A model generated the notes under the pieces. That model had not been told where the DNA came from. It searched no databases and was given only the letters and a program-made list of their open reading frames with translations. The position numbers and the translations under genes were made by a program. Positions 1 through 64,000 of a stretch of DNA of 64,000 nucleotides are shown one piece after another. Every line of letters begins with the position of its first letter. Position 1 is the first letter of the stretch. The stretch spans positions 2,607-66,606 of the forward strand of contig CALRGV010000006.1 in the NCBI GenBank assembly GCA_943358175.1. Reading direction: 5' to 3'. This DNA is from Candidatus Peribacteria bacterium. GTDB lineage: Bacteria > Patescibacteriota > Gracilibacteria > UBA1369 > LOWO2-01-FULL-3.

Positions 1-810
1 TTTTGTTGGTGCAGCTCGAATGAAGCAGAACGCCTCGGCCAACTAAAAGCCGCTTGCGAAGCATGTTACGACTATGCTGTCGCCTATGGCACACCATATA
101 TTTCCGGCAAAGATTCGATGTTTAATGACTTCAAAGGATTCGACGCGAAAGGCGAAGCAATTAAAATTTCCGTCCCTCCAACACTTTTAATTTCTTCACT
201 CGGTGTCCTCGACGACCTCACTCTCGCCGTTTCTTTAGATCCAAAATTCGCCGGCGATTTAATTTATATTTTAGGTGAAACAAAAGATGAATTGGGCGGC
301 AGTGAATATTTTCAGTATCAAAAAGATTTGGCAAAAAGTATCCCCGGGGACACTTTCATCGGCAACTCCGTACCAAAAGTCAACTCAAAATCCGCCATCT
401 CTCTCTACCGCGCTTTCCGCACCGCAGTTGAACAACGCCTAATTTCCTCAGCCCTCAGCCCACAATTCGGTGGACTAGGAATCACTTTGGCAAAGAAAGC
501 CATCGCCGGACAGCTCGGCATGGAAATTGATTTAGCAAAAATTCCAGGATTTAATTCGAATTTCCAGGGCGCCCCTCGCCTCGATCACCTCCTCTTCTCC
601 GAATCTCAATCTCGTTTTATCGTTACAATAAATCCGAAGAACAAAGCAGAATTCGAAAATAACTTTGCCAGCCATCCACTAGCCCAAATTGGTGTTATAA
701 ATTCCGATCAAAATTTTGTCCTCAAATCCGGCAACAAAGAAATCATCAAAACCAACATCGCCACTCTGGACCAATCCTACCGCAAAACTTTTAATAGATT
801 TTCCGAATAA
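1..810 (+). CDS. purL: Phosphoribosylformylglycinamidine synthase subunit PurL, C-terminal part (5-prime end outside window)
   Basis: Frame 1 is open from nt 1 (...AYGTPYISGKDSMFNDFKG...). C-terminal PurM-like pattern (LGETKDELGGSEY, LLFSESQSRFIV). purQ follows directly. Confidence 0.85.
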   Translation, partial: FCWCSSNEAERLGQLKAACEACYDYAVAYGTPYISGKDSMFNDFKGFDAKGEAIKISVPPTLLISSLGVLDDLTLAVSLDPKFAGDLIYILGETKDELGGSEYFQYQKDLAKSIPGDTFIGNSVPKVNSKSAISLYRAFRTAVEQRLISSALSPQFGGLGITLAKKAIAGQLGMEIDLAKIPGFNSNFQGAPRLDHLLFSESQSRFIVTINPKNKAEFENNFASHPLAQIGVINSDQNFVLKSGNKEIIKTNIATLDQSYRKTFNRFSE

Positions 811-877
811 ACAGACTTGTCAAAATTAACAGATCAAAAAGTGTTCATACGAACACGCCATAAAGCAAAAAATACAT

Positions 878-1732
878 ATGTCAACAATCCGCCCAAAAAT
901 TCTCGTCATCACCGGCTACGGCATCAACTGCGAAGAAGAAACCGCCAAGTGTTTTAATTGGGTCGGAGGCGAAGCTGAAATCATCCACATCAACGACCTC
1001 ATAGAAGGCAAATCAGCCAGCACATCTTCTGCGAAAAAACTTTCCAATTATCAAATCGTCGCTTTCCCCGGTGGCTTTTCTTATGGCGACGACACCGGTT
1101 CCGGCAATGCTCTCGCAAACAAAATCCGCAACAACCTTAAGGAAGATTTACTCACCTACCTCAAAGAAGACAAACTAGTCATCGGCATTTGTAACGGCAT
1201 GCAAATCATGGCTAATCTTGGCCTTATTCCGGCTACAGACATGAAGTACGGAGAACGCCAATCCGCCCTCATGCGCAATGTCCACGTCACTCTCGAATGT
1301 CGCTGGATTCACGTAAAAAATATTTCGAAGAAATGCATTTGGACTCGCGAAATAGACATGATGCATTTACCGGTTTCTCACGGCGAAGGAAATTTTTATG
1401 TCGAACCGGCAACCTTGGAAAAAATGAAAACAAACGATCAAATCGTTTTCAAATTTGTAAACGAAGACGGCACTCCGGCCAACAATAAATTCCCCGCAAA
1501 TCCAAACGGCGCCATGGAAGACATCACAGGCGTCTGCGATCCCAGCGGCCGCATCTTCGCCCTCATGCCTCACCCCGAACGTTTCAATTCCTGGACCAAC
1601 GAAGACGGCTGGGAACTAAAAAAAGAACAAATGATTCGTGAACAAAATTTCACACCCGGTAAAATTCTCACCTTCCCCACAGAAGGCGACGGCCTAAAAA
1701 TTCTCAGAAACGGAGTGGAGTATTTCAAATAA
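878..1732 (+). CDS. purQ: Phosphoribosylformylglycinamidine synthase, glutamine amidotransferase subunit PurQ
   Basis: Class I GATase triad context: GICNGMQIM (Cys nucleophile), VSHGEG, MPHPER. Sits next to purL. Confidence 0.9.
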   Translation: MSTIRPKILVITGYGINCEEETAKCFNWVGGEAEIIHINDLIEGKSASTSSAKKLSNYQIVAFPGGFSYGDDTGSGNALANKIRNNLKEDLLTYLKEDKLVIGICNGMQIMANLGLIPATDMKYGERQSALMRNVHVTLECRWIHVKNISKKCIWTREIDMMHLPVSHGEGNFYVEPATLEKMKTNDQIVFKFVNEDGTPANNKFPANPNGAMEDITGVCDPSGRIFALMPHPERFNSWTNEDGWELKKEQMIREQNFTPGKILTFPTEGDGLKILRNGVEYFK

Positions 1733-1757
1733 AAAATATGTTTGCTATACTTCATCC

Positions 1758-2051
1758 ATGACAATAGCAGCAATAAAAAAACAATCCTTACCAATCTTTA
1801 AAAGCCAAGGCGTTTTAAAAGCCGCAATTTTTGGTTCTTTCGCCCGTGGCGACAACAAAAAAAATAGCGACATAGATTTTCTGGTAAAAATGAAAAAAAA
1901 TAAAAGCCTCTTTGATTTTCTGGAGTTGAAATTTGCGTTAGAAAAAAAATTAAATAAAAAAGTAGACCTCGTAAGCTATATGGGAATACACCCCTTTATT
2001 AAAGATAAAATTTTAGAAGAACAAAAAATTATTTATGAAAAAAGAACCTAA
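1758..2051 (+). CDS. mntA: MNT-type nucleotidyltransferase (antitoxin of a HEPN/MNT pair)
   Basis: GSFARGDNKKNSDIDFLV matches the minimal nucleotidyltransferase GS...DxD motif. 97 aa; overlaps the next ORF by 17 nt. Confidence 0.8.
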   Translation: MTIAAIKKQSLPIFKSQGVLKAAIFGSFARGDNKKNSDIDFLVKMKKNKSLFDFLELKFALEKKLNKKVDLVSYMGIHPFIKDKILEEQKIIYEKRT

Positions 2052-2376
2052 AGTTTTTTTAGGACATATTTGTGAAAGCATTGATCATATAGAAAAATAT
2101 ATTGCATCGTTTTCTTATATACAATTCATTAAAAATCCTCAACTTCAAGATGCCGTAGTAAGAAGATTAGAAATCATAGGAGAAGCAACAAAAAATCTAC
2201 CACAAGAATTTAGAAACAAATATCCTGAAATACCATGGAAATTCATGGCTGGAACAAGAGATGTGATGAGCCATGAATATTTCGGCGTAGACTTTATGAT
2301 GATCTGGAACATCATAAAAAAGGAACTTCCATCACTCAAGATAAAGATTTTAAAATTAATAGAAAACCTAAACTAA
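2035..2376 (+). CDS. hepT: HEPN (DUF86) domain protein, toxin of the HEPN/MNT pair
   Basis: RDVMSHEY is an R-x4-H HEPN motif near the C-terminus. 113 aa; translationally coupled to the MNT gene. Confidence 0.8.
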   Translation: MKKEPKVFLGHICESIDHIEKYIASFSYIQFIKNPQLQDAVVRRLEIIGEATKNLPQEFRNKYPEIPWKFMAGTRDVMSHEYFGVDFMMIWNIIKKELPSLKIKILKLIENLN

Positions 2377-2381
2377 TTCCC

Positions 2382-2696
2382 ATGGAACCAATCCTCACCA
2401 CCCACGAAATCACTAAAACAAATTTTCTCACAAAATTCACCCTCGTCCTTTTCGGAATACTTATCACCAGCATCATCTTCGCCATCACCCTAAAACTCTT
2501 CGAAATTCCCGGCATCTGGATAGGACTGACCCTCTGCGCCATCCTGATTTTCTTGGGACTACGCTACAAAGCACCGGGAAGCCACCTACGCCTCATAGCC
2601 TGGAGCATGCTCGGCACCATCATCACATTCACTATCGTCTACTTCATCAGCCTCAGCTACGTTCAAAACACACTACAAGAGTTTGAGACGAAGTGA
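2382..2696 (+). CDS. Small hypothetical membrane protein (3 predicted TM helices)
   Basis: ATG-initiated ORF with hydrophobic stretches. No recognisable motif. Confidence 0.5.
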   Translation: MEPILTTHEITKTNFLTKFTLVLFGILITSIIFAITLKLFEIPGIWIGLTLCAILIFLGLRYKAPGSHLRLIAWSMLGTIITFTIVYFISLSYVQNTLQEFETK

Positions 2697-2721
2697 TCAC
2701 GTAGATTCACCTAGTCGTAAC

Positions 2722-3276
2722 TTAAACATCTGAGCTAATTGCACTTGGATCAGTATTTTCGTTATTAGAATCGGTTCCATGCAAAAACCATCCGAACGAA
2801 AGCAAAAAGATAAAACAAAAAACCACAATCATATACAAATAAACCCTTTTATAAAATTCCTTAAAAAACTCTGCAATAAATATTCCAACAAGATATCCAA
2901 TTAAAAAAACAATAAAGAAAATTCCAACTAAATATTCGAATCCCTCAGGCCACAAAAATTGCATTTCAAATCTATTAAGATAGATAATACTAGCCACAAC
3001 GATATAAGAAACAAAAAAAATCATTCCTCTTCTTTTTACATTATTTTCAACAAAGAAAAGGCTAATAAAAGAAGTAGCAAGGCCTAAAACAACGGCAAAA
3101 AAAAGACTAATAACTAAATTAGTTCCACCAATAAAACCCAAACTACCAATCAAATGAACAGTCTGACTAAAAACAATTGGGGATAAATAAAAACTTATAA
3201 ATCCCAAAACAAACGAGCCGAAATTTCTCACTAAAGAATCAGATGAGACTGCCAACGAAGTATTGTTGTTTTCCAT
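2722..3276 (-). CDS. Hypothetical polytopic membrane protein
   Basis: 184-aa ORF with 5-6 hydrophobic helices. No recognisable motif. Confidence 0.55.
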   Translation of the reverse strand: MENNNTSLAVSSDSLVRNFGSFVLGFISFYLSPIVFSQTVHLIGSLGFIGGTNLVISLFFAVVLGLATSFISLFFVENNVKRRGMIFFVSYIVVASIIYLNRFEMQFLWPEGFEYLVGIFFIVFLIGYLVGIFIAEFFKEFYKRVYLYMIVVFCFIFLLSFGWFLHGTDSNNENTDPSAISSDV

Positions 3277-3300
3277 AAAAAATATAAAAAAATAAATTCT

Positions 3301-5553
3301 CTACTCACTCAAAATCCTCCTCGGCTTCGCCCCATCTGCCGGACCTACCACGCCATTTTTCTCAAGCAAATCTATCAGACGAGCCGCCCTCGCATAACCC
3401 AATTTCAAATGTCTCTGTAACAACGAGGCCGAAGCCTTACGCGTCTGTATTACAAGCTGGAAAGCCTGTTCGTACATATCATCCCCATCACCATCATCAC
3501 CGGAAGGCGCAATGCGTGAATTTGGTACCCCCACAAGACTTTGCTTCGCAGTCTCCATACTCGTGATTGCCTCATCATATTTCGGCTCCGTAGTAAGCTT
3601 TACCCGATTCGTCACACGCTCAATTTCATCAGTAGAAACGTAAATACCTTGCACTCTTAAAGGTTTATTCATCCCTGGCGGCAAATAAAGCATATCACCC
3701 TTGCCAAGCAAATCCTCCGCTCCAACACCATCCAAAATCGTCCTGGAATCTATCTGACTGCTCACCGCAAAAGAAATTCTCGACGGAATATTGGCCTTAA
3801 TCAAACCGGTAATCACATCAACCGAAGGTCTCTGCGTCGCAATAATCAAATGAATTCCCACTGCGCGCGCCATCTGCGCCACGCGACAAATAGATGCTTC
3901 CACTTCCTTACCGGCCGCCATCATCAAATCCGCCAACTCATCAATCACCACAATAATTCTCGGCAATTTATTTATACCGCTAAGATCATTATATTCATTA
4001 ATATTTCTAACCCGATTATGAGAAAGTTCGCTATATCTGCGACCCATTTCCGCTACCACCCAGCGTAAACTGATCGCCGCTTTTTCCGGATCCTGAATCA
4101 CCGGCGTCAATAAATGCGGAATACTATTATAAGAACTCAATTCCACACGTTTCGGATCCACCATAATCAAACGCAAATCCCTTGGTGAATTCTGATACAA
4201 AAGCGCCGTCAAAAACACATTCATCGCCACCGACTTTCCACTACCGGTCGCACCGGCAATAAGCAAATGTGGCATGAGTTCCAAGTTGCCAATAATTGGC
4301 TTACCCGCAACATCTCTGCCCAACGGCAAACTCAATTTAGACTTGGCTTCTGCAAACTCGGCGGATTCCAAAATTTCCCGCAAATATACTGTCGCCCTAT
4401 TCTCACTTGGGACTTCAATTCCCACCAAAGATTTACCGGGAATTGGCGCCTCTATACGTATTCTTTCCGCCGCCAAAGCCAAAGCCAAATCATTTTTCAA
4501 AGCTGTAATTTTCGACAACTTCACTCCCTCATGTGGTTTCAAAGTATATTGAATTACCGTCGGACCCACATTTACTTCGTGCATCGTCACCTCAATTCCA
4601 AACTGAGACAATTTTTTCTTGATTTTCTCGGCATTCGCCATCAAAACATCATCATCCACCGTCACATTACTATCACCGGTTTTGAGCAAATCCAAAGAAG
4701 GAAATTCCCACTCATATACCTCCTCTTCAGCTTGCTTTTCCTTTTCTGAAAGCTCAGCTTCCACTTCCTTTGCCCTATCTTCATTAATAATAATTTTCGG
4801 TTTTTCATCGTCATCTTTCATATCATTTTCATCTCCCATAATCACTCCGCCATTTTTCAATTTATTACCACTGCTAATATGAGATTTTCTAATCATAATT
4901 TCCGGCCTCTCTTCTTCATCATCTTCTTCAACAGCAGACTTTTTACCACTAAAAGCAAAACCGAATAATCCTCTGGTCGGAGGCTCGATTTTCCTCTTCG
5001 ATTCCTTTACCATTTCAATCTTAATTTGTGGAATGATAAAAGCAAAAAGCTCTCTCAAAGAAAGTTCAAAAACCAGCAATAATGAAATCAAAAAACTTGC
5101 CACGAAAACAATCGTCGCCGTCACCCGTCCCACGCCCAATACATCCAAAACCAAAAAGTTCGTCACAAACCCTACATATCCTCCATACTTACCAAGCGCC
5201 GCATAATCATGAATCCTATCCGCCGGAACCGAAAGATGAATTATACTCAAAGCTGAAAAAAGCATTAGAATCAAACCGGCCAAGCGCGCCGTCCCAAAAA
5301 TAACCTTCTTTGAAAAAAACAAAATTCCCGCAATCATAAAAAACACCAAGGGCACCAAAAAAACACCCCAACCAAAAACCGGAGCCAGCAAATCAAAAAC
5401 CCATCCCGTACCCGGTAAAGTAAAATCGCTCTTCAAACTCAGGACTGAAATAATGCCCAAAGCCAAATAAATTATAGCCCAAATTTCTTTTGCGACCGAC
5501 GGCTTCACCTTGATGGTCATGGCTGCCCGACGCCTTCTATGCCTCCTACCCAT
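3301..5553 (-). CDS. ftsK: DNA translocase FtsK/SpoIIIE
   Basis: N-terminal TM helices, acidic linker, motor domain with Walker A GATGSGKS and DELADLMM, C-terminal gamma wHTH (ASASLLQRHLKLGYARAARLID). An alternative ATG at 5520 is possible. Confidence 0.9.
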   Translation of the reverse strand: MGRRHRRRRAAMTIKVKPSVAKEIWAIIYLALGIISVLSLKSDFTLPGTGWVFDLLAPVFGWGVFLVPLVFFMIAGILFFSKKVIFGTARLAGLILMLFSALSIIHLSVPADRIHDYAALGKYGGYVGFVTNFLVLDVLGVGRVTATIVFVASFLISLLLVFELSLRELFAFIIPQIKIEMVKESKRKIEPPTRGLFGFAFSGKKSAVEEDDEEERPEIMIRKSHISSGNKLKNGGVIMGDENDMKDDDEKPKIIINEDRAKEVEAELSEKEKQAEEEVYEWEFPSLDLLKTGDSNVTVDDDVLMANAEKIKKKLSQFGIEVTMHEVNVGPTVIQYTLKPHEGVKLSKITALKNDLALALAAERIRIEAPIPGKSLVGIEVPSENRATVYLREILESAEFAEAKSKLSLPLGRDVAGKPIIGNLELMPHLLIAGATGSGKSVAMNVFLTALLYQNSPRDLRLIMVDPKRVELSSYNSIPHLLTPVIQDPEKAAISLRWVVAEMGRRYSELSHNRVRNINEYNDLSGINKLPRIIVVIDELADLMMAAGKEVEASICRVAQMARAVGIHLIIATQRPSVDVITGLIKANIPSRISFAVSSQIDSRTILDGVGAEDLLGKGDMLYLPPGMNKPLRVQGIYVSTDEIERVTNRVKLTTEPKYDEAITSMETAKQSLVGVPNSRIAPSGDDGDGDDMYEQAFQLVIQTRKASASLLQRHLKLGYARAARLIDLLEKNGVVGPADGAKPRRILSE

Positions 5554-5620
5554 TTTTCAGGAACTTAAAGGAATGTTCGACTCCAGTACTATATCTAAAA
5601 AAGCTTTTTTTGGCTAGAGC

Positions 5621-6550
5621 CTAGAGACGAATTTCACGCAAAGATTGGATAGCGGCACGGGCCAAAATCTTAGCCGTCCTCGCCACTTTACCATGATCAA
5701 TTTTCAAATTGGCAATATCCCATCTATCATCCTCAGCGACACCCTCGGTCAATAAATCTTTTGGAAAGTCCAAGGATAGACCGGGATGAGTCAACATATG
5801 CCAGGTAGATCGAACATTCCTGGCCGGATAACCGGGTCTCGGATATGGATTATTTCGCCTAAAACCTACTCCGTCATCAGCTAAAGCCATTGCCACATTT
5901 CTAAAAACAACAGGACTGGCAATCATTCCTTCTCCAGGTATATCTGTTATTAAATCCAAACTCCTCCTTGCTCCACGCTGTGATCTGCTTCCATAAGCAA
6001 AATTATATTCATTTAATCTACCGGGCTGTTCACTCTGCAAATCCTTTGGAGTATGGGAAGCCATACTATGGAGATCAAAAAAAATTCCATTACTTTTACC
6101 AATTCCTGACAATCTTTTATCAACAATGCTGATAGCTGCATCATGAACATGCCTCAACAATTCTCCACTACCGCCAAATTTGCCATAACCAAACACATTT
6201 CTATTTGAGAACCCGGAAACCCTATTCGGATCAACAAGTCCTCTCTCAAAAAGTACCTGCACCACGTCAACTCTTAAATCACCTCTAATATCAACAATTT
6301 CTTGGGCAATACCATGTGCCAGCTCATTAGCCCCAAAATCCGCATCAATTCTAAAATATGTTTCTAAAGTATCTCCATCATCATCAAAAGATCCGTTCAA
6401 CTTTCTAACCAGCTGACGAGAATTTCCACCATGAGGAGAAAGCAAAACAATATCCGGATTATCTTTCTCCGCACCATACGAAGTTGTCTTCACCAAATCA
6501 ATATCTTCCATAGACTCAACTATTTGTCGCGGACCATTATTAAAAGACAT
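5621..6550 (-). CDS. Hypothetical hydrolase, N-formylglutamate amidohydrolase (FGase)-like
   Basis: By-eye matches to FGase-family motifs: LLSPHGGNS, FFDLHSM, NNPYPRPGY. Not verified by profile search. Confidence 0.45.
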   Translation of the reverse strand: MSFNNGPRQIVESMEDIDLVKTTSYGAEKDNPDIVLLSPHGGNSRQLVRKLNGSFDDDGDTLETYFRIDADFGANELAHGIAQEIVDIRGDLRVDVVQVLFERGLVDPNRVSGFSNRNVFGYGKFGGSGELLRHVHDAAISIVDKRLSGIGKSNGIFFDLHSMASHTPKDLQSEQPGRLNEYNFAYGSRSQRGARRSLDLITDIPGEGMIASPVVFRNVAMALADDGVGFRRNNPYPRPGYPARNVRSTWHMLTHPGLSLDFPKDLLTEGVAEDDRWDIANLKIDHGKVARTAKILARAAIQSLREIRL

Positions 6551-6607
6551 ATTTAAAATAAACTGTTCGGCAATAAATCATAAACGAAAATATTTTTTTG
6601 TCAAATC

Positions 6608-8059
6608 TTAGAATTGTTGATCAAGCAAAGCCACAATCTTATCAATCATCGGCCGCACTCTTAGAACGCTTTCTTCCGAATTATAAGGATGATTATAAAT
6701 ATGCACGCTAAAAATAATATTTTTTCCTCCATCCACCTCACGCAAAATTTTACCCGAAAGACTGGAAGAAAATTCATGAGTACCCGTCTTCCCAAGAACC
6801 TGATGTTTCAATCCCGCATCATCAAAACGATGCTTCAAAGTCCCATCCTTTTGCGATTCCGGCAAAGAATTCCAAAAAATATTTTTCCAACTTTGCGTAT
6901 CAATAAAATCAAACAGTTTCAAAATTGCATTTCCTGTCACCCTGGTAGCAGGCGCCAAAGCGGAACCATCAAAAGCACTCACTTCTGCTTCCTCCAGCCC
7001 GATTTCAGCAAAAAAATCATTCAAAACAATCACTCCTTCCGCCTGACTGCCCTCTACACCCACTTCCCTTCCCAAGGTCCTCACAAGCGTCTCCGCATAA
7101 TTATTTTTGCTAAATTTCAACATCTGAAAAACAATCTCCGTCAAAGACCCGGATTTATGCTCGTAAATTAATTTCTCTTTTTTAATATCTCCAGTAAAAG
7201 GCAAAACCTTAGCACTATTATCCATCAAACCGGCCTTCACCAATTCTTGTTTAAAAACCATCGCCGTCAACAAACTCGGATCCTTAACAGTCGCCGAAGT
7301 TCTAAAAGGCAAATCTTTCATCGTATCTCCCTCCAAAACCACTACTCCACTATCATCCATTCTGGCCGTCACCGCCAATTCCATCTGATTAGCATCTTCA
7401 AAATAGGTCAAATGATCCACAATTTTTCCATAATTTTCCAGTGGCTTGGTTTCAATTCCATACTTTCCAGTATTCCCTATTTCACCACTACGAATACTCA
7501 ATAAATTATCATCAATTTGCAGACCGGTAATCGGAACTGAAAAATACTGCACTCTCCAATCCAAATCCCAGCCCGGACCAAACTCCTCACCCTGAAAATA
7601 GCTATCATCATAATATATATCACCAAAGTTACCCGAATTTTTCTTCAAAGCAGCCACGAATTCCGCAAAATCCGCCTGTTTCAAACTCGGATCGCCTCCC
7701 CCAACCAAAATCAGATTCATTTTTGAACCTTGTGCCTGAGCATATAGCTTAGTTTTAAAAGTAAAATCCGGCCCCAAATTTTTTAAACCGGCCGCAGCGG
7801 TAAAAAGCTTAAAATTCGAACCGGGATGAATCCTCTTGCCACCATTGTAATCAAAAAAAACCTCGCTTTCCCCTTCATAACCGGCACTGACAGCAATCAC
7901 TGACCCCTTGAGGTCCCGGCCATTCTCAACCTTCTCTAAAAAATTCACAAAATTTCTATGTTTAATAAAAGGCACTGCAAAAAAAATCACCACAAAAAGC
8001 ACCACTAAAGTCCCCAACCAATAGCCGAAATTTCTTTTACTGAAGACAAAACTTGACAT
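6608..8059 (-). CDS. dacB: D-alanyl-D-alanine carboxypeptidase/endopeptidase, PBP4 type (peptidase S13)
   Basis: N-terminal TM anchor, SNFK (SxxK), LGKTGT (KTG). Length is typical of PBP4. Confidence 0.8.
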   Translation of the reverse strand: MSSFVFSKRNFGYWLGTLVVLFVVIFFAVPFIKHRNFVNFLEKVENGRDLKGSVIAVSAGYEGESEVFFDYNGGKRIHPGSNFKLFTAAAGLKNLGPDFTFKTKLYAQAQGSKMNLILVGGGDPSLKQADFAEFVAALKKNSGNFGDIYYDDSYFQGEEFGPGWDLDWRVQYFSVPITGLQIDDNLLSIRSGEIGNTGKYGIETKPLENYGKIVDHLTYFEDANQMELAVTARMDDSGVVVLEGDTMKDLPFRTSATVKDPSLLTAMVFKQELVKAGLMDNSAKVLPFTGDIKKEKLIYEHKSGSLTEIVFQMLKFSKNNYAETLVRTLGREVGVEGSQAEGVIVLNDFFAEIGLEEAEVSAFDGSALAPATRVTGNAILKLFDFIDTQSWKNIFWNSLPESQKDGTLKHRFDDAGLKHQVLGKTGTHEFSSSLSGKILREVDGGKNIIFSVHIYNHPYNSEESVLRVRPMIDKIVALLDQQF

Positions 8060-8110
8060 TACGTAAGATTAAGTATTAAATCAACACATATACATTTTAC
8101 CCCAAAATCG

Positions 8111-8677
8111 ATGTCAAAAAAACTAAGTTTAACTCTCACAGCAATTATAGCAACAGTCGGTCTCACCGCATTTTCAATTTCCAATGCTTTCGCTTTGGAT
8201 GGAGACCCTCAGGACACAGCACCTTTGACTTCAGCTAAGCAGCTCTGTAAAGAGGCAACTAAAAACTTTTCAAAAGACAAGAATGCCATCAAAGCAAAAG
8301 GTCTTAGCTCACAAAAATGGATGGAGGATAATGGAGCAAAAATGAGTCAGGCAGAACTTGATGAAATGAAGAAAAATGAGGATCTGGCTATCAAGGATAT
8401 CAAAGATTACAAAAAGAAAGTTTGCGCTGAAGCTAAAACTGAAGGACAACCATTAACCTCAGCCGTTCAACTTTGCAAAGAAGCGACTAAGAACTACAAA
8501 AAGGATACTTCTGCCATCAAAAAAAAGGGACTTAGCGCACAAAAATGGATGGAGGATAATGGAGCAAAAATGAGTCAGGCAGAACTTGATGAAATGAAGA
8601 AAAATGAGGATCTATCTATCAAAGATATAAAAGATTACAAAAAGAAAGTTTGCGCTGAAGCCAAAGCCGGCAAATAA
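8111..8677 (+). CDS. Secreted Lys/Glu-rich protein built from two 76-aa tandem repeats
   Basis: Signal peptide (…ISNAFA/LDG). Residues 38-113 and 114-188 are near-identical repeats with two Cys each. Confidence 0.7.
   Translation: MSKKLSLTLTAIIATVGLTAFSISNAFALDGDPQDTAPLTSAKQLCKEATKNFSKDKNAIKAKGLSSQKWMEDNGAKMSQAELDEMKKNEDLAIKDIKDYKKKVCAEAKTEGQPLTSAVQLCKEATKNYKKDTSAIKKKGLSAQKWMEDNGAKMSQAELDEMKKNEDLSIKDIKDYKKKVCAEAKAGK
8222..8677 (+). repeat. Intragenic tandem duplication, 2 x 228 nt
   Basis: Unit 1 is 8222-8449 and unit 2 is 8450-8677. A 76-nt core is identical (8310-8385 = 8538-8613). Confidence 0.9.
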
Positions 8678-8699
8678 TTGAAAACTAAATAAACAGTCA

Positions 8700-9992
8700 A
8701 TGACCAGAATTTACTCATTACAAAAATGGATTCTGGTCATTTTGTTATTAAGCTCAGCCTTGATATTTAACCCCTTCATCAATACAGAGGTTTTTGAATT
8801 TCCAAAAATACTGGCATTAATTTTCACCAGCGGACTGCTCACGGTTATTACTATCATCGATATTCAGCTGAATAAATTGCCTAAAATAGACTTAGGCAAT
8901 TCAAAAAAAGCATTGCTATGCCTGGGCATAATATTTTTGACACAAATATTATCCTATATTTTTTCCACAGATCGCAGTGTCTCATTAATGGGCGAAGAAT
9001 TACGTTACCAGGGTTTACTCACTAACCTCCACTATCTACTTTTAGTACTGAACACATTTTATTTTTTCATCAAACACCAAGACGAAAAAACAAACTCGGT
9101 TTTCAAATGGCTGATTATCAGCTTAGTTGTAAGCTGTATTTTTGCGGTAATGCCGTATTTTTTTCCAAAACCCTTTCCCTTTTACTTTTTCACTCCAGAT
9201 TCATTTTTCAACAGAGTATACGGCACTTTCGGTAATCCAAACTATTTGGCAGTTTTCATTATTGGCACACTACCATTTTTAATTTTTCATAAAAATTTAA
9301 AGAAAATTTTTCTTTACCCAACCATATTATTTTGCCTTATAACCTTATTCCTCACCGGCTCAAGAAGCGCTTGGATAAGCTCAATATTAGCCTTTTTGAT
9401 AATTGGAATTCTCCTTGTGATAAAAAACAAAAACTACAAAACCCTCATCGTCACAACCGGCATAATTGCACTTTCTATCTTTGCCGTAACCATCAAAAAA
9501 TATGCCGTCCCAATTATTCCCCAATTTGAAAGGCTGTCCCTCGACACCGAAAAATCCACCTCCATACAAACACGCCTACACCTTTGGAAAGCCGGCCTCG
9601 AAATGAGCCTAAAAAAAACACTGACGGGCTACGGACAAGACATGATTCAGAAAAATATTGAACCGTATCTTCCGACATATCTAAAGCCAAACGACGAATT
9701 TTTCATCGATCGCACGCATAGCGAATTCATCGATATTCTCGTGAGTGGAGGTATTTTTAATCTGCTCGCCTATATCTCCCTACTAATTCTAGTACTGACT
9801 AAATCCGCCAAAACCATCATCATAAACAAGATCGTAGATCCTAACTTTCTGGCCAGTTTTACAGCTTTGACCGGCATCATCATCTTTCACGCTGTAAATT
9901 TCTCCATCACCTCCAGCAATATTCTCCTATATTTTTTACTTGGCTATTTATTAGCCAAAAATATTTCTGTATACTCGGATCATAAATCCTAA
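8700..9992 (+). CDS. O-antigen ligase-like (Wzy_C family) polytopic membrane protein
   Basis: About 10-12 TM helices; LTGSRSAW motif; extracytoplasmic loop with RTHSEFIDIL. Confidence 0.65.
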   Translation: MTRIYSLQKWILVILLLSSALIFNPFINTEVFEFPKILALIFTSGLLTVITIIDIQLNKLPKIDLGNSKKALLCLGIIFLTQILSYIFSTDRSVSLMGEELRYQGLLTNLHYLLLVLNTFYFFIKHQDEKTNSVFKWLIISLVVSCIFAVMPYFFPKPFPFYFFTPDSFFNRVYGTFGNPNYLAVFIIGTLPFLIFHKNLKKIFLYPTILFCLITLFLTGSRSAWISSILAFLIIGILLVIKNKNYKTLIVTTGIIALSIFAVTIKKYAVPIIPQFERLSLDTEKSTSIQTRLHLWKAGLEMSLKKTLTGYGQDMIQKNIEPYLPTYLKPNDEFFIDRTHSEFIDILVSGGIFNLLAYISLLILVLTKSAKTIIINKIVDPNFLASFTALTGIIIFHAVNFSITSSNILLYFLLGYLLAKNISVYSDHKS

Positions 9993-9997
9993 AAATT

Positions 9998-11599
9998 ATG
10001 ATCAAAACACGTTTTGCACCATCGCCTACAGGTTACTTACACGTTGGAGGTCTCCGTACAGCCCTATATTGCTATCTTTTCGCGAAAAAAAATAATGGCA
10101 AATTCGCTCTACGCATAGAGGATACCGATCAGGAAAGATTTGTCCCGGGAGCACTGGAAAACTTAATCGATACCCTGCATTGGATTGGAATTACCTATGA
10201 TGAGGGTCCGGGACGCAAAGACCCAAACAACAAAGATTCCGAAATTATCGAAGAAGGTGACGTCGGCCCTTATATCCAATCCAAAAGAACTGAAATCTAC
10301 AAAGAACAAGTACAAAAATTAATGGATGACGGCCATGCCTATCGCTGTTTCTGTACCAGGGAAAGACTCGAAGAAATGCGTGAACGCCAAACCGCCCAGA
10401 AGCTTGCACCAATGTACGATCGCAAATGCCTGGATCTGCCACAGTCTGAAATAGAAGAAAAAATCAAAGCCGGCGAAAAGTTCGTCATTCGCCAAAAAAT
10501 ACCTTATGGAACAATCAAATTCAAAGATCTAATTCGCGGCAATGTACAATTCGACGGCAAAACCATTGATGATCAAGTTTTGATGAAATCAGATGGTTTT
10601 CCTACCTACCATCTCGCTAATGTCGTAGACGATCACTTCATGGAAATTACCCATGTAATTCGCGGCGAAGAATGGCTTCCTTCTACACCAAAACACATTG
10701 CTCTCTACCAAGCTTTCGGCTGGCAACATCCAGAATTTGCTCATCTTCCTCTACTTTTGAATGCGGATCGCAGCAAATTGAGTAAACGCCAAGGCGACGT
10801 AGCTGTAGAAGATTACATTAAAAAAGGATATTTGCGTGAAGCGATCATTAATTTCGTCGCTTTCCTCGGCTGGAATCCCGGCAGTGGAGAAGAAGCTGAA
10901 ATATTCAGTCTGGAAGAATTGGAAAAAGCTTTCTCCATTGAAAAAGTCCACAAATCAGGAGCAATTTTCAATCTGGAAAAACTGGATTGGTTTAATTGGC
11001 GCTGGAAAAAACGTCTATTCAATGCAGAACTGGAAAAAGAAGCAAAAGAGATTGATCCCAACGTAGTCATCACGGAACCACGCAAAGATCAATTCATCTA
11101 TACTTTCAGCGATCCAAAAAATGAAGAAAAATTCCAAAAAAATCGCTGCGAAAAATTACTAAAAATCTGTAACAATTCCCTCACAAAAGAGTATATAGAC
11201 AGTGAGAAACTAATGAAAGCCTTACTGACCGTAGAAGAAAAAATTCTACGTGACCCAAAGGATATAAAAGAACAAATTAATTTCTATTTCACTCCCCAGG
11301 AATACAACAAAGAATTATTGACTCATGTAAAAATGGGAGTAGACTTGAACCAGGCAACAATCTCACTCAAATCAGGCAAAGAAGATCTGGAAAAACTGAG
11401 TGATTGGAACCTAAAAACTCTGCAGGAAACTCTGATGCAAACTGTAACTCGCCTGGGAGTAAAAAACGGCCAACTTCTTTGGCCACTCCGCGCAGCATTG
11501 AGCGGATTAGAATTCTCACCCGGAGTCTTCGAACTAGCTTGGGTACTCGGTAAAGATGAAACCCTGAAAAGAATAGAAACAGCAGTTAACAAGATCTAA
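9998..11599 (+). CDS. gltX: Glutamyl-tRNA synthetase
   Basis: RFAPSPTGYLHVGGLRTA (HIGH) and KLSKRQG (KMSKS). Confidence 0.93.
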   Translation: MIKTRFAPSPTGYLHVGGLRTALYCYLFAKKNNGKFALRIEDTDQERFVPGALENLIDTLHWIGITYDEGPGRKDPNNKDSEIIEEGDVGPYIQSKRTEIYKEQVQKLMDDGHAYRCFCTRERLEEMRERQTAQKLAPMYDRKCLDLPQSEIEEKIKAGEKFVIRQKIPYGTIKFKDLIRGNVQFDGKTIDDQVLMKSDGFPTYHLANVVDDHFMEITHVIRGEEWLPSTPKHIALYQAFGWQHPEFAHLPLLLNADRSKLSKRQGDVAVEDYIKKGYLREAIINFVAFLGWNPGSGEEAEIFSLEELEKAFSIEKVHKSGAIFNLEKLDWFNWRWKKRLFNAELEKEAKEIDPNVVITEPRKDQFIYTFSDPKNEEKFQKNRCEKLLKICNNSLTKEYIDSEKLMKALLTVEEKILRDPKDIKEQINFYFTPQEYNKELLTHVKMGVDLNQATISLKSGKEDLEKLSDWNLKTLQETLMQTVTRLGVKNGQLLWPLRAALSGLEFSPGVFELAWVLGKDETLKRIETAVNKI

Positions 11600-11600
11600 C

Positions 11601-11936
11601 ATGAGATTTTCAGAGATCAAAAATGCGTTGAAACACCTGATAAAGACAACTACTTGTCTACATTGTCAGCATCTTTATGTATTAGAAGATATTAATGTTA
11701 TCGCTACAACCAAGGTTGAAGGCCTATTCGAGATGCAATGCAATAATTGTCATGCATCCAGCATCATGACCGTGGTACTTACCCCGGAAACTGAAAAAAT
11801 GGAAACGAAGAAAAAAAACATCTATGAAGCGGAATTTCGTCCTGGTCAAATTTCTCCAAATGACATCCTGGACCTCAAGCTCTTTCTCAATAAATTTGAT
11901 GGAGATTTTAAAAAACTTTTCCCCAACGAAAAATGA
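11601..11936 (+). CDS. Hypothetical protein with CxxC...CxxC zinc-ribbon-like pattern
   Basis: CLHCQ and CNNCH pairs. Starts 2 nt after the gltX stop. Confidence 0.5.
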   Translation: MRFSEIKNALKHLIKTTTCLHCQHLYVLEDINVIATTKVEGLFEMQCNNCHASSIMTVVLTPETEKMETKKKNIYEAEFRPGQISPNDILDLKLFLNKFDGDFKKLFPNEK

Positions 11937-12193
11937 AAAAAACAGCAAAAACTTTAGCGCTGATATTTCTCGGCACATCTCTAGTTTTAATTTCCGGCTG
12001 CAAACAAACCAAAGAAATTGGTGATAAATTTATCGACGACTCGAAAAAAACCTACGACACCGCCGCCGAAGAAGTAAAAAAAGCAAAAGACGCCACGATT
12101 CAAAAAGCAAAAGATATAGAAGACGCCGCCAACAAAATCAAAGCAGCCACGGAAGCCGTACAAAAAGTGACCGGGGACACTCCAAAAAAATAA
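11933..12193 (+). CDS. Small lipoprotein
   Basis: Signal peptide with lipobox LISGC. ATGA start/stop overlap with the upstream ORF. Confidence 0.6.
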   Translation: MKKTAKTLALIFLGTSLVLISGCKQTKEIGDKFIDDSKKTYDTAAEEVKKAKDATIQKAKDIEDAANKIKAATEAVQKVTGDTPKK

Positions 12194-12226
12194 ATTGGAT
12201 AAGACTACCCTAAACTGGGCGGGTGG

Positions 12227-12315
12227 CTTGGATAATTATATTTTTTTCTTGCACGAATAAAGCCCAGTCGTGACGGGCGACTCTTGAGTGCAAGAAAAAA
12301 ATATAATTATTCAAG
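12227..12315 (+). repeat. Long inverted repeat (28-bp A/T-rich stem capped by a GC-rich inner hairpin); probable terminator or REP-like element
   Basis: 12227-12254 pairs with 12288-12315, with 27 Watson-Crick pairs and 1 G:T. The loop holds an inner stem agtcg/cgact. Confidence 0.7.
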
Positions 12316-12363
12316 TCAGGACCCGCAAACAAGAAAGTATCATATTAATTCAATAATCATTAC

Positions 12364-13065
12364 ATGCTCAAAGTTCAGCTCCACTGTCACTGCTCAGCAG
12401 ACCCGCTTGATCATATTAATTTTAGTGCCAAAGAGCTAATAGATGAGGCTCAAAGACTTAAATACGACGTCCTTTGCATCACCCTGCACCGCAAACTTTT
12501 TTTCAATAAAAAAATTCAAAAATACGCCGCAAAAAGGGGACTACTCCTGATCCCGGGAATTGAATTTGAAATCAACAATAAACACATCCTCGCCGTTAAC
12601 GCGCATCAAGATATAACAAACGTGGACAACTTCGAAAAACTGGCCACCTACCGCCAAAATCACCCTGAAACTCTCATCATCGCGCCACATCCATTCTTTC
12701 CAACCGGCTATTGTCTACAAAAAGATCTAATAGACAACATCCTTCTTTTCGACGCAATAGAAATTTCTTGGGCCTACACAAAAACCAAAGACTACAATAA
12801 AAAAGCTATTGCCCTCGCAAAAAGATGGCACAAACCACTCGTCTCCACCGCCGACTGTCACATTCTCAGTGAATTGAACATCGGCTATACCCTTGTGGAA
12901 GCCAAAAAAGACGCTCTATCAATAGTAAAAGCCATTCGCCAAAACAAAATTGAAATTCACACTAAACCAACCAGCTATTTCAAAATAGCCAGATTTACAA
13001 TCCAACTCTCCTGGCAAAACTTTCATGCAAAATTGAAAAAATCCCGCAAGTCTTCTATACTCTAG
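12364..13065 (+). CDS. PHP-domain metal-dependent phosphoesterase
   Basis: N-terminal HCHCSADPLDH (PHP motif I), later APHPF and DCH motifs. Confidence 0.7.
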   Translation: MLKVQLHCHCSADPLDHINFSAKELIDEAQRLKYDVLCITLHRKLFFNKKIQKYAAKRGLLLIPGIEFEINNKHILAVNAHQDITNVDNFEKLATYRQNHPETLIIAPHPFFPTGYCLQKDLIDNILLFDAIEISWAYTKTKDYNKKAIALAKRWHKPLVSTADCHILSELNIGYTLVEAKKDALSIVKAIRQNKIEIHTKPTSYFKIARFTIQLSWQNFHAKLKKSRKSSIL

Positions 13066-13067
13066 GC

Positions 13068-14051
13068 ATGCAAAACTTCTTGCGCAAAGTTAAATCAATT
13101 GCCCGCAAAGATCCTAAATCTATCGTCTTTCCGGAAAGTGAAGACGAAAGAATTTTAAAAGCCGTAGCAATAATCTCTCAACAAAAATTTGCTAAACCAG
13201 TTTTAATTGGAGACAAGCGCAAAATCAAGAACGCCTGCAAAAAGTTAAAATTAAAAATCGACTGGGAAGAAATCAGTATAGTCGATCCGACAAATAAAGT
13301 TTTAGTTAAAAAATACAGCGAAGCCCTCTTTTCCATCCGCAAAGATAAAGGCGTCACCGAAAAAGATGCTCGAAATTTAATCAAAGATCCCAACTACTTT
13401 GGCACCATGATGATACAGCTCGAAGATGCCGATGGTATGATCACCGGAGCCACTCATCCGACAGCCAATTCAATCAGGCCGGTTCTTCAGATTATAAAAA
13501 CTCGCGAAAAATTTCACAAAGTTTCCGGAATTTTCTTTATGGTTCTACATAATAAACCCCTGCTTTTTGCTGATGCCGCTATCACGGTAGAACCTGATGC
13601 TCATGACCTCGTAGACATCGCTATCGACACAGCGGAAACAGCAAAAAAATTTGGAATTAAACCAAAAATTGCTCTGCTATCATTCTCAACAAAAGGCTCA
13701 GCCAAGCATCCCTTGGTAGACAAAGTGACCGAAGCGGTAGCAATGATAAAAGACGAGAGACCGGACCTGCTGGTGGACGGAGAACTTCAAGTGGACGCGG
13801 CTCTTGTACCACAAATTGCCAAACGCAAATGCCCAGATTCTCCGATAAAAGGTGACGCCAATATACTAATTTTCCCAGATCTGCAAACCGCCAATATCGC
13901 CTACAAATTAGTGGAAAGATTAGCCAAGGCCAAAGCCATAGGACCATTACTTCAAGGCTTAAAAAAACCGGTCAACAAACTTTCCCGCGGCTGCAGCTAT
14001 GAAGACATCGTAAATGTAGCGGCTTTTACAGTATGCGAGTGTCAAGCATGA
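13068..14051 (+). CDS. pta: Phosphate acetyltransferase (short PTA_PTB form)
   Basis: IVFPESEDERILKA, DGELQVDAAL and SRGCSYEDIVN patterns. 327 aa; ackA is nearby. Confidence 0.9.
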   Translation: MQNFLRKVKSIARKDPKSIVFPESEDERILKAVAIISQQKFAKPVLIGDKRKIKNACKKLKLKIDWEEISIVDPTNKVLVKKYSEALFSIRKDKGVTEKDARNLIKDPNYFGTMMIQLEDADGMITGATHPTANSIRPVLQIIKTREKFHKVSGIFFMVLHNKPLLFADAAITVEPDAHDLVDIAIDTAETAKKFGIKPKIALLSFSTKGSAKHPLVDKVTEAVAMIKDERPDLLVDGELQVDAALVPQIAKRKCPDSPIKGDANILIFPDLQTANIAYKLVERLAKAKAIGPLLQGLKKPVNKLSRGCSYEDIVNVAAFTVCECQA

Positions 14052-14125
14052 GCGAAGCGAAATGCTCTCGGCCGGCCCCTACGCCGGCCTCAAAAAAAAG
14101 TTTTGCGAAGCAAAACACCTTACCC
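14049..14125 (+). repeat. GC-rich hairpin-module repeat, copy B1
   Basis: tgagcgaagcgaaa (14049-14062) recurs at 20070-20083. aaaagttttgcgaagcaaaacaccttaccc (14096-14125) recurs at 56372-56401 with 2 differences. Stems: ggccgg/ccggcc and gttttgc/gcaaaac. Confidence 0.75.
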
Positions 14126-14143
14126 TCACCCGCCCCCATCCCC

Positions 14144-14713
14144 ATGGACCAACCAGATCCAATAAACATTCCGGCCTACCAAAGGAAACGCAGCATTGCT
14201 GCCAAAGCTAGAAAAAAACCGGCTTATTTGGAAACAGCGCTGGACAGAGCCGTAAAGGCAAAAAAAGAACACAAAAGACAAAGAGCAAATAGAACAAAAA
14301 AATCGCCGGCAAGTTCAAGAAATCAATCAGTAGACACCTACATTCAATCACCAAATTCTTTCGAAGAAATTTCCATTCAAACTACTTCCGTCTTACCATC
14401 GCACGAACTTTTTCCAGATCCATTCCATGACAATCATTCATCAAGAAAATCCGAATTTCGAGAAATGAAAACTTGTGGCATTTGCGAAGGCTATTACGAC
14501 AAAATACAAGTAGCCATCGTCAGAGTCACCAGCCCACTTCGTGTGGGAGATAGTATTATTTTTGAAAAACAAGACGGGCTTTTCGAACAAGAAATAAAAT
14601 CCATGCAAATAGATCGCCGAGATATTACCCTCGCCACCACAGGCAGCGAAATTGGCTTAAAAGTACTACAAAAACCAACCGTCGGCTCACCGGTTTACAA
14701 AGTCCTAGAATAA
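14144..14713 (+). CDS. Protein with a basic disordered N-terminus and a C-terminal EF-Tu-domain-2-like beta-barrel ('translation elongation factor-like protein' family)
   Basis: C-terminal GYYDKIQVAIVRVTSPLRVGDSIIFEKQDGLFEQEIKSMQIDRRDITLATTGSEIGLKV. I start it at ATG 14144 because 14033-14143 overlaps pta and a repeat element. Confidence 0.6.
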   Translation: MDQPDPINIPAYQRKRSIAAKARKKPAYLETALDRAVKAKKEHKRQRANRTKKSPASSRNQSVDTYIQSPNSFEEISIQTTSVLPSHELFPDPFHDNHSSRKSEFREMKTCGICEGYYDKIQVAIVRVTSPLRVGDSIIFEKQDGLFEQEIKSMQIDRRDITLATTGSEIGLKVLQKPTVGSPVYKVLE

Positions 14714-14845
14714 TTTTTGAAAAATGACCAAGTTGACAAATCTAAATAATCAATGCACAAAAGTGTGCGTGCGCACAGATTTACTATTAATTTTTGGCTC
14801 AAATAAGCCATTTTGCATTCAAATCACCTCTGCCAATTTATTCCA

Positions 14846-16009
14846 ATGAAAATCCTCGTCCTAAATTCCGGCTCATCCTCAATCAAAGCGACGCTTTTTG
14901 ATTTCAGTAAATCTCCATCAGGCAAAGAAACTCAAACCGAAATTGCCAAAGCAGTCATCGACGGCATCGGCCTCAAAAGATGCAAATTTATTTTCACCAA
15001 ACTCACCAAAACCACCGCCACGAATATTGAAAAATGTCACATCACCCATCACGAAGAAGGAATTAAACTAATTCTGGAAACTCTACTCAAAACTAAATGT
15101 CTGAAAGACCTCGGCGAAATCACCGCTGTCGGACATCGCGTCGTTCATGGCGGAGAAAAATACACAAAACCGACATTACTAAATAACAAAATTCTAAAAG
15201 AAATTGAAAAACTTTCTTCACTCGCCCCACTCCACAATCCGGCTAATCTGGCCTCCATCAAAGCATGCCAAAAACTACTCCCACAAGCCAAACAAACAGC
15301 AGTATTCGACACAGCTTTTCATCAGACAATGCCGGAAAAAGCTTATCTATATGCCATCCCAAAACAATTCTACAAAAAACATCAAATTCGCCGTTACGGT
15401 TTTCACGGCACGAGTCACAAATATGTCATCAATGAAGCTCTAAAAATTCTCAAAAAATCTTCGCCCCGCCTCACCGCACCAAAAATAATTTCCTGTCATC
15501 TCGGCAATGGTTCTTCCATCACCGCCAGCATCGCCGGAAAATGTATAGACACCACTATGGGCTTCACTCCAATGGAAGGCTTACCTATGGGCACACGCTC
15601 AGGCTCAATAGATCCTGGAATCATTCTCCATCTCACCAACAATCTAAAATTCACCACCAAGGAAATAGACAATCTCCTCAATCACAAATCCGGCCTCTTG
15701 GCACTTTCAGACCTCAGTTCCGACATGCGCGACATTCACCAAGCTGCTGAAAAAGGCCACAAAGCCTCCGTCCTCACCATCGAAATTCTCTCCTATCAAA
15801 TCGCCAAACAATGCGGCGCCTACACAGCCGCCCTCCAAGGCATCGACGCCCTCATCTTCACCGGCGGCATCGGCGAACACGCCTTCTACATCCGCGACAA
15901 AGTCTGCGCCTATCTCAAATTCCTGCACATCAAAAAAATCCTCATCATCCCCACTAACGAGGAAAAACAAATTGCCATGGAGACAATTGAGCTAATCAGC
16001 GAGTGCTAA
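14846..16009 (+). CDS. ackA: Acetate kinase
   Basis: MKILVLNSGSSSIK, RYGFHGTSH, IFTGGIGE. The track ORF begins at an upstream TTG; ATG 14846 fits the family N-terminus. Confidence 0.92.
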   Translation: MKILVLNSGSSSIKATLFDFSKSPSGKETQTEIAKAVIDGIGLKRCKFIFTKLTKTTATNIEKCHITHHEEGIKLILETLLKTKCLKDLGEITAVGHRVVHGGEKYTKPTLLNNKILKEIEKLSSLAPLHNPANLASIKACQKLLPQAKQTAVFDTAFHQTMPEKAYLYAIPKQFYKKHQIRRYGFHGTSHKYVINEALKILKKSSPRLTAPKIISCHLGNGSSITASIAGKCIDTTMGFTPMEGLPMGTRSGSIDPGIILHLTNNLKFTTKEIDNLLNHKSGLLALSDLSSDMRDIHQAAEKGHKASVLTIEILSYQIAKQCGAYTAALQGIDALIFTGGIGEHAFYIRDKVCAYLKFLHIKKILIIPTNEEKQIAMETIELISEC

Positions 16010-16119
16010 ATTAATACCATATACGAGGCGTAAGAAAAATATTGACCGGAGTTTACTGTAAGTAAATGAGGATCAATATTTTTCGACAACGAAGTAGATG
16101 GTATTAATTTAGCACTCGC
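15999..16119 (+). repeat. Three-tier palindromic element, copy A1, at the convergent ackA/16121 junction
   Basis: Perfect 22-bp outer stem (15999-16020 with 16098-16119). Conserved loop strands tacgaggcgt and gacaacgaagtag. About 14-bp A/T stem and an apical tttact/agtaaa hairpin. Confidence 0.8.
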
Positions 16120-16120
16120 C

Positions 16121-18124
16121 CTACAAATCCTGCTCCAAAATCTTTGATTTCGTTAGCACATAGAGCTTCTTCGCACTCGGATCTACATACAAATCACGCA
16201 AATCACCAACTCCGTCAAACAAATACTGAGTTACGTAATTCAAATTCCCGGTATTGTTAGTGTCCTTTGAGTAAACTAAAACTCTGGCTTCCCTGCCATC
16301 CAACACAAATATCTGTTTCAATTTATCATTTGTATAAATAACTCTTGGATCAACTAAATTACTAAATGGCGGATTGTTCACAAAGAAAGAAACTTTGGCA
16401 CCACCATATAACTTCAAGAGATCACCGGTTGTCTGCAACAACCAAACATTAGCATCAATGGCAAAATCCTGAATTCCGGAAACGTCAGTCTTATCTGTGA
16501 TATAGCCTTCAGCCTTACTGAATTTATTGTTGATTCCCTTATAAGTATATTTCCAGATTTGATTAGCCGCAGTATCCAAAACATAGACTTTATTGCTCCA
16601 TGTAGCCAAAGCAGATCCTTTATGGAAAGCCCCATCATCACTATCCATAAAATTCATATTCCCATCCTTGAACTGAATCAGTTTTCCACTTTTGGTCAAG
16701 AAAATTATAGATTTCTGATCATCAAAACCGGTAGCGGCAATCACAGACTCCTCCTTATCGATAGTCAAAGGATCCTGAATCTGATCGAGCACCAATTCAT
16801 ACAAAGCATTATACTCATACGCAAACACTCTATCTCCTTCAGTCACAAAACCAAGAGCGTTCACATCCGCTCTCTTTTTAGCCAAATCAGCTACCACCTT
16901 AGGATTCACTACGCGATTAACATTGTCCAGCTTGTCACGGGTTTCCTCAAGCTGCAAAAGATAAATAGTGGCCTTCTCTCTATAAAATCCTGAATCCAAC
17001 ACAGACTTAGCATCCAAATAAGCCTTATCTAGAACATCCTTGGCTGCCTGCTTATCAGTTGCACTTTTAACGGTAGCATCGGTCAATTTATCTTGAACAC
17101 CGCTCAATAATTGATCATATTTTTGTAACTGAGCTTTCTCCACCCTATTACTATTTGCAAATATCACCAATACTCCCAAAATAACTATAACTCCAACCAA
17201 CAAAGCTAAAATTTTATTTTTTCCCAATCCGTTCCCAATCAAACTTTCTTTAAATCCTCCGAACCAACCACCAACTTTCGCGGCCATATCTCCACCAAAT
17301 CTTGCAACACCGGCACTTCTTTTACCTGAATCACGTTTAAAAACACTAAAGAACTTACCGGTCAAAGTATTTTTTCTTGCAGAAACACCCACTTCATCAG
17401 CTTCAAGCATACCCCTGCTCACATGATCCTCTCCTCCGGCTATTTCCTCCATATCACTTTGGCTTGCCCTTGAAAAAGCCACTCCAGTCAAACCAACTCT
17501 ACCCAAAATTTCAGTAGCAATAATATCTCTTACATTCGCCAAGGCCTGAGCCATATCCTTACGATGCACGGCTTCGGCTAAATCAGCTTTACCAATATAA
17601 CGAACAAGTCTTGTAGATGAAAACATCACCACGTCACCTTCTTCAATTTTACCATTGGCAATAGTTGAAAAAACATCTTCCCCATTACTTTCTTCATTCA
17701 AACCCTCGCTTAAAACACTGATATAACGCTTACGAATAAGATAGGCCTCCGCGTCTCCGGTCTGAGTCAAAAACAATTCATCACCAACAATTGCCGCCAC
17801 TATCACATTCAAATTACCAATATATCCGGAAGTTTTTTCAGCTTTAAACTTACACATGACAGCATTGATAGCCTTCAAAGCCACTTCAAAACGAGCATAT
17901 GGCTCATTAGCCACATCCTCAAAAAACACTTTCTGCATCGTCTCAAAAATTGTTTGAGCAATTTCCTCGGCATCCACAGGATTGTTCTGAATCTCCAAAT
18001 TGATAAAAATCTGCCCGCTTTTCTCCCCATGATCCTGAAAAAGATCATAAGCATAATTTTCTAAAAAACTATTATCGTCTCTACCAACAAACAAAAACTC
18101 ATAATCCGCTTTGAGTGCTGCCAT
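16121..18124 (-). CDS. Membrane-anchored hypothetical protein: N-terminal cytoplasmic domain, one TM helix, large C-terminal extracytoplasmic domain
   Basis: 667-aa ORF. TM helix ILALLVGVIVILGVLVIFA mid-protein. A weak PP2C/SpoIIE-like signature (GDAEAYLIR) has no clear metal-binding motifs, so function is uncertain. Confidence 0.5.
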   Translation of the reverse strand: MAALKADYEFLFVGRDDNSFLENYAYDLFQDHGEKSGQIFINLEIQNNPVDAEEIAQTIFETMQKVFFEDVANEPYARFEVALKAINAVMCKFKAEKTSGYIGNLNVIVAAIVGDELFLTQTGDAEAYLIRKRYISVLSEGLNEESNGEDVFSTIANGKIEEGDVVMFSSTRLVRYIGKADLAEAVHRKDMAQALANVRDIIATEILGRVGLTGVAFSRASQSDMEEIAGGEDHVSRGMLEADEVGVSARKNTLTGKFFSVFKRDSGKRSAGVARFGGDMAAKVGGWFGGFKESLIGNGLGKNKILALLVGVIVILGVLVIFANSNRVEKAQLQKYDQLLSGVQDKLTDATVKSATDKQAAKDVLDKAYLDAKSVLDSGFYREKATIYLLQLEETRDKLDNVNRVVNPKVVADLAKKRADVNALGFVTEGDRVFAYEYNALYELVLDQIQDPLTIDKEESVIAATGFDDQKSIIFLTKSGKLIQFKDGNMNFMDSDDGAFHKGSALATWSNKVYVLDTAANQIWKYTYKGINNKFSKAEGYITDKTDVSGIQDFAIDANVWLLQTTGDLLKLYGGAKVSFFVNNPPFSNLVDPRVIYTNDKLKQIFVLDGREARVLVYSKDTNNTGNLNYVTQYLFDGVGDLRDLYVDPSAKKLYVLTKSKILEQDL

Positions 18125-18216
18125 ATATTGATTCTAAATTATAACTGGGCCAAATATACAAGGGTTAAGGGTCTATGGCAAGCGCTTTTATCGTATATTT
18201 CGGAGATCAATCAACA

Positions 18217-18245
18217 TTGACTTCCCCAAATCTTCAATATAGAAT
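18217..18245 (+). promoter_or_regulatory. Sigma70-type promoter for rpmH-rnpA-yidC
   Basis: TTGACT (18217-18222), N17, TAGAAT (18240-18245). Confidence 0.45.
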
Positions 18246-18297
18246 CAGCCAGCTAGACACGCAACCTTATACCAATAATAAACTAAATTCAAATCAT

Positions 18298-18429
18298 ATG
18301 TTAGAAAAACTAAAGAAACGTGCCCGTCTAAAAACTCATGGTTTCCGCAGTAGAAAAGCCCCTGTTTTGGCTAGACGCCGTGCAAAGGGTCGCAAGCAAT
18401 TGACTGTTTCAATTCATTCTAAAAAATAA
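18298..18429 (+). CDS. rpmH: 50S ribosomal protein L34
   Basis: ...KTHGFRSRKAPVLARRRAKGRKQLTV. The true start is internal ATG 18298, not the track start at 18175. Confidence 0.9.
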   Translation: MLEKLKKRARLKTHGFRSRKAPVLARRRAKGRKQLTVSIHSKK

Positions 18430-18788
18430 TGCTCGCCACAAAATACCGCGTTCCCAGACAATATATTGATTATATTCTGAAGAAAGGCGAATCTTATACC
18501 TCTAAGCTCTTCATCGTAAGATATAAAACGAACAGAGAAAACTTCTGTCGTTATAGAATAGTCATCAGTAAAAAAGTTGATCCAAAAGCGGTAAAAAGAA
18601 ATTATTTGCGCAGACAAAGCTACGAAGCAATTCGTCTAAACCTGCCTACCGGACAGGCAGGCCTGCCAAAAAATCCTACCACTGGACTTGATGTGATTCT
18701 CATCACGAAAAAGAATGCCATCAAAGCTTCCTATAAAACCATAGAGGAAGACCTTAAAAACAATATCATCAACAGAAAACATGGATAA
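18429..18788 (+). CDS. rnpA: Ribonuclease P protein component
   Basis: Follows rpmH with a TAATG overlap. 119 aa and basic, with a KLFIVRYK and AVKRNYLRR pattern. Confidence 0.8.
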   Translation: MLATKYRVPRQYIDYILKKGESYTSKLFIVRYKTNRENFCRYRIVISKKVDPKAVKRNYLRRQSYEAIRLNLPTGQAGLPKNPTTGLDVILITKKNAIKASYKTIEEDLKNNIINRKHG

Positions 18789-20028
18789 ATTTAACAAAAT
18801 ACTCAAGAACGTTTTAATCTTTCTAATTATTTTCTTGATTGTTAACTATATCGCTCAAAGCTGTCAGAGCAACAACACCCAGATTAACACAAATCCAGGC
18901 AGTATCACCTTTACAAGCACATCAAACGAGTTTAGTCGCCGTGAAGACGTAAGTGTAAACATTTTCAACGACAGCAAAGAAACCATAACTCTTCCAAATG
19001 AATGCCCGGGAGAGCCATTTGAAGTATACAGATTTGAAAACAACAGCTGGTTACAAAAAACCATTACGCCAAAACTGGATTGCAAAAATACCGCAGAGCT
19101 CAAAGTAGAAGCAGGCAAAGAACTAAAAGTAGCTTATACCAATTGGAGCAACGGCCTGTTTGGAGAAATGGGACGCTACAAGATTTCTTTCGCTACGACT
19201 ATAAACAAGAAACCAATTACCATCTCCACCAATGAATTTACAGTTGTGAAAGAAGGCATCTTTCGCCAATTATTTACCGGACTATTCTACCGCCCAATCT
19301 ATAATGGGCTTATTTTCTTAGCGTCTATTGCCCCGCATCACGACCTTGGAATCGCCATCATCCTTCTTACAATTCTTATACGTACCATCCTGCTTGTTCC
19401 TTCTCAAAAATCCATGAAGTCACAACGCCGAATGCAAGAACTTCAACCACGTCTTAATAAAATTAAAGAACAACACAAAGGTGACCAACAAAAAATTGCC
19501 TCAGAGACAATGGCTTTATGGAAAGAAGCCAAAATTAGTCCTTTTGGCAGCTGCTTACCTATATTGATGCAATTCCCTTTCTTGATTGCCCTATTCTACG
19601 TAATCCAAAATGGACTCAATCCAGACAACACTTACTTATTATACGCCCAGTATGAGAATTTCTCCCTTTCGGATATCAACACAAATTTTCTTGGAATTCT
19701 CGATCTGACAGCCATAAACTTTTACGTTCTTCCTGTGATTATCGGCGGATTACAATTCATTCAAATGAAACTTTCTTTCGCAAAAAAACAGCAAGCAGAA
19801 GGAGCAAAAAATGTTCCTGAAACAAAAAATGAAATGGCCATGGCCAACAGTATGATGACCTATGTCATGCCCGTAATGATCGCAGTATTCACCGCCACTC
19901 TACCGGCAGGTGTGGGAATTTACTGGGGAACTTCAACTCTTTATGGCATAATACAACAGTTATTCGTAAACAAAGGAGGCAAGAAAAAAGATCCGAACGA
20001 ACCGACGGTAAAAGTGATTAACAGTTAA
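18781..20028 (+). CDS. yidC: Membrane protein insertase YidC
   Basis: C-terminal 60-kDa insertase core (PIYNGLIFL, KMQELQPRLNKIKEQHKGD, GCLPILMQFPFLIALF). Conserved rnpA-yidC-jag order. Confidence 0.85.
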   Translation: MDKFNKILKNVLIFLIIFLIVNYIAQSCQSNNTQINTNPGSITFTSTSNEFSRREDVSVNIFNDSKETITLPNECPGEPFEVYRFENNSWLQKTITPKLDCKNTAELKVEAGKELKVAYTNWSNGLFGEMGRYKISFATTINKKPITISTNEFTVVKEGIFRQLFTGLFYRPIYNGLIFLASIAPHHDLGIAIILLTILIRTILLVPSQKSMKSQRRMQELQPRLNKIKEQHKGDQQKIASETMALWKEAKISPFGSCLPILMQFPFLIALFYVIQNGLNPDNTYLLYAQYENFSLSDINTNFLGILDLTAINFYVLPVIIGGLQFIQMKLSFAKKQQAEGAKNVPETKNEMAMANSMMTYVMPVMIAVFTATLPAGVGIYWGTSTLYGIIQQLFVNKGGKKKDPNEPTVKVINS

Positions 20029-20108
20029 CAGGCGACAAGGTCGCCCGGCGAGCATAAGAGCGAGCAAGCTGAGCGAAGCGAAAACAAATCATTCTTAATT
20101 AAAAATAT

Positions 20109-20573
20109 ATGGACATCGAAGATTTATTAAAAGAAACTCTCGAAGAGATTCTCAAAAAATTAGGCACGCCATACACCAAACTCATCATCAGCGAAGACGA
20201 AAAAGACAGTTATCTCGTAAACATCAAAAGTGATGAACCGAGCCTCCTCATAGGTTATCACGGTGAAAACATCCAGGCCCTTCAGCATCTTTTAAAGGTA
20301 TTGGTTTGGGGAAAAGCTAAAAGTGAAAAATTTAATATTCTTGTGGATATCGACGATTATCGCAAACGTCAAGAAGACAATGTAATTGCTTTAGCTCAAC
20401 GAAAAGTCGATGCCGTACGCAAGACGGGGCGCAAACAAATTTTGCCACCAATGTCACCATACTTCCGCCGCAAAATTCATCTTTACTGCATGGGTGCCGG
20501 TTTCGACGATATAGAAACTTCCAGCGAAGGAGAAGATGATCGCAGACATCTAATAATAAAGCTTAAAGCCTAA
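20109..20573 (+). CDS. jag: Jag/KhpB-like RNA-binding protein (KH + R3H)
   Basis: LLIGYHGENIQALQHLL (KH-like) and C-terminal R3H-like RRKIHLY. Position after yidC. Confidence 0.7.
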   Translation: MDIEDLLKETLEEILKKLGTPYTKLIISEDEKDSYLVNIKSDEPSLLIGYHGENIQALQHLLKVLVWGKAKSEKFNILVDIDDYRKRQEDNVIALAQRKVDAVRKTGRKQILPPMSPYFRRKIHLYCMGAGFDDIETSSEGEDDRRHLIIKLKA

Positions 20574-20579
20574 ATCAAC

Positions 20580-21503
20580 ATGAGTAACTCTAAATTTATC
20601 GCCGCAACGTTACTCATTCCCCTCTTCCTCTCCACAAACTTATCCACAGTTTCAGCGGATACTTTTACCGATGTGAGGGAAGGACATGCCTATTACACAG
20701 CCATTGTCCACCTCAAAGAAAAAAATATTATCAGTGGCTACGACGACGGCAGTTTCAAACCAAATCAGCAAATCAATCGCTCCGAAGCCCTAAAAATGCT
20801 CACTTTGGCCAGCGGAGTATTCAAAGACTCTCTTCCAAAACCAAAAGAAGCACCTTTTACCGATACTCCCCTTGGTGAGTGGTACACGGAATATCTCGCG
20901 GCAGCTAAAGATAAACACATTATCAACGGCTATGACGACGGCTCTTTCAAACCTGAATCTCCAATCAATTTGGCGGAAGCTCTCAAAATATATTTTGAAG
21001 CGGTAAATAGCGTAAATGAAAACACCATAAATTTTGAGGACTCATTCAACACTACTTTCATAGATACACCACCGGATTCTTGGTATATCCAATACACAAA
21101 TTACGCCGGCTCACGCGACCTGATAAACATCTACGAAGACAACACCATCAATCCTCACCAAATTATGACCCGTGGCTATTTAGCCGAAATCATTTACCGC
21201 ACAATGCAAGATCACGAGGGTTTTGATTTTGGTAAAGCCACCTATTATTTCGGTATCCCGGGCAAAATAAAAGAAAATTACAATTACGACGAGGAGTTAA
21301 TGGTCACGGCACACAAAACTTTGCCATTCGGCACCATCCTTGAAGTCACCAATATGGCCAATGGAAAATCCGTAAAAGTAAAAGTCACCGATCGCGGACC
21401 ATACGGATATGGACGCGTTCTGGATTTATCAAAAAAAGCCTTCGCGAAATTGGCTTCACCTAGCGTAGGAATCATTACCGTTCAATATCATGAGTATCAT
21501 TGA
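20580..21503 (+). CDS. Secreted SLH-domain protein with C-terminal RlpA-like double-psi beta-barrel domain
   Basis: Signal peptide; SLH repeats (GYDDGSFKPNQQINRSEALKM, twice); C-terminal LPFGTILEVTNMANGKSVKVKVTDRGPYG. Confidence 0.75.
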   Translation: MSNSKFIAATLLIPLFLSTNLSTVSADTFTDVREGHAYYTAIVHLKEKNIISGYDDGSFKPNQQINRSEALKMLTLASGVFKDSLPKPKEAPFTDTPLGEWYTEYLAAAKDKHIINGYDDGSFKPESPINLAEALKIYFEAVNSVNENTINFEDSFNTTFIDTPPDSWYIQYTNYAGSRDLINIYEDNTINPHQIMTRGYLAEIIYRTMQDHEGFDFGKATYYFGIPGKIKENYNYDEELMVTAHKTLPFGTILEVTNMANGKSVKVKVTDRGPYGYGRVLDLSKKAFAKLASPSVGIITVQYHEYH

Positions 21504-21837
21504 TTACGAATTAAAACACGGCAAAATTCGCAATAAAGAAACCCTGAAAAACGAAGCTCGTCGCACCATTCGCCTACTCATTGTTACCCTGACAATTATG
21601 ATTGTAGCTTTAAGTGTGATTTTTCTTTTCAACAGTAATACGGGCGCCCAAAAAGGCAATATCATGCAAAAGTTGAAAAGTGAAAACAAGGAATTAAAAA
21701 ATCAAGAACTCGAACTTACTACGAAAGTTACAGATTCAACTTCCTTCACGAATCTCGAAGAAAATGAACAAGTTTCCGAAATGCAAAAAACAGAAATACA
21801 AAGCTACATCACTCCCGAAGACAACAAAATAAAATAG
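21490..21837 (+). CDS. Small bitopic membrane protein with coiled coil, FtsL/DivIC-like architecture
   Basis: One TM helix followed by KLKSENKELKNQELEL. 14-nt overlap with the upstream gene. Confidence 0.4.
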   Translation: MSIIDYELKHGKIRNKETLKNEARRTIRLLIVTLTIMIVALSVIFLFNSNTGAQKGNIMQKLKSENKELKNQELELTTKVTDSTSFTNLEENEQVSEMQKTEIQSYITPEDNKIK

Positions 21838-21841
21838 CCAA

Positions 21842-21869
21842 TTGACATTGCCTTTGCAATCCTTATACT
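21842..21869 (+). promoter_or_regulatory. Sigma70-type promoter for tRNA-Glu
   Basis: TTGACA (21842-21847), N16, TATACT (21864-21869), about 25 nt before the tRNA 5-prime end. Confidence 0.45.
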
Positions 21870-21894
21870 AAGCTCTGCGAATTTCGACACACAT

Positions 21895-21969
21895 GGCGCC
21901 ATCGTCTAATGGTTAGGACAGCGGGTTTTCATCCCGTAAACGGGGGTTCGATTCCCCCTGGCGCTACCA
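21895..21969 (+). tRNA. tRNA-Glu (anticodon UUC), CCA encoded
   Basis: Hand fold: GGCGCCA/UC/GUC-UAAUGGUUAG-GAC/A/GCGGG-UUUUCAU-CCCGU/AAAC/GGGGG-UUCGAUU-CCCCC/UGGCGCU/A/CCA. 75 nt. Confidence 0.92.
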
Positions 21970-21970
21970 T

Positions 21971-23203
21971 CTACTTTTCCGCAACAACATTAACATCCTC
22001 CATTTTAGTCCCGGGAACATACCCGGCTGAAACTCTTTTTACTTTATCGCTAATATTCAAAACCGTTCCATTTACACTTGGCGCGGTAATTGGAGAATCC
22101 CCTTTCTCTAAAACTATATCACCAAAAACTCTTACCGATGATGACAAAGCCAAGCGATAATCTCCTTCAGGCAAACCATCAACCGGAAGATCCACTCGGA
22201 CAGAATCAAGTAAACTACCTCTGGATAATTGAGCAACCTCAACAGGCGCAGACGCATACTGCAACGTCCTATTAACAAATTCCGGCCTTAACCCATCCTT
22301 AATATTTGGCAACGCACCAGCCAGTTTTCTCGCATCCATTTCTCCAACCAAACCAGCCTTCACAATCACCGACTCAGGAATAACCACACCATCAGCATTA
22401 ACTTGCGGCGCAAGATTATCAAAAATCTGAGCCTGAGGTTCTTCAGTCAAACCCACATGCATCGTTTCAGAAATCAGCAAATCAATTGGCTTATCGTGCT
22501 GATATTTAGTTGCATCGGTACAAATAACTTTCACTCTCTCCTGAAGACCCAATCTCTCAATAATTTTCTCAGCCATTTTCGCGGAACCCTTATTCAATTC
22601 CAAGCAGGTAACTTTCACTTTTGAAGATTTCAAGGCTGCTAAAATACCAAAAAGAGGAATTGGCCCGGTACCAGCATCTACCATTTCTATTTCTTCACGA
22701 CGAACATCTAAATTTCCCAACGCTCCATACAATCCTTGAATAAATTTTATTGTTCGCTGTTCATCATTCATACACCCCAAAGCTCTTCCTAATTCTAATC
22801 CTTCACCATCCTCGATAAAATCAGCCTTATTCAAATTTTGTAGCAAAAATTCCTTCAATTCCCTCACGTCTCGACTCCACTCCGTATCCCCATTCAAATT
22901 GCCTAAAATACCGTCTACTCTAGCCCTCGCATTATCTTGAATTGCTGCATTTATAAAAGCCGGATCCTTAATTCGTTGACGAACAATTCTTTGCCTCTCT
23001 TTTGCGTCAAAAGCCGGTTCATTCAGCGCTCTATTAATGACAGGCATACAATGGCTACAAACAACTCCTACCATAGTATTCACTCCATCGACTCTAGGGC
23101 CACCTGCCTCAAACCTTCTATTCATCGCCAAATCCCTCGCACTTCCGGGATGAAGAACGGGCTCGCCCCTAATCACACAGGTTTTACTCGATTCAGCACC
23201 CAT
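21971..23203 (-). CDS. Class I SAM-dependent methyltransferase with PRMT-like motifs
   Basis: VDAGTGPIPLFG (motif I), VTCLELN, DLLISETMHVGL (resembles the PRMT ISEWMG motif). The track start 23263 is a TTG; ATG 23203 (MGAESSK...) is preferred. Confidence 0.55.
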   Translation of the reverse strand: MGAESSKTCVIRGEPVLHPGSARDLAMNRRFEAGGPRVDGVNTMVGVVCSHCMPVINRALNEPAFDAKERQRIVRQRIKDPAFINAAIQDNARARVDGILGNLNGDTEWSRDVRELKEFLLQNLNKADFIEDGEGLELGRALGCMNDEQRTIKFIQGLYGALGNLDVRREEIEMVDAGTGPIPLFGILAALKSSKVKVTCLELNKGSAKMAEKIIERLGLQERVKVICTDATKYQHDKPIDLLISETMHVGLTEEPQAQIFDNLAPQVNADGVVIPESVIVKAGLVGEMDARKLAGALPNIKDGLRPEFVNRTLQYASAPVEVAQLSRGSLLDSVRVDLPVDGLPEGDYRLALSSSVRVFGDIVLEKGDSPITAPSVNGTVLNISDKVKRVSAGYVPGTKMEDVNVVAEK

Positions 23204-23285
23204 CAAGAATAATTTAAAAGATATTAAATTATAACACGAATCAGCGCTCAGGCAAAGCCTCAAGCTCCCAATTCAAGCCAAAAAA

Positions 23286-23312
23286 TGGTATAATACCCAG
23301 ATTGATTATACC
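23286..23312. promoter_or_regulatory. Extended -10 promoter (TGgTATAAT) embedded in an 8-bp inverted repeat
   Basis: TG 23286-23287 and TATAAT 23289-23294 on the + strand. GGTATAAT (23287-23294) and ATTATACC (23305-23312) are exact complements, so a second TATAAT faces the minus-strand gene. Confidence 0.45.
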
Positions 23313-23323
23313 TTATTTTAAAT

Positions 23324-26300
23324 ATGAGTCTCGAAGGAAATCAAAATATTGTTAAAAGCGAGCAAGGCCGTCTTGATAAAATCGATACAAAAATCGACAA
23401 AAAAGTCGTACTTAGCGGTAAGGATTATTCCAATATTGTTTTCAACAAAGTAGATACCACCATAGCTAAGGTAAACACAGATTTTGGCATAAAAAATGAA
23501 GCAATACTTAAAGACCAAAATTATCAGAACATGAAGACGAAAGCCCTCAATGGCATCACTCAAACACTCTTTAAACTGGATGAAAAAAACATTTCCGAGC
23601 TTGCCGGAAAACTCGATAAACTTCTCACTGCAATTGAACAAGGCGGAGAAAAAATGAGTACCCTCGATGCCTCTCTAAATTCATCCGACAAACTTGCGCA
23701 ACAACTAAAAAGCCTTAAAGAAAAAGGCGATATAGACGGCATGGTAAAAGCCACAAAAGAATACATGACCGCCAACGAGCAAACGCTCAACGATGCCCAA
23801 AAAGTCGATCTCCTAAATCAGCTCAACGGACAACTCCTTGCTCAATCGGAACAACTACGCAAAGGAGAGATAATGAATGTAAAAGGTGTCGAATGGCGCC
23901 TCGGAGACACGATTGTAGCCTCTCGACTAAACATGGATGAAAACGGTATTCATCATGAAATACACGAAATAGCCAAAGTGGAAAAAATCGATACCGCACA
24001 AGGAGTTATGCTTCGTGAAGGAGCAACGACTAAAACAATTCCTCTCACGAATTTTGAAGAATATCTCGATACCGGACTCGCCATTCAAAATCAATATGGC
24101 AAAGAAAAAAATCCATTCGCGCTCGGCAATGAACGCCGCATTATTGCCACACAATCCCCCAGCGATACTCTCGCAAAAGAAGCTCAAGAAATGCAGCAAA
24201 AAGCGGCCTTAATTGCCCTCAAAGATCTCGTGGTAAAAGGCAGCGCACTCGCCTCCTGCAAAGATTTTACGCCAAAATCTCCGCGTACTTTTGCTTTAAT
24301 CAGAGACAAAAACATTGCAATTGATACCAACACGGGCGCCGTAAATTTCGACAAAACCTTTGATAATTGCAGCATTGAAGATCAACAAATTGTAGTTGAT
24401 GAATTAGTACAATTCCTCAAAGGAAAAGGAGCAGAGCAAAAGGTAGAAGATGCTAAATCTCCGGAAGAAAAACTCTTCTACCAAGCTGAATTATCACTTC
24501 AAAAAGGAAATATTTCAGAAGCCCGTGGAGATTGCATCAAATTCATGCAATCACTCAATGGAAAAGAGCTCACTCCGGATCTACTTCCACTGAAAGAAAA
24601 AGCCGAAGGCTATCTCAAGGGAATGTGGCAACACAGCATGAACGAGCTCAAACAAGCCAATGAAACAATGTTCGGCAAAGCCGCCCGCGAACAAGTCCGC
24701 GACAAAATGAAATATGGCATGCTCAAAGGCGATTCTCAACAAATGAAACGTTTTGAGGAAGCTTTTCAAGCTGTCCATAATCAAGCAAATGAACGCATCG
24801 AGGCCGCTTCTCAAGATTCAAAAACAGAAAACATTCTTCAAGATCCTTCCTCAATTTTCAAAGACCTTCCACAGCCATCAGGAGAAAATGCTAAAGAAAT
24901 CACGGCATGTCAGGATGCTTGGCAAAAAATTGCTTTCGCCCAAACCATGGACATGCGCAATAATTCTTCGGCGCAAAAACAAGAAAACTACGCTGATGCC
25001 GCAGACGCTCTCCGCGCACTCGGTCTCTATGATTTCTCCGAGGATTTCGTAAAAAAAGGCCTACGTGACCGCCTGGATATAAATAAAAACAGCGACACTC
25101 TGAAGGCAAAAAAACAAGAATGCGTCATGCGTCTCAACTCACACCGCGAAGAATATGCCACCCGCGTAAAAAAACAATTTCTGGAACAAACACTCAACCT
25201 ATCGGGACGCCCCGAGCTAAGCGAGAAGCAATTCAATAACATGATTGATCAAGCGATAGACCGCGCTGCCGATCAACAAATTGACGCCGCCCTTCTTAAA
25301 TCCGCCGTCACGCAAATGGACGAAGGAGGACTGAAAGGTTCTGACGCACGACTAGCACAAATTTACAAAAATATTGAAAATCCTAATGAAAATTTACTGA
25401 GTTTCGGTGACAAAGAAATTGACGCCCTCGGAGATAAAGTAATACATTTTGCCGCTGAAATGGCTGTACAAGCAGCCCTCATGGCAGTCACCGGTGGTAT
25501 AGGAAATATTGCCACTGCAGGTGTGCGCACCGCATTGATGAGCGCGGGAGCACGCGAAGCAATCGCGGGAGCCGCAGGATTTATGGCAAACGCCGCCGCC
25601 TTCGAAGTAGCTACAAAAGTTCTCTCTCCATACGTCACCGGTGGCCCGGGATTCACCACTGCCGAAGATTTCGCCCTCGACTATGGAAAATCACTTCTCA
25701 TGTTTGGCGCACTACACGGCTTAGGCAAATTCGCCGGTGCCGCAAGCAAAGAAGCCAGCGCCACACAAGTAGCAAGTTTAGGCCAAAAAGCGACAATTTA
25801 CACCGCTCAACTGGGAACAGAAGTTGCCGTCCTCGCCGGTCTCTCAGAACTCGAAGCCGCCCGCGATGGAAAACTAACATCTATGAATGGCGTCCACCTT
25901 CTCGGTGAAAACGTCGCCGCAGTCCTCGGTCTCCGCGCCGGAACAAAACTTGTGCATGCAAGCGGGTTAAATGAAGGATTCGCAAAAGCTACGGAAGCAA
26001 CCGCAAAAGTCGTAGGAAAAACCGGCAAAAATTTCGCCGAAGGAGCAAGCAACGTAGTTGAGCTAAAAACTGAAAAAACAGCACAAGTCCCAGAATCAAC
26101 TCCATCTAAAATAAGTACGGCAAAATTAAATCAAACAATTGAGGGTCCATTAACAAAATCATCAGAATTCAAAGTGAATGATCGTCCCCTGGGAGAAACC
26201 ATCAAACCACCGGCAAAAACAGATCCAAGAAGTTATGCTCAGACAATCGAAGAGATAATTAAAGACCCGAAGAAACAACAAGAACTTGGTATTAAACCAG

Positions 26301-27085
26301 AAGACTTGCCGGTAGTTATTAGATTCCATGAATATATTAAAAATCTTGAAGGGAAAGTGCAAACTCTGCGTGATGAAGCACTACAGGCAAGAGGAGTTCT
26401 TGATAGTATCATTGATGACATCGCTCTTAAATCAGACATCGCCGAGGGAGGTAAAATGAATAATGTACCAATCAAAGGAATGCCACGTATCATGGAAAAA
26501 GTTATAGATTCCACTTCTGAAGGTTATAATGGAAATATTTCCCAACTCCGTGATCTGGCCCGCGGCACGATTGTATTCAAGTCATTCGAAGATATCCCCC
26601 ATGCGCTAGAAACATTACAAAGTGATCCGAGAGTATCAAAATTATACGTAAAAAATAATATTGGCGATGCATACGGAAAGACACCTCATCCTGCCGGCTA
26701 CCGTGATGTCAACATAACTATGGAGGTTATCTCAAACGGAAAACCACATGTGGTTGAGCTACAACTCCACGTAAAAGAAATGATCGAAGCCAAAGAAAAA
26801 GGCCGTCCAGTCGATCCAGCAAAAATTGCCGATCTTGGATTTACAACGCATGATCAAGAGATGGTAAGAAAACTCGATCCAAAACTACAAATTGTAAGGG
26901 AAGGTAATATTGTTAAAGGTCATGAACTTTATGAAATTTGGCGTAAAATTGGAGAAAATGATCCTATGGACATGCAGATACTGAAGAAAAAACTAGAAAA
27001 CTTGATGCAAAAAGTCTACAATGATGCATGGCAAGATGTATTAAAAAAACACGATAGTAAGCCAGCTCTTAAAAAAGCCGCGTAA
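23324..27085 (+). CDS. Giant protein with C-terminal RelA/SpoT-type nucleotide pyrophosphokinase (alarmone-synthetase-like) domain
   Basis: C-terminal motifs PIKGMPRIMEKV, LRDLARGTIVF, PAGYRDVNITMEV, HVVELQLHV. The N-terminal ~1000 aa are unrecognisable. Gly/Ala-rich hydrophobic block mid-protein. Confidence 0.7.
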   Translation: MSLEGNQNIVKSEQGRLDKIDTKIDKKVVLSGKDYSNIVFNKVDTTIAKVNTDFGIKNEAILKDQNYQNMKTKALNGITQTLFKLDEKNISELAGKLDKLLTAIEQGGEKMSTLDASLNSSDKLAQQLKSLKEKGDIDGMVKATKEYMTANEQTLNDAQKVDLLNQLNGQLLAQSEQLRKGEIMNVKGVEWRLGDTIVASRLNMDENGIHHEIHEIAKVEKIDTAQGVMLREGATTKTIPLTNFEEYLDTGLAIQNQYGKEKNPFALGNERRIIATQSPSDTLAKEAQEMQQKAALIALKDLVVKGSALASCKDFTPKSPRTFALIRDKNIAIDTNTGAVNFDKTFDNCSIEDQQIVVDELVQFLKGKGAEQKVEDAKSPEEKLFYQAELSLQKGNISEARGDCIKFMQSLNGKELTPDLLPLKEKAEGYLKGMWQHSMNELKQANETMFGKAAREQVRDKMKYGMLKGDSQQMKRFEEAFQAVHNQANERIEAASQDSKTENILQDPSSIFKDLPQPSGENAKEITACQDAWQKIAFAQTMDMRNNSSAQKQENYADAADALRALGLYDFSEDFVKKGLRDRLDINKNSDTLKAKKQECVMRLNSHREEYATRVKKQFLEQTLNLSGRPELSEKQFNNMIDQAIDRAADQQIDAALLKSAVTQMDEGGLKGSDARLAQIYKNIENPNENLLSFGDKEIDALGDKVIHFAAEMAVQAALMAVTGGIGNIATAGVRTALMSAGAREAIAGAAGFMANAAAFEVATKVLSPYVTGGPGFTTAEDFALDYGKSLLMFGALHGLGKFAGAASKEASATQVASLGQKATIYTAQLGTEVAVLAGLSELEAARDGKLTSMNGVHLLGENVAAVLGLRAGTKLVHASGLNEGFAKATEATAKVVGKTGKNFAEGASNVVELKTEKTAQVPESTPSKISTAKLNQTIEGPLTKSSEFKVNDRPLGETIKPPAKTDPRSYAQTIEEIIKDPKKQQELGIKPEDLPVVIRFHEYIKNLEGKVQTLRDEALQARGVLDSIIDDIALKSDIAEGGKMNNVPIKGMPRIMEKVIDSTSEGYNGNISQLRDLARGTIVFKSFEDIPHALETLQSDPRVSKLYVKNNIGDAYGKTPHPAGYRDVNITMEVISNGKPHVVELQLHVKEMIEAKEKGRPVDPAKIADLGFTTHDQEMVRKLDPKLQIVREGNIVKGHELYEIWRKIGENDPMDMQILKKKLENLMQKVYNDAWQDVLKKHDSKPALKKAA

Positions 27086-27115
27086 TAAAAAACAATAAAC
27101 ATAACCAATAATTTT

Positions 27116-27391
27116 ATGGAAGAACCAGAAACAACAACAGGATGGGGTGATGACCCAGATAAGCCTTATGCAGACGTTTGCAAAGAGCGCGCAGGGACAA
27201 CTCTTTTTTGGCTTGTGGACAATGTACCTGTTAGAGAACAATACAGTACTGATGGACAAACCTCTCAACGCTTTGGGCTAAAGGAGGGCCAATGGGTACC
27301 GGGCTATCCCGGAGAATCCACATTCTTTGAAAATGCCTCAAGAGTTGAACAAGCTGACTTTGATGCAGCAGTAAACAAATCAACTAATTGA
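27116..27391 (+). CDS. Small acidic hypothetical protein (candidate immunity/antitoxin)
   Basis: 91-aa ATG ORF, 30 nt after the RSH-domain gene and 6 nt before the HD hydrolase gene. No recognisable motif. Confidence 0.5.
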   Translation: MEEPETTTGWGDDPDKPYADVCKERAGTTLFWLVDNVPVREQYSTDGQTSQRFGLKEGQWVPGYPGESTFFENASRVEQADFDAAVNKSTN

Positions 27392-27397
27392 TTCAGT

Positions 27398-28012
27398 ATG
27401 GAAAGTGACTTTGGAAATAAATTCGAAGACATTAAAGATAGTACCAAGTTGGAACAACAATTTTGGATACTGATTGAGTCTAAAATGCCACAGGCAAAAG
27501 AGAAGATAAAACAAGCATTCGCCTACTCAAAAGAAAAACATGAAGGGCAAGAACGTGACGAAGGAACTCCTTACTACTCTCACTGTATAGCTACAGCAAT
27601 AAATCTATTAGAGTACACCACTAGTCCCACTGAAGATCAAGTATGCATCGCCCTTCTCCATGATACCCTAGAAGATACGAATGCAACTTATGATGAACTG
27701 ATGGCTAAATTTGGTAACTACGTTGCCGAAGGAGTTCAATTACTATCAAAGAAGAGAGATGGGAAAAAAATTAGTAATGACGAATATTACGACGGACTTA
27801 GAGGTCGTAAAGATCTCATAGATATAAAAGGTAGCGACAGACTAGCCAATATTTTTTCAATTGTACATTCCCCAAGTCCGCAAAAACAAGAAAGATACCT
27901 TAGAGAAACTAGAGCTAATATTATTGGATTAGTTAGCAGCGTACATGAAGATTTCAGTAAAGTTATCGCGAGTGCAACAGATATGGCAGAAAAGAAAATT
28001 AGAGAAAAATAA
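27398..28012 (+). CDS. HD-domain small alarmone hydrolase (RelA/SpoT hydrolase-domain homologue)
   Basis: HEGQERDEGTPYYSHCIATA, ALLHDTLEDT, IKGSDRLANIFSI. These match the order and wording of (p)ppGpp-hydrolase HD_4 motifs. Confidence 0.8.
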   Translation: MESDFGNKFEDIKDSTKLEQQFWILIESKMPQAKEKIKQAFAYSKEKHEGQERDEGTPYYSHCIATAINLLEYTTSPTEDQVCIALLHDTLEDTNATYDELMAKFGNYVAEGVQLLSKKRDGKKISNDEYYDGLRGRKDLIDIKGSDRLANIFSIVHSPSPQKQERYLRETRANIIGLVSSVHEDFSKVIASATDMAEKKIREK

Positions 28013-28022
28013 TTATCAATTT

Positions 28023-28325
28023 ATGTCCACCGACACCCTGAAAAACCTGATTCGCCAATGCCTACTTCTCAAGCCGGAGCGCCGAGAAGGCCTCATTGCG
28101 CGCCTCGACACTTTGAATGAAAATCAAATTAAAGAAATGGAAAAAGCCATCACGGAATCAAACGAATTTCTGAGAAATATCATCGCAAAAACTTCAGAGA
28201 ACGAAGACCCAAACACCTTCAATCAAAAAATCGATCAAATTTGGAAAAAATACATTCAAGACACCGAAAACATCTCCAGTGGAATAGAAAACACCGCGGC
28301 CGATAATCTTTTGGCGAATTTATAG
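28023..28325 (+). CDS. Small helical hypothetical protein
   Basis: 100-aa ORF from ATG 28023, 10 nt after the hydrolase stop. The track start 27945 overlaps the hydrolase gene and is unlikely. Confidence 0.45.
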   Translation: MSTDTLKNLIRQCLLLKPERREGLIARLDTLNENQIKEMEKAITESNEFLRNIIAKTSENEDPNTFNQKIDQIWKKYIQDTENISSGIENTAADNLLANL

Positions 28326-28329
28326 AGCG

Positions 28330-28358
28330 TTGACCCCTTCCACTAAAGGCCCTATGAT
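28330..28358 (+). promoter_or_regulatory. Sigma70-type promoter placed for a leaderless Nudix mRNA
   Basis: TTGACC (28330-28335), N17, TATGAT (28353-28358), then 6 nt to ATG 28365. Confidence 0.5.
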
Positions 28359-28364
28359 CTCAGC

Positions 28365-28919
28365 ATGGCCTGGAAAGTTCTCAAATCCGAAATCGTTCTT
28401 GAAAACAAATTTTTCAAGGTGCACAAAGATCGTTGCGAAAAAAGTGACGGTAAAATTGTCGAAAATTATTACACCATCGAACGTCCGAACGTAGCCATCA
28501 TCGCCGCTTTCACCCCCCGGATGGAATTAATTATGATTAAACAATATCGCCATCCGGTCCGTAGCACAGACTATGAAATTCCAGCCGGCTTCATCGAACC
28601 CTTCGAAACCGACATCGCTCAAGCCGCAAAAAGAGAATTACTCGAAGAAACCGGTTACGAAGCGGAATCTTTAGAAAAAATTCAGGAAACATTTTCTTCT
28701 GCCGGATTTATGAGCAATCACATCAATTTCTTCATAGGCTTCAACGCAAAAAAAATCGCCGAACAAAAATTGGACGATAGCGAAGAACTCGAAGCTCATA
28801 TCATTCCCTGGACTCAAGCGCTGGAATTTTTACAACAAGAAAAAGTAAAAGACCTCGGATCTATTACCGGTATGCTTTTAGCTAAAAAATATTTAGAAAA
28901 ACATGATCTACCTCGATAA
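28365..28919 (+). CDS. Nudix hydrolase (ADP-ribose pyrophosphatase-like)
   Basis: Nudix box GFIEPFETDIAQAAKRELLEETGY. Confidence 0.85.
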   Translation: MAWKVLKSEIVLENKFFKVHKDRCEKSDGKIVENYYTIERPNVAIIAAFTPRMELIMIKQYRHPVRSTDYEIPAGFIEPFETDIAQAAKRELLEETGYEAESLEKIQETFSSAGFMSNHINFFIGFNAKKIAEQKLDDSEELEAHIIPWTQALEFLQQEKVKDLGSITGMLLAKKYLEKHDLPR

Positions 28920-30072
28920 CGCCGCCACCACACCGGTTGACCCCAAAGTCCTCGAAGCCATGCTCCCGTATTTTTGCGAAGAATACGGCAATGCCGAATC
29001 TCTGCATACAAAAGGCCAAAACGCCCGCATGGCTGTAGACACGGCTCGCGAAATCATTGCAAAAGTCCTCAATTGCCAAGCTACAGAAATTATTTTTACC
29101 AGCGGTGGAACCGAATCCAATAATCTAGCAATTTTTGGCGCGACTCGAGCCAATGTAAAAAAAGGCCGCCACCTCATCGTCAGCTCAATAGAACACTCTT
29201 CCGTGCGCGAACCATTCAACAAACTTGAAGAGGAAGGCTTCGAAATCACGCAGATAAAAGTAGACAAAGAAGGTTTCGTAAATCCAGCCGACATCGCCAC
29301 AGCTATTCGCCCTGACACAATTCTCGTATCCGTTATGTACGCCAACAATGAAATCGGCACTCTGGAACCAATCGCTGAAATTGGAAAAATATGCCGTGAA
29401 AAAAACATAATTTTCCACACCGATGCCTGCCAAGCCGCCGATTCTCAAATGCTCGACGTAAAAAAACTTCAGGTAGATATGCTGACTCTCAACGCCAGCA
29501 AAATCTACGGACCAAAAGGCGCCGGAGCTCTCTACGTAAAACACGGCATAAAAATTTCTCCACAAATTCTCGGCAGCTCCCACGAAATGGGAATACGCGC
29601 CGGCACACACAATGTTCCGGGAATAGTAGGACTAGGAAAAGCTTTAGAACTAGCCGTAATCGACCAGGACAAAAAATCCGCACACCTCACAGCTCTCCGC
29701 GACAAATTCATTAAAGGCATTTTAGAAAAAATCCCAAATTCACAATTAAACGGCCCAAATCCTTTCGATCCCAAATACGCGACCACCCCCTGTCCCCGCC
29801 TCCCAAACAACACAAATTTCACTTTCAAAGGAGTCGAAGGTCCAGACCTTCTCCTGCAATTAGACAATCTCGGCATCTACATTTCGACCGGCGCCGCCTG
29901 CAATATACCAGGCTCAAAACCCTCAAATGTTCTCACCGCCATCGGCATATCTAAAGAATCAATTCAAAGCAGCGTCCGCATGACTCTGGGCAAAACCACC
30001 AGCGAAGCAGATATCGATCATGTGCTGGAAGTACTACCCAGACTAATTGAAAAAATGCGCACACGAATATAA
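28903..30072 (+). CDS. Cysteine desulfurase (class V aminotransferase, NifS/IscS-like)
   Basis: YLDNAATTP, HTDACQA, NASKIYGPKG (PLP lysine), STGAACN (active-site Cys). Confidence 0.88.
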   Translation: MIYLDNAATTPVDPKVLEAMLPYFCEEYGNAESLHTKGQNARMAVDTAREIIAKVLNCQATEIIFTSGGTESNNLAIFGATRANVKKGRHLIVSSIEHSSVREPFNKLEEEGFEITQIKVDKEGFVNPADIATAIRPDTILVSVMYANNEIGTLEPIAEIGKICREKNIIFHTDACQAADSQMLDVKKLQVDMLTLNASKIYGPKGAGALYVKHGIKISPQILGSSHEMGIRAGTHNVPGIVGLGKALELAVIDQDKKSAHLTALRDKFIKGILEKIPNSQLNGPNPFDPKYATTPCPRLPNNTNFTFKGVEGPDLLLQLDNLGIYISTGAACNIPGSKPSNVLTAIGISKESIQSSVRMTLGKTTSEADIDHVLEVLPRLIEKMRTRI

Positions 30073-30101
30073 AAATAGAGGACTATTTCCAATCTGTAAA
30101 A

Positions 30102-30131
30102 TTCGACAAATCATAAAAAACACTCTATAAA
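30102..30131 (+). promoter_or_regulatory. Sigma70-type promoter placed for leaderless aguB-aguA mRNA
   Basis: TCGACA (30102-30107), N18, TATAAA (30126-30131), then 6 nt to ATG 30138. Confidence 0.4.
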
Positions 30132-30137
30132 TACCAC

Positions 30138-30992
30138 ATGCGTGAAGTCACACTCGGTCTCGTACAAATGATGACCGGCCAAACCCGTGAAGAAAATCTC
30201 GACAAAGCTATCAAAGCCATCGAAGACTGCGCCAATCGTGGAGCACAAATTATTGCGCTACCTGAACTTTTTCTTGCACCTTATTTTTGCCAAGGAAAAG
30301 ATCCAAAAAAATTCGAACTGGCAGAGACAATTCCCGGCCCAACTTCCGATATTCTAGGCAAACTCGCCGCAGAAAAAAAAGTAACACTGATAGTTTCGAT
30401 TTTTGAAAAAACTACAGATGAAAAACCACACTTTTTCAACTCCACCATCGCCATCGGCCCCGACGGAAAAATCATCGGCAAGTACCGCAAAGTACACATC
30501 CCCTCTCAACCACCGGACCTCTTTGCCGAAGACTTTTATTTTGAATCCGGTAACCTCGGCTTTCCGGTTTTTGAAACACCGCTGGCAAAAGTTAGTGCAT
30601 TAATTTGTTACGATCAATGGTTCCCGGAAGCCGCGCGAATTTCCGCAGCCAAAGGCGCAGAAATTATTTTTTATCCGACGGCAATCGGCTGGGATCCTCG
30701 TTTACCAAAAGAAATCAACGAAGCCGAACACGAAGCCTGGCAAACTATTCAAAAAAGTCACTCCGTCGCCAATAATATTTTTGTCGCCGCCATCAATCGC
30801 ACCGGCAAAGAAGACAATATAGATTTCTGGGGAACCTCATTCGTCAGCGATCCATACAGTCGCATGCTTGGAAAAGCCTCTACCGACAAAGCCGAAAATC
30901 TCATCGTAAAATGCGACCTCGATGTGATCACAGAAATGCGCAAAGAATGGCCATTCCTCGATGAACGCAAAATTAAATGTGAAAACTTATGA
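30138..30992 (+). CDS. aguB: N-carbamoylputrescine amidase (carbon-nitrogen hydrolase family)
   Basis: CN-hydrolase E-K-C context (ALPELF, YRKVHIP, LICYDQWFPE). ATGA overlap with aguA. Confidence 0.8.
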   Translation: MREVTLGLVQMMTGQTREENLDKAIKAIEDCANRGAQIIALPELFLAPYFCQGKDPKKFELAETIPGPTSDILGKLAAEKKVTLIVSIFEKTTDEKPHFFNSTIAIGPDGKIIGKYRKVHIPSQPPDLFAEDFYFESGNLGFPVFETPLAKVSALICYDQWFPEAARISAAKGAEIIFYPTAIGWDPRLPKEINEAEHEAWQTIQKSHSVANNIFVAAINRTGKEDNIDFWGTSFVSDPYSRMLGKASTDKAENLIVKCDLDVITEMRKEWPFLDERKIKCENL

Positions 30993-32047
30993 CCACCACC
31001 CTCGACCACACCACCTACCGCATGCCGGCAGAATGGGAACCTCACACGGCAATGTGGCTTTCCTGGCCACACAATTACAAACATTGGGCCTGCTGGCTTT
31101 CTGACGCCTCCTCGCCGGAAAAGTACGAAAAAGTACTCGATGCCTACTGCCAAACCATGCACGTGATGCAAGAAAGCGAAGCCGTGCATCTTCTTGTTCT
31201 AGATAAAGAAATGGAAGACAACGTCCTCACCCGAATGCAAAAACTAAACTTCCGCACCGATAACCTCGAATTTTTCTTTATTAAAACTAATGTTCCATGG
31301 ACTCGCGACCACGGACCAATTTTCGTAAAAAACGCGACTAACGAAGTCGCCATCACCGACTGGGTTTTCAACGCCTGGGGAGGCAAATATCCACCATGGG
31401 AAGACGATAATGCCGTGCCTATTCATGTAGGCGCAGAATTAAATTTACCGGTTATACAGCCAGGAATCGTCCTAGAAGGCGGTTCCATCGACGTCAACGG
31501 CAAAGGCACCCTTCTCACCACCACCAGCTGTCTTCTAAATAAAAATCGCAATCCAAATCTCAGCAAAAAACAAATCGAACAATACCTAAAAGATTACCTC
31601 GGCATCACCACTATTCTCTGGCTCGGCGAAGGTATTGTGAACGACGACACTGATGGCCACATCGACGATCTCGCGCGTTTCGTCAATCCCACAACCATAG
31701 TTTGCGTAAAAGAAGACAATCCCCAAGACCCAAACTATCAATTCCTCAAAGCCAATTTTGAACAACTGGAAAAAATGAAAGATCAGGACGGAAATCCCCT
31801 CACCGTCATCGCCCTCCCAATGCCGGATCCCGTAATTTATCTCGGTGAACAAATGCCCGCCAGCTACGCCAATTTCTACATCGGCAATAAAATCGTTCTA
31901 CTCCCAACCTTCCGCCAGCCTAAGGACGAAATCGCCAAAACCATTCTCCAAAAATTCTTCCCTGACCGCAAAATCATCGGGGTCGATGCCTACGATATAA
32001 TTTGGGGCCAAGGCAGTTGGCACTGTCTCTCTCAGCAGCAACCGTAG
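30989..32047 (+). CDS. aguA: Agmatine deiminase
   Basis: PAEWEPH, WTRDHGP, DGHIDDLARF, C-terminal GSWHCLSQQQP (catalytic Cys). Confidence 0.85.
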   Translation: MTTTLDHTTYRMPAEWEPHTAMWLSWPHNYKHWACWLSDASSPEKYEKVLDAYCQTMHVMQESEAVHLLVLDKEMEDNVLTRMQKLNFRTDNLEFFFIKTNVPWTRDHGPIFVKNATNEVAITDWVFNAWGGKYPPWEDDNAVPIHVGAELNLPVIQPGIVLEGGSIDVNGKGTLLTTTSCLLNKNRNPNLSKKQIEQYLKDYLGITTILWLGEGIVNDDTDGHIDDLARFVNPTTIVCVKEDNPQDPNYQFLKANFEQLEKMKDQDGNPLTVIALPMPDPVIYLGEQMPASYANFYIGNKIVLLPTFRQPKDEIAKTILQKFFPDRKIIGVDAYDIIWGQGSWHCLSQQQP

Positions 32048-32387
32048 TAACCGAAAGAGCATATTTAATAGCTTTTCCTTTAAATTTAACTAGAAATTTA
32101 GCTTATTATTCTCTTTTTCTCTCAATTTCCGCTCTTTTTTCATTGGTTTACTGATTTTTTAACAAATTCCATCCAAGATTTTTGCCCGACTAACCAGCCC
32201 ACGTTTTTCATTAGAGACTAGCGGTTTTCCAAATGAGCAACGCTAAAAAATGGCTTTCCCTAGAGTGAAACAACCATTCTCCTCAACCACGAATCCACCA
32301 CCCAAGACTGTCAACTTCTTTTATCCATTTCTACTTTGCACTCTTCACTCCCCCTGCTAATATTCAACTTACCAAACGGCCAAGCAT

Positions 32388-32432
32388 ACTACATATAGTA
32401 GTCTCGCAAAAAAATGGCCCATATATATAGGG
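32388..32432 (+). promoter_or_regulatory. Two NrdR-box-like palindromes upstream of nrdJ
   Basis: ACTACatataGTAGT (32388-32402) and CCCatatatataGGG (32418-32432). Centres are 30 bp apart. The second overlaps a TATATA -10-like element. Confidence 0.45.
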
Positions 32433-32491
32433 ATCCTCATCCCTGTGAAAAATGTCGTTCTTAAGGTAGATCAACTAACCCTCGCCCCCCT

Positions 32492-34888
32492 ATGTCCCCA
32501 ATCAAAAAAATCAAAAAGAGAAATGGTGAAATTGCAGACTTTCACCAGGAAAAAATCACTGAAGCCATTTGGAAAGCTGTACAATCAGTGGGAGGCGCCA
32601 ATAAAGAAATGGCCACTCAAATTTCCAACCAGGTTGCCGCAGTACTCGAAGTTTTCTTCAAAGACGAAAGCAACATTCCAACTGTAGAACAAATTCAGGA
32701 TTTGACTGAAAAGATTTTGATTGAGGGGGGACACGCCAAAACTGCAAAGGCTTTCATTATCTATCGTATCGAACACAAAAATATCCGCAACACTCAGCAA
32801 GAGATCTTAAATGGCCAAGTTTCCAAACTACCATTTAGTGTCAACGCTTTAAGAGTTCTTGCCGCTCGCTATCTTCAAAGAGATGAAAATGGCGAGGTTT
32901 GCGAAAGCCCGGAAGGAATGTTTGAACGTGTTGCTAACGCTTTGGCAAAAGTAGAAGAACGTTATGGCAAAAACGAAAAGGAAGTTGCTGACTTTGCTAA
33001 AAAATTCGCCGAAACTTTGAACAATTTTGAATTCATTCCTGCAGGTCGTACTTTGGCTAATGCCGGCGGAAAAACACGCCTCGTTTCCAACTGTATCGTA
33101 CTCCACTTCAAAGACAGTATGGACGGAATTTTCTCCAGTCTTCATGACGCTGCTCTTTTACAACAAGCCGGTTCAGGACTTGGTTTTGCTTGGCATTTAC
33201 TTCGCCCGGCCGGTACTCGCACAAACAAAACTCAAGGCACAGCCTCCGGTCCGGTTTCCTTTCTTAAAGCCTTCAATGAATCTTTCGGAGTTATCAAACA
33301 ACAAGGTCGTCACGGCGCCAATATGGGCGTGATGCGTGTTGATCATCCGGATATTCTAGAATTCATCGAAGCAAAATGGGAAGAAGGAGTTTTAGTTAAT
33401 TTCAACATTTCCGTTTCTCTTACCGACGAATTCATGACCGCGGTAAAAAATCGCTCCACAGAACCATGGTTCTGTACTTGGAATGGTCAAAAAATGAAAC
33501 CACGCCGTATTATTCGCAACAAAAGAGGAGCTTACGTAGACGCCATAGAAGAAACGATGACTGCTCCGGAATTGATGGATAAAATCATCAATGCCGCTTG
33601 GAGAAATGGTGAACCGGGAGTTCTTTTCCCGGATGCTGCCAACCGTAGCAATCCGGTGCCGGAATTAGGTCGCCTCGAAGCCACAAACCCTTGTGGTGAA
33701 CAATGGCTACATGACGGAGACGTTTGTAATCTTGGTTCTATCAACCTCGCTAAATTCGTAGAAAATGGCAAAGTAAACGAAGCCCGTTTAAAATTCGTGA
33801 CAGAAATGTCCGTGCGTATGCTCGATAACGTTATCGACCTCTCCGATTTCCCTGTTGAAAAAGTAAACACCACTTTCCGCAATAATCGTCGTATTGGTTT
33901 AGGAATTATGGGTTTTGCCGACATGCTCTATCAGTTGCGTATTCCATATGACTCTCAAGAAGGTTTCGACACTGCTCGCAAAGTGATGAAACTCATCAAT
34001 GACACTTGCAACAACTATTCTCACGAATTGGCTGAACAAAAAGGCTGCTTCCCAAACTGGGGAATCTCTATTTTTGGACCAAAAGGTCAGAATTTCAAGA
34101 GACGTAATTCCGCTCTCACCACAGTAGCGCCTACGGGATCTATTTCCATGCTCCTCGACTGCAGCTCCGGCGTAGAACCATTCTTCGCTCTCTCTTACTA
34201 CAAAGAAGTTTTGAGCGGCCAGAAATTAATTTATATCAATCCTTTCCTTGAAGCCGAATTAAAGAGACTGGGCCTTCACAATGATGAAGTAATAAAATCT
34301 ATTGAGAGAACCGGATCAGTTCAGCAACTAGCTGAAATGCCGGAAGAAAGTCGTCGTGTATTCGTTACCGCCATGGATATCAGCGCTAAAGACCATATCC
34401 TGATGCAAGCAGCTTTCCAGGAACACGTAGACAACAGTATAAGCAAGACTGTAAACTTCCCAAACAGTGCCACTCGTGAAGACGTTCTAAACGGTTACAT
34501 CATGGCTTGGGAGAACGGTCTAAAAGGCTGCACGGTATATCGTGACGGCAGCAGACAAGAGCAAGTATTGAATCTTCATGGTTCCGAAGAAAAGAAAGAA
34601 GATACCTCAAATGAAGATACAAAAAAGAATGTTCAGTTAGGAGCTACCGTTTTGATCAAAGCTACACCTATAACTACTACTTCAAAAACAAATTTTGAAG
34701 AAGTAACTCCCCCACCGATAACTCAAAACCATCAAGCATCCATGCTCGAATCATCCCGCGAACACCTTTCTCTAAACAAAAAAGAGATCATTCACAGCAA
34801 AAAATGTCCTGAATGCGGCTGCGGCATCCAAATCGCCGAAGGTTGCATGCTCTGTCTCAGCTGCGGCTTCTCAGTTTGTTCAGTATAA
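32492..34888 (+). CDS. nrdJ: Ribonucleoside-triphosphate/diphosphate reductase, class II (B12-dependent) with N-terminal ATP-cone
   Basis: ATP-cone (KKRNGEIADFHQEKI), TNPCGEQ active-site loop, C-terminal Cys cluster CPECGC...CMLCLSCG. No adjacent nrdB-like gene. Confidence 0.82.
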   Translation: MSPIKKIKKRNGEIADFHQEKITEAIWKAVQSVGGANKEMATQISNQVAAVLEVFFKDESNIPTVEQIQDLTEKILIEGGHAKTAKAFIIYRIEHKNIRNTQQEILNGQVSKLPFSVNALRVLAARYLQRDENGEVCESPEGMFERVANALAKVEERYGKNEKEVADFAKKFAETLNNFEFIPAGRTLANAGGKTRLVSNCIVLHFKDSMDGIFSSLHDAALLQQAGSGLGFAWHLLRPAGTRTNKTQGTASGPVSFLKAFNESFGVIKQQGRHGANMGVMRVDHPDILEFIEAKWEEGVLVNFNISVSLTDEFMTAVKNRSTEPWFCTWNGQKMKPRRIIRNKRGAYVDAIEETMTAPELMDKIINAAWRNGEPGVLFPDAANRSNPVPELGRLEATNPCGEQWLHDGDVCNLGSINLAKFVENGKVNEARLKFVTEMSVRMLDNVIDLSDFPVEKVNTTFRNNRRIGLGIMGFADMLYQLRIPYDSQEGFDTARKVMKLINDTCNNYSHELAEQKGCFPNWGISIFGPKGQNFKRRNSALTTVAPTGSISMLLDCSSGVEPFFALSYYKEVLSGQKLIYINPFLEAELKRLGLHNDEVIKSIERTGSVQQLAEMPEESRRVFVTAMDISAKDHILMQAAFQEHVDNSISKTVNFPNSATREDVLNGYIMAWENGLKGCTVYRDGSRQEQVLNLHGSEEKKEDTSNEDTKKNVQLGATVLIKATPITTTSKTNFEEVTPPPITQNHQASMLESSREHLSLNKKEIIHSKKCPECGCGIQIAEGCMLCLSCGFSVCSV

Positions 34889-34924
34889 AAAATGTCATTC
34901 ACAGGGCTATTTCCCCTCAAAAAG

Positions 34925-34960
34925 AATCTCGATCACCTAAAAAGTGGCCGAGATTTTTTT
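34925..34960 (+). terminator. Rho-independent terminator of nrdJ
   Basis: aatctcgATcac / gtgGCcgagatt interrupted stem (34925-34936 with 34944-34955), followed by a T-run to 34960. Confidence 0.55.
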
Positions 34961-35188
34961 CATTATTTCCAAAAAAATAGTATCACCGGTGACACTTTCA
35001 TCTCTGCCCAAGCATACCCCCATCCCCATCTGTAAAACTTCCCCAAAATCTGGGACCATCTTAGTTTTCTGCTTCAACAAGCCTATATCTCGATTTTACC
35101 CATCATTCTTGGGGAAGTTATCAATGACACACTCTAGACTATACGTCAAATCCGTCTTGACATCCTTGCTGGATTGTTATAAATTGAG

Positions 35189-35216
35189 TTGCTTATAATA
35201 TTCACCTCACTATACT
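35189..35216 (+). promoter_or_regulatory. Sigma70-type promoter placed for a leaderless mRNA of the 851-aa ORF
   Basis: TTGCTT (35189-35194), N16, TATACT (35211-35216), then 6 nt to ATG 35223. Confidence 0.45.
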
Positions 35217-35222
35217 TATCCT

Positions 35223-37778
35223 ATGGCTGAAAATGCATTACAAGAAGACTTAGACCTAAGTCCTCAAGAAAAACAGCAAGATAAAAATAATCAGAATGGA
35301 CCTGATGGCCTTAGCGATAAAAAACTCTCGGATAATGAGATTAAAGATTTGAAAGATGGGAAAACCAGCATCCCTAAACTGGTTGCCGAACGTATGCGCC
35401 TGAAAACAGCTGCCGAAGCCGAGATGAAGGAATTAGCCAAAGGAACAAACACCAAAGCTCCGGTTCTAGATCTAAGAGAATACCGCGATCTCCAAGCAGA
35501 GCTAAACACCACCGACAGCCCAGAGGAAACTCAAAAAATCCTGGATAAAATTCGTGATCTTCCAAAAAGAAAAGAAGCCCAAGCTGAAGAAGATAAAAAC
35601 GACGCCCAGGAACTCCCCCCGAACGACCCAAAACTGAAAGAACTTCAAACTAAATTCAACAAGATTTGTGATGACAATCAGGAACTCATCGGTGAAGGAC
35701 AAATCGACGGCAACAAAGCTTGGTTTGCGGAAGAAATGAGGAAAACTCCCACTCCCGCCCACCTCAAAGATCTGATCAAAAGAATGGAAGGTAAAGATAT
35801 TGAAGATAAAAACGGTCTCGCTCCTCGTCGTAAAGAATATGCAAAACTCACCGATTTGTTCAAAAAATACGGCCTGGACAGCCCCCAAGATTCCGCCTAC
35901 ATCAAAAAAGAAGGTCTCAGCGAACGTCAAAATTTCCGCAAACAAATTGAAGCCCTCGAAGATCATTTCTCAAAAATGAAAGATACCGGCTTCTATTCTC
36001 CGGAAAAAATAAAAGAGATGATGAAGGAAAACCTCAAAGCTGAAAATCCTGAAAAAATCACCGATAATATAAAAGCGGCCGGAGAAATCGCCCGCAAAGA
36101 AGCTGAAGGATTCACCCATTTGAACGAACAAGTTACCGTAGGAGGAGTCACTATTCACAAAATGAGTGAAGCCTCAAAAAAACAATATCTCGATTACTAC
36201 CGAGAATTAAACCTCAAAGATCGTAAAGAAAAAGGAGTGGACCAATGGCAAGCCATGGTCGACAACGAAGGAGCCCTAGCCAAACATTCAGATAAATTTT
36301 CCAATGTATATGCCGATCACGGTGTCCAAGCTCTCGATCAAATTTACAAAGATAATCCTGACGCCCTCCGTCTAGCCGTTCAGGGCTTCGAGACATTGGA
36401 TTTCATGCAAAAAGTAGATGCTTTAAAAAAGCACGCTGTCCTGGTAAAGGTCGCTAAAAACAAGGAAGAATTAGAACAAAATCTCACTTTCCAAGCAATT
36501 GGTGCTCATCTCGATAAAGCCACCGGCGATAAAAATATTTCCGGAAAAACTCGCGATAGATATCTCCAATTTTTCAAAGATCCAAACAACTTCAGAAATC
36601 CGGACACCAAAACGCCAGGAGATATGAAGGAGTTCAAAAAAGCTTACAGTGTTTTGATCAGCCCTACCCCGGACGAGAAACATAAAAATCTTGCAGCCTA
36701 TGAAGAACGTCGCAAAGAATTCGTCAAAGAATTAAAAAAATTGCAGGAAATTAATCCGGCAATTTCAGCTGAAGATATCAAAAAATGGCAGGACAAATAC
36801 GACGCTGAAGGCTGGACAAAACGTGAACAAATCCACAATCAAGAGTTGAAACCGAAAATGTCCAAAGAAAATGAAGATCGTAAAAAACGTATTGGTATCG
36901 AAGAAAAAGCCGGCATGAAAAAAGAGGACAAAGAAAAGAGCAAAGAAAGCGTAGCCGGACTCGCCGAAACAATCACAGCCGTCACCGAACTTATGGCCAA
37001 CGATCAAGGCGCCGAAGCCATGAAAAAACTGCTTGAATTCAATGAGACCCAACCGGACAATCCAAAAATTATTTTCTGGATGCAAACCGTTGCCAACTAC
37101 ATGAAAGAATTTGGCAGTGGCAAAAAACGTGAAGCAACAATTGATAAAGAACTCGAACAAGAAATGGAAAAAGTAGCCACCACCGATAAAGGCACTCAGG
37201 ACGAACTCCTGGAACAACAACTCAAAACCCTCAACATGGAAGGTGTAAAACAAAGTGAACAACGCCACAATCAGACTATTTCCGGCCAAGAAAGAGCCCG
37301 TAAAGAATCTATGGGCCGTGTACAAGAAGGCTCAGTGGAAGCCGAACTTACAACTGATGCCTACAAACAATTAGGCAAAGACTTCCAAATTAACAAAGAA
37401 GGAAAAGCTCAGAAAATCGAAGAAATTCAATTCAAAGATGGCAACATCAAAATGCAGGAACAAGATCGTTTCCGTATGAAACGCGAAACCTTCAAAGAAC
37501 AAACAAAACTTGATAAAAAAGAAGGTATGTTTACCGCCATGAAAGACAAACAGGGCAACGTCATTGATCACAAAGTTGCTGCAGCTCTACAACAAGCGGA
37601 ATTGGAAAAACTTGAAAAAGAAATGGCCGAAAGAGCTCAGAAAAAAGTGGAAAGCCGTGTTACTTCAAATGACACTCAAGGCGCCAAGATTTTTGATCTA
37701 AACACTAGAATAGCAGCTCGACGTAAAGCAAAAGAGCTTATCGACGAACAACGTCATGAAAAACTGAAAGCTGCATAA
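35223..37778 (+). CDS. Large (851 aa) highly charged Lys/Glu-rich orphan protein
   Basis: Uninterrupted ATG ORF. No signal peptide, TM helix or recognisable motif. The antisense ORFs on the track are shadows. Confidence 0.6.
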   Translation: MAENALQEDLDLSPQEKQQDKNNQNGPDGLSDKKLSDNEIKDLKDGKTSIPKLVAERMRLKTAAEAEMKELAKGTNTKAPVLDLREYRDLQAELNTTDSPEETQKILDKIRDLPKRKEAQAEEDKNDAQELPPNDPKLKELQTKFNKICDDNQELIGEGQIDGNKAWFAEEMRKTPTPAHLKDLIKRMEGKDIEDKNGLAPRRKEYAKLTDLFKKYGLDSPQDSAYIKKEGLSERQNFRKQIEALEDHFSKMKDTGFYSPEKIKEMMKENLKAENPEKITDNIKAAGEIARKEAEGFTHLNEQVTVGGVTIHKMSEASKKQYLDYYRELNLKDRKEKGVDQWQAMVDNEGALAKHSDKFSNVYADHGVQALDQIYKDNPDALRLAVQGFETLDFMQKVDALKKHAVLVKVAKNKEELEQNLTFQAIGAHLDKATGDKNISGKTRDRYLQFFKDPNNFRNPDTKTPGDMKEFKKAYSVLISPTPDEKHKNLAAYEERRKEFVKELKKLQEINPAISAEDIKKWQDKYDAEGWTKREQIHNQELKPKMSKENEDRKKRIGIEEKAGMKKEDKEKSKESVAGLAETITAVTELMANDQGAEAMKKLLEFNETQPDNPKIIFWMQTVANYMKEFGSGKKREATIDKELEQEMEKVATTDKGTQDELLEQQLKTLNMEGVKQSEQRHNQTISGQERARKESMGRVQEGSVEAELTTDAYKQLGKDFQINKEGKAQKIEEIQFKDGNIKMQEQDRFRMKRETFKEQTKLDKKEGMFTAMKDKQGNVIDHKVAAALQQAELEKLEKEMAERAQKKVESRVTSNDTQGAKIFDLNTRIAARRKAKELIDEQRHEKLKAA

Positions 37779-37811
37779 TTTTACTCGGAATTTTGCACAG
37801 CATTAAACTTG

Positions 37812-37820
37812 TGATAAAAT
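37812..37820 (+). promoter_or_regulatory. Extended -10 element (TGaTAAAAT), 7 nt upstream of ATG 37828
   Basis: TG 37812-37813 and TAAAAT 37815-37820. Confidence 0.35.
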
Positions 37821-37827
37821 ACTCACA

Positions 37828-38355
37828 ATGTTTGTAAGTCTTTTTCTACTACTTTTGGTTCTGGCAATCACAGTCTTCCTGACGATCTCTTTCTATGTAA
37901 CCATTTTTGGCGGCGGCCCCTTCGTCCCTACTCCTATGCCGGCCGTCCATAAAGTGCTTAAAGTTGCGGGCATAAAAAAAGGCCAAAAAGTTTACGATAT
38001 CGGAGCCGGAGATGGCCGATTCATCCACTTTGCGGCAAAAGACTACGGAGCCAATGCCACCGGTTATGAAATGGATCCTTCTGTTTATTTCATCGCCAAA
38101 ATGCGTCAATGGTTTTGGGGCTGGAAAGGCAAAATTATCCGTTCCAATTTTCAACGCTACAGCTTGAAAAATGCCGACGTGGTCATTTGCTACATGATGC
38201 CAAACACGCTCGCAAAATTTCAAAAACAATTTGATAAAGAATTAAAAAAAGGCGCCAAGGTAGTTTCCTACGCCTTCCACATTGGCTCCTGGAAGCCAAA
38301 AAAACTTATTCCAAAAGAAGGCAAAATTTCCCAAATATTTATTTATCAAAAATAG
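37828..38355 (+). CDS. Small membrane-anchored class I SAM-dependent methyltransferase
   Basis: N-terminal TM helix; VYDIGAGDGRF (motif I); DVVICYMMP. Confidence 0.7.
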   Translation: MFVSLFLLLLVLAITVFLTISFYVTIFGGGPFVPTPMPAVHKVLKVAGIKKGQKVYDIGAGDGRFIHFAAKDYGANATGYEMDPSVYFIAKMRQWFWGWKGKIIRSNFQRYSLKNADVVICYMMPNTLAKFQKQFDKELKKGAKVVSYAFHIGSWKPKKLIPKEGKISQIFIYQK

Positions 38356-38424
38356 CGTAGCTATTTTGCTGAGCTCATTCTAAGCGCGAAGCCAACATTT
38401 GCAAAGCAAATAACCATTAAAACA

Positions 38425-38871
38425 ATGTCCCTGAAAGAAACCCTCCAAAAAGACCTCATAGAAGCAATGAAAGCCCGAAACGAAGCTGGTACCGGAGCTA
38501 TTCGCATGCTCAAAACAGCGATCATGAAATTTGAAACCGCCGGCGAAAAAAAAGTAGCCACCGACGAGGACATTCTTCAATTGATAAATAAAGAAATCAA
38601 ACAACGCAAAGATTCCATCGAACAATTTGAAAAAGGTAATCGTCCCGAACTCGCCGCAATAGAAAAAGGAGAACTCGCCTTCCTTCAAAAATACATGCCG
38701 GAACAAATGGGCGAAGATGAAATCAAAGCAATCATAAAGGAAGGCATAGCGACAACTGGCGCTTCTTCCAAGGCCGACATGGGCAAAGTAATGGGCGTAA
38801 TTATGCCTAAAGTAAAAGGCAAAGCCGACGGCGGATTGGTGAATAGATTAGTTCAAGAGATGTTAGCCTAG
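38425..38871 (+). CDS. yqeY: GatB/YqeY-domain protein
   Basis: MSLKETLQKDLIEAMKARNE...KQRKDSIEQFEKGNRPELAAIE...KADMGKVMGVIMPKVKGKADG is the typical full-length YqeY pattern. Confidence 0.85.
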   Translation: MSLKETLQKDLIEAMKARNEAGTGAIRMLKTAIMKFETAGEKKVATDEDILQLINKEIKQRKDSIEQFEKGNRPELAAIEKGELAFLQKYMPEQMGEDEIKAIIKEGIATTGASSKADMGKVMGVIMPKVKGKADGGLVNRLVQEMLA

Positions 38872-39810
38872 AGCGATCTGAGCTCCCCTGGCATCTCTGG
38901 ATATCTCCACTGAATTCACGATATTTTCAATGTCATGCGGGTCAAATCCGCAACATCCACCGATTACTTTAATGCTACTATTTCTAATAGCCATGCTGAC
39001 TAATTGGGCTGGTCTTGTATGATGATCAGGCACCGTCACCGCACCTTCAACTTCCTCCAAACTCCTTGGATCACCATCCGACGCATTTGGGTAAACCATC
39101 AATAGACGATCTCTTTTTCCATTAGCTGTACCAATAGCAGCCTCCGCTCCTTTCACCGGACAACAATTTACAGAATAACCCAAAGCATAATTATTCGTCG
39201 CGGCATCAATTTGCCTCAATACATCAACCAAAGGCTCACCACCAAATAATTTAGCATCCTTATCAATCACAAAACTTGGAATGACAGGCAAACCCAATTT
39301 TTTTGCAGCCAATACAATACCTAAAGCTTCACGACCGGTGCAAATTGTTTCAAAAACTACAGCATCCAATCCTACCTCTTTCCATAAATCCCTTACCACA
39401 CCCAATTGTTCTAAATGAAAATCTCTAGCATCATAAGAATCATTGGGAGCTGCGCTTGGATCATAGCAATCACCATATGGCCCAAAAGCAGCCACTAGGT
39501 TTTTAGCCGTGTGACCACTCAAAGCTTCCCTCACCACAGCTATTTGCGCCTCAACCACCTCCCTATATAATCCGGGATTATCCTCTCTCAAAAGCCTTCT
39601 GGCACCAAAAGTATTCGTAGCAATCACCCCTGCTCCAGCCTCTACATAGGCCCTTGCCACAGCCAAAGTCTGCGTTCTATAATGACCACCTTCAACTATT
39701 CTTGTTGAATCATGCAAATCCAATACCCCCAATTCTTTTTCTCTTGATCGAAGAACAGAACCATACGGCCCTGATAAAACTTTAGTTCCTCCTTCCAATA
39801 ATCTACTCAT
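38863..39810 (-). CDS. Homocysteine S-methyltransferase family protein
   Basis: S-methyl_trans pattern: TNTFGA, VNCCP, IGGCCGFDPHDI (zinc-binding Cys residues). Its 3-prime end overlaps yqeY by 9 nt. Confidence 0.8.
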   Translation of the reverse strand: MSRLLEGGTKVLSGPYGSVLRSREKELGVLDLHDSTRIVEGGHYRTQTLAVARAYVEAGAGVIATNTFGARRLLREDNPGLYREVVEAQIAVVREALSGHTAKNLVAAFGPYGDCYDPSAAPNDSYDARDFHLEQLGVVRDLWKEVGLDAVVFETICTGREALGIVLAAKKLGLPVIPSFVIDKDAKLFGGEPLVDVLRQIDAATNNYALGYSVNCCPVKGAEAAIGTANGKRDRLLMVYPNASDGDPRSLEEVEGAVTVPDHHTRPAQLVSMAIRNSSIKVIGGCCGFDPHDIENIVNSVEISRDARGAQIALG

Positions 39811-39829
39811 ATTTTTTTAATTAGATAAT

Positions 39830-39858
39830 AAAAAAAACTCCCAGCCCTGACGGGGAGT
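39830..39858 (-). terminator. Hairpin plus U8 immediately upstream of the homocysteine methyltransferase start (attenuator terminator)
   Basis: Minus strand: ACUCCC-CGUCAGGGCU-GGGAGU followed by UUUUUUUU, then 19 nt to the ATG at 39810. Confidence 0.5.
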
Positions 39859-39884
39859 AAGTGTTTCAGTTTAGAATTTTTCAT

Positions 39885-39941
39885 CTACATAGACCACATC
39901 AATCCCCGCATGGAAAGCATCATTTGCATCTGCATCATCAT
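39885..39941 (-). CDS. Met-rich leader peptide MMMQMQMMLSMRGLMWSM (18 codons, 9 Met)
   Basis: Minus strand: ATG ATG ATG CAG ATG CAA ATG ATG CTT TCC ATG CGG GGA TTG ATG TGG TCT ATG TAG. Lies between a promoter-like element and the terminator hairpin. Confidence 0.5.
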   Translation of the reverse strand: MMMQMQMMLSMRGLMWSM

Positions 39942-39975
39942 TGCTAATTGTGGGCGACTTGTATTCATCGACTAA

Positions 39976-40004
39976 ATCCTAATATTTTACACTCAATAAG
40001 TCAA
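39976..40004 (-). promoter_or_regulatory. Candidate promoter of the leader/methyltransferase unit
   Basis: Minus strand: TTGACT (40004-39999), N17, TAGGAT (39981-39976). Confidence 0.35.
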
Positions 40005-40014
40005 ATGCTCATTG

Positions 40015-41505
40015 CTACAAATTTTTTATAATCCATCTCGCAACAAAATAATAATAAATAACCGCCAACCACCAATTAAACCAATCAATACCGATTGAAG
40101 CTAAAGGCAACATTGCAAAAAAACGCACCAAAAAAATCATTAAACCCATAATTAGATAGGCCACAAACCCAGAAATCAAACTCAAAAAATTGGAAAAATA
40201 TCCAAAAATTATTGCAAAAAATCCAAAAAGCATTGCCGCAGGAAGAAAAGGCAAAACAAAAATATTTGCCAAGGGCGCAACTAAACTCAAGCGTTCAAAA
40301 TTCAGTAAAATAATCGGCAAAGCCAGTACCTGAGCCGAAATTGTCATCGTCATGGATTCTCTAATACCAAAAAATTGCGGCAACTTAACAAAATATTTTT
40401 CAATCAAAGGAGAAACATAAACAAGTCCACAAGTTGCCAAGAACGAAAGCTGAAAACCCACATCATTCAACAAAATTAAAGGGTTGAAAAGATTCATAAA
40501 AAAGGCGGCGGCAAAAAGACTAATACTCACGAAATACGTCCTCCCAAACCAAAGCGCCAAAAGCCCCACCACTCCCATAATTGCCGCCCTCACCACCGAA
40601 GCTCCAGCCCCAACCAAAATCACAAAAATCACAATCATAGCCACCGAAGCTATGACTTTTTTTCTTCTTCCCAGAAACCCAAACATCCCACTGACCACCA
40701 CAATTAACATTGTAATATTATATCCGGAAACCGCCACAATATGACTCAATCCGGTAGTATTAAATTTAGCGGTGAGCTCGTCGCTAATCCCCCTCCGACT
40801 ACCCAAAATAAGTCCGGCCATAAAACCAGTGTAAGGTTCTGCGAAAATCTTTGAAATTCTCAACTCGAAATCTCCTTTGAAGCGAAATACCAAGTTCAGT
40901 AAACTGGATTTTGTATAATTCAACTTTTCTATCTTCGCCCTATAAATCACTGCGTAAATTCTATATCTTCTTAAATATTCTCCATAGTCAAAATCCTCTA
41001 TTACATCGGGTTTAATCAACTCTCCTTCAATCAAAAGACAATCTCCGTATTCATAAACTGGATAGCGATTTCCCATTACCAAAACCCTTCCGCTTACTGC
41101 AAAATTTCGCATCTCAAAAGCCTCAACCGTATATTTAACCTTGTCATTTCTGACATCCACCTCCTCGGAAATACAACCTTTCAAGTTGCCCTTCCCCAAA
41201 TATTTACTAACATCATTCTCCGCAATTAAATTCTCAAAACAAAGTCTCCCCACCCCAAACAAAAATCCCAAAGAAATCAATAAAAAGATTCTCCAATTAA
41301 GTTTCAAAAACTGTTTAGCTAGAAACACCATTAGCCCCAAAAGAAAAATTAGCTTTGCCAAATCACCGGAAGAATATAAATCCCCAAAAAAAATACCCGC
41401 CAAAAAAGCCACAAAAAATAAAATCAAAAACAAAGATTTTGGCAGCGCATAGTAGTTAATCTGCTCTTTCACCCGTCCCCTTATATAAGCAATAATTTCT
41501 TTCAT
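40015..41505 (-). CDS. comEC: ComEC/Rec2 DNA-uptake channel protein (no metallo-beta-lactamase domain)
   Basis: Polytopic protein with an N-terminal OB-like soluble insert and a competence-domain pattern (TGLSHIVAVSGYNITM). ATG 41505 is preferred over the TTG at 41511. Confidence 0.82.
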   Translation of the reverse strand: MKEIIAYIRGRVKEQINYYALPKSLFLILFFVAFLAGIFFGDLYSSGDLAKLIFLLGLMVFLAKQFLKLNWRIFLLISLGFLFGVGRLCFENLIAENDVSKYLGKGNLKGCISEEVDVRNDKVKYTVEAFEMRNFAVSGRVLVMGNRYPVYEYGDCLLIEGELIKPDVIEDFDYGEYLRRYRIYAVIYRAKIEKLNYTKSSLLNLVFRFKGDFELRISKIFAEPYTGFMAGLILGSRRGISDELTAKFNTTGLSHIVAVSGYNITMLIVVVSGMFGFLGRRKKVIASVAMIVIFVILVGAGASVVRAAIMGVVGLLALWFGRTYFVSISLFAAAFFMNLFNPLILLNDVGFQLSFLATCGLVYVSPLIEKYFVKLPQFFGIRESMTMTISAQVLALPIILLNFERLSLVAPLANIFVLPFLPAAMLFGFFAIIFGYFSNFLSLISGFVAYLIMGLMIFLVRFFAMLPLASIGIDWFNWWLAVIYYYFVARWIIKNL

Positions 41506-41630
41506 ACTCAAACCATATCAACCAAAGTTAAAATAAAGTTAAAATTTTTATAAATTCGTAAAAAAATCCAGCAACATCACTAGCGATTTAGCGTATATGT
41601 CTATTGATAAAAGAGCTTAACGGTCCTAAT

Positions 41631-44132
41631 ATGAAAAAAATGAAAATACAAATCTTTAAAAAGTCATTCACGAAAGTTTTATTACTGGCAATTATCCTGA
41701 ATCTGACGAGCATTACAGCCTCCGCCAGCGGATTTTCCGACGTTTCCGACACAACTCCAAACAACGAAGCAATCCTTTACCTTCAAGATCACGAAATCGT
41801 AAAAGGCTATGACGATGGAACTTTCAAACCTGAAAAAAACGTAAATCGCGCTGAATTATTAAAGATAATTATAGAAGGCTCTAAAATACAATTGGACGTC
41901 ACGGATTTCACTCCATTCAGCGACATCGACGATGCGGAATGGTATGCGCCCTATGTCAAAAAAGCTTACTCCTCAGGTTGGATCAACGGCTACAACGACG
42001 GCACCTTCAAGCCAAACCAAACAATTACCAAGGTCGAAGCCTTAAAAATCATTGGCGAAGCCCAAAATTGGCAACTACCAACAACCGAATCGACAGACCC
42101 ATGGTATGAATCTTACCTGCGCTACGCTGAAACCAATAATTACCTGGAAGACCAGGACTTCTCCCCTACAAATTTAATGACTCGCGGCAGTATCAGCGAA
42201 ATCATTTACCGCACAATACCAAAGACCAAAACCAAGACCGGCTCCAAAACAAAAATCGACTCAAAAAATAAAACCTCAACAGACACAAATACCGACACCA
42301 AAACTCTCAAGGCAATTATCGAAGATAAGGCAATCGATTCCCCGGACATTCCCACTAATTCTACGGATTTTAGTTACATCCAAACCGACTTTTTCGAGAA
42401 TATTACGCTCAGCGAAAAACTACCAAACACCTTTTACAAAAACGAGGTTTACATTATCGAAGGTGATGTTATCGGAGAAAATTACAAAACAGCCACCGTA
42501 ATAGTGAATGACGAAGACAAGAGCACCCATAAATATTTTAAGGGAACGATAACAAACAAGCATTTCAAAATTCCGATCTTTTTTAGAAAGTCGGGAGACT
42601 ATTCCATTGGACTCATTCCTGGAGAAAGCGGGAAAAGTCATGCCTCCATTATTCACGTAAACACCAATCTGCCGGAAACTTCCGCCAATTCGACAGCTCC
42701 CAACAACCTGGAAAACGTCATTCTTTCTTACGCCAAAGATAAAACTTCCATCACCTTCAACAACAGTGAGAACACTCTAAAAAAATTCACCTTCATCCAG
42801 AAAGATAAAACTGTCACCTACCTTTCCCGCCAAAATATCAACAGCATTGAGCTCAATTACAGCGATTTTGAAAATTTCTCAGATGGGGAAGTATCGTACA
42901 ACACCTCGGCAGCAAGACTTGGATCTCAATCACCATTGCTAGTCACGTCACCATTTTCTCAAAGCACGAACAAATCATTCAACGCCGTAGAACACAGCTT
43001 TGACGAAATTAATTCCGACGAAGTGGAAGTCGCAATTCCGGACACTCTCAGCAGCACAGAAAATTTCAGTTTCAACGGCATCACTAAAACCGACATTAAA
43101 CTCCAAGCCCTGGTTATGACTCCCGACGGCAAAGTAGACCAGCTAGACCTGACTACGACCGGCGAAATCGACACTTACTTCAACAAAAAAATCATCAAAA
43201 AAGGTAGCCCTTTTACTTTCAATTACACCCCAAAAACAAAAGGACGCTATATCATAGAAATAAACAATAAAAACAGTGAACCTTCAATCAATCACCCTAT
43301 TTACGTCGGAGACATCATTCCTATAATTCCGGATTTTTTCGACCTTACTCAAAGAGAATCCTACAAAGACAATTTTGATCTCAGTAATGAAAGAACAAAA
43401 CTTCTAAATCTTATTAACCAAAGCCGCACAAGCCACGGACTGGAGGCTATCGTAATGGATGACAAACTAAACATTCTGGCTCAAGAGCATTCTGACGACA
43501 TGAAGACAAATAATTATTTCAGTCATTATAATCTGAGCAGCAAGACTCCGGAAGATCGTCGCATTGCCCTGGGAATCAACACTTCAGTTGGTGAAAATAT
43601 TGCCAAAGATGTTTCAGTCAAATTTGCTCATTTTGGACTGATGCGCAGCGCTTCACATTACGAAAATATTCTCACGGCCGATTGGAAAAAAGTTGGACTG
43701 GGTATCAGCCTGGACAAAGGAGGATTGATAATTACTGAAGAATTTTCTATTAATCCGCTAACAACGGAAGATTTTACAAAATTCAAAACAGATCTTTTAA
43801 AAAGTATCAACGACTTAAGGCAAAGCAAAAATTTAAATACCATGATTGAAACGGAATCCCTCAATAAAAGCTCCGCGCAAGTAAATAACGAAAACGTAAA
43901 TGCTAAAACTCTCACCGCCCAAACCCTTAGTAAAGCTCTTGATGATAACGGCTTCAACGGTAGCGCCCAACTCATTGGACGTGTCGGCAATCCCTGGGGC
44001 TATCTGATCAAATCCATTCTCGCTGATGAAGAGTCACTCCTTATCCAAACCTGGCAAAATATTGGCGCAAATATTCAGACTGACAAAAACGGAAAAATCT
44101 ATACAATTGTAATCGTAGGGAAAGACACCTAA
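41631..44132 (+). CDS. Secreted SLH-domain protein with C-terminal CAP/SCP (YkwD-like) domain
   Basis: Signal peptide after ATG 41631; SLH repeats (GYDDGTFKPEKNVNRAELLKI); C-terminal LINQSRTSHGL...YFSHYN...GENIA...HYENIL...VGLGI. Confidence 0.7.
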   Translation: MKKMKIQIFKKSFTKVLLLAIILNLTSITASASGFSDVSDTTPNNEAILYLQDHEIVKGYDDGTFKPEKNVNRAELLKIIIEGSKIQLDVTDFTPFSDIDDAEWYAPYVKKAYSSGWINGYNDGTFKPNQTITKVEALKIIGEAQNWQLPTTESTDPWYESYLRYAETNNYLEDQDFSPTNLMTRGSISEIIYRTIPKTKTKTGSKTKIDSKNKTSTDTNTDTKTLKAIIEDKAIDSPDIPTNSTDFSYIQTDFFENITLSEKLPNTFYKNEVYIIEGDVIGENYKTATVIVNDEDKSTHKYFKGTITNKHFKIPIFFRKSGDYSIGLIPGESGKSHASIIHVNTNLPETSANSTAPNNLENVILSYAKDKTSITFNNSENTLKKFTFIQKDKTVTYLSRQNINSIELNYSDFENFSDGEVSYNTSAARLGSQSPLLVTSPFSQSTNKSFNAVEHSFDEINSDEVEVAIPDTLSSTENFSFNGITKTDIKLQALVMTPDGKVDQLDLTTTGEIDTYFNKKIIKKGSPFTFNYTPKTKGRYIIEINNKNSEPSINHPIYVGDIIPIIPDFFDLTQRESYKDNFDLSNERTKLLNLINQSRTSHGLEAIVMDDKLNILAQEHSDDMKTNNYFSHYNLSSKTPEDRRIALGINTSVGENIAKDVSVKFAHFGLMRSASHYENILTADWKKVGLGISLDKGGLIITEEFSINPLTTEDFTKFKTDLLKSINDLRQSKNLNTMIETESLNKSSAQVNNENVNAKTLTAQTLSKALDDNGFNGSAQLIGRVGNPWGYLIKSILADEESLLIQTWQNIGANIQTDKNGKIYTIVIVGKDT

Positions 44133-44144
44133 TAACTCGTTCAA

Positions 44145-45695
44145 ATGAATTTTAAAATCAAAAAAATAAACAATAAACCGGAAAAACCGCGAAAAGAAAA
44201 ACATATAACAGATCAAGTCCAATCCGCGAAACTAGAAATTCCAAAATTCAAAATTCCGAAATTCAAAATCAGCCTCGGACTATCAGTTTCCCTGATAATA
44301 ATTTTAGTTCTGGTTGTCGGTATCGTAAAAGCCATGAGTAGCATTGATTTCAAAGTATTTCTAAAGATAGCCGGAGATGAGCTGCAAAAAGACACTTCCG
44401 GACACACAAACTTTCTCATCCTGGGAACCGGAAATAAAAATCATGAGGGAGCGGATCTGACCGATACCATCATGGTGGCAAGCCTCGATGACAAAAATAA
44501 ATTGGTAACAATGATCTCGATTCCACGCGATCTATTCATCAAAGACACACAAGTTGGCAGCCAAAAAATCAATCAAATATATTACGCCGCAAAGAAAAAA
44601 TTCACGAACTCCACTCAAGGATTAGACGTAACCAAACAGGAAATAGAAAAATACACCGGACTCCCTATTCATTATTGGATTAAAATAGATTTTGACGGAT
44701 TTAAAGATTTGGTAGACGCTCTTGGAGGCATAGACGTAACAGTCAAAAAAACAATCGTAGACCCATTTTATCCAAAAGGAGAAACCAAAGAATATGAAGT
44801 TTTCAGCCTTAGCGCCGGCCCACAACACCTCAACGGAGACATCGCTCTAAAGTACGCCCGCAGCCGCAAAACCACTTCAGATTTCGATCGTGCCGATCGC
44901 CAACAACAAGTAATAAACGCCATTAAGGACAAAGCCACTAAAGCCGAAACCCTCCTGAGCCAAGATAAAATCACTAAAATCCTGGATGCTCTAAAAGAAA
45001 ATATTGAAACCAATATCAGTGTCAAAGAGCTACTCACTTTAGGCTCAGTGGCACCGGATTATAAAACAGATCAAATAGAACACCGCCTTCTTCACAATGA
45101 TCCAAGCAGATGCGGAGGATTTCTCTACAATCCCCCGGTAGATAAATATTATGGAATGTATGTTCTCATCTCCGCAGATAAACAAGATTTAGTCCGTAAA
45201 TATATTGATCTCAGTCTGAATATGCCTCAAATAGGATTAGAAAACAGCAAAATTCAAGTATTAAACGGAACAAAACGTGCCGGAGCAGCCGTAGAAACCA
45301 AGCAAATACTACGTCGTTTCTGCTTCAACGTCACAAAATTTGGCAATGCCAGCAATAAAAATTACACACAAACAACCTATTACTACAAAAAGGATTTACG
45401 ACCTAAAACTTTGGACTTCCTACAGAAAATAATTCCAGGCAAAGAAAGTACAGAACTTCCTAGTGAATACCTCAAAACTGAAGCACCAGCAACCTTCCCC
45501 CCAAATGTAGATATTCTTATAGAATTGGGTACGGACTATACTGATTCTCCAGACTACATCACGGATCCCTTCACAGGCTTAGCGATTTACGCGACACCAA
45601 AAGCCCCTGCCGCCACCACTCCGGGCACACCAGCTACGCCTACCAAAACAACCGCACCCGCACCTTCAAATAAACCATCAACCAAATCCAAATGA
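44145..45695 (+). CDS. LytR-CpsA-Psr (LCP) family cell-envelope transferase with LytR_C domain
   Basis: TM anchor; NFLILGTGNK...ADLTDTIMVASLD...ISIPRD; ALKYARSRK; Pro/Thr/Ala-rich tail. Confidence 0.85.
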   Translation: MNFKIKKINNKPEKPRKEKHITDQVQSAKLEIPKFKIPKFKISLGLSVSLIIILVLVVGIVKAMSSIDFKVFLKIAGDELQKDTSGHTNFLILGTGNKNHEGADLTDTIMVASLDDKNKLVTMISIPRDLFIKDTQVGSQKINQIYYAAKKKFTNSTQGLDVTKQEIEKYTGLPIHYWIKIDFDGFKDLVDALGGIDVTVKKTIVDPFYPKGETKEYEVFSLSAGPQHLNGDIALKYARSRKTTSDFDRADRQQQVINAIKDKATKAETLLSQDKITKILDALKENIETNISVKELLTLGSVAPDYKTDQIEHRLLHNDPSRCGGFLYNPPVDKYYGMYVLISADKQDLVRKYIDLSLNMPQIGLENSKIQVLNGTKRAGAAVETKQILRRFCFNVTKFGNASNKNYTQTTYYYKKDLRPKTLDFLQKIIPGKESTELPSEYLKTEAPATFPPNVDILIELGTDYTDSPDYITDPFTGLAIYATPKAPAATTPGTPATPTKTTAPAPSNKPSTKSK

Positions 45696-46360
45696 AACTA
45701 AATCAATTTATTGCTAAAAATACGCATTTTTCACGCAGACAAGTTGATCAAGCTATTAGGGACAAACGCGTTACCGTGAAAAATAAAATCACGATGAACA
45801 TGTCTCTGGAGATAAATCCGACAAAAGAAAAAATCCGTTTGGATAAAAAACTGATTGAAAATAAAGACCTCAAGGCCTACATCGCTCTATATAAACCAAA
45901 AGACTATCTCTGCAGTATTAAAAAAGTGGAAAAAAAAGAAAAAAAGAAAACTCTCCTGAAATTCATTCCTCCGAGAAAACATCTCAAACTGGTTGATCGC
46001 CTGGAAGTGGAAAGCGAAGGTTTGGTTCTCCTCAGTAATGATGGTCAATTTATTAACAAATTCCACGATCCAAAAATGGAAGAAGAATTTGCTCTCAGCA
46101 TAAAAGGAAAAATTGAAGAGAAAGATAATGCAAAACTAAAAAAACATTTCAGTTCCTTTAATATTCTAAAAACGAATACCAGAGAGACCTTACTTACACT
46201 GGTAATTAATGAAGGACGCAATAGACAAATCAGAAAAGCGTTTGATTCAATCAGACATCCTGTGAAATACTTACAAAGAATCCGCATCGGCAAGGTAAAA
46301 CTGGGTTCACTGAAGAAAGGAAAAACTCGCCTATTAACTAAAGAAGAATTAGATGCTTAA
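45692..46360 (+). CDS. RsuA/RluB-family pseudouridine synthase homologue with S4 domain
   Basis: S4 domain (LNQFIAKNTHFSRRQVDQAIRDKRV), DRLEVESEGLVLLSNDG, GRNRQIRKAF. The usual RLD Asp reads RLE. Confidence 0.7.
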   Translation: MKLNQFIAKNTHFSRRQVDQAIRDKRVTVKNKITMNMSLEINPTKEKIRLDKKLIENKDLKAYIALYKPKDYLCSIKKVEKKEKKKTLLKFIPPRKHLKLVDRLEVESEGLVLLSNDGQFINKFHDPKMEEEFALSIKGKIEEKDNAKLKKHFSSFNILKTNTRETLLTLVINEGRNRQIRKAFDSIRHPVKYLQRIRIGKVKLGSLKKGKTRLLTKEELDA

Positions 46361-47264
46361 CAGTTTATTAAGCTTATATATAGCAAGTATTCTCGGATTG
46401 TCTCCCGGCACTGTAAATACAGCAAACGCCACTAACGGCACGGCTATTCTTGCCTCCGCTTTTCTTTCAGATAGTTCAGCTCCCACCAATAAACCGCTAA
46501 AAGATTCTCTTCATATTTCTCCTATAATCGGTGCGCGTGGCAGTATTGCTACCGATATAGACAGTGCGGAAGTTTTATTTGAAAAAAATCCTGACGAACG
46601 CCTGAAAATTGCCAGCATTACCAAACTGATGACTTTACTGATCATCCTCGAAGAAAATAAGCTGGATGAGGTTGTTACAGTCAGTAGAAACGCCGCAGGC
46701 ACCATTGGCTCTACGATGTTTCTGGCAGCCGGTGAAGAAATTACCGTCAAAAATCTAATTTATGGTTCCCTAATAAATTCCGCCAACGACGCATCCGTAG
46801 CACTTGCCGAACACAACGCGGGAAGCAACGCAGCCTTCGTTATAAAAATGAACAATAAAGCCAAGGATCTCAAACTCACCAACACCCACTTCTCCAATCC
46901 GGTAGGCCTGGATGACTCCGATAATTATTCTTCCGCACGCGACATTGCCAATTTGGGAAAATACCTCTACCACAACCAACTCATTAAAAAAGTTGCCAAA
47001 ATAAAATCAATCGACGTAAGATCCGTAAGCGGTAATTACACCCATAAATTAGAATCAACCAACAAACTCCTTGATAGCTATTTGACAATAAATGGCTTGA
47101 AAACAGGTACAACCGATGATGCCGGTCGCTGTCTGATAGCAATAGCAGAAAATCAAGACGGTCACGAAATAGTAACCGTCGTACTAAACAGTTCCGATCG
47201 TTTTGGGGAATCAAAAATCCTCATCGACTGGGTGTTTAGAGCATTTACATGGCCTAAAAAATAA
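46353..47264 (+). CDS. D-alanyl-D-alanine carboxypeptidase (peptidase S11, PBP5/6-like)
   Basis: SITK (SxxK), SAND (SxN), KTGTT (KTG). Confidence 0.85.
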   Translation: MLNSLLSLYIASILGLSPGTVNTANATNGTAILASAFLSDSSAPTNKPLKDSLHISPIIGARGSIATDIDSAEVLFEKNPDERLKIASITKLMTLLIILEENKLDEVVTVSRNAAGTIGSTMFLAAGEEITVKNLIYGSLINSANDASVALAEHNAGSNAAFVIKMNNKAKDLKLTNTHFSNPVGLDDSDNYSSARDIANLGKYLYHNQLIKKVAKIKSIDVRSVSGNYTHKLESTNKLLDSYLTINGLKTGTTDDAGRCLIAIAENQDGHEIVTVVLNSSDRFGESKILIDWVFRAFTWPKK

Positions 47265-47266
47265 AC

Positions 47267-48331
47267 ATGAACACAACCCTAAGCGCAATTATTGAAGATT
47301 TAATTCTAATCGTCGGCTCAGGAACCCTGGCCTTCTTAATATTTATTATTCTCACTCCTTGGTTCCACAATCAATTGGTGAAATTCCGCATTGGCAAACA
47401 GCTCCGCGAAAACGCCCTCAGTGGTGAAAAATCCACAATTTTCAATCAACTTCACGCAAAAAAAAGCGGCACCCCAACCATGGGCGGACTGCTAATCTGG
47501 GGAACAATTGTTTTAGTAGTAATAATCTCCGCCATTCTTCAAAAATTCGGAGTCTTCCACTTATCACTTTTCAACAGAAAAGAAACCTGGATTCCCCTTT
47601 TCACTCTTATATCCTGTGGAATTCTCGGGGCAATTGACGACTATATTAATGTCAAAGGCATAGGAAAAAACAAAGGCTTAAGCGCAAAATTAAAATTATT
47701 CTGGCTCATCGTTTTCGGACTGGCCGGAGGCTGGTGGTTTTATTCAAAACTGGGCTTCAACTCAATCCAATTACCAATTCCTGGTGCTTCGGAAATCTAC
47801 CTCGGAATTTGGTACATTCCCGTTTTTGTTTTTATCATTATTGCCACAGCAAACGCCGTCAATTTCACAGATGGTCTCGACGGTCTCGCTGCCGGCCTCT
47901 TAATTCTCGCTTTTGGCAGCTTTGGGGTTCTCGCCTTCGCCAAAGGCCTACTTATACTCTCCGCTCTTTGTGCGGTCATTGCGGGGGCAAACTTGGCCTT
48001 TCTTTGGTTTAATGTGCCTCCGGCAAAATTCTATATGGGTGACACCGGCTCTCTGGCCCTCGGCGCCACGCTGGGAGTCATCGCCATGCTTACCGATCAG
48101 GCTTTAATTCTTCCAATAGTAGGTTTAATGTTTGTCATCGAAGCCCTTTCAGTAATTATTCAGCTTACTTCAAAAAAATTCTTCAAACGCAAAGTCTTCA
48201 AAATCGCGCCAATCCATCACCACTTCGAACAATGCGGCTGGCAAGAATGGACGATAGTTATGCGCTTCTGGATTATCGGAGGAATCATGGGCGCCTTCGG
48301 CACCATCCTAGGATTACTGACTATTCTGTAA
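47267..48331 (+). CDS. mraY: Phospho-N-acetylmuramoyl-pentapeptide transferase
   Basis: NAVNFTDGLDGLA, MGDTGSLALG, APIHHHFE. Confidence 0.93.
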   Translation: MNTTLSAIIEDLILIVGSGTLAFLIFIILTPWFHNQLVKFRIGKQLRENALSGEKSTIFNQLHAKKSGTPTMGGLLIWGTIVLVVIISAILQKFGVFHLSLFNRKETWIPLFTLISCGILGAIDDYINVKGIGKNKGLSAKLKLFWLIVFGLAGGWWFYSKLGFNSIQLPIPGASEIYLGIWYIPVFVFIIIATANAVNFTDGLDGLAAGLLILAFGSFGVLAFAKGLLILSALCAVIAGANLAFLWFNVPPAKFYMGDTGSLALGATLGVIAMLTDQALILPIVGLMFVIEALSVIIQLTSKKFFKRKVFKIAPIHHHFEQCGWQEWTIVMRFWIIGGIMGAFGTILGLLTIL

Positions 48332-48375
48332 AATTTTGACCGCAATTTACTGAAAGTAAATGAGGATCGGTATTT
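48331..48375 (+). repeat. Partial copy (A3) of the middle/apical module of element A1
   Basis: 39 of 45 nt identical to 16037-16081 (…ttgacc..tttactg.aagtaaatgaggatc..tattt). Confidence 0.8.
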
Positions 48376-48397
48376 CCCCAGTGGACATTTTACAATG

Positions 48398-48517
48398 AAA
48401 GACGCTCGGTGATGCCAGCTACGAGGCGTCAAAAAAATTTTAACCGCAGCCGGCGTGAAGCCGGTGAGGATTAAAATTTTTCTGACAACGAAGTAGATGG
48501 CGTCACTGAGCGTCTTT
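48398..48517 (+). repeat. Three-tier palindromic element, copy A2, at the convergent mraY/48524 junction
   Basis: 20-bp outer stem (48398-48417 with 48498-48517, including 2 G:U pairs). Same loop strands as A1, tacgaggcgt and gacaacgaagtag. A/T stem and apical ccggc/gccgg hairpin. Confidence 0.8.
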
Positions 48518-48523
48518 ATGGCA

Positions 48524-50359
48524 TTACTGAGCGTCTTTCAGTAAAGGGGAGAGAGGTTTATCTCCTTGCATTTGAACCCCATATGGACCATCCACCACCT
48601 TCGTCTGATCCACAACAGGCTCAGCTACCACCACCTCCGGCACTTCCATGACTTGGTCAACAGTTTTCACCTCTTCCTTCACAATCACCGGCACAGCATC
48701 CACAACCGGCACCACCACTACCGCAGCAGGTAGAACATTGATAACCTTCAAAAGATCTATATTATCCGCAACCTTAGTTGCTAACTCATCTTTCACCACT
48801 GAATTATCTTTAGGCAAATTATCAATCATTTTTTCAACCCCGATAATTTCTTTATTATAATCATCAACAGCCTTGCTGGCCAATTCATCATTGCCTGAAA
48901 CCTTCGCATCCTCGGCTGATGCCAATTTATCTGCAGCCTGATCTACTTTTAATCTCAATTTGTCCACTTCATTATTTGTACCTACAAGCTGAGCGTCATT
49001 CAAAATATTTTTCGCTAAATAATTTGGACTATCGGGCAAAGACATATTCAAATCTTTTTTCTGAACTAAAACTTTAGAATCTGCATAATCCCTCAATTCT
49101 TTAGCATAACCCTTGTCCGTATATTCAACCTCGGCAACCATTAGATAAAAACCTTTCAACTTATCACCAAATTTTTGCAAAGCAACCTGAGCATCAAGTT
49201 TATCCGCGTCACTAATATCAGGATAATTCAACTTTACTTGAGCCGCCACAAAATTTCTCTCCGCCAAATCCAAATCAAATTTCTTTTTCTTCACATCATC
49301 AAAAGTCAAAAACAATAAAGCATCTTCTTTTAAAGAATTATTATAAGAAACATTTCCAGCAGCATTTAAGCCAACAGCCTTTCTTTTTGCCTCAATCAAC
49401 CGCTGCTCAACTTGAGTCAAATAAACATGGTCATTTTGTAAATTTTCTTTTACCCATCCGGAATCCTTTTCCGCCAAATTTAATTTAGAAATATCTCTCT
49501 CATCATTATCTATCACCAACTTTTCTCCACTTAAAATCTGTTCAGTCCTGCCGGCGGCATTAATAGAAACAGCATGATTAAACACACCAATTTCCACTTT
49601 TTCATCATCAATCTCCACATTAAAAGCAGCTTTTTTTGCCGCAGCTGAAACATCATTTGCCTTAACTACAAAAGAAGAGTCAGACTCCAATAAATTTAAA
49701 ACTCGTGACCAAATTTGTCCTTCAACCAGAGAAACTTCCACATAAGTATTTACCGAATTATCATTAGGGCTCACTAATTTATTAATCTGCAACTGCGTAT
49801 TATTAGACATTCTGCTAACGCTATTATCAAAATAGCGAATCACGGCAGCTCCATCAGTACCGGTAACAATTATATCATTTTCCATTAGAGCCATACCTAC
49901 ACTTGCCGGTATAAGGCTCTGCGCACGCTGAATAGAAACATCCCCTTTGAAAGTATCCATCATCGTAAATGTTCCCGCGCTTACCACGTAAGTATCAACA
50001 CTCACGAAAGAAAGCATTCCAAAAACCAAAACTAAAATCAAAGCCCCACTCACCGTCTTTTTCATAAAAGAGAAGTAGTTCGACAAAAAAAATTTTCTTT
50101 GGGAAATTTTTTCAATTCCCTCCATCACTCGCTCTTTCACTTCAGCTTTTTGTACCGCATTTAAAGTAACACTTTCAGCCAAAAGTCTGACAGCGCCAAC
50201 CAAAGAAAAAATTGATCGATTAACTTTACCTGCAGATATTTTACTCATAAGTCGCTGTTTCAGCGCATCCTTTCTTTGAGAATCAAAAACAGGCTTATTG
50301 TTACCTTCAAGTCTGGCAATTAATTCTTCGAGTCCTAATTTTGTCTTTATTGGTTCCAT
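48524..50359 (-). CDS. FecR-domain membrane protein, probable anti-sigma/signal-transducing partner of the adjacent sigma factor
   Basis: One TM helix, FecR-like segment (IVTGTDGAAVIRYFDNSVSRMSNNTQLQI), long helical C-terminal part. Immediately downstream of the sigma gene. Confidence 0.6.
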   Translation of the reverse strand: MEPIKTKLGLEELIARLEGNNKPVFDSQRKDALKQRLMSKISAGKVNRSIFSLVGAVRLLAESVTLNAVQKAEVKERVMEGIEKISQRKFFLSNYFSFMKKTVSGALILVLVFGMLSFVSVDTYVVSAGTFTMMDTFKGDVSIQRAQSLIPASVGMALMENDIIVTGTDGAAVIRYFDNSVSRMSNNTQLQINKLVSPNDNSVNTYVEVSLVEGQIWSRVLNLLESDSSFVVKANDVSAAAKKAAFNVEIDDEKVEIGVFNHAVSINAAGRTEQILSGEKLVIDNDERDISKLNLAEKDSGWVKENLQNDHVYLTQVEQRLIEAKRKAVGLNAAGNVSYNNSLKEDALLFLTFDDVKKKKFDLDLAERNFVAAQVKLNYPDISDADKLDAQVALQKFGDKLKGFYLMVAEVEYTDKGYAKELRDYADSKVLVQKKDLNMSLPDSPNYLAKNILNDAQLVGTNNEVDKLRLKVDQAADKLASAEDAKVSGNDELASKAVDDYNKEIIGVEKMIDNLPKDNSVVKDELATKVADNIDLLKVINVLPAAVVVVPVVDAVPVIVKEEVKTVDQVMEVPEVVVAEPVVDQTKVVDGPYGVQMQGDKPLSPLLKDAQ

Positions 50360-50401
50360 CCTCTTTGTAAAACGATAAAAAATGGCTTCTGTTACTATAA
50401 A

Positions 50402-50977
50402 CTAATAGGCGATGCCTAATTCCTCCAATTCCTTCCTCAAAGCTTTCAATGCTCTGAACTGCAAAATCCTCAAACTTCCTTCACTTTTACCCAAAATTTC
50501 CGCAATCTCACTATTTGAAAGTTCATTAATAAATTTATAGAGAATAATATCGTGATATTGCCTTTTCAATTTAGCCATTGCCTTCTTCAAAACCGCATTA
50601 TCAAAACGATCCTGCGTAATTTTAATCGGGTGATGTTGGCGATCAAGATCCGGTAAATCCGGACTTAATTCATCATGAATTTTATCCTTTGCCGCGCGAT
50701 AATGATCTACCACCAAATTATGAGCAATTCTGAAAACCCAAGCGGAAAAAGACTTCTGCTGTGGTTTATACTGTTTGAGATTCTCCCAAACTTTAAGAAA
50801 AACCATTTCCACAATATCTTCCACATCCTCACCCTGCACACGATAATAAACATAACGATAAATCTGATCGATAAAATAATCATATATTTTGGAAAAAGCT
50901 TCCTGATCACCCTCCTGGGCTGAATAAACCAACTCTTCCATCTCAGACTCCTTGATTTTAGCATCTTCTTCAGCCAT
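50402..50977 (-). CDS. ECF-type RNA polymerase sigma-70 family factor
   Basis: Region 2 (FSAWVFRIAHNLVVDHYR) and region 4 HTH (NSEIAEILGKSEGSLRILQFRALKALRKEL). Confidence 0.85.
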   Translation of the reverse strand: MAEEDAKIKESEMEELVYSAQEGDQEAFSKIYDYFIDQIYRYVYYRVQGEDVEDIVEMVFLKVWENLKQYKPQQKSFSAWVFRIAHNLVVDHYRAAKDKIHDELSPDLPDLDRQHHPIKITQDRFDNAVLKKAMAKLKRQYHDIILYKFINELSNSEIAEILGKSEGSLRILQFRALKALRKELEELGIAY

Positions 50978-50981
50978 CTCT

Positions 50982-51881
50982 TTATTTTAAAGTATCTTTA
51001 CACCGCGCGACCTCTTCCTTGCTACCAATAAAAATAGGGGTTCTCTGTTCCAATTTTAGCAAAATCTTCTCAAGAATTCTAATTTTACCATCACTGCTCG
51101 CCCCACCGGCCTGTTCCATTATTAAACTCATGGGGGCGCACTCAAAAAGAAGACGAAGCTTACCATCAAGCTCATCTTTATGTCCCGGATAAGCAAAAAT
51201 ACCACTCCCCTTCGACAAAATATGATTAATATCCGGCACCATTCCACCGGAATACCTCAAGGTATATTTTTCTTTAATCCAATAATTTACAAGTTCCAAA
51301 TAGGCCGGCCTATCCGCGCAAGCACGAAGATTACCAGGAGCAAAATATTTCCCTTCACCTATTTCAATATTATCTTTCTCCAGCATAAATTCTCCTTCCT
51401 CATTTAGCATAAAACGAGCTACTCCTTTTTTCACAGTGATGAAAATCGTCGTCCTCGGACCATAAACAGCCGCCATTGCAGCCAGCTGATCATCACCCTT
51501 CACACCAATAAAAGATTTTGTCTTATACACCCCAACAATCGTTCCCACCGAGAAATTCACATCCACAAGAGACGAACCATCCAAAGGATCAAAAGCCAAA
51601 GCAAATTCACCATCTCCAATTTTCTCCTCATCGGGCAATTCCTCTGAAGCAATCAGCCCCACCATGGAATTCTTCTTCAATTCCTCAATCATAATATTAT
51701 TCGAAAACACATCTAGCGCCACCTGCTCTTCACCATAAGAATTCATCGTCCCAACTTTCCCGGTATTTGCCGTACGCACAGCTACAGAAATTTTCTTTAC
51801 AGCTTCAGTTAAACTTTCAAAAATTTTCACCAGCGCTTCTTCGGTCCCCACGTCCTCCAAATAAGTTTTAATATTTTTCAT
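50982..51881 (-). CDS. fbp: Fructose-1,6-bisphosphatase, class 1
   Basis: FDPLDGSS, VYGPRTT, LRYSGGMVPDINHIL, GIFAYP. Confidence 0.85.
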   Translation of the reverse strand: MKNIKTYLEDVGTEEALVKIFESLTEAVKKISVAVRTANTGKVGTMNSYGEEQVALDVFSNNIMIEELKKNSMVGLIASEELPDEEKIGDGEFALAFDPLDGSSLVDVNFSVGTIVGVYKTKSFIGVKGDDQLAAMAAVYGPRTTIFITVKKGVARFMLNEEGEFMLEKDNIEIGEGKYFAPGNLRACADRPAYLELVNYWIKEKYTLRYSGGMVPDINHILSKGSGIFAYPGHKDELDGKLRLLFECAPMSLIMEQAGGASSDGKIRILEKILLKLEQRTPIFIGSKEEVARCKDTLK

Positions 51882-51915
51882 ATTTTACAGTTAATACGGA
51901 AAAAGCATCCAAAAG

Positions 51916-52920
51916 TTACGCCGCTAACCACCTAATCAAATCCAGCACTCTGGCGTTGTAGCCCCACTCATTATCGTACCAGCCGACTAACTGCACATAG
52001 CCGCCCGGCAAAACTTTTGTGCTCAATAAATCAAGAATACATGAACGCGTATCACCCTTGAAATCAATCGAAACTAAAGGCTCATCAGAAGTTCCCAAAA
52101 TTCCCTGCAAATCATGTTCAGCATATTTTTTAAACGTTTCATTTACTTGTTCCACTGTCACATCCTTCGTCAATTTTGCCACAAGATAAATACAAGAAAC
52201 AGTTGCTACAGGTACTCTAAAAGCCATTCCATCAACCTTGCCAGCCAACTCGGGAATGACCCGGCTAATCGCTTTCATCGCGCCGGTTGTTGTAGGAATA
52301 ATCGATTCTGTCGTCGCACGCGCACGACGGAAATCGTCGGGATTAGAATTATCCAAAAGATTTTGCGTGTAAGTAAAAGCATGCAAAGTATTCACAAAAG
52401 CTTTTTCCACTTTAAATTCTTTATTGAGAACTTGCAGCATCGGCGCCAAGCAATTTGTCGTACATGAAGCATTGGAAACAACTTTATATTTATCCAAATC
52501 AACTTCTTCGTCGTTCACACCCATCACGATATTTGGAATCGCCTCATCCTTACAAGGCGCAGTCACAAGCACTTTTTTCGCCCCAGCTACAAGATGCTTT
52601 TTCACATCTTCCATCTCCGTAAATTTTCCCGTGCTCTCAATTACAATATCAACTTTAAGTTTTTTCCAATCTACATCTTTTGGATCACGTACCTGATAAA
52701 CTACAATTTTTTTTCCGTTCACAATCAAGTCATTTCCATCCACAGAAATATCTGCATCACATTTTCCATACAAAGAATCATACTTCAAAAGATGAGCATG
52801 TGAATGAGCATCGGAACCGCTATTGATAGCCACCAATTGAATATCATCAGAATCAATAATTTGACGATGAAGTCCCCTCCCGATGCGACCGTAACCATTG
52901 ATGGCAATTTTGATTGGCAT
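51916..52920 (-). CDS. gap: Glyceraldehyde-3-phosphate dehydrogenase, copy 1 (Ser in place of the NAD-specifying Asp: AINSGSD)
   Basis: [29 protein letters not shown]. Confidence 0.9.
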   Translation of the reverse strand: MPIKIAINGYGRIGRGLHRQIIDSDDIQLVAINSGSDAHSHAHLLKYDSLYGKCDADISVDGNDLIVNGKKIVVYQVRDPKDVDWKKLKVDIVIESTGKFTEMEDVKKHLVAGAKKVLVTAPCKDEAIPNIVMGVNDEEVDLDKYKVVSNASCTTNCLAPMLQVLNKEFKVEKAFVNTLHAFTYTQNLLDNSNPDDFRRARATTESIIPTTTGAMKAISRVIPELAGKVDGMAFRVPVATVSCIYLVAKLTKDVTVEQVNETFKKYAEHDLQGILGTSDEPLVSIDFKGDTRSCILDLLSTKVLPGGYVQLVGWYDNEWGYNARVLDLIRWLAA

Positions 52921-52938
52921 AACCGTGAAAAAATTAAA

Positions 52939-53871
52939 TTATTTCTTTATGTTCTTGTCTAACATTTCCTGAAATTTCTCACTCAGCTCTAAAGCCTTCG
53001 CCTCATCTCTTTTCCACATATTTCGGCCAAAAATAAATCCGAAACATCCGGCATCCAGACAAGCATTCACATTCTCATCCAATTCCTCATCACTCACTTT
53101 ATCTCCTCCACTAAACAAAACCGGCACTCCCTGGGCAGCAGCTACTACACGTCGCGCTCTCTCCCATTTCTGAGCCTTCGCGTCCATAGCCTGCAATTCT
53201 TTTTCAACTTTTCTATAATATTCCGGTACATCTTTATTCTCAAAATATCCGGCAACTTTTGTCGCTACAGGTAGATTAGCTTTGATCACTGTTGCCCCCA
53301 TTTCCACAGACATTCTTACTGCAGACTCCACGAGATAGCTGGATTCTTTGCCACCTTTCTTCTCTACATATTCTCCTCTTGGATAAGCCCAAACCACTAA
53401 CGGCATTCCAAAACGGTCACATTCCGCCCTTACCTTAGCCAATTGAGGCAAATCCTCATCTTGTCTTGGTGAACCGTAATAGAGAGTATAACCCACCGCC
53501 ACCGCACCCATTCTCACCGCATCTTCTACGAAAGCGGTTGGTACACTGAGCGGATTATCTTGAGCCGGAATAGAAGTTTTGCCATTTATTTTCAAAAGAA
53601 GCGGCACCGCACCCGCCAATTTACTCCAATATCTTTTTGCCAAACCATAGTGAATTGCCACCGCATTATATCCCCCTTTCACTGCGAGATTACAGATATA
53701 ATCCGGATCTGCCGCTTCAGGATTTGGATCCATATGACGATTGTCGTGTTCAATAAATTGATCATAAGGAAGAATCATAGTCGTACCACTCTTGCGCACA
53801 ATCTGACGAAGACGAGCCATTTCTCCCGGAGAATAGTATCTGTCCCTAAAAAATCGCATTGGATCTTTCAT
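52939..53871 (-). CDS. fbaB: Class I fructose-bisphosphate aldolase (DhnA/FbaB family)
   Basis: ILPYDQFIEH, VIKANLP (Schiff-base Lys context), GFIFGRNMW. ATG 53871 (MKDPMRFF) is preferred to the track start at 53922. Confidence 0.78.
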   Translation of the reverse strand: MKDPMRFFRDRYYSPGEMARLRQIVRKSGTTMILPYDQFIEHDNRHMDPNPEAADPDYICNLAVKGGYNAVAIHYGLAKRYWSKLAGAVPLLLKINGKTSIPAQDNPLSVPTAFVEDAVRMGAVAVGYTLYYGSPRQDEDLPQLAKVRAECDRFGMPLVVWAYPRGEYVEKKGGKESSYLVESAVRMSVEMGATVIKANLPVATKVAGYFENKDVPEYYRKVEKELQAMDAKAQKWERARRVVAAAQGVPVLFSGGDKVSDEELDENVNACLDAGCFGFIFGRNMWKRDEAKALELSEKFQEMLDKNIKK

Positions 53872-53978
53872 AAAAATTAAGATAATTGAATAAAATTGAC
53901 CTTCTTTACCACAGATTAGCAAAAAAACCCTCTTGATACAAGATTCATAGAAGAAAAATTACACAACGCATACTCCCC

Positions 53979-54335
53979 CTACCTACTCGCGATTTCTGTC
54001 TGAGTTTGAATATAAACCAGATTATCGGGCTTTCCCATCCTCCGCACTTTTGGAGAGTTTTGAATATTGCTCAACGATCTTGCCTGAGAAATTCTCATAT
54101 TGCTGGCCTCACTTTTCTTAACCAGATTCTGATGCTCGGTTTCCAATTTATCAAGCACGTAGCCCTTAGTGACTTGTCTTGTTGAAAACATCAAAGTAAC
54201 AACCGTCACCAAAGCCACAAACAAAACCAATGAAGAAATAAGAAAATATGGTCCTAAATGAAAATTGCGGATAACCTTATTAAAAAGATTTTTCTGGAAG
54301 GAATCACCGCGATTTAGGATTAGTTGTGACATCAT
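53979..54335 (-). CDS. ftsL: Cell division protein FtsL-like
   Basis: Bitopic protein: TM helix, coiled coil, ...RRMGKPDNLVYI. Lies downstream of rsmH as in dcw clusters. Confidence 0.5.
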   Translation of the reverse strand: MMSQLILNRGDSFQKNLFNKVIRNFHLGPYFLISSLVLFVALVTVVTLMFSTRQVTKGYVLDKLETEHQNLVKKSEASNMRISQARSLSNIQNSPKVRRMGKPDNLVYIQTQTEIASR

Positions 54336-54379
54336 TAAGGGTTAGGAATGAGATTACATGCCCGTACTTAGACGAGCCC

Positions 54380-54397
54380 GCCTGCCGGTAGGCAGGC
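54380..54397. repeat. GC-rich hairpin gcctgcc-ggta-ggcaggc
   Basis: 7-bp perfect stem. The same cctgcc/ggcagg arms occur inside rnpA (18641-18667). A second hairpin, ctcagcgt...acgctgag, lies just downstream. Confidence 0.7.
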
Positions 54398-54503
54398 TCA
54401 GCGTCAGTCGAGGAACCAACGCTGAGAGATACTTTTTGTTTTTATTATTGAGTTAGACTGTATTGACTTATTCGATATTAATTTTCTAGCTGACCGTTGG
54501 CGG

Positions 54504-55472
54504 TCAATTTTTCCACTCTGCTTCCTCTTCAATCACATATTCTTTTATCTTCTTATAAGCTCTCAATTTCGCACTTCTACTTCTAGGGTTTAGGGCAATC
54601 TCTTCATCTGTAGGGGCTACCGGTTTGTTTGTGAGAACTTCCACAATTGGCTCATCAAAATTCTGATAAACGGCCAATTCGAGAGACTTTACGGGTGGCC
54701 TTTCCAAATTCTTAAAGAACTGTTTAACGATGCGATCTTCCAGCGAGTGATAAGACATAATTACAATGCGACCACCAATCTCGAGCAACTCCATCGCCTG
54801 AGACAGAGCTTCCTTCAAGACATTCATTTCATCATTAACTTCTATTCTGATAGATTGAAAAATTCTCGCCGCCGGATTGAAAACCTTACCATGCTTCTTT
54901 ACCGCCAGCACTCTTTCTATGAGTCCGGCTACCTGAAGCGTGGAAGTAAAAGGAGCAACCTTTCTATCTGTACAAATCGCTCGCGCCAATTTGCGGGACA
55001 TCCTTTCTTCACCATAATTGTAGAAAACATTTGCGAGCGCTTCTTCAGAATAAGTATTGATCACGATTTCCGCAGTCAGCTTATTCTTCTGATCAAAACG
55101 CATGTCGAGTGGACCTTCCTTCATAAAGGAAAACCCTCTCTCCGCATCATCCACATGAGGTGAAGACAGACCCAAATCAAACAGAATGGCATCAATCTTT
55201 TTATGTCCGGCACCTATAACCCTACTTTTTAAGTAACGAAAATTATCATTAAGGTAAACAACTTGCTTCTTATAATCCTTCAGTCTCTCCTGCGCTTCCT
55301 TCAGATTCCTTTCATCTTGCTCGAATGCCATCAAAACACCTTTTGGACCTATCTTTTTCAGAATATCGAGGGAATGTCCCCCAAGTCCCAAAGTAGCATC
55401 CACAACCACTTCCCCACTCTTTAGCTCTAAGTACTTTTGCACATCATTCTTCAGTACGGACAAATGCTCCAT
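54504..55472 (-). CDS. rsmH: 16S rRNA (cytosine1402-N4)-methyltransferase
   Basis: HLSVLKNDV..., VDATLGLGGHS, FDLGLSSPHVD, SYHSLEDRIVK. Confidence 0.92.
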   Translation of the reverse strand: MEHLSVLKNDVQKYLELKSGEVVVDATLGLGGHSLDILKKIGPKGVLMAFEQDERNLKEAQERLKDYKKQVVYLNDNFRYLKSRVIGAGHKKIDAILFDLGLSSPHVDDAERGFSFMKEGPLDMRFDQKNKLTAEIVINTYSEEALANVFYNYGEERMSRKLARAICTDRKVAPFTSTLQVAGLIERVLAVKKHGKVFNPAARIFQSIRIEVNDEMNVLKEALSQAMELLEIGGRIVIMSYHSLEDRIVKQFFKNLERPPVKSLELAVYQNFDEPIVEVLTNKPVAPTDEEIALNPRSRSAKLRAYKKIKEYVIEEEAEWKN

Positions 55473-55738
55473 CTTGGCTTAAATTAAAGAAAAAACTTCT
55501 TAAATCAATGATCCTGTGTTCAAAAGTTGTGCACACACTGTGTATAACTTTTTTACACCCAACTTGTCTCTAAAAATAGACAATAACCCTAAGGAGGTCA
55601 AGAATCTTGTAACAAAAACCTATAAAAAATGTATACATAGGCAACACAAAAGTTTGAAAGATGGCTAAAGCATTGCCAAAACTGCCGCACACTTTTCCTG
55701 TTGAACAAAAATAGTTCTATTGTCTACCTTTTTTGAAC

Positions 55739-55765
55739 AACAGCCCGGCCTTAGCCGGGGCATTG
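55739..55765 (+). repeat. 27-nt direct repeat, upstream copy (aacagcccggccttagccggggcattg)
   Basis: Identical to 56308-56334. Contains the hairpin cccggc-ctta-gccggg. The similarity continues degenerately (gccgcaggcg versus gccgaaggcg). Confidence 0.9.
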
Positions 55766-55841
55766 CCCGCCGCAGGCGTAAATAAAATATAAATAAAAAC
55801 CTCCCCTTTACCCAAACCCTCTTTCGTAGTTTAATTAACCC

Positions 55842-56309
55842 ATGTCCCCATACCTCCAAATATTCCTTGCCGGAATGACCCCTTACCTAAACCTCAAATT
55901 GGCCATACCACTAGGTATGAGCATGAATCTACCAATATTAAACGTTCTTTTCTTCGCGTTGGCCGGAGATTTAATTCCAGCCTTGATCATTCTTTACATG
56001 CTAGGCCCTTTTTCAAATTTTTTACGCAGCCGCTCAACAAGATTCGACAATTTAATGGAGAAAATTTTCCACAAAACTCGCCAAGAAAATTTTAATCGCT
56101 TTCACAAATATGGAGCCTGGGGAATAATGCTCTTCATCGCCACACCCCTTCCGGGAAGCGGAAATATCACAGGAGGAATTATGGCCTATGTCTTGGGAAT
56201 AAGTTATTGGAAAACAGCCCTTATCGTAACAGGAGGCAGTATCATCTCCGCAATATTGATTGCCACAGGATTCGGCTCCATAATGGGAGCTTGGAATTAT
56301 TTTTTCTAA
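55842..56309 (+). CDS. Small polytopic membrane protein (COG2426 'small multidrug export'-like)
   Basis: LKLAIPLGMSMNL... and ATPLPGSGNITGGIMAYVLG patterns. 155 aa. Confidence 0.55.
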   Translation: MSPYLQIFLAGMTPYLNLKLAIPLGMSMNLPILNVLFFALAGDLIPALIILYMLGPFSNFLRSRSTRFDNLMEKIFHKTRQENFNRFHKYGAWGIMLFIATPLPGSGNITGGIMAYVLGISYWKTALIVTGGSIISAILIATGFGSIMGAWNYFF

Positions 56310-56334
56310 CAGCCCGGCCTTAGCCGGGGCATTG
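56308..56334 (+). repeat. 27-nt direct repeat, downstream copy
   Basis: Identical to 55739-55765. Overlaps the stop codon of the 55842 gene. Followed by further hairpin modules up to 56401. Confidence 0.9.
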
Positions 56335-56395
56335 GAAAAGCACCAGCCGAAGGCGCAGTGCTCTACCACTCAAAAGTTTTGCAAAGCAAAACACC

Positions 56396-56989
56396 TTATC
56401 CCAATATCAGACCCCCCATCCTCACTATCTCGATTTCACCCCCAACTACTTTCACAATCGTCGAAGGTTTGTTCAAAGGAATTTTCCCGCCATCGACTAC
56501 AAGACCAATCAGGCTCGCTAACTCTCCAAAACTCTCGACATCCGCTTCATACAAAGGCGGCTCGCCGGAAAGATTCGCACTCGTAGTAGTAATAGCAGAA
56601 CCAAAAGCCTTAACTAATTCTCGAGAAAATTTATGATCAGGATACCTTATCCCCACAAACCCCTGCCCTATATTGAAATTTTCCGGCAAATTTTCACTAC
56701 GAGGCACCAAAATAGTCAGTGGCCCCGGCCAGTACTTTTCAGCAAGACCCAGAGCTTTTTCCGAAAACTCACCATATTTCTTTGCCATTTCCAAATCCGC
56801 CACCAAAATACTCACCGGCTTATGCGCATCCCGCCCCTTTAATTTATACAATTTTGCCAAAGCTACAGAATTCCTCACATCCACTGCAAATCCATAGCAA
56901 GTCTCCGTCGGATGCATAACCACGCCACCGGCACGAAGAATTTTCGCCGCCTCAACGACAACCTGTTTGTCAGTCACTTTCAGAATCAT
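56396..56989 (-). CDS. tsaC: L-threonylcarbamoyladenylate synthase (Sua5/YrdC/TsaC family)
   Basis: GGVVMHPTETCYGFAVD, TSANLSGEPP, STIVKV. ATG 56989 is preferred to the track start at 57025. Confidence 0.85.
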   Translation of the reverse strand: MILKVTDKQVVVEAAKILRAGGVVMHPTETCYGFAVDVRNSVALAKLYKLKGRDAHKPVSILVADLEMAKKYGEFSEKALGLAEKYWPGPLTILVPRSENLPENFNIGQGFVGIRYPDHKFSRELVKAFGSAITTTSANLSGEPPLYEADVESFGELASLIGLVVDGGKIPLNKPSTIVKVVGGEIEIVRMGGLILG

Positions 56990-57239
56990 TAACAAAATTA
57001 TACATAAAAATCTCAAACAGCACACTTGTCAAAAAGTATAAAATATTGCACTCACATCTGCACGCACAGACTTTTTACTCGTTTTTTTGGCTCATTCAAG
57101 CCATTCAAGTTTTTACCAATCAATCTTGCAAACTTCACCATTTCCATCGCTATTTTGTTATGACATTTACTATAGCCAAAGCTTGCACCAAAAAAAATTT
57201 TCATTTTCCACAAAAAAAGTTATACTGCTGCCGACCTAA

Positions 57240-58289
<1,050 letters not shown>

Positions 58290-58295
58290 CAATCC

Positions 58296-58362
58296 GAGCG
58301 CACGGCGCGAGGGCGCAGTGAGGCGAAAAATCTGGCTTTGCCAGTTTTGAGCCGATCGAAGC
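58296..58362 (+). repeat. GC-rich ~65-nt repeat, copy B4 (hrcA leader)
   Basis: About three-quarters identical by hand alignment to 59193-59258. Shared core atctggct(t/c)tgccagtt with hairpin ctggc/gccag. Confidence 0.75.
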
Positions 58363-58377
58363 TTATCAAAAGAGCCC

Positions 58378-59097
58378 ATGTCCGAAGAACGCAAAAAAAA
58401 GGTACTACAAGCCATCATCAATCATTTTGTTGAAACTGCCGAACCGGTAGGATCAAACACGATTCTCGTCAGCTATCAATTCCACGTATCACCTGCAACT
58501 ATTCGCAATGACATGATGACTTTGGAAGAAGAAGGTTATATTTATCAGCCTCACACTTCCGCCGGTCGCATTCCTACAGACAAGGGCTATCGTCTCTTTG
58601 TCGACGAAATGGCCGACTACAAAACCGCCCGCCTGGAAGCCCTACACGACCTCATAACAATTCGCGAAAAATATCGCATCGAAAAAGTCCGCGAAAAACT
58701 CTATGACGCTGTTTCGCTGATAGCACGCGCTACAAATTCCGTCAGTTTTGCAACCACACCGGACAACCCTCACACATTTTTTCTCGGCATGTCGAATGTT
58801 CTCCGCCAGCCAGAGTTCTCCCAGAATAGCGTTCATGCCAGCGAAGTGATGGAAGTACTGGAACACGGCGATAATTTTGTAAACACGCTAGCCTCACTTG
58901 ATATCAACGATAGCGCGCGCACCTTTATCGGTGAAGAAAATATTCTACCTCAAATTCAAAGTTGCAGTATTATCGTAACTAAATATGAAAACGAAGGATA
59001 CAAAGGCTATCTCGGAATCCTCGGCCCAAAACGTATGGGCTATGCCTACAATATCGTTCTCTTGGAAGAAATTAAGAAACTTTTAACTAATAAATAA
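58378..59097 (+). CDS. hrcA: Heat-inducible transcription repressor HrcA (compact, 239 aa)
   Basis: N-terminal wHTH ([13 protein letters not shown]...[35 protein letters not shown]) and C-terminal [14 protein letters not shown]. About 100 aa shorter than usual HrcA. Confidence 0.85.
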
Positions 59098-59098
59098 T

Positions 59099-59707
59099 AT
59101 GGCGGACGACAAGAACAATCAGGACGAACCGGTAGACGATTTGGCTCAAAAACTCGCTGAAGCAAAGAAGAAGGCTAATCAAGAAAAAATGCGAGCACAC
59201 GGTGCGAGCGCGAAGACTGAGGACGAATCTGGCTCTGCCAGTTCGGACGAAGTCGAGCCTACAAAAGAAGATGAATTGGCTACACTCCGCGCTGAACTCG
59301 AAAGTATGACCGAGCTTGCGAAGCGCACCATGGCCGATTTTCAAAACTTCAAACGCCGCCAAGACGAAGAACGTCGCGTAATTATCACAATGGCAAATGT
59401 AGATTTAATTCGCTCACTAATTCCAATTACCGATAATCTCGACCGCGCCAAACAACACATTCCTGCAGGTGCGGAAACATGGTTTAAAGGCATAGAAATG
59501 TGCACAGCTCAGCTACACAAAACCTTAAACGATTCCGGCCTCAAACCAATCGAATCCCTCAATCAACCTTTCAATCCAGACCTTCACGAAGGCCTAGCTC
59601 AAGGCCCGGGAGCAAAAGACACCGTCATCGAAGAACTCGAAAAAGGTTACATCCTGGGCGATCGCGTAATCCGACATGCAAAAGTTAAAGTAGGAAATGG
59701 CGAATAA
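59099..59707 (+). CDS. grpE: Nucleotide exchange factor GrpE
   Basis: DFQNFKRRQDEE, LIPITDNLDRA, HEGLAQ, GYILGDRVIRHAKV. Confidence 0.88.
   Translation: MADDKNNQDEPVDDLAQKLAEAKKKANQEKMRAHGASAKTEDESGSASSDEVEPTKEDELATLRAELESMTELAKRTMADFQNFKRRQDEERRVIITMANVDLIRSLIPITDNLDRAKQHIPAGAETWFKGIEMCTAQLHKTLNDSGLKPIESLNQPFNPDLHEGLAQGPGAKDTVIEELEKGYILGDRVIRHAKVKVGNGE
59193..59258 (+). repeat. GC-rich ~65-nt repeat, copy B5, in frame inside grpE
   Basis: Encodes RAHGASAKTEDESGSASSDEVE in the disordered GrpE N-terminus. Homologous to the non-coding copy at 58296-58362. Confidence 0.75.
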
Positions 59708-59715
59708 AAAAACTC

Positions 59716-59756
59716 TTGACCACCCGTCGTTAGCACTCTATAATCATGAGTGCTAG
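59716..59756 (+). promoter_or_regulatory. Consensus promoter (TTGACC-N17-TATAAT) with embedded CIRCE operator upstream of dnaK
   Basis: TTAGCACTC-tataatcat-GAGTGCTAG (59730-59756). The -10 hexamer is the first 6 nt of the CIRCE spacer. Confidence 0.8.
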
Positions 59757-59784
59757 TAATTTTAAATCGTTAACTAAATATAAT

Positions 59785-61743
59785 ATGGCTAAAATCATTG
59801 GAATCGATCTAGGTACTACAAATTCTTGCGTCTCCGTCATGGAAGGTGGAGAACCAATTGTAATTGCAAACATTGAAGGAGGACGCACTACGCCATCCGT
59901 AGTCGCAATTAAAAATGGTGAACGCCGTGTTGGTGTTGCTGCAAAAAATCAGGCCGCTACGAATCCGGAAAACACAATTTATTCAGCTAAACGTTTCATC
60001 GGCCGTCAATTCGACGAATGCGCCGAAGATATAAAAAAAGTTTCTTATCAATGCGTAAAAGGCAAAAACGGCGAAGTGGAAATTATGCTTGATGGCAAAG
60101 AAAGACCACCGGCGGAAATCGCCGCTATGGTTCTACAAAAATTAAAAGCTGACGCGGAAGCTTTCCTTGGCTATGAAGTAAAAGAAGCAGTCATCACCGT
60201 TCCGGCTTACTTCAATGATGCTCAAAGACAAGCCACAAAAGACGCAGGTAAAATCGCCGGACTGGACGTAAAAAGAATTATTAACGAACCAACTGCCGCT
60301 GCTCTCGCCTACGGTCTCGACAAAAAAGGTGGCGACAAAAAAATCGCCGTCTTCGATCTTGGTGGTGGTACTTTTGATGTTTCCATTCTTGAAATCGGTG
60401 GTGGTGTTTTCCAAGTAAAATCCACCAATGGTAATACTCAATTGGGTGGTGACGATTTTGATAGAAAAATTATGGATTGGATTATTGCCGAGTTCAAAAA
60501 GGAACAAGGAATTGATGTTTCAAAAGACAAGCTTGCAATTCAACGTATCAAGGAAGCTGCAGAGAAAGCCAAAATCGAGCTTTCAAGCTTACATGAAACA
60601 ACTATCAGTCTTCCATACTTAACTATGGATGCCAACGGTCCGAAAAATTTTGAAACCAAACTTTCCCGCTCAAAACTGGAAGATCTTACCGCAGATTTAA
60701 TCAATGCCTGTGAAGAACCTTGCCGCAAAGCAATGAAGGATTCCGGCTTGTTTGAGAGCGATATTGACGAAGTAATTCTCGTGGGTGGTTCTACTCGTAT
60801 GCCGGCCGTGCAAGCAAAAGTAAAAGAAATTTTCGGCAAAGAACCAACTCGTGGTGCCAATCCGGATGAAGTGGTAGCTCTAGGTGCCGGTATCCAAGGA
60901 GGAATTCTCCAAGGCGATAGCAACGTAAAAGACATCTTGCTAGTAGACGTGACTCCCCTATCTCTCGGCATCGAAACTCTCGGTGGCGTGAGCACAGTAA
61001 TGATCGAAAGAAATTCTGCAATTCCTACAAGCAAATCTCAAGTGTTTTCTACTGCCGCTGACAATCAACCTTCGGTAGAAGTGCATATCACACAAGGTGA
61101 ACGTCCAATGGCCGCCGACAATAAAGATCTCGGCAAATTTACTCTTGATGGAATACCTCCTTCCCCTCGTGGCGTACCACAGATTGAAGTGACTCTCGAT
61201 ATCGATTCAAACGGAATTTTGAATGTAAAAGCGAAAGACAAAGGCACTGGTAAAGAACAACACATTACTATTACCGGTAGCAGCAATATGAGCAAAGACG
61301 ATATTGAAAAGATGAAACAGGAAGCGGAGAAATTTGCCGAAGAAGACAAAAAGAAGAAAGAAACTATCGAAGTGAGAAACAAAGCCGAATCTCTAATTTT
61401 CCAATCTGAAAAAACCCTAAAAGACGCCGGCGAAAAAGTAAGCGACGCCATCAAAAAACCAGTCCAAGACAAAATCGCTGATTTGAAAAAAGTAATGGAA
61501 AACAAAGACGCCACAAACGAAGAAATCAACAAAGCATATGACGTGCTTAGCGATGAAATCCAGAAGGTGGGGGCGGAGATGTACAAGAACGCTGGTCCTG
61601 CTGCAGGTGCACCGGGTGCTGATACCGGAGCCGCAGATGGCACCTCCGACGACGGCGTAAAAGTCTACCCAAAGGATGAAAAAAAATCGGATGAGCCAGT
61701 GGAGGCGGAAGTGGTGGATGAAAAAGATAAGAAGAAAGAATAA
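59785..61743 (+). CDS. dnaK: Chaperone DnaK (Hsp70)
   Basis: [33 protein letters not shown]. The track start 59746 lies inside the CIRCE/promoter; ATG 59785 fits the family. Confidence 0.95.
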
Positions 61744-61757
61744 ATCAAAATTAACCA

Positions 61758-62384
61758 ATGTCCTACATCCCCCTAATCATCACCGTCACCCTAATTCATC
61801 TCTTGGCTGTCATCAGCCCGGGGCCGGATTTTATCATGTGCGTGCGCAACGCCCTCACCTATTCACGCAAAACCGGCATCTACACAGCAATCGGTTTCGG
61901 CGCCGGTATCTCCGTACATATTTTCTACTGCTTAGCAGGACTAGCATTAGTCATCTCCAAATCCATCCTCATTTTCAACACCATCAAGCTCCTCGGCGCA
62001 GCCTACTTAATCTACATCGGCGTAAAATCCATCTTATCAAAGTCATCCGTCTTAGAAGTCGGCCAAGAAACTAAAAAAGAAGACATTTCGGCCCTTTCCG
62101 CAATCAAAATTGGTTTCTTAACAAACGCCTTAAATCCCAAAGCCACACTGTTCTTTTTAAGCTTATTCACAATGGTAATTTCGCCAGAAACTCCAGGTTC
62201 AATTCTGGCAATCATGAGCATTATCATGATAGCAAATACCATCATTTGGTTCAGTCTGGTTTCAATCTTTTTCACTCACAAAAAAATCCAAAGGGTTTTC
62301 GAGAAATCCCAAAATATTTTCAATAAGACTTTAGGCGGACTACTAATCGCCCTTGGCGTTAAAGTAGCAGTGAGCGAAAAGTAG
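61758..62384 (+). CDS. LysE/RhtB-family amino-acid exporter
   Basis: HLLAVISPGPDF N-terminal motif; 6 TM helices; 208 aa. Confidence 0.78.
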   Translation: MSYIPLIITVTLIHLLAVISPGPDFIMCVRNALTYSRKTGIYTAIGFGAGISVHIFYCLAGLALVISKSILIFNTIKLLGAAYLIYIGVKSILSKSSVLEVGQETKKEDISALSAIKIGFLTNALNPKATLFFLSLFTMVISPETPGSILAIMSIIMIANTIIWFSLVSIFFTHKKIQRVFEKSQNIFNKTLGGLLIALGVKVAVSEK

Positions 62385-62389
62385 AATAA

Positions 62390-62941
62390 CTACTTCCATA
62401 TCCAAGAGTTCAGTGTTTCACTAAGAAAATCCTTGGCTCGACCGTTTGTAGTAATAATCACCTGAAGTTGATGATTCGGTGAAATAGTTATCAATTGCTC
62501 TGCGTCGCGTGACGAATCTTTTGGATTTATCTCACGAACAATAATACCAGGTTCACCATCAATAGTAATATCATTTATCGTACTGCCATCAATCTTATCC
62601 GGAAGCGCGCCTTTGTTATTAGTAATTTCATAAGAACTAAAATCAGAAATCGTTATAGTTCCGACGGGCTCACCTGTCAAAGTTTTATTGAAATTAATTT
62701 TATCGTCCGATATTGTTTCAGCACTAATTTCCGGAGAGATAAAAAATGCAAATTGATACTTTGGATGTTTCCAAACCAAACGCTCAGTCCCCGGCTCAGG
62801 AGCCTCTTCCTGCCTTGCTAACATTTCAGCGGCAATACGCGCTTTCTCAGCTTCAATAAAAGCAATTTCAGACTTTGAACCACAACCAACACCAAGTAAA
62901 GTTATGACTGAAAGAGATAATAATGTAATGATTTTTTTCAT
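62390..62941 (-). CDS. Lipoprotein of unknown function
   Basis: MKKIITLLSLSVITLLGVGCGS lipobox from ATG 62941. Confidence 0.55.
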   Translation of the reverse strand: MKKIITLLSLSVITLLGVGCGSKSEIAFIEAEKARIAAEMLARQEEAPEPGTERLVWKHPKYQFAFFISPEISAETISDDKINFNKTLTGEPVGTITISDFSSYEITNNKGALPDKIDGSTINDITIDGEPGIIVREINPKDSSRDAEQLITISPNHQLQVIITTNGRAKDFLSETLNSWIWK

Positions 62942-63035
62942 ATTGAATTCACTATAACACAATTTATTTTTTACAAAAACTTTTATTAATTAAACCTGGT
63001 AATATATAATAAAGACCAATTTTAACCCGAATAAT

Positions 63036-63449
63036 ATGGCAACCACAATCACGGTAGAAACTACAATAAACGCCCCAATCGAAAAAGTTTGGAAAACTTG
63101 GACTACTCCGGAAGATATTATGCAATGGAACAACGCCTCCGATGATTGGCATACCCCAAAAGCCGAAAACGACCTCAGCGTCGGCGGCAAATTCAGCTAC
63201 ATCATGGCCGCAAAAGATGGAAGTTTCAGCTTTGATTTCAACGGTATCTACAGTGAAGTAAAAACCAACGAACTAATCTCCTACGCCATTGAAGACGGCA
63301 GAAAAGTGAAAATAACCTTTGTCAGCAAAGATAATCAAACAATAGTCACAGAAAGCTTCGAAGCCGAAGAAACCAACCCCGTTGAACTGCAAAAAAACGG
63401 TTGGCAAGCTATTTTGGATAATTTCAAGAAACACACCGAAGCCGTATAG
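63036..63449 (+). CDS. SRPBCC-superfamily protein (AHSA1/Aha1-like domain)
   Basis: INAPIEKVWKTWTTPEDIMQWN...DLSVGGKFSY...FDFNGIYSEV pattern. 137 aa. Confidence 0.72.
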   Translation: MATTITVETTINAPIEKVWKTWTTPEDIMQWNNASDDWHTPKAENDLSVGGKFSYIMAAKDGSFSFDFNGIYSEVKTNELISYAIEDGRKVKITFVSKDNQTIVTESFEAEETNPVELQKNGWQAILDNFKKHTEAV

Positions 63450-63454
63450 CATTA

Positions 63455-64000
63455 TTATGCCTTCCGACCATTTTCAATTAACCCATCCACTTTTACCTTT
63501 TGAAAATAAAGAAAAAGTATTGGCAAAATGATCAGGAACAAGAACCAAAGATTTTCCACTTCCGTGATAAAGTAGCTAGCCACAGCCATAAATAAGCACA
63601 ACAAAAACCTTCCCAAAGAAAAATTAATTTCACGATGAATTGTAAAGAAAGCAGTATTCGTAACTTTCCCGTAAGAATAAAAATAAGAATCGAAAGTAGA
63701 TTGCAAAGCCGATTCGGAAAATGAATACAAAGACTGAGCGGTATAAACAAAAATCAACGGATGAAAAAACAGCAAAGCAAAGCGCAATAAGGACGACACA
63801 GCCTCAGCAACTATAGAATAGCTCAATAAAGATTTTCGATGTTTTTTATCAAAAAGATGCCCAACCAAAACCATAATTACAGCAGAGATTGCTGAAGTTA
63901 TAGTCATGATAGACCCAAGCTGAAAGAAATCTTCATTACCAAGCAAAAGGAAAAACAAAAGCGGCCACATCAGATAAGAAACCGCATTATTCATTCCATC
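63455..64000 (-). CDS. Polytopic membrane protein, probably the C-terminal half of an MFS-type transporter (5-prime end beyond window)
   Basis: The reading frame stays open to nt 64000. About 6 hydrophobic helices. No decisive motif. Confidence 0.4.
   Translation of the reverse strand, partial: DGMNNAVSYLMWPLLFFLLLGNEDFFQLGSIMTITSAISAVIMVLVGHLFDKKHRKSLLSYSIVAEAVSSLLRFALLFFHPLIFVYTAQSLYSFSESALQSTFDSYFYSYGKVTNTAFFTIHREINFSLGRFLLCLFMAVASYFITEVENLWFLFLIILPILFLYFQKVKVDGLIENGRKA

Follow-up and report, generated by a model that had tools for sequence, protein, structure and literature searches.

The locus analyzed here raises the question of why a RelA/SpoT-type (RSH) synthetase domain should stand at the end of a 1253-aa protein. 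The gene occupies 23324..27085 (+ strand) of a 64-kb stretch of DNA (the whole of what was analyzed, hereafter the window), as a preliminary description had it, where it was read as a polymorphic or secreted toxin and not as a housekeeping enzyme. We consider it fairly probable that this is a polymorphic toxin/effector locus in which an undescribed carrier ends in an interchangeable C-terminal enzyme, and the results support every computationally testable part of that earlier inference.

The choice of start codon is backed by homologues beginning at the same residue, and the gene is identical across three independent assemblies (ENA, the NCBI MAG GCA_964684425.1, and Logan), which excludes an assembly chimera. 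At full length the protein had zero Pfam or NCBIfam matches, and as HD, TGS, and ACT domains were found by Pfam neither in the full-length sequence nor in the excised C-terminus, it is not a long RSH enzyme, in agreement with the first reading. The N-terminus is hydrophilic and no signal peptide was found, as had been stated. Together with the open reading frame and the three assemblies, homologues whose similarity is confined to the N-terminal part (P0002, P0003, and the L006 protein) led us to annotate the whole gene as carrier, linker, and RSH warhead of a putative polymorphic toxin/effector. Next to the locus are a tRNA gene and a methyltransferase-like gene, the latter variable and with a weak PADLOC mad2 match. 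A NUDIX gene, considered as a part of the module, was rejected as a syntenic neighbor only.

Sequence comparison confirms the C-terminal domain as an RSH synthetase with the toxin Tas1 as its nearest solved sequence relative, and it was annotated as a Tas1/Apk1-like RelA/SpoT synthetase (toxSYNTH) domain (aa 981-1253; 26264..27085, + strand) based on PF04607, the Tas1 matches, AF2, Foldseek, and invariant columns. The four RelA_SpoT motifs recognized earlier were all located, in the right order, within aa 1049-1150: PIKGMPRIMEKV (aa 1049-1060, nt 26468-26503), LRDLARGTIVF (aa 1075-1085, nt 26546-26578), PAGYRDVNITMEV (aa 1123-1135, nt 26690-26728), and HVVELQLHV (aa 1142-1150, nt 26747-26773). 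The conserved residues are K1051, R1055, K1059, D1077, R1080, Y1126, D1128, E1145, and Q1147, and the alignment columns of the catalytic K/R, D-x-x-R, G-Y, and E-x-Q show no variation within the clade. The size of ~170 residues first given for the domain did not stand: it spans ~aa 981-1245, beginning with a long helix and closed by a helical cap at its C-terminal end. The profile search proposed at that stage gave a match of the excised C-terminal 253 aa to PF04607 (RelA_SpoT, E = 6e-6), with 27.0 bits, exactly the gathering cut-off, and on the excised domain only. The sole PDB sequence match of the domain was the T6SS toxin Tas1 (6OX6_A, E = 3.8e-7), and a profile of 15 family sequences matched Tas1 at 3.3e-28 (a score inflated by P0040, a visibly Tas1-like member inside the profile), RelP/YwaC at 1e-7, and Rel/RelA at ~1e-5. 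For the proposed structure prediction, an AF2 model was built from the 15-sequence family alignment (mean pLDDT 90.6, pTM 0.83); the best 50 of its 54 Foldseek matches in the PDB at E ≤ 1e-3 were all RSH synthetases, including SaEAS, CapRel, Rel, SpoT, FaRel, and FaRel2, with RelP and RelQ leading the ranking. As Tas1 was not among these best 50, the label "Tas1-like" rests on sequence. Foldseek also matched the fold to the ends of phage polyvalent proteins ~1000-1300 aa long. In the 676 relatives of the synthetase domain it is mostly C-terminal in its host proteins, lying ≤ 30 aa from the C-terminus in 81 of the 150 best relatives (proteins of 130-3127 aa).

Small ORFs and a dedicated hydrolase, already seen in the preliminary description, follow on the + strand. 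The first ORF (27116..27391, 91 aa) is a candidate cognate immunity protein or antitoxin, judging from its linkage to the toxin clade, its GC3, and its absence from L004, a close relative of the locus. At least nine further loci (L007, L008, L009, L010, L011, L012, L013, L014, and L015) have a homologue of it directly 3' of a member of the toxin clade, and none was found in L004, whose warhead differs. Pfam and the PDB gave no match for the 91-aa ORF, and by sequence it resembles neither Tis1 nor the pZFD antitoxins. The second ORF (27398..28012, 204 aa) encodes a small alarmone hydrolase (SAH) with a SpoT-type HD domain, as indicated by its linkage, by PF13328 (HD_4, E = 1.9e-11, 44.4 bits vs. 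a cut-off of 27.2), TIGR00691 (3e-20), PDB matches to Rel hydrolase domains, SAHs, Mesh1, and a (p)ppApp hydrolase, and the intact motifs HEGQER, PYYSH, HDTLED, and SDRLAN. HD_4 is the third gene after the toxin and a small ORF (~85 aa) in L011, L013, and L014, forms a single protein with the toxin in P0020, and was not found at the L004 locus; the hydrolase is a candidate enzymatic antidote of the warhead. A 100-aa helical ORF (28023..28325), for which no known family was matched, marks the right boundary of the swapped cassette according to homologue positions, DNA homology, and GC3. L004 has a homologue of it on the downstream side; in L005 and L006 the homologue directly precedes the carrier gene, and L006 holds a second copy. 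Conserved with the carrier, this ORF may serve as a helper, adaptor, or chaperone.

L004 has in common with the window ~900 N-terminal residues (72% aa identity) and the flanks. DNA homology between the two covers 21841-21972, 23278-25961 (77% nt), and 28028-29244 (80% nt), with none between, leaving a swapped segment of ~25962-28027, and protein similarity fades beyond aa ~907. In place of the synthetase and its downstream ORFs, L004 encodes a kinase-like C-terminus, its Pkinase match (9e-6) being below threshold, and a 183-aa ORF. In L006, which comes from an "uncultured Candidatus Peribacteria bacterium", the one named member of the family and consistent with the CPR-like origin suggested beforehand, a 37% identical kinase-like end precedes a homologue of the 183-aa ORF, and the carrier is only 24% identical. 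L005 and L006 are collinear up to aa ~1450 and divergent beyond, with HExxH regions upstream of their warheads. GC3 is 0.29 in the warhead, 0.30 in the 91-aa ORF, and 0.28 in the SAH, vs. 0.40 in the carrier, 0.40-0.50 in the right flank, and 0.50 in the 100-aa ORF. Spacers between the genes are tight (30, 6, and 10 nt), no + strand terminator was found, and there were no orphan toxin/immunity cassettes downstream of the locus. The warhead, the 91-aa ORF, and the hydrolase were acquired as one unit, which is compositionally foreign. Sequence comparisons, comprising two lineage pairs among the four members of the carrier family, demonstrate that homologues keep the ~900-aa N-terminus and swap the C-terminus together with the downstream ORFs, which bears out the polymorphic-toxin layout proposed before.

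The carrier itself, described initially as having no recognized motif, had no match in Pfam, NCBIfam, PHROGs, PADLOC, or PDB profiles. Its extreme N-terminus (aa 1-50; 23324..23473, + strand), hydrophilic and with invariant columns, carries the motif EG.Q....EQ.RLDKID.K.DKKV..GKDY..IV..KVD, and is 60% identical to the distant homologue P0003, vs. 14-30% across most of the carrier; no Sec signal is present in these 50 residues, which may act as a recognition or secretion signal. The Lys/Glu/Gln-rich body (aa 51-703; 23474..25432, + strand), in which profile searches recognized no domain, is 72% (aa) and 77% (nt) identical to L004, with charged residues making up 30% of it. The Gly/Ala-rich hydrophobic block noticed earlier was recovered at aa ~700-890 (annotated as aa 704-890; 25433..25993, + strand) by composition (A 21%, G 13%, charged 16% only) and by hydropathy, several 19-aa windows reaching KD 1.0-1.42, the maximum (KD19 1.42) being below the usual transmembrane threshold. 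With 31 invariant columns across four homologues and 43% identity to P0003, it is the second conserved island of the carrier and possibly a membrane-insertion or translocation segment. Beyond NFAEG (aa 903-907), the final motif conserved in the carrier, comes a Pro/Thr/Lys-rich linker (26045..26263, + strand), in which the limits of DNA and protein homology and the composition place the left recombination junction of the cassette. The carrier is a previously undescribed family of four known members, to which two metagenome scans added none, common to a few, probably Peregrinibacteria-type, genomes; carrier and lineage are new, the kind of toxin is known.

In the mechanism that we propose, the carrier, with its conserved N-terminal motif, long charged body, and Gly/Ala block, and with the ~100-aa helical protein alongside, would present an interchangeable enzyme behind a Pro/Thr-rich linker, here the Tas1/Apk1-like pyrophosphokinase. 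The warhead would move pyrophosphate from ATP onto an adenine or guanine nucleotide at its 3'-OH. The products would be (p)ppApp and/or (p)ppGpp, and the pools of ATP/ADP or GTP would be drained; the tRNA CCA end is a less likely acceptor. Either reaction would arrest or kill a cell harboring the active enzyme, presumably the host cell or a competitor, after an export or delivery in which the Gly/Ala block and the 100-aa helper may play a part. The producer would be protected in two ways, both encoded by the acquired cassette, with the 91-aa protein predicted to bind and block the warhead and the SpoT-type hydrolase predicted to strip the 3'-pyrophosphate from its product.

A possible, though rather unlikely, alternative is an intracellular toxin-antitoxin (TA) or anti-phage abortive-infection module, in which the N-terminus is a sensor or scaffold silencing the RSH effector until a trigger such as a phage appears, the producer itself is poisoned, the 91-aa protein and the SAH are antitoxins, and the swapping of RSH and kinase reflects the evolution of defense systems and not secretion. 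toxSAS are known TA/defense effectors and SAH a known antitoxin (PMC7229694, PMC11782079), short relatives of 308-436 aa with an orf91-like gene (one adjoining relaxase genes) resemble bicistronic TA modules, a tRNA gene and the mad2-like gene adjoin the locus, and a search of the protein and of the 64-kb window for known trafficking domains, signal peptides, and secretion-system genes found none. However, the PADLOC match of the toxin is marginal (PDC-S33, E = 0.007) and its partners have none, in defense effectors auto-inhibition in cis is the usual mode and a dedicated immunity gene per effector type is not needed, a conserved Gly/Ala block with a small helical partner is often seen with exported toxins, and a conserved ~900-aa N-terminus with a variable enzyme at the extreme C-terminus and a co-varying small ORF downstream is the defining signature of polymorphic toxins.

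It is quite improbable that synthetase and HD hydrolase are a reduced-genome organism's own (p)ppGpp/(p)ppApp pair, with the N-terminus as a membrane-associated regulatory region. The two are encoded as neighbors, no long RSH gene was found within the 64-kb window, and Rel is sometimes split or lost in small genomes, but L004 has a kinase-like domain at the same locus and neither synthetase nor hydrolase, the codon composition of the cassette is foreign, the nearest characterized sequence relative of the domain is the toxin Tas1 and not RelQ or RelP, and a dedicated small partner accompanies it at nine or more loci. It is hardly credible that the domain is catalytically dead or repurposed and closes a protein of structural, surface, or cytoskeletal function, with coincidental neighbors and no toxin role: a Pfam score at threshold only and a carrier to which Pfam, NCBIfam, and further profile searches assign no function speak for it, whereas the donor, Mg, and acceptor residues are canonical and invariant across the clade, the confidently predicted fold matches active enzymes, and the linkage to the 91-aa ORF and the SAH is kept across unrelated contexts.

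Taken as a polymorphic toxin, the locus has one of its closest counterparts in Tas1/Apk1, the (p)ppApp synthetase effector of the Pseudomonas aeruginosa T6SS (6OX6), which has the same motif pattern (PIK..R...K, DLAR.T, GY..VN, E.Q), a C-terminal RSH warhead on a larger delivery protein, and a protective gene directly 3'; the 91-aa ORF, however, is not Tis1-like by sequence, and an HD hydrolase belongs to the window's cassette. About 1,369 Apk1/Tas1 homologues have been linked to LXG, XopAD, MuF, DUF4157, Rhs/PAAR, or Sec signals (Ahmad et al. 2025, PMC12691689), whereas the protein in the window has no PAAR, Rhs, LXG, XopAD, MuF, DUF4157, or Sec signal, and its uncultured CPR-type lineage is not mentioned in that survey. 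Members of the Apk1-like "exported alarmone synthetases" make (p)ppApp, (p)ppGpp, or both (PMC12691689), and the product of the window's synthetase is not inferable from homology. In Cellulomonas marina, FaRel stands in the operon order aT2faRel - faRel - aTfaRel (Jimmy et al. 2020, PMC7229694; Dominguez-Molina et al. 2024, PMC11782079), flanked by one binding antitoxin and one SAH antitoxin degrading its product (PMC11782079). A toxin domain, a small ORF, and an SAH likewise occur together in the window, a putative double protection of the same type; yet FaRel is a small cytoplasmic TA toxin that stands alone and has antitoxins on both sides, while in the window the last ~270 of 1253 residues form the toxin and both protectors lie downstream, and FaRel and FaRel2 had no sequence match to the family profile at E ≤ 1, only weaker fold matches. 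The 204-aa ORF resembles PaSAH (6YVC, 6Z3N/6Z3O) and Mesh1 in HD_4, HxGQxR, PYxxH, HDxxED, DRLxN, and single-domain size, and differs from them in being embedded in a mobile toxin cassette. With classical polymorphic toxins the locus has in common the conserved N-terminus, the variable C-terminal toxin, and the co-varying immunity gene, and the HExxH regions of L005 and L006 resemble their "releasing peptidases", but the carrier is none of the catalogued trafficking modules. The alternative warhead (L004, L006) is protein-kinase-like, a term ("protein kinase") not found in the part of the 2012 catalogue covered here (PMC3482391). RelA/SpoT-like polymorphic toxins include T7SS/LXG, XopAD T3SS effectors, and MuF phage toxins such as Apk2 (PMC3482391, PMC12226406). 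The initial impression that no characterized RSH protein has this architecture thus did not stand for the concept, RelA/SpoT warheads of polymorphic toxins having been catalogued in 2012 (Zhang et al. 2012, PMC3482391) and described again in 2025 (PMC12691689), and did stand for the carrier, in which the novelty lies.

The candidate toxin gene (23324..27085, + strand) encodes a protein of 1253 aa, and the gene and its neighbors are the same in the independent assemblies ERZ27280196 (ENA), GCA_964684425.1 (NCBI), and ERR4405442 (Logan). The four RelA/SpoT-type motifs named in the preliminary description were found in the order given there, at aa 1049–1060, 1075–1085, 1123–1135, and 1142–1150. 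The full-length protein had no match in Pfam or NCBIfam, and RelA_SpoT scored only after the domain had been excised: the C-terminal 253 aa matched PF04607 (RelA_SpoT) with E = 6e−6 and 27.0 bits, a score identical to the gathering cut-off. In a single-sequence search, the sole PDB sequence match of these 253 aa was Tas1 (6OX6_A, E = 3.8e−7), the (p)ppApp synthetase of the P. aeruginosa T6SS. A word-indexed homology search was less sensitive (no match for the C-terminal domain, nine for its profile), and HMMER was used exhaustively instead; across 1.84 billion representatives it returned 676 domain relatives, 29 of them at E ≤ 1e−10. When the profile of a 15-member alignment of the domain (A2) was searched against the PDB, Tas1 (3.3e−28) was followed by RelP/YwaC (1e−7) and Rel/RelA (1e−5 to 1e−4), i.e., Tas1 was ahead of the next match by 67 bits with a profile that includes one Tas1-like member. 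Judged by sequence, Tas1 appears to be the closest characterized RSH protein.

The AlphaFold (AF2) model of the C-terminal domain reached a pLDDT of 90.6 and a pTM of 0.83 with the A2 alignment, which was used for the final model (pLDDT 40 from the single sequence). Foldseek against the PDB gave 54 matches at E ≤ 1e−3, and the best 50 of the 54 were all RSH synthetases (RelP, RelQ, SaEAS 8VX3, CapRel, Rel, SpoT, FaRel, and FaRel2), with target-normalized TM values of 0.6–0.7. This ranking was led by RelP and RelQ; the label "Tas1-like" comes from the sequence and not from the order of the folds. The best viral match was a phage protein named Tas1, followed by phage polyvalent proteins of ~1000–1300 aa with a RelA/SpoT end. 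Across the 15 clade members K1059, D1077, R1080, Y1126, E1145, and Q1147 are invariant, and K1051, R1055, and D1128 nearly so; the catalytic residues align with the Tas1 motifs, and, from what is established for RSH enzymes, we assign the invariant ones to the basic helix that binds ATP, the Asp that binds Mg, the Tyr of the G-loop, and the E-x-Q strand. Inactivating substitutions are on record at the equivalent Asp (SaEAS D121A) and Tyr (FaRel2 Y128F). The family profile, the predicted nucleotidyltransferase-type alpha/beta fold, and the catalytic residues all point to an RSH synthetase domain, and they confirm the earlier RelA/SpoT observation far beyond chance.

Four tightly spaced ORFs follow the toxin gene on the same strand, with gaps of 30, 6, 10, and 39 nt: a 91-aa ORF (orf91, 27116–27391, +), a 204-aa SpoT-type HD hydrolase (27398–28012, +), a 100-aa ORF common to the carrier loci (28023–28325, +), and, directly after the locus, a NudE-like NUDIX hydrolase (28365–28919, +). 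Small ORFs and a dedicated hydrolase had been proposed downstream, and these are found as orf91 and, two genes 3' of the toxin, the HD_4/SpoT-type ORF. The latter matched PF13328 (HD_4) with 44.4 bits (cut-off 27.2) and TIGR00691 with 3e−20, and its PDB matches included Rel hydrolase domains, stand-alone small alarmone hydrolases (SAHs), Mesh1, and a (p)ppApp hydrolase, with values of 1e−14 to 1e−11 against the Rel HD domains and SAHs. Its HxGQxR, PYxxH, HDxxED, and DRLxN motifs are all intact, and it is predicted to be a stand-alone small alarmone hydrolase. For orf91, no relative was found in Pfam, and its family profile gave nothing meaningful in the PDB, including Tis1 (the partner chain in 6OX6). 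Homologues of orf91 lie directly 3' of RSH-clade members in at least nine other loci (L007, L008/L009, L010, L011, L012, L013, L014, and L015), and in L016/L017 the same position is supported by alignment. This recurrence marks orf91 as a strictly linked partner and hence as a candidate immunity or antitoxin protein of the C-terminal RSH domain (the warhead). The preceding toxin proteins range from 308 aa up to 1431 and 1654 aa, with N-terminal parts unrelated to that of the window protein. The next gene is an HD_4 hydrolase in L011, L013, and L014, and the contigs of L010 and L012 end before the third gene position; the hydrolase is a frequent third member of the cassette. In P0020, a relative of 1066 aa, the toxin domain and a SpoT-type HD domain are fused as SYNTH (aa 548–834) then HD (aa 852–1020), a Rosetta-stone link between warhead and hydrolase. 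Long RSH enzymes have the opposite order.

Acting as a Tas1/Apk1-like pyrophosphokinase, the warhead would 3'-pyrophosphorylate adenine and/or guanine nucleotides using ATP (the tRNA CCA end would be a less likely acceptor), and this would lead to growth arrest, from which the producer would be protected by orf91 through binding and by the HD hydrolase through removal of the product. Which product is made cannot be called from homology. Among the characterized Apk1 homologues, some form (p)ppApp, some (p)ppGpp alone, and some both alarmones (PMC12691689). The SAH of the FaRel operon was described as capable of promiscuously neutralizing the toxic products of toxSASs (PMC11782079), so the HD hydrolase does not narrow the product either.

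Relatives of the full protein are rare: only two were present among 5.8 billion clustered proteins, and one more, from an "uncultured Candidatus Peribacteria bacterium" of the phylum Peregrinibacteriota (locus L006), came from a genome scan. The close relative P0002 (locus L004) is 72% identical to the window protein over aa 1–~890 and unrelated beyond. At the DNA level the window matches L004 at 21841–21972 (tRNA), 23278–25961 (77%), and 28028–29244 (80%), with no match at 25962–28027. In the window this segment holds the linker, the RSH domain, orf91, and the SAH; in L004 a linker is followed there by a protein-kinase-like domain (GSGGMG...AIK...HGDLKELN; Pkinase E = 9e−6, below threshold) and a 183-aa ORF. 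To the right of it, the 100-aa ORF and the NUDIX gene are conserved in both. In L006 the carrier is 24% identical, and its kinase-like end, 37% identical to that of L004, is followed by a homologous 183-aa ORF. P0003 (locus L005) and the L006 protein, which are close relatives, are collinear to aa ~1450 and then have different ends. C-terminal replacement is thus seen in two independent lineage pairs, and the kinase-like end with its 183-aa ORF on both L004 and L006 indicates that one warhead and partner pair moved between diverged carriers. The proposed polymorphic-toxin layout is borne out by these comparisons, as a common N-terminal part carries unrelated C-termini in window/L004 and in L005/L006, and the downstream gene that co-varies with the toxin domain would be the putative immunity gene. 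C-terminal replacement and the movement of a warhead with its partner are the defining behavior of polymorphic toxin systems (PMC3482391).

The swapped segment is also compositionally foreign, with a GC3 of 0.29 in the warhead part, 0.30 in orf91, and 0.28 in the SAH vs. 0.40 in the carrier and 0.40–0.50 in the right-hand genes. No direct or inverted repeats were found at the cassette borders and no + strand terminators in the operon interior; promoter-like matches were at chance level. Synteny of the NUDIX gene in L004, where the warhead is a different one, led us to reject it as a part of the module; as a neighbor, it may have an alarmone-clearing role. The kinase-like warheads and their paired, conserved 183-aa ORFs (5036–6340 + 6374–6925 in L004; ~12490–13460 + 13502–14053 in L006) had Pkinase matches below threshold; should they prove to be polymorphic toxins of a kinase type with dedicated immunity proteins, they would merit attention by themselves.

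Several further observations concern the warhead clade. Short members in L012, L016, and L017 have a conserved ORF of ~193 aa directly upstream (837–1421, 4439–5020, and 397–978, respectively; 44% identity), which may act as another partner of these forms. The short toxin + orf91-like module of L008 lies beside a relaxase, NikA, and two Ser/Thr kinase genes (1–4900, 9510–12927), which suggests that it is carried on a mobilizable element. P0018 and P0020 consist of 6–7% Trp and only 0.6% Gly, with Trp at conserved Gly columns (DIIRWSLEY vs. DLARGTLEY). The pattern suggests that UGA=Gly codons (code 25) were translated as Trp and hence that the sources are Gracilibacteria or Absconditabacteria; the near absence of ordinary Gly codons is odd in itself.

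The carrier (aa 1–~907) had no match in Pfam, NCBIfam, PHROGs, PADLOC (marginal only), or PDB profiles. Two conserved islands stand out, namely the first ~50 residues (60% identity to P0003 vs. ~20% background) and the Gly/Ala-rich hydrophobic block of the preliminary description, located at aa ~704–890 (A 21%, G 13%), whose KD19 maximum of 1.42 is below the classical transmembrane threshold. A Sec signal is absent from the protein, in agreement with the signal peptide reported missing before. Each of the four carrier loci also encodes a helical protein of ~100 aa, which lies downstream of the carrier gene in the window (28023–28325) and in L004 (6932–7237) and directly upstream of it in L005 (1448–1774) and L006 (7652–7978, with a further copy at 14053–14412). 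This two-helix protein is reminiscent of the small helical factors that target LXG toxins to the T7SS, with no detectable family homology. We infer a role in recognition or export for the N-terminal motif and the helper, and one in membrane insertion or translocation for the hydrophobic block. In L005 (P0003 aa ~1240–1260) and L006 (7995–13460), an internal HELQH (HExxH) without a Pfam match precedes the last domain, and this region is a candidate releasing metallopeptidase by analogy with the releasing peptidases of polymorphic toxins. The carrier family is known from four members only; two metagenome scans, one seeded with the N-terminal motif and one with the Gly/Ala block, yielded no further homologues, Pfam found no known delivery domains in eight long warhead relatives, and the carrier profiles A1 and A4 had no match in 150 toxin-bearing proteins, so that the coil + hydrophobic-block architecture of the warhead relatives P0005 and P0007 is an analogy only. 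The 90-aa ORF upstream of P0005 and the 104-aa ORF upstream of P0007 were rejected as members of the helper family, having no detectable relation to it.

Upstream of the locus lie rpmH, rnpA, yidC, jag, an SLH/DPBB protein, tRNA-Glu (21895–21969), and a divergent methyltransferase-like gene, while the remainder of the window is housekeeping (FtsK, DacB-like, GltX, ComEC, LCP, DnaK). Because the flanks are conserved housekeeping genes and PHROG matches are absent, a prophage or tape-measure protein was rejected. No secretion-system genes were found within the 64-kb window, and no T6SS genes among the ORFs scanned. A second variable slot is located directly after tRNA-Glu(ttc), between the tRNA and the toxin-gene 5' end, which are conserved on either side: the window has a class-I SAM methyltransferase-like gene there (21971–23263, −; PADLOC mad2 1.5e−8, weak PRMT5/GidB Pfam matches), and in L004 the position (205–1911) is taken by an unrelated protein of 568 aa that bears a CxxxCxxC motif. 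The 115-aa ORF at 21490–21837 (+) combines a single hydrophobic segment with a coiled-coil-like tail, and its paralogue lies at 53982–54341 (−; E = 7.6e−7); the large ORFs at 16121–18124 (−, 667 aa) and 35223–37778 (+, 851 aa) had no Pfam match at E ≤ 1e−5. Two SLH-domain proteins (20580–21503 and 41604–44132), one with an RlpA-like DPBB and the other with a CAP domain, point to an S-layer-anchored surface proteome in the source organism.

A polymorphic toxin, the interpretation we favor, has to be weighed against an intracellular TA or abortive-infection module, which we hold to be unlikely: the short warhead relatives do look TA-like and an export signal is not visible, but polymorphic toxins account better for the effector-specific putative immunity genes downstream and for a large N-terminal part that is conserved together with its helper. 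Highly improbable is a housekeeping pair of split synthetase and hydrolase, being contradicted by the replacement in L004, the foreign codon usage, and the affinity to Tas1. Least credible of all is a dead domain, as it is contradicted by catalytic residues that do not vary and by a linkage that is conserved.

A life on other cells is assumed for the Patescibacteria (CPR), yet to our knowledge almost nothing has been established about the proteins that they use against hosts or rivals. If the locus encodes a polymorphic toxin, one possible though distinctly tentative extension is that the carrier (~900 aa) and its helical partner (~100 aa) form a new delivery module specific to Peregrinibacteria-type CPR, moving interchangeable enzymes across a membrane into the host cell of the epibiont; the enzymes seen so far on such carriers would be the alarmone synthetase, the kinase-like domain, and further ones that follow the candidate HExxH releasing peptidase. 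Delivery could proceed by self-translocation via the Gly/Ala block or through a patescibacterial T4SS, a widespread system without known substrates (PMC12102498). Were this true, a CPR bacterium would reprogram or kill its host by forcing it into a stringent-like or ATP-depleting state, and the alarmone-synthetase warhead would be the first such effector to be identified. The locus offers a concrete, testable candidate, with a warhead, two candidate antidotes, and a carrier family with N-terminal motif, hydrophobic block, and helper.

Among known systems, Tas1/Apk1-type T6SS effectors share the warhead but differ in that no PAAR/Rhs or other T6SS-loading domain was found in the window protein and that the orf91 profile has, at the sequence level, no match to a Tis1-type immunity protein. 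In comparison with other polymorphic toxins, a recognizable trafficking domain or secretion linkage was not detected in the window (Pfam, NCBIfam, PHROGs, PADLOC, PDB profiles), and the carrier may use an undescribed export route. Long RSH enzymes (Rel/RelA/SpoT) have the order HD – SYNTH – TGS – ACT/RRM, whereas the 1253-aa protein has a C-terminal SYNTH and no HD, TGS, or ACT domain, and was rejected as one of them. The toxSASs (FaRel, FaRel2, PhRel, CapRel) are small cytoplasmic toxins, of a single domain or fused to their antitoxin, in two- or three-gene operons, a form that short warhead relatives elsewhere resemble, whereas here the toxin is the last ~270 of 1253 aa, and FaRel, FaRel2, and CapRel are not sequence matches of the A2 profile. 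The adjacent SAH antitoxin of the FaRel type does have a counterpart in the window, the HD_4/SpoT-hydrolase ORF with intact motifs, and the closest precedent for double protection is the C. marina FaRel, which has one antitoxin of the binding type and one of the SAH type on its flanks (PMC11782079).

A RelA/SpoT polymorphic toxin is, as a kind, already known from a 2012 catalogue, a 2025 survey of Apk1, and Tas1. The last was reportedly published in 2019. The catalogue includes polymorphic toxins (T7SS, XopAD, MuF) that carry RelA/SpoT-like toxin domains (PMC3482391), and the survey, which makes no mention of CPR or Patescibacteria, links ~1,369 Apk1 homologues to Sec, LXG, XopAD, MuF, DUF4157, and Rhs/PAAR modules (PMC12691689). 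Our literature searches turned up neither polymorphic toxins nor alarmone-synthetase effectors described from CPR/Patescibacteria. New here are the carrier family and its helper protein, a putative immunity-protein family (orf91-like) whose linkage to a single toxin clade is strict, a mobile cassette made up of a toxin domain, a putative binder, and an SAH, which is found again on unrelated carriers, and the lineage itself, which for the window is assigned indirectly. The range of Tas1/Apk1-like alarmone-synthetase toxins is extended to this lineage on a new, putative delivery scaffold.

Follow-up and report, generated by a model that had tools for sequence, protein, structure and literature searches.

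The locus lies on the + strand of a contig of a Candidatus Peribacteria bacterium (the window, i.e., the whole 64-kb stretch of DNA that was analysed). It consists of a putative toxin gene of 1253 aa (23324-27085), followed by ORFs of 91 aa (o91; 27116-27391), 204 aa (HD; 27398-28012), and 100 aa (o100; 28023-28325). The intergenic gaps are 30, 6, and 10 nt in that order; these coordinates confirmed the three co-directional ORFs and the spacing that a first-pass annotation had described behind an "RSH gene". With the codon usage of 15 long window ORFs as the reference, o91, HD, and o100 each scored best in their own frame. An alternative 126-aa reading of o100 starts at 27945. Because the extra 5′ part of this reading scored as non-coding in that frame, 28023 was taken as the correct start. 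No sigma-70-like site was found on the + strand within 27116-28325, so that the earlier statement that no promoter-like element lies among these ORFs holds. The nearest upstream sigma-70-like site (26994-27022) is weak and lies within the 3′ end of the toxin gene. A better promoter-like site (TTGACC-17-TATGAT; 28330-28358, + strand) is located just past o100; the following transcription unit, with Nudix, nifS, and further genes, probably begins there. The downstream Nudix gene was considered as a member of the module and rejected: it is preceded by a promoter-like site of its own, its ORF overlaps nifS, its composition is like that of the host, and the related loci lack it. It would open a separate housekeeping unit.

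The toxin comprises an N-terminal region of ~1000 aa and a C-terminal alarmone-synthetase-like domain. The N-terminal region has a charged helical part followed by an Ala/Gly-rich hydrophobic stretch (~aa 691-905); the single hydrophobic segment of the protein spans aa 706-724. No domain was recognisable in this region: no family match was obtained in Pfam, NCBIfam, PHROGs, or PADLOC, aa 1-1000 did not match PDB sequences, and none of 151 toxin-domain relatives resembled the N-terminus. Searches of the whole protein (Pfam, NCBIfam, PHROGs, PADLOC, PDB) revealed no PAAR, Rhs, LXG, MuF, or DUF4157 domain and no signal peptide. No secretion-system gene linked to the toxin was found, and there are no T6SS genes in the window.

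The C-terminal domain (aa ~1018-1222; 26375-26989, + strand) resembles the RelA/SpoT-type synthetase (toxSYNTH-like) domain of Tas1. When it was searched as a single sequence, Tas1 (6OX6_A) was the only PDB match (E 3.8e-7; alignment of ~170-200 residues). A 10-sequence profile of the domain matched Tas1 at 3e-12 and YwaC at 5e-4, and found no tRNA-targeting toxSAS structure in the PDB at E<=1. The whole 1253-aa protein had no Pfam or NCBIfam match at E<=0.1, including PF04607 (RelA_SpoT). Close relatives of the domain scored 20-22 bits against PF04607, under the cut-off of 27, and a 36%-identical phage relative (PHB04; see below) exceeded the cut-off with 30.6 bits. Since PF04607 is missed by the window protein and met by the phage relative, the former is a divergent RelA_SpoT member by transitivity only. 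The earlier designation as an RSH gene thus stands by way of Tas1, YwaC, and the phage relative, but not by any direct Pfam or NCBIfam match. The synthetase motif set (K..K ATP-binding pair, D-x-x-R, G-Y-R, E-x-Q) is intact in the domain. In 10 relatives, the K, K, D-x-x-R-G, Y-R-D, E-x-Q, and Y..R motifs do not vary, and the invariant residues of alignment A1 (K91, K99, D117, R120, G121, Y166, R167, D168, E185, Q187) match their Tas1 equivalents. An exhaustive search yielded 662 relatives of the domain at E<=1e-3; in most of them it is situated at the C-terminus of a long protein. A word-indexed protein search with the domain alone returned nothing, the window's own protein also being missed; with the 10-sequence alignment as the query, this search gave a single protein, and a genome-contig profile search with the toxin alignment found no relative. 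Viral profile searches with the toxin alignments revealed high-GC phage virion-region proteins having an internal Tas1-like domain, with no HD or o91 alongside. By its sequence, the upstream gene ends in a divergent Tas1/Apk-like RelA/SpoT-type synthetase with predicted pyrophosphokinase activity.

The 204-aa protein matched Pfam HD_4 (PF13328) with 44.4 bits (cut-off 27.2; E 1.9e-11; aa 40-171) and has no synthetase or regulatory domain. It bears HEGQER, ALLHDTLEDT, and DRLANIFS, i.e., the motif set HEGQ-x-R, ALLHDTLEDT, DRLANIFS as originally given. The catalytic motifs (HxGQxR, HD, ED, DR..N) are all intact, and the catalytic residues match those of TtRel one for one (H48-E-G-Q-E-R53, H88-D89, E92-D93, D147-R148...N151). 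PDB matches were TtRel (2.6e-14), PaSAH (6YVC, 1.7e-11), and Aph1 (7SMG, 1.3e-4). For the C-terminal half, PaSAH was the best match (weak, E 0.015), with a common short LSK..DG.K.S.D-Y linker. These matches support the proposed small alarmone hydrolase (SAH) identity and place HD, a single-domain protein, nearest to TtRel and PaSAH; its hydrolytic activity, and hence its role as a candidate enzymatic antidote, is predicted. The (p)ppApp-specific hydrolase signature of Aph1 consists of D24, R96, D116, R119, K133, and Y134 (PMC10083569). This signature was mapped onto HD using the published TtRel equivalences (R43=D24, N150=N114; PMC10083569) and the TtRel alignment. HD lacks it at three mappable positions (D24 is replaced by R53, D116 by F153, and R119 by V156); R166-Y167 is a possible equivalent of K133/Y134, and R96 has no mappable counterpart. 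The guanine-stacking Arg of TtRel is retained. Because HD lacks the Aph1 residues and has the guanine-stacking Arg, the product of the toxin could be (p)ppGpp; in this clade, (p)ppGpp is the only product of some exported synthetases (PMC12691689). As far as the hydrolase motif set goes, the substrate of HD may be (p)ppGpp, (p)ppApp, or the end of a tRNA that has been pyrophosphorylated. With the HD alignment, viral profile searches turned up phage SAHs that are encoded on their own, no toxin being close by. No long RSH gene is present in the 64-kb window.

The protein encoded directly behind the toxin, o91, is acidic as had been noted (pI 4.23, net charge -9.5). Its only homologue found so far is in a Patescibacteria MAG (L004/L007), where it occupies the same position (35% identical, E 7e-16), so that the family has two members. 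A word-indexed search of a 5.8-billion-protein database with o91 returned only o91 itself, a PDB profile search with the pair returned nothing, and Foldseek against BFVD gave nothing informative. Neither o91 nor its profile matched chain B of 6OX6 (Tis1) at E<=10 in sequence, and a conserved YXXY is absent from both family members. An AF2 single-sequence model of o91 (pLDDT 68) has an alpha/beta fold. Among 350,542 chains compared with this model, 6OX6_B ranked 43rd and was the best-TM small-protein match, but the match was not significant (E 3.3; TM 0.36/0.40, rmsd 4.4 over 72 columns). The likeness of the modelled fold to Tis1 is only suggestive. As a Tis1-like trait, o91 is located directly downstream (30 nt) of a synthetase domain and is co-inherited with it (L004/L007). 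Conservation and position support o91 as a conserved partner of the toxin domain and a candidate cognate binding immunity protein, its binding being predicted.

o100, co-transcribed by its position, was predicted to be all-helical (H3-14, H18-57, H63-98; single-sequence fold, pLDDT 66), as the first-pass annotation had it. Foldseek against the PDB matched designed helical bundles only. Its composition is host-like (GC3 0.505, skew -0.175), no o100 homologue lies downstream of the HD gene in L004, and no significant homologue was found in any retrieved related locus. Ahead of the L004 toxin lies a 102-aa ORF (u102) with a weak order-specific similarity to o100 (BLAST E 0.95); a PDB profile search with this pair returned nothing. 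On these grounds o100 is probably outside the toxin-immunity cassette, and its proposed place in a neutralising module was not upheld. It would be a co-transcribed gene of the resident genome, and may serve as a chaperone or adaptor for the N-terminal carrier region or be unrelated.

The order toxin tip, small acidic ORF, HD recurs at three other places, giving four independent loci with the window, which is a small number. In the Patescibacteria MAG, an orphan toxin tip is followed by the o91 homologue and then by an HD homologue (42% identical in L004, E 6e-52); a genome-contig search with the HD alignment retrieved this organism again (L007), along with three ordinary long Rel/SpoT genes. 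The orphan tip (229 aa) is 81% identical in amino acids to the tip of the full-length L004 toxin, indicating duplication, and an IS4-like transposase adjoins it. Such an orphan tip with immunity genes was seen in L004/L007 and not in the window. The alignment between the window and L004 toxins is confined to the last ~350 aa; their tips are homologous and their N-terminal regions unrelated. The other two loci, a metagenomic phage-like contig (L005) and Bordetella phage vB_BbrM_PHB04 (MF663786.1), carry a toxin, an acidic ORF of 68/69 aa, and HD; in PHB04, a portal gene is followed by a 493-aa RelA_SpoT-domain protein, a 69-aa ORF, and a 192-aa HD protein. The small proteins after the tip are acidic in all loci (pI 4.2-4.6). 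The assignment of the L005 and PHB04 small ORFs to the o91 family was rejected (452 of 2000 shuffles equalled the score; hhalign E 0.018, probability 2.5%). They are not significantly similar to o91 and are treated as positional analogues only. A PDB profile search with the phage small-ORF pair returned nothing. Synteny therefore bears out the grouping of o91 and HD with the toxin: their homologues travel with the tip in L004/L007, and a small acidic ORF and HD stand behind related toxins in the two phage-type loci.

The toxin linker and C-terminal domain, o91, and HD also form a compositionally distinct segment (~26039-28012, + strand). GC3 in this cassette was 0.23-0.30, vs. 0.406 +/- 0.064 for 49 genes, and GC skew was +0.06 to +0.09, vs. 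-0.132 +/- 0.099 for 32 + strand genes; the deviation of ~2 SD is not extreme. GC3 of the L004 cassette genes is likewise lower. An integrated island at tRNA-Glu was considered and rejected; no att-like direct repeat was found. Homologous tips on unrelated N-termini, and an orphan tip with its immunity cassette (L004/L007), are traits of polymorphic toxins. It appears that the tip, o91, and HD form a unit that moves, or recombines, from one N-terminal carrier to another.

We consider it probable (roughly 60%) that the locus is a polymorphic-toxin-type cassette with a Tas1-like tip and two-layer protection by o91 and HD. The tip would most likely transfer pyrophosphate from ATP to adenine nucleotides, producing (p)ppApp and draining ATP; (p)ppApp synthesis is proposed because Tas1 is the nearest characterised enzyme. 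For o91, which is small, acidic, and cytoplasmic, the most likely role is to bind the toxin domain so that the active site is blocked; where o91 lies, its joint inheritance with the toxin tip, and its charge suggest this. Any escaping product would most likely be hydrolysed at its 3′-pyrophosphate by HD, given its family membership and intact catalytic motifs. The original idea of a binder combined with an enzyme thus gains support for o91 and HD, consistent with the Apk2-BcTis1-Aph1 and FaRel systems, and none for o100.

A more far-reaching reading, which we regard as speculative and quite unlikely, is that a bacterium with a small genome, probably one of the Patescibacteria/CPR, delivers an alarmone-synthetase toxin to host or rival cells via an undescribed carrier of ~1000 aa, aided by a helical partner of ~100 aa, with o91 as a new immunity family that guards against the toxin. 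The carrier would then consist of a charged, coiled part and, after it, a membrane-active stretch rich in Ala and Gly, and the helical partner would be o100 in the window and the upstream 102-aa ORF in L004. o91 would have converged on Tis1, or diverged from it past recognition. If true, this would point to a new delivery route in organisms without the classical T6SS and T7SS machines.

Other explanations differ from the two-layer cassette as to where the toxin acts or what it modifies. An intracellular TA or anti-phage system, in which an N-terminal sensor frees a toxSAS-type effector on infection and o91 and HD curb its basal activity, is possible but unlikely. toxSAS enzymes work in both settings, and FaRel is flanked by a SAH and a Tis1-like antitoxin (PMC11782079). 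The finding of no signal peptide or secretion genes is in line with such a system, as is the divergently transcribed neighbour at 21971-23263, which matches the PADLOC methyltransferase model mad2 (E 1.7e-8). However, the toxin, o91, HD, and o100 had no significant PADLOC match, and a 1000-aa sensor-toxSAS fusion is without precedent in the published toxSAS work examined. The C-terminal placement, unrelated N-termini with homologous tips, orphan tip and immunity genes by an IS element, and Ala/Gly-rich hydrophobic stretch follow instead the pattern of polymorphic delivered toxins. It is improbable that the toxin pyrophosphorylates tRNA 3′ CCA ends, as do FaRel2, CapRel, and PhRel2, with HD repairing the tRNA. 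Two things would suit this activity: SAHs can promiscuously neutralise the products of different toxSAS (PMC11782079), and HD belongs with the general Rel/PaSAH hydrolases and not with the Aph1 enzymes specific for (p)ppApp. On the other hand, the only strong solved relative of the toxin-domain profile is Tas1, a (p)ppApp synthetase, and no tRNA-targeting toxSAS structure appeared at E<=1. Moreover, tRNA-targeting toxSAS are neutralised by pseudo-Zn-finger domains with YXXY (PMC11782079), whereas the o91 pair has no conserved YXXY.

The division of labour behind the toxin could also differ from that in the two-layer cassette. Small partners of large T6SS/T7SS effectors are often chaperones or adaptors, and o91 has no detectable sequence homology to Tis1. 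HD might be the sole neutraliser, with o91 and perhaps o100, given its weak similarity to the 102-aa ORF just upstream of the L004 toxin, serving as a chaperone, adaptor, or regulator of toxin folding or export. We consider this improbable as well. The o91 homologue follows the L004 orphan tip, which has no N-terminal carrier, so o91 tracks the toxic domain and not the delivery region; its acidity and its place right behind the tip are as in immunity proteins, and in one tested system a small protein and a hydrolase both protect (PMC10083569). Chance adjacency, with HD a housekeeping (p)ppGpp hydrolase and the small ORFs unrelated, would agree with the position of HD nearest to Rel-type and PaSAH hydrolases, the lack of genetic linkage of PaSAH to toxin genes, and the absence of a long RSH gene from the window. 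It is nevertheless very improbable, as the gene order is repeated at four independent loci in very different organisms and HD, the toxin tip, and o91 are alike in their atypical composition.

Protection by a binder and a hydrolase against alarmone-synthetase toxins has been demonstrated in only a couple of systems. The present loci suggest that tip, binder, and hydrolase are passed on together, as a single cassette, in lineages that are very far apart, including a Patescibacteria MAG (L007) and virulent phages. The locus contributes a new candidate immunity family (o91), and a SAH of the general Rel/PaSAH type, not the Aph1 type, in a candidate immunity role. Should the toxin turn out to make (p)ppGpp and not (p)ppApp, this would strengthen recent evidence for the use of either alarmone as a weapon. 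The large uncharacterised carrier region may inform on how such bacteria deliver toxins.

Tas1-Tis1 (Apk1), the type VI pair of Pseudomonas aeruginosa (6OX6), includes the nearest solved relative of the toxin and likewise has its immunity gene directly downstream. The window differs in having no PAAR domain or T6SS genes, an extra HD hydrolase, and low identity to Tas1. Of the stand-alone SAH structures, PaSAH (6YVC; E 1.7e-11), which hydrolyses both alarmones and gives partial protection against Tas1 (PMC10083569), comes closest to HD; it is genetically unlinked to any toxin (PMC10083569), whereas HD adjoins one. PHB04 has the same three-gene order, with a toxin domain 36% and an HD protein 33% identical to those of the window, but its context is a phage virion module and its 69-aa ORF is not significantly similar to o91. 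The PHB04 cluster is annotated as hypothetical only, and no published characterisation of it was found. In Cellulomonas marina, the (pp)pApp-type synthetase FaRel is neutralised by ATfaRel (SAH) and AT2faRel (Tis1-like) (PMC7229694, PMC11782079). The common feature is a hydrolase and a binding protein from one operon, these roles being predicted in the window; however, FaRel is a small stand-alone TA toxin with antitoxins on both sides, whereas the window toxin is the tip of a 1253-aa protein with both candidates downstream. The "bicistronic immunity" system Apk2 (BcTas1)-BcTis1-Aph1 of a Bacteroides caccae prophage (Ahmad et al. 2023, PMC10083569) also has a C-terminal Tas1-like domain in a larger protein, a small protein, and a single-domain HD protein, all co-directional. 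BcTis1 and Aph1 each give partial protection, which is additive and full when both are present (PMC10083569). The Apk2 carrier is a phage MuF domain, whereas in the window ~1000 aa with no recognised domain take its place, and the setting is chromosomal rather than phage; o91 and Tis1 are not similar in sequence, and HD departs from the Aph1 signature at each of the three mappable positions. In gene arrangement and predicted roles, the window locus matches this already published two-layer (bicistronic) immunity arrangement.

The toxin gene (23324-27085, + strand, 1253 aa) was followed by three co-directional ORFs, o91 (27116-27391, +, 91 aa), HD (27398-28012, +, 204 aa) and o100 (28023-28325, +, 100 aa). 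The gaps were 30, 6 and 10 nt, as the first-pass annotation had reported, and the source-contig gene calls were identical for these ORFs. In a codon usage test trained on 15 long ORFs from the window, the own frame of o91, HD and o100 was the best-scoring frame in each case. A 126-aa reading of o100 was possible from 27945; however, the extra 78 nt scored as coding in the HD frame and non-coding in the o100 frame, and 28023 was therefore taken as the start. No sigma-70-like site was found on the + strand within 27116-28325, in agreement with the claim that the small ORFs have no promoter among them. A weak sigma-70-like site was present within the toxin gene (26994-27022), and a better one (TTGACC-17-TATGAT, 28330-28358, +) was located immediately 3' of o100 and 5' of the Nudix gene. 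The description of o91 as acidic was confirmed (pI 4.23), and that of o100 as helical held at modest confidence (three predicted helices, pLDDT 66, pTM 0.38).

The complete toxin had no match in Pfam, NCBIfam, PADLOC or PHROGs. For its last ~250 residues, the (p)ppApp-making toxin Tas1 (6OX6_A) was the only solved-structure match (E 3.8e-7). An exhaustive HMMER search revealed 662 relatives of this domain at E<=1e-3, the nearest 45% identical; in most strong matches the domain was C-terminal in proteins of 400-3100 aa. With a ten-relative profile, E was 3e-12 for Tas1 and 5e-4 for YwaC, a small alarmone synthetase; motifs K...K, D-x-x-R-G, Y-R-D and E-x-Q were invariant. Close relatives were slightly below the Pfam RelA_SpoT cut-off, and a phage protein 36% identical to the domain was above it. 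Because of the Tas1 and YwaC matches, the invariant motifs and the Pfam-passing phage relative, the toxin tip is, on sequence grounds, a Tas1/Apk-like synthetase domain and a divergent member of the RelA/SpoT type. One strongly hydrophobic segment, inside an Ala/Gly-rich stretch, was present in the N-terminal ~1000 residues, which had no match in PDB or among 151 toxin-domain relatives. A word-indexed protein search missed the window's own 1253-aa protein, as well as relatives at E down to 6e-49 that were found by exhaustive representative search; its zero-match outcomes are therefore weak evidence for this domain family.

Related domains occurred in several other settings. Three high-GC phage contigs from IMG/VR (L014, L015, L016; about 3800-6090) encode 700-aa proteins whose central domain is very like Tas1 (DPTKIKDLVRGT...GYRDAKFNV...HVAEIQVN). 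As read from translations, these genes lie among large structural-module genes, with a terminase-like gene downstream; neither an HD gene nor a small immunity-like gene was found beside them. In another viral contig (L006 3224-11941), the domain lies inside an ORF of >2900 aa. An Azospirillum oryzae plasmid (NZ_CP054617.1; L017 4857-5576) encodes a stand-alone 239-aa hypothetical protein, 31% identical to the window toxin domain, with a weak RelA_SpoT match, an adjoining HigB-type TA pair and no HD gene nearby. Four toxin-domain relatives (P0016, P0018, P0022 and P0138) contained 5-7% Trp, and P0016 and P0018 contained only 0.6% Gly, with W where other relatives have G. These high-Trp relatives look like products of UGA-as-Gly (code 25) genomes in which UGA was translated as Trp.

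The HD protein passed Pfam HD_4 and matched the hydrolase domain of Thermus Rel (TtRel) at E 2.6e-14, with the motifs aligned one by one, which bears out its earlier reading as an alarmone hydrolase. Further PDB matches were PaSAH (6YVC, 1.7e-11), other Rel enzymes and MESH1; the (p)ppApp-specific hydrolase Aph1 (7SMG) was matched at just 1.3e-4. PaSAH was also the best match of the C-terminal half alone (E 0.015). TtRel R43/R44/S45 are structurally equivalent to Aph1 D24/K25/A26, and TtRel N150 to Aph1 N114 (Ahmad et al., PMC10083569). At the D24/K25/A26 positions HD has R53/D54/E55, and at N114 it has N151; F153 and V156 occupy the positions of Aph1 D116 and R119. Membership of the Aph1 family was rejected, because R53, F153 and V156 replace Aph1 residues D24, D116 and R119 of the (p)ppApp-specificity signature. 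Judged from these alignments, HD is a small alarmone hydrolase (SAH) of the general Rel/PaSAH type.

For o91, a word-indexed search of a 5.8-billion-protein database returned no homologue besides itself, and comparison with PDB sequences, including the Tas1 immunity protein Tis1, gave no match either singly or as a two-sequence profile. An AlphaFold single-sequence model (pLDDT 68, pTM 0.55) predicted an alpha/beta protein with a helix, three to four strands and a C-terminal helix. Foldseek found no significant match to this model among 350,542 chains. Tis1 (6OX6_B) ranked 43 of 350,542 (E 3.3, TM 0.36/0.40, rmsd 4.4 Å, 72 columns), and at this E of 3.3 its target-normalised TM-score exceeded that of all higher-ranked matches. 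With the target named in advance, the likeness of the modelled o91 to the Tis1 fold is suggestive and no more.

A related metagenome locus (L004), found again in a MAG labelled "Patescibacteria group bacterium" (L007), has the order 102-aa helical ORF, 1294-aa toxin, IS4-like transposase, orphan 229-aa toxin tip, o91 homologue (102 aa, 35% identical, E 7e-16) and HD homologue (203 aa, 42% identical, E 6e-52). The transposase (L004 7118-8284 = L007 3758-4924) separates the full-length toxin gene from the orphan tip (L004 8291-8980 = L007 4931-5620), which is 81% identical in protein and 84% identical in DNA to the L004 full-length tip. The full-length toxins of the window and L004 were alignable only across the last ~350 residues. 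Two genes upstream, L004/L007 encodes a K+-channel-like protein of 200 aa that has a long coiled-coil tail. In a phage-like fragment (L005), a gene for a 480-aa toxin precedes a 68-aa ORF and then an HD gene; in Bordetella phage PHB04, a portal gene is followed by genes for a RelA_SpoT protein of 493 aa, a small protein of 69 aa and an HD protein of 192 aa. The 68- and 69-aa proteins are acidic and 58% identical to each other, with no significant similarity to o91; profile-profile comparison aligned only the C-terminal 34 residues (E 0.018, probability 2.5%). They were rejected as o91 homologues and treated as positional analogues. Thus, the tip/o91/HD order recurs in L004/L007, and in L005 and PHB04 with a different small protein. 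Comparison of loci demonstrated co-inheritance of tip, o91 and HD, and comparison of toxins demonstrated modularity of the carrier.

Composition agreed with synteny. The cassette of toxin linker and tip, o91 and HD (about 26039-28012) had GC3 of 0.23-0.30 and GC skew of +0.06 to +0.09, relative to 0.406 +/- 0.064 in 49 other window genes and -0.132 +/- 0.099 in 32 + strand genes, respectively. This deviation of about 2 SD is suggestive, and L004 showed a matching GC3 step. The toxin N-terminus, the Nudix gene and o100 (GC3 0.505, skew -0.175) resembled the rest of the genome. These findings suggest that the unit consists of toxin tip, o91 and HD, with o100 outside. Across the 64-kb window, + strand genes had a mean GC skew of -0.13 and - strand genes a coding-strand skew of +0.3 to +0.4. 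Cumulative GC skew dropped throughout, so the entire window lies on one replichore, near rpmH-rnpA-yidC-jag.

No o100-like gene was found 3' of the L004 HD gene, and o100 had no family, PDB or fold match besides generic helical bundles. Against the upstream 102-aa ORF of L004, it gave a local score of 54 (shuffles 30.7 +/- 6.0; 5/2000 reached 54) and a global score of 34 (shuffles -18 +/- 12; 0/2000 reached 34). The similarity was order-specific, yet BLAST E was 0.95 and the ORF had been chosen by eye; we treat it only as a lead that the carrier region may have a helical protein of ~100 aa as a companion.

A tRNA-Glu(UUC) gene (21895-21969, +) and a near-consensus promoter-like site (TTGACA-16-TATACT, 21842-21869, +) were located about 1.35 kb 5' of the toxin gene. 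Between the tRNA and the Nudix gene, no att-like repeat matching the tRNA-Glu 3' end was found. Divergent from the toxin gene is a 430-aa ORF (21971-23263, -) with a class I SAM-methyltransferase core and weak Pfam matches. It matched the PADLOC 'mad2' model (E 1.7e-8), and this neighbour may therefore be a defence-type methyltransferase. On the other side, a NudE-like Nudix hydrolase gene (28365-28919, +; NF008736, E 5.9e-20) with its own promoter-like site overlaps by 17 nt a NifS-type cysteine desulfurase gene (28903-30072, +), followed by N-carbamoylputrescine amidase and agmatine deiminase genes. The Nudix-NifS unit looks like a housekeeping unit outside the toxin module. Farther along, an 851-aa ORF (35223-37778, +; 17826-20381 of source contig L001) had a strongly positive AT skew (+0.385) and, on that contig, carried no precomputed Pfam assignment.

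We propose that the tip would have pyrophosphokinase activity and, like Tas1, would most likely make (p)ppApp, that o91 would bind and block the tip, and that HD would break down product escaping o91. The product may instead be (p)ppGpp: certain exported synthetases of the tip's clade yield only (p)ppGpp (PMC12691689), and the guanine-stacking Arg is kept in HD. The tip may also belong to an intracellular TA or defence module rather than to a delivered toxin. The first-pass annotation had envisaged a binding immunity protein (the 91-aa and/or 100-aa ORF) plus an enzymatic antidote. Comparative evidence favours this for o91 and HD; o100, absent after the L004 HD gene and genome-like in composition, probably does not belong to the module.

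That idea is essentially the published concept of "bicistronic immunity". The proposed arrangement is the one demonstrated for Apk2-BcTis1-Aph1, in which each protector alone rescues in part and both jointly in full (PMC10083569). It is also found with FaRel, whose antitoxins are an SAH and a Tis1-like protein (PMC11782079). The present locus differs from known cases in its unrecognised 1000-aa carrier and its chromosomal, non-phage setting adjoining rpmH-rnpA-yidC-jag. Its immunity candidate o91 has no sequence link to Tis1, and its SAH falls outside the Aph1 family. Moreover, the nearest relative of the cassette is in a Patescibacteria MAG, and several toxin-domain relatives carry the W-for-G pattern of UGA-recoded lineages.

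Follow-up and report, generated by a model that had tools for sequence, protein, structure and literature searches.

The 204-nt gap that separates comEC from a gene of the homocysteine S-methyltransferase family in the genome of an uncultured Peregrinibacteria (CPR) bacterium analyzed here raises the question of whether a translated leader can read the methionine supply of a cell. Leader-peptide attenuators are established for Trp, His, Phe, Thr, Leu, and Ile/Val, with Cys being sensed in a translational variant, and for methionine genes SAM riboswitches or T-boxes are the usual means of control. A preliminary description of the 64,000-nt stretch of DNA (the window) had proposed a Met-codon-sensing attenuator in this gap, and the promoter, the ATG-rich ORF, the hairpin followed by T8, the 19-nt spacing to the methyltransferase gene, and the length of the gap itself were all found where it had placed them. 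Our comparison with homologous loci points in the same direction: the element is probably a ribosome-mediated transcription attenuator that controls the methyltransferase gene according to how much charged elongator Met-tRNA is available. All features described below lie on the minus strand of the window unless noted.

The methyltransferase gene, its promoter, and the leader ORF

The presumably regulated gene (38863-39810) encodes a protein of 315 aa that matches PF02574 (E = 1.7e-35). Its score lies below all NCBIfam equivalog cut-offs, and it is distant from the Hcy domain of MetH as well as from MmuM. The residues C217, C286, and C287, which we take to be the zinc ligands of the homocysteine S-methyltransferase family, are invariant in the clade alignment (A1), and the protein is predicted to be a methionine-forming enzyme. 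Its ATG (39810) is located 19 nt past the U-run of the hairpin and is without a Shine-Dalgarno sequence. The gene upstream of the gap, comEC, has a Competence/DUF4131 match and ends with a stop codon at 40017-40015. The hairpin was also considered as a terminator of comEC; this was rejected, because the promoter sits between comEC and the hairpin and because the leader accompanies the methyltransferase gene regardless of the gene upstream.

The sigma-70-like promoter (39976-40004), recognized by sequence and in a consensus scan, consists of TTGACT (40004-39999), a 17-nt spacer, and TAGGAT (39981-39976). A single match of this kind is not unusual, as the scan yielded 12 promoter-like sites in the region with 7.4 expected. 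However, the arrangement TTGAC(T)-N16/17-TAnnAT-N6/7-ATG is kept in 11 loci (alignment A11), in all of which 6-7 nt separate the -10 hexamer from the ATG of the leader, with no Shine-Dalgarno sequence. In the window, the hexamer ends 7 nt ahead of the leader ATG (39968), which predicts a transcript with little or no sequence ahead of the ATG; given this promoter geometry, from which the start site is deduced, the leader mRNA is probably leaderless.

The leader ORF itself (39885-39968) comprises 27 codons, 10 of which are Met codons, followed by TAG at 39887-39885, and encodes MNTSRPQLAMMMQMQMMLSMRGLMWSM; it is supported by its sequence and by homologous ORFs elsewhere. While the mini-ORF initially reported is indeed present, Met-rich, and terminated by this TAG, it extends in frame to the ATG at 39968, 27 nt upstream of the one assigned before, and the 18-codon version begins at codon 10. 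Codons 10-17 (39918-39941; MMMQMQMM), including 6 Met codons, form a cluster that is found at a fixed distance from the stop codon in all loci, and we propose that ribosomes would stall at this site (39941-39918) when Met-tRNA is low. The corresponding Met-codon pattern, ATGATGNNNATGNNNATGATG, has a single exact occurrence in the 64 kb; when up to 2 mismatches are tolerated, 0.28 matches are expected. A second near-match at 3477-3497 is out of frame within an ORF of 750 aa (3301-5553, minus strand), which by eye resembles an FtsK-type DNA translocase.

Conservation of the leader and its alternative hairpins

On their own, the fold and the promoter match of the window are unremarkable, and the significance of the element therefore comes from its conservation in 18 other loci. 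These were gathered by scanning genome and metagenome collections with the methyltransferase; the MAGs concerned come from groundwater and lake samples. The leader is present in 19 loci, including the window, and is always located directly upstream of the orthologous methyltransferase gene, which is of a Peregrinibacteria type, with upstream neighbors that differ among the loci (comEC, tRNA-Tyr, an opposite-strand tRNA-Gly, and other genes). A model built from a single locus (R1, from L022 alone) matched 17 other loci with E-values from 7.6e-5 to 2.1e-15, and the refined model (R2) assigned 75.3 bits to the leader of the window. In the 64-kb window and all fetched flanks, each locus has one copy of the leader; ORFs on the plus strand (113 and 104 aa, respectively) cover the next-best matches in the window, which are located at 2218-2321 (17.3 bits) and 2432-2497 (14.4 bits).

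The leader ORFs comprise 21-38 codons, with start and stop codons kept in all 19 loci. Each locus contains 4-7 Met codons within a cluster of 6-10 codons, and across all loci the Met positions relative to the stop codon are -17, -16, -15, -14/-13, -12, and -11. The codons between them vary (Q, A, N, S, P, and I), including synonymous CAG/CAA changes, and gaps or indels inside the cluster are multiples of three and thus in frame. Further Met codons at positions -8, -4, and -1 are less conserved and lie within the helices P1 and P2 described below. As to the conservation in relatives on which the preliminary description had made its reading depend, the 18 further loci carry the Met cluster together with a terminator and an overlapping antiterminator. 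A protein-database search with the padded leader-peptide alignment returned 205 candidates, none of which scored; leader-length peptides are evidently not called as genes.

Downstream of the ORF, an intrinsic terminator (39830-39858) is supported by sequence and folding. The hairpin ACUCCC.GU....GC.GGGAGU, with arms ACTCCC (39858-39853) and GGGAGT (39842-39837) and a stability of -10.2 kcal/mol, is followed by U8 (39837-39830), and in all orthologous loci a hairpin (-6.8 to -24.6 kcal/mol) with a U-run of at least 5 U occupies the equivalent position. Folding assigns the 5' strand of an antiterminator to codons 20-26 of the ORF (region 2, 39892-39910), with GCGGGGA (39909-39903) contributing to helix P1 and 39901-39892 to helix P2. 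The 3' strand (region 3, 39850-39867), supported by folding and by pair counts on alignment A7, provides the partners at 39867-39858 (P2) and UCCCCGU at 39856-39850 (P1). Region 3 overlaps the 5' arm of the terminator at 39858-39850, and the two predicted hairpins are mutually exclusive; the stop codon of the leader is in the apical loop of the antiterminator. An alternative pairing had been noted before as 8 bp with one bulged U. Such a pairing exists, but it consists of 7 bp without a bulge (GCGGGGA/UCCCCGU) and is part of a larger structure, which includes the second helix between 39901-39892 and 39867-39858.

When the 3' arm of the terminator was omitted from folding, the 3' third of the ORF paired with the 5' arm of the terminator in all loci that the covariance model had found. 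In alignment A7, which is fitted to the structure, 91.6% of the antiterminator cells are paired compared to 38-52% in slid controls, and 7 of the 16 pairs show changes on both sides, a number that was reached by none of 500 shuffles of this fitted alignment. Since the covariance model was seeded from one sequence and the loci were realigned with the model, these pair counts are biased toward the structure. Therefore, an alignment-free test of cognate partners was used as a check: cognate duplexes had a mean of -18.7 kcal/mol compared to -16.7 kcal/mol for permuted ones, with 30 of 20000 permutations being as low, and in each of the most divergent loci (L006, L011, and L021) the own partner ranked first. 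Furthermore, a +1/-1 frameshift pair in 2 loci (L003 and L017) turns M-R-G-L into N-A-G-V with GCGGGGG being kept, and the Arg codon CGG in region 2 is invariant. As judged from the compensated frameshift, the second half of the ORF is constrained as RNA.

It should be noted that the predicted fold of the window leader does not stand out from those of shuffled sequence (z = -0.85 to -0.98). Its full-length MFE structure forms the antiterminator and not the terminator, so that the ribosome-free default state in this genome may differ from that of many orthologues, whose full-length MFE contains a helix between regions 1 and 2 (1:2 helix) together with the terminator. RNAalifold on a plain MAFFT alignment (A3) recovered the antiterminator in fragments only, because variable loops shift its 3' strand.

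The N-terminal codons (39949-39966) may provide a classical region 1 that could pair with region 2 as an anti-antiterminator, and we regard this assignment as tentative. In a fold of the ORF alone, 39966-39949 is paired with 39910-39892, and several orthologues (e.g., L004, L016, L021, and L022) show an equivalent pairing in their full-length MFE. Although 83.5% of the cells of this helix are paired compared to 41-48% in slid controls, its covariation is no better than that of shuffles, its stability shows no excess over shuffles, and RNAalifold on a plain MAFFT alignment (A8) recovered none of it. Finally, a distant, GC-richer homologue (L024) combines a Met-rich ORF and a terminator with an alternative structure (z = -3.7) that is of another build and likewise reaches into the 3' end of the ORF, indicating that the principle recurs outside the sequence family.

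Alternative readings and the proposed mechanism

With both alternative hairpins conserved, the same terminator and antiterminator could be operated by an RNA switch that binds a ligand (SAM or Met) or a regulatory protein, the reading frame being incidental. Such a device would be in line with the usual control of methionine genes, and among the alternatives it fares best, yet we consider it improbable. Rfam searches revealed no relevant match at E <= 10 for window positions 38500-41000 or at E <= 1 for 7 other loci, and at the gathering threshold the window contained a tRNA-Glu only, with no riboswitch or T-box. Moreover, no conserved multi-helix aptamer is seen; the conserved upstream part is instead an uninterrupted ORF with in-frame indels and varying non-Met codons, in which ATG occupies 4-7 cluster positions in all 19 loci, and with the promoter in this position there would be no 5' UTR to accommodate an aptamer.

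Ranking behind this, and in our view very unlikely, is that the ORF encodes a functional Met/Cys-rich micropeptide, either metal-binding or acting in trans, with the hairpin serving as its terminator and the methyltransferase being expressed independently. The leaders share a fairly well conserved motif, M-C-[CFS]-M, at the C terminus, and leader peptides with trans functions are known, e.g., peTrpL (PMC7298713). However, only 19 A/T-rich nt lie between the U-run and the ATG of the enzyme, a stretch too short to hold a promoter of its own. In addition, the C-terminal half of the ORF is constrained as RNA and not as peptide, as seen from the frameshift pair in L003 and L017, the invariant CGG codon, and compensatory changes with the terminator arm, and the final Met is changed to A or V in several loci. 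The peptide may still have a side function besides attenuation.

Even less probable is that the nascent peptide responds in the exit tunnel to free Met or SAM by arresting the ribosome, in the way known for TnaC and Trp, so that charging of Met-tRNA would not be the signal. Metabolite-sensing arrest peptides such as TnaC exist (PMC8429421), and the peptide is conserved over its whole length (consensus MNTxQPQxxMMMxMMMRxMRRLMCFM). On the other hand, the residues that follow the cluster are altered by the frameshift in L003 and L017 and are also different in L011 and L024, with the RNA pairing being kept, runs of cognate codons are a hallmark of sensing by tRNA charging, and a Met-dependent arrest at the end of the ORF would be redundant with plain translation to the stop codon. 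Least probable of all is a non-specific translation-rate sensor of the ermC/bmrB type, in which any slowdown would lead to readthrough: the overlap of ORF and antiterminator is shared with antibiotic-responsive ribosome-mediated attenuators (PMC4191407), but the extreme and conserved enrichment of one rare codon and a methionine-forming enzyme as the only target argue for Met as the specific signal.

The Met-codon-sensing attenuator of the preliminary description is thus the reading that we prefer, and it is supported by the 18 further loci, the compensatory changes in the antiterminator, and the frameshift in L003 and L017. We propose that transcription would start at or next to the ATG at 39968, as suggested by the promoter geometry, and that the 27-codon leader would be translated by a ribosome assumed to be coupled closely behind RNA polymerase. 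With ample Met-tRNA, the ribosome would pass the Met cluster into region 2 (39910-39892) and continue to the stop codon; as it would then occupy region 2 when regions 3 and 4 emerge, the terminator (39858-39830) would form and transcription would end 19 nt before the enzyme gene. With scarce Met-tRNA, the ribosome would stall within the cluster, 8-32 nt upstream of region 2. By ribosome-footprint arguments made by hand, region 2 would then be free to pair with region 3 (P1 and P2, approximately 15 bp), sequestering the 5' arm of the terminator, and the inferred direction of regulation would be readthrough into the gene under Met limitation. Without a ribosome, pairing of region 1 with region 2 might let the terminator form, as in trp.

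Two points complicate this simple scheme. Stalling at the Met codons of region 2 (-8, -4, and -1) would favor termination, and a shortage of Met also limits fMet-tRNA and, therefore, initiation on the sensor ORF, which counts against the simple model. With a sensor ORF that is largely made up of AUG codons and predicted to be leaderless, two Met inputs might be integrated by the device, namely 70S initiation (fMet-tRNAfMet, reflecting Met and formyl-folate) and elongation (elongator Met-tRNA). We put this forward as a rather unlikely extension, in which lineage-specific default states (the antiterminator according to the MFE of the window, the 1:2 helix with the terminator in most relatives) would set how a total failure of initiation is read. 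If correct, the element would be a sensor of Met and one-carbon status peculiar to reduced CPR genomes, going beyond a recoded trp-type attenuator.

Relation to known regulatory systems

In our best reading, the element would be a classical attenuator with a new specificity, Met-tRNA, which is probably leaderless and for which we found no earlier description in CPR. Our literature search on cis-regulatory RNA in CPR/Patescibacteria retrieved no reports, and the search on Met attenuators retrieved only predictions from Campylobacter. If true, a Met-specific attenuator would fill the Met gap among amino-acid leader-peptide attenuators, and CPR/Patescibacteria would use coupled transcription-translation for metabolic control, with supposedly auxotrophic cells tuning a methionine-regenerating step to the charging of Met-tRNA. 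The element is compact (approximately 140 nt) and probably leaderless, and is thus suited to heterologous or cell-free testing, and the covariance model enables a search of Peregrinibacteria genomes for a Met regulon.

SAM riboswitches and Met T-boxes likewise exert cis-acting RNA control of methionine genes, often through a choice between terminator and antiterminator. However, they sense SAM or uncharged tRNA by a structured aptamer and without translation, and none was detected here. The proteobacterial attenuators trpL, hisL, pheL, thrL, leuL, and ilvL/ivbL are closer in design: a short ORF rich in codons for the end-product amino acid overlaps the switch, a terminator with an exclusive antiterminator precedes the biosynthetic gene, and a 1:2 helix may form. 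The two are related neither in sequence nor through an Rfam family, and the element described here differs in that Met would be sensed, the mRNA is predicted to be leaderless, and the host belongs to the CPR. Furthermore, its Met codons are placed not inside region 1 but in the loop that separates regions 1 and 2, and its ORF continues across region 2 to a stop codon in the loop of the antiterminator.

The idea of a Met leader peptide has precedent in the predicted leaders of Campylobacter jejuni, MetL, a peptide of 20 aa with 3 Met codons that precedes metBA, and CJsORF19 (MMYQMR), which precedes a gene for a Met transporter; both are likewise proposed to place Met codons ahead of methionine genes (PMC3847290, PMC11955535). 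According to the excerpts of these reports considered here, a short terminated RNA was seen for MetL and its translation was shown by Ribo-seq, with attenuation being a prediction. These leaders belong to another phylum, are unrelated in sequence, have far fewer Met codons, and, in the same excerpts, were found only in C. jejuni and close relatives; neither an antiterminator model nor covariation is mentioned in them, unlike in the present case.

A further parallel is found in mycobacteria, where leaderless poly-Cys short ORFs constitute a Cys "ribulon" (bioRxiv 10.1101/834739). Both systems share a sensory ORF that is leaderless (as predicted here), a run of cognate codons, and a stalled ribosome that remodels the RNA downstream (as proposed here). 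Set against the mycobacterial ORFs, the Peregrinibacteria element has a canonical intrinsic terminator.

Organisation of the leader in the window

Between a comEC-like gene (41511-40015; Competence/DUF4131 match) and the homocysteine S-methyltransferase gene (39810-38863; PF02574, E = 1.7e-35), both on the minus strand, the window carries a promoter, a Met-rich leader ORF, and a terminator on that same strand. The promoter proposed in the preliminary description (40004-39976) is present as TTGACT (40004-39999), a 17-nt spacer, and TAGGAT (39981-39976), and was also listed by a consensus scan, in which such a lone match in the window is unremarkable. The terminator hairpin ACUCCC...GGGAGU (39858-39837), which runs into U8 (39837-39830), a U-run that is separated by 19 nt from the methyltransferase ATG at 39810, was likewise found as described there. 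The mini-ORF, which had been given as 18 codons, is indeed rich in ATG and ends with TAG at 39887-39885, but its frame stays open further 5' as far as ATG 39968, which gives 27 codons with 10 Met (MNTSRPQLAMMMQMQMMLSMRGLMWSM). Pairing of this ORF with the terminator 5' arm, also noted previously, is present and larger than proposed: besides GCGGGGA (39909-39903) with UCCCCGU (39856-39850), termed P1, a second helix (P2) joins 39901-39892 with 39867-39858, and the minimum free energy (MFE) fold of the leader is this antiterminator with both helices. Since 39858-39850 belongs to both the antiterminator and the terminator 5' arm, the two structures are mutually exclusive.

Elsewhere in the window, the gene divergent from comEC (41604-44132, plus strand) encodes 842 aa with a CAP (cysteine-rich secretory protein) domain and two S-layer-homology domains, and its product may be a cell-surface protein of this CPR bacterium; an 851-aa ORF (35223-37778, plus strand) has no Pfam match at E <= 0.001.

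Judged from the window by itself, the leader is only partly distinguishable from chance. The Met-codon pattern ATGATGNNNATGNNNATGATG has a single exact match in the 64 kb, where 0.28 matches with at most 2 mismatches are expected; the other near match is out of frame within a 750-aa ORF resembling an FtsK-type translocase. Folding of the window's leader was no better than that of shuffled sequence (z = -0.85 to -0.98). Therefore, the case depends on the comparison with relatives.

Conservation of the leader and its Met codons

The closest relatives of the methyltransferase (47-63% identity) come from Candidatus Peregrinibacteria/Peribacteria MAGs and metagenome contigs, and beyond this nearest group identity falls to at most 36%. 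The enzyme reaches none of the NCBIfam equivalog cut-offs, and its relationship to MmuM and to the Hcy domain of MetH is distant; C217, C286, and C287 are invariant in the clade alignment, and we take these residues as the zinc ligands usual in homocysteine S-methyltransferases. Scans of genome and metagenome collections, together with exact-protein look-ups, yielded 20 further distinct loci with upstream sequence (at least 32% identity; designated by L numbers), and searching these for a Met-rich mini-ORF followed by a hairpin and U-run revealed a homologous leader directly 5' of the methyltransferase gene in 18 of them. The leader peptides include MNKFQPQLGGLMQMQMMRSMRRLMCSM (L001), MYQSTQMMMAMMMRTMRRLMCCM (L002), MNNTNRPQFGMMMQMMMRQMRGLKCFA (L008), MNFLQTQMMNMMMMPSRRISSCFA (L011), and MNTFVSTLLSALAPASSMMAMMMQMIMPLRRRLLWLMV (L006), as well as MNFHTSQSMMSMMMPMRRPPR at L024, where the enzyme is 32% identical, the contig is GC-richer, and the gene adjoins NusA and folate/pterin genes (PTPS, HPPK, GTP cyclohydrolase I). 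A covariance model built from a single locus recovered 17 other loci (E = 7.6e-5 to 2.1e-15), with one copy each, and the refined model assigned 75.3 bits to the window's leader; the next match in the window scored 17.3 bits and is overlapped by plus-strand ORFs (113 and 104 aa).

The upstream neighbour differs by locus (comEC, tRNA-Tyr, tRNA-Gly on the opposite strand, or other genes), and the leader thus belongs to the methyltransferase gene. The one clear exception without a leader is L010/L019 (L010:1-1165, L019:1097-1500), where a 130-aa helix-turn-helix gene (HTH_23/HTH_28, transposase-like) ends 11 nt 5' of the methyltransferase ATG; here, a rearrangement appears to have removed the attenuator, with the HTH gene in place of the upstream region. 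At L004 (181-1602), the Met leader and its own terminator are intact (181-317), leader and methyltransferase are separated by a 408-aa SIS-domain gene (341-1567), and the terminator 3' half, U-run, and ATTATT are repeated immediately 5' of the enzyme ATG (GTTGCGGAGTTTTTTATTATTT). The arrangement resembles an insertion within the loop of the terminator, one that would bring a foreign gene under the Met leader. In a clade of 5 loci (L002, L005, L009, L018, L023), the leader adjoins a tRNA-Tyr gene, beginning 14-15 nt past the tRNA 3' end in L009, L018, and L023. In L002 (2729-2849) and L005 (2723-2844), the 3'-terminal 19-20 nt of the tRNA recur 102 nt downstream, and it is this repeat that the leader follows, the duplication being an att-like footprint of a small insertion.

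Start and stop codons of the leader are kept in every locus. Counted from the stop, Met codons occupy the same positions across loci (-17, -16, -15, -14/-13, -12, -11), with less constant ones at -8, -4, and -1 in the antiterminator strand of the ORF (region 2; 39910-39892 in the window). The codons interspersed among them vary freely (including CAG, CAA, GCG, AAC, TCC, CCA, ATA, and ATC), and length differences within the Met cluster are multiples of three. The promoter, TTGAC(T)-N16/17-TAnnAT, is conserved in 11 loci and ends 6-7 nt 5' of the leader ATG, leaving no room for a Shine-Dalgarno sequence; this geometry predicts a leaderless mRNA whose 5' end is the initial ATG of the longer, 27-codon ORF, which is why this version is preferred. 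Loci of the tRNA-Tyr-linked group carry a TAAAAT hexamer after the tRNA 3' end, 8 nt 5' of the leader ATG. The methyltransferase gene also lacks a Shine-Dalgarno sequence, as do the equivalent positions in all loci, and the A/T-only stretch 5' of its ATG (39811-39829 in the window; TTATTATYTAATTTAAAAAATATG) is conserved. Since leader ORF and enzyme gene share this lack, SD-independent initiation in these Peregrinibacteria is suggested.

A probable terminator/antiterminator switch

A terminator was found in every locus (-6.8 to -24.6 kcal/mol), and with its 3' arm omitted, every model-detected locus folds the final third of the ORF onto the 5' arm. The consensus antiterminator, whose apical loop holds the stop codon, comprises two helices, P1 (UGCGGAG with CUCCGCA) and P2 (UGAUGUGUU with AACACAUUG). 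In the model-derived alignment (A7), whose fitting to the structure favours its pair counts, 91.6% of cells hold standard pairs compared to 38-52% with partners slid 1-3 columns, and 7 of 16 pairs changed on both sides, which none of 500 shuffles reached. Because of this fitting, an alignment-free duplex test was added: ORF ends with their own terminator arms averaged -18.7 kcal/mol compared to -16.7 kcal/mol for permuted partners, and only 30 of 20000 permutations were as low. For the most divergent loci (L006, L011, L021), the own partner outranked each of the 17 others; in L021, GUCGGAG with CUCCGAC stands in place of the P1 consensus, and L006 has GCGGCGGAGG with CCUUCGCCGC.

L003 (2843-2926) and L017 (1345-1428) speak against explaining the leader mainly by a functional micropeptide or by an arrest peptide of specific sequence: in both, +1 and -1 indels flanking the P1 strand change the peptide from M-R-G-L to N-A-G-V, while the GCGGGGG nucleotides of the antiterminator strand are unchanged. 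Thus, the second half of the ORF is constrained as RNA. At L024 (1318-1452), the inner segments of both terminator arms, the 3' arm included, are engaged by the ORF end in an alternative structure that is built differently (z = -3.7). With its own Met-rich leader, this locus indicates that the Met-leader principle recurs outside the sequence family and may be wider than the covariance model captures.

A possible further helix (1:2) would pair the N-terminal codons (region 1) with region 2. In the full-length MFE folds of L004, L016, L021, and L022, it is long, carries the Met cluster in its loop, and accompanies the terminator; L001, L003, L015, and L020 have a partial version, and the ORF-only fold of the window shows the same topology (39966-39949 with 39910-39892). 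Judged by MFE, the default state without a ribosome would be the antiterminator in the window and 1:2 plus terminator in most relatives. On an unfitted alignment, 83.5% of 1:2 positions are paired compared to 41-48% in slid controls. Shuffling, however, gives at least as much covariation, and shuffled sequence folds with the same stability. A role as anti-antiterminator or pause helix is plausible, not established.

Proposed mechanism and comparison with known systems

The Met-codon attenuator reading of the preliminary description is supported by the relatives, in which leader, Met cluster, and switch are kept. We consider it probable, on sequence comparison, that the leader is a classical ribosome-mediated attenuator responding to Met-tRNA supply. 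By hand estimates from textbook ribosome dimensions, a ribosome at the stop codon (39887-39885) would cover roughly 39902-39873, including the P2 strand and abutting P1, so that the terminator would form and transcription would end at the U-run. Upon Met-tRNA starvation, a ribosome whose A site is held at codons 10-17 (39941-39918) would have its leading edge at about 39928-39907; all or most of region 2 would then be available for pairing with region 3 (39867-39850), and polymerase would read into the enzyme gene.

Every sequence-level feature of ribosome-mediated attenuators was found, save that the 1:2 helix keeps its pairing without covariation support. The leader belongs to no described sequence family; even permissive thresholds gave no Rfam match for it or for seven others. 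While the mechanism itself is known, the novelty lies in the specificity for Met, which has strong comparative support, in the probably leaderless transcript, and in the CPR host. Full-text literature searches found no established Met leader-peptide attenuator and, for CPR/Patescibacteria, no report of attenuation by leader peptides; no case for methionine is given in surveys covering Actinobacteria or premature terminators (PMC1262725, PMC2965389). The nearest precedents are in Campylobacter jejuni: MetL, a 20-aa peptide with 3 Met codons encoded 5' of metBA, with a short terminated RNA and translation seen by Ribo-seq, and CJsORF19 (MMYQMR), 5' of a Met transporter gene; in the accessible portions of the sources, both are predictions for which functional tests are not reported (PMC3847290, PMC11955535). 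Closest in transcript organisation are the leaderless poly-Cys sensory ORFs of mycobacteria, which, unlike the terminator-based leader of the window, act on translation (bioRxiv 10.1101/834739).
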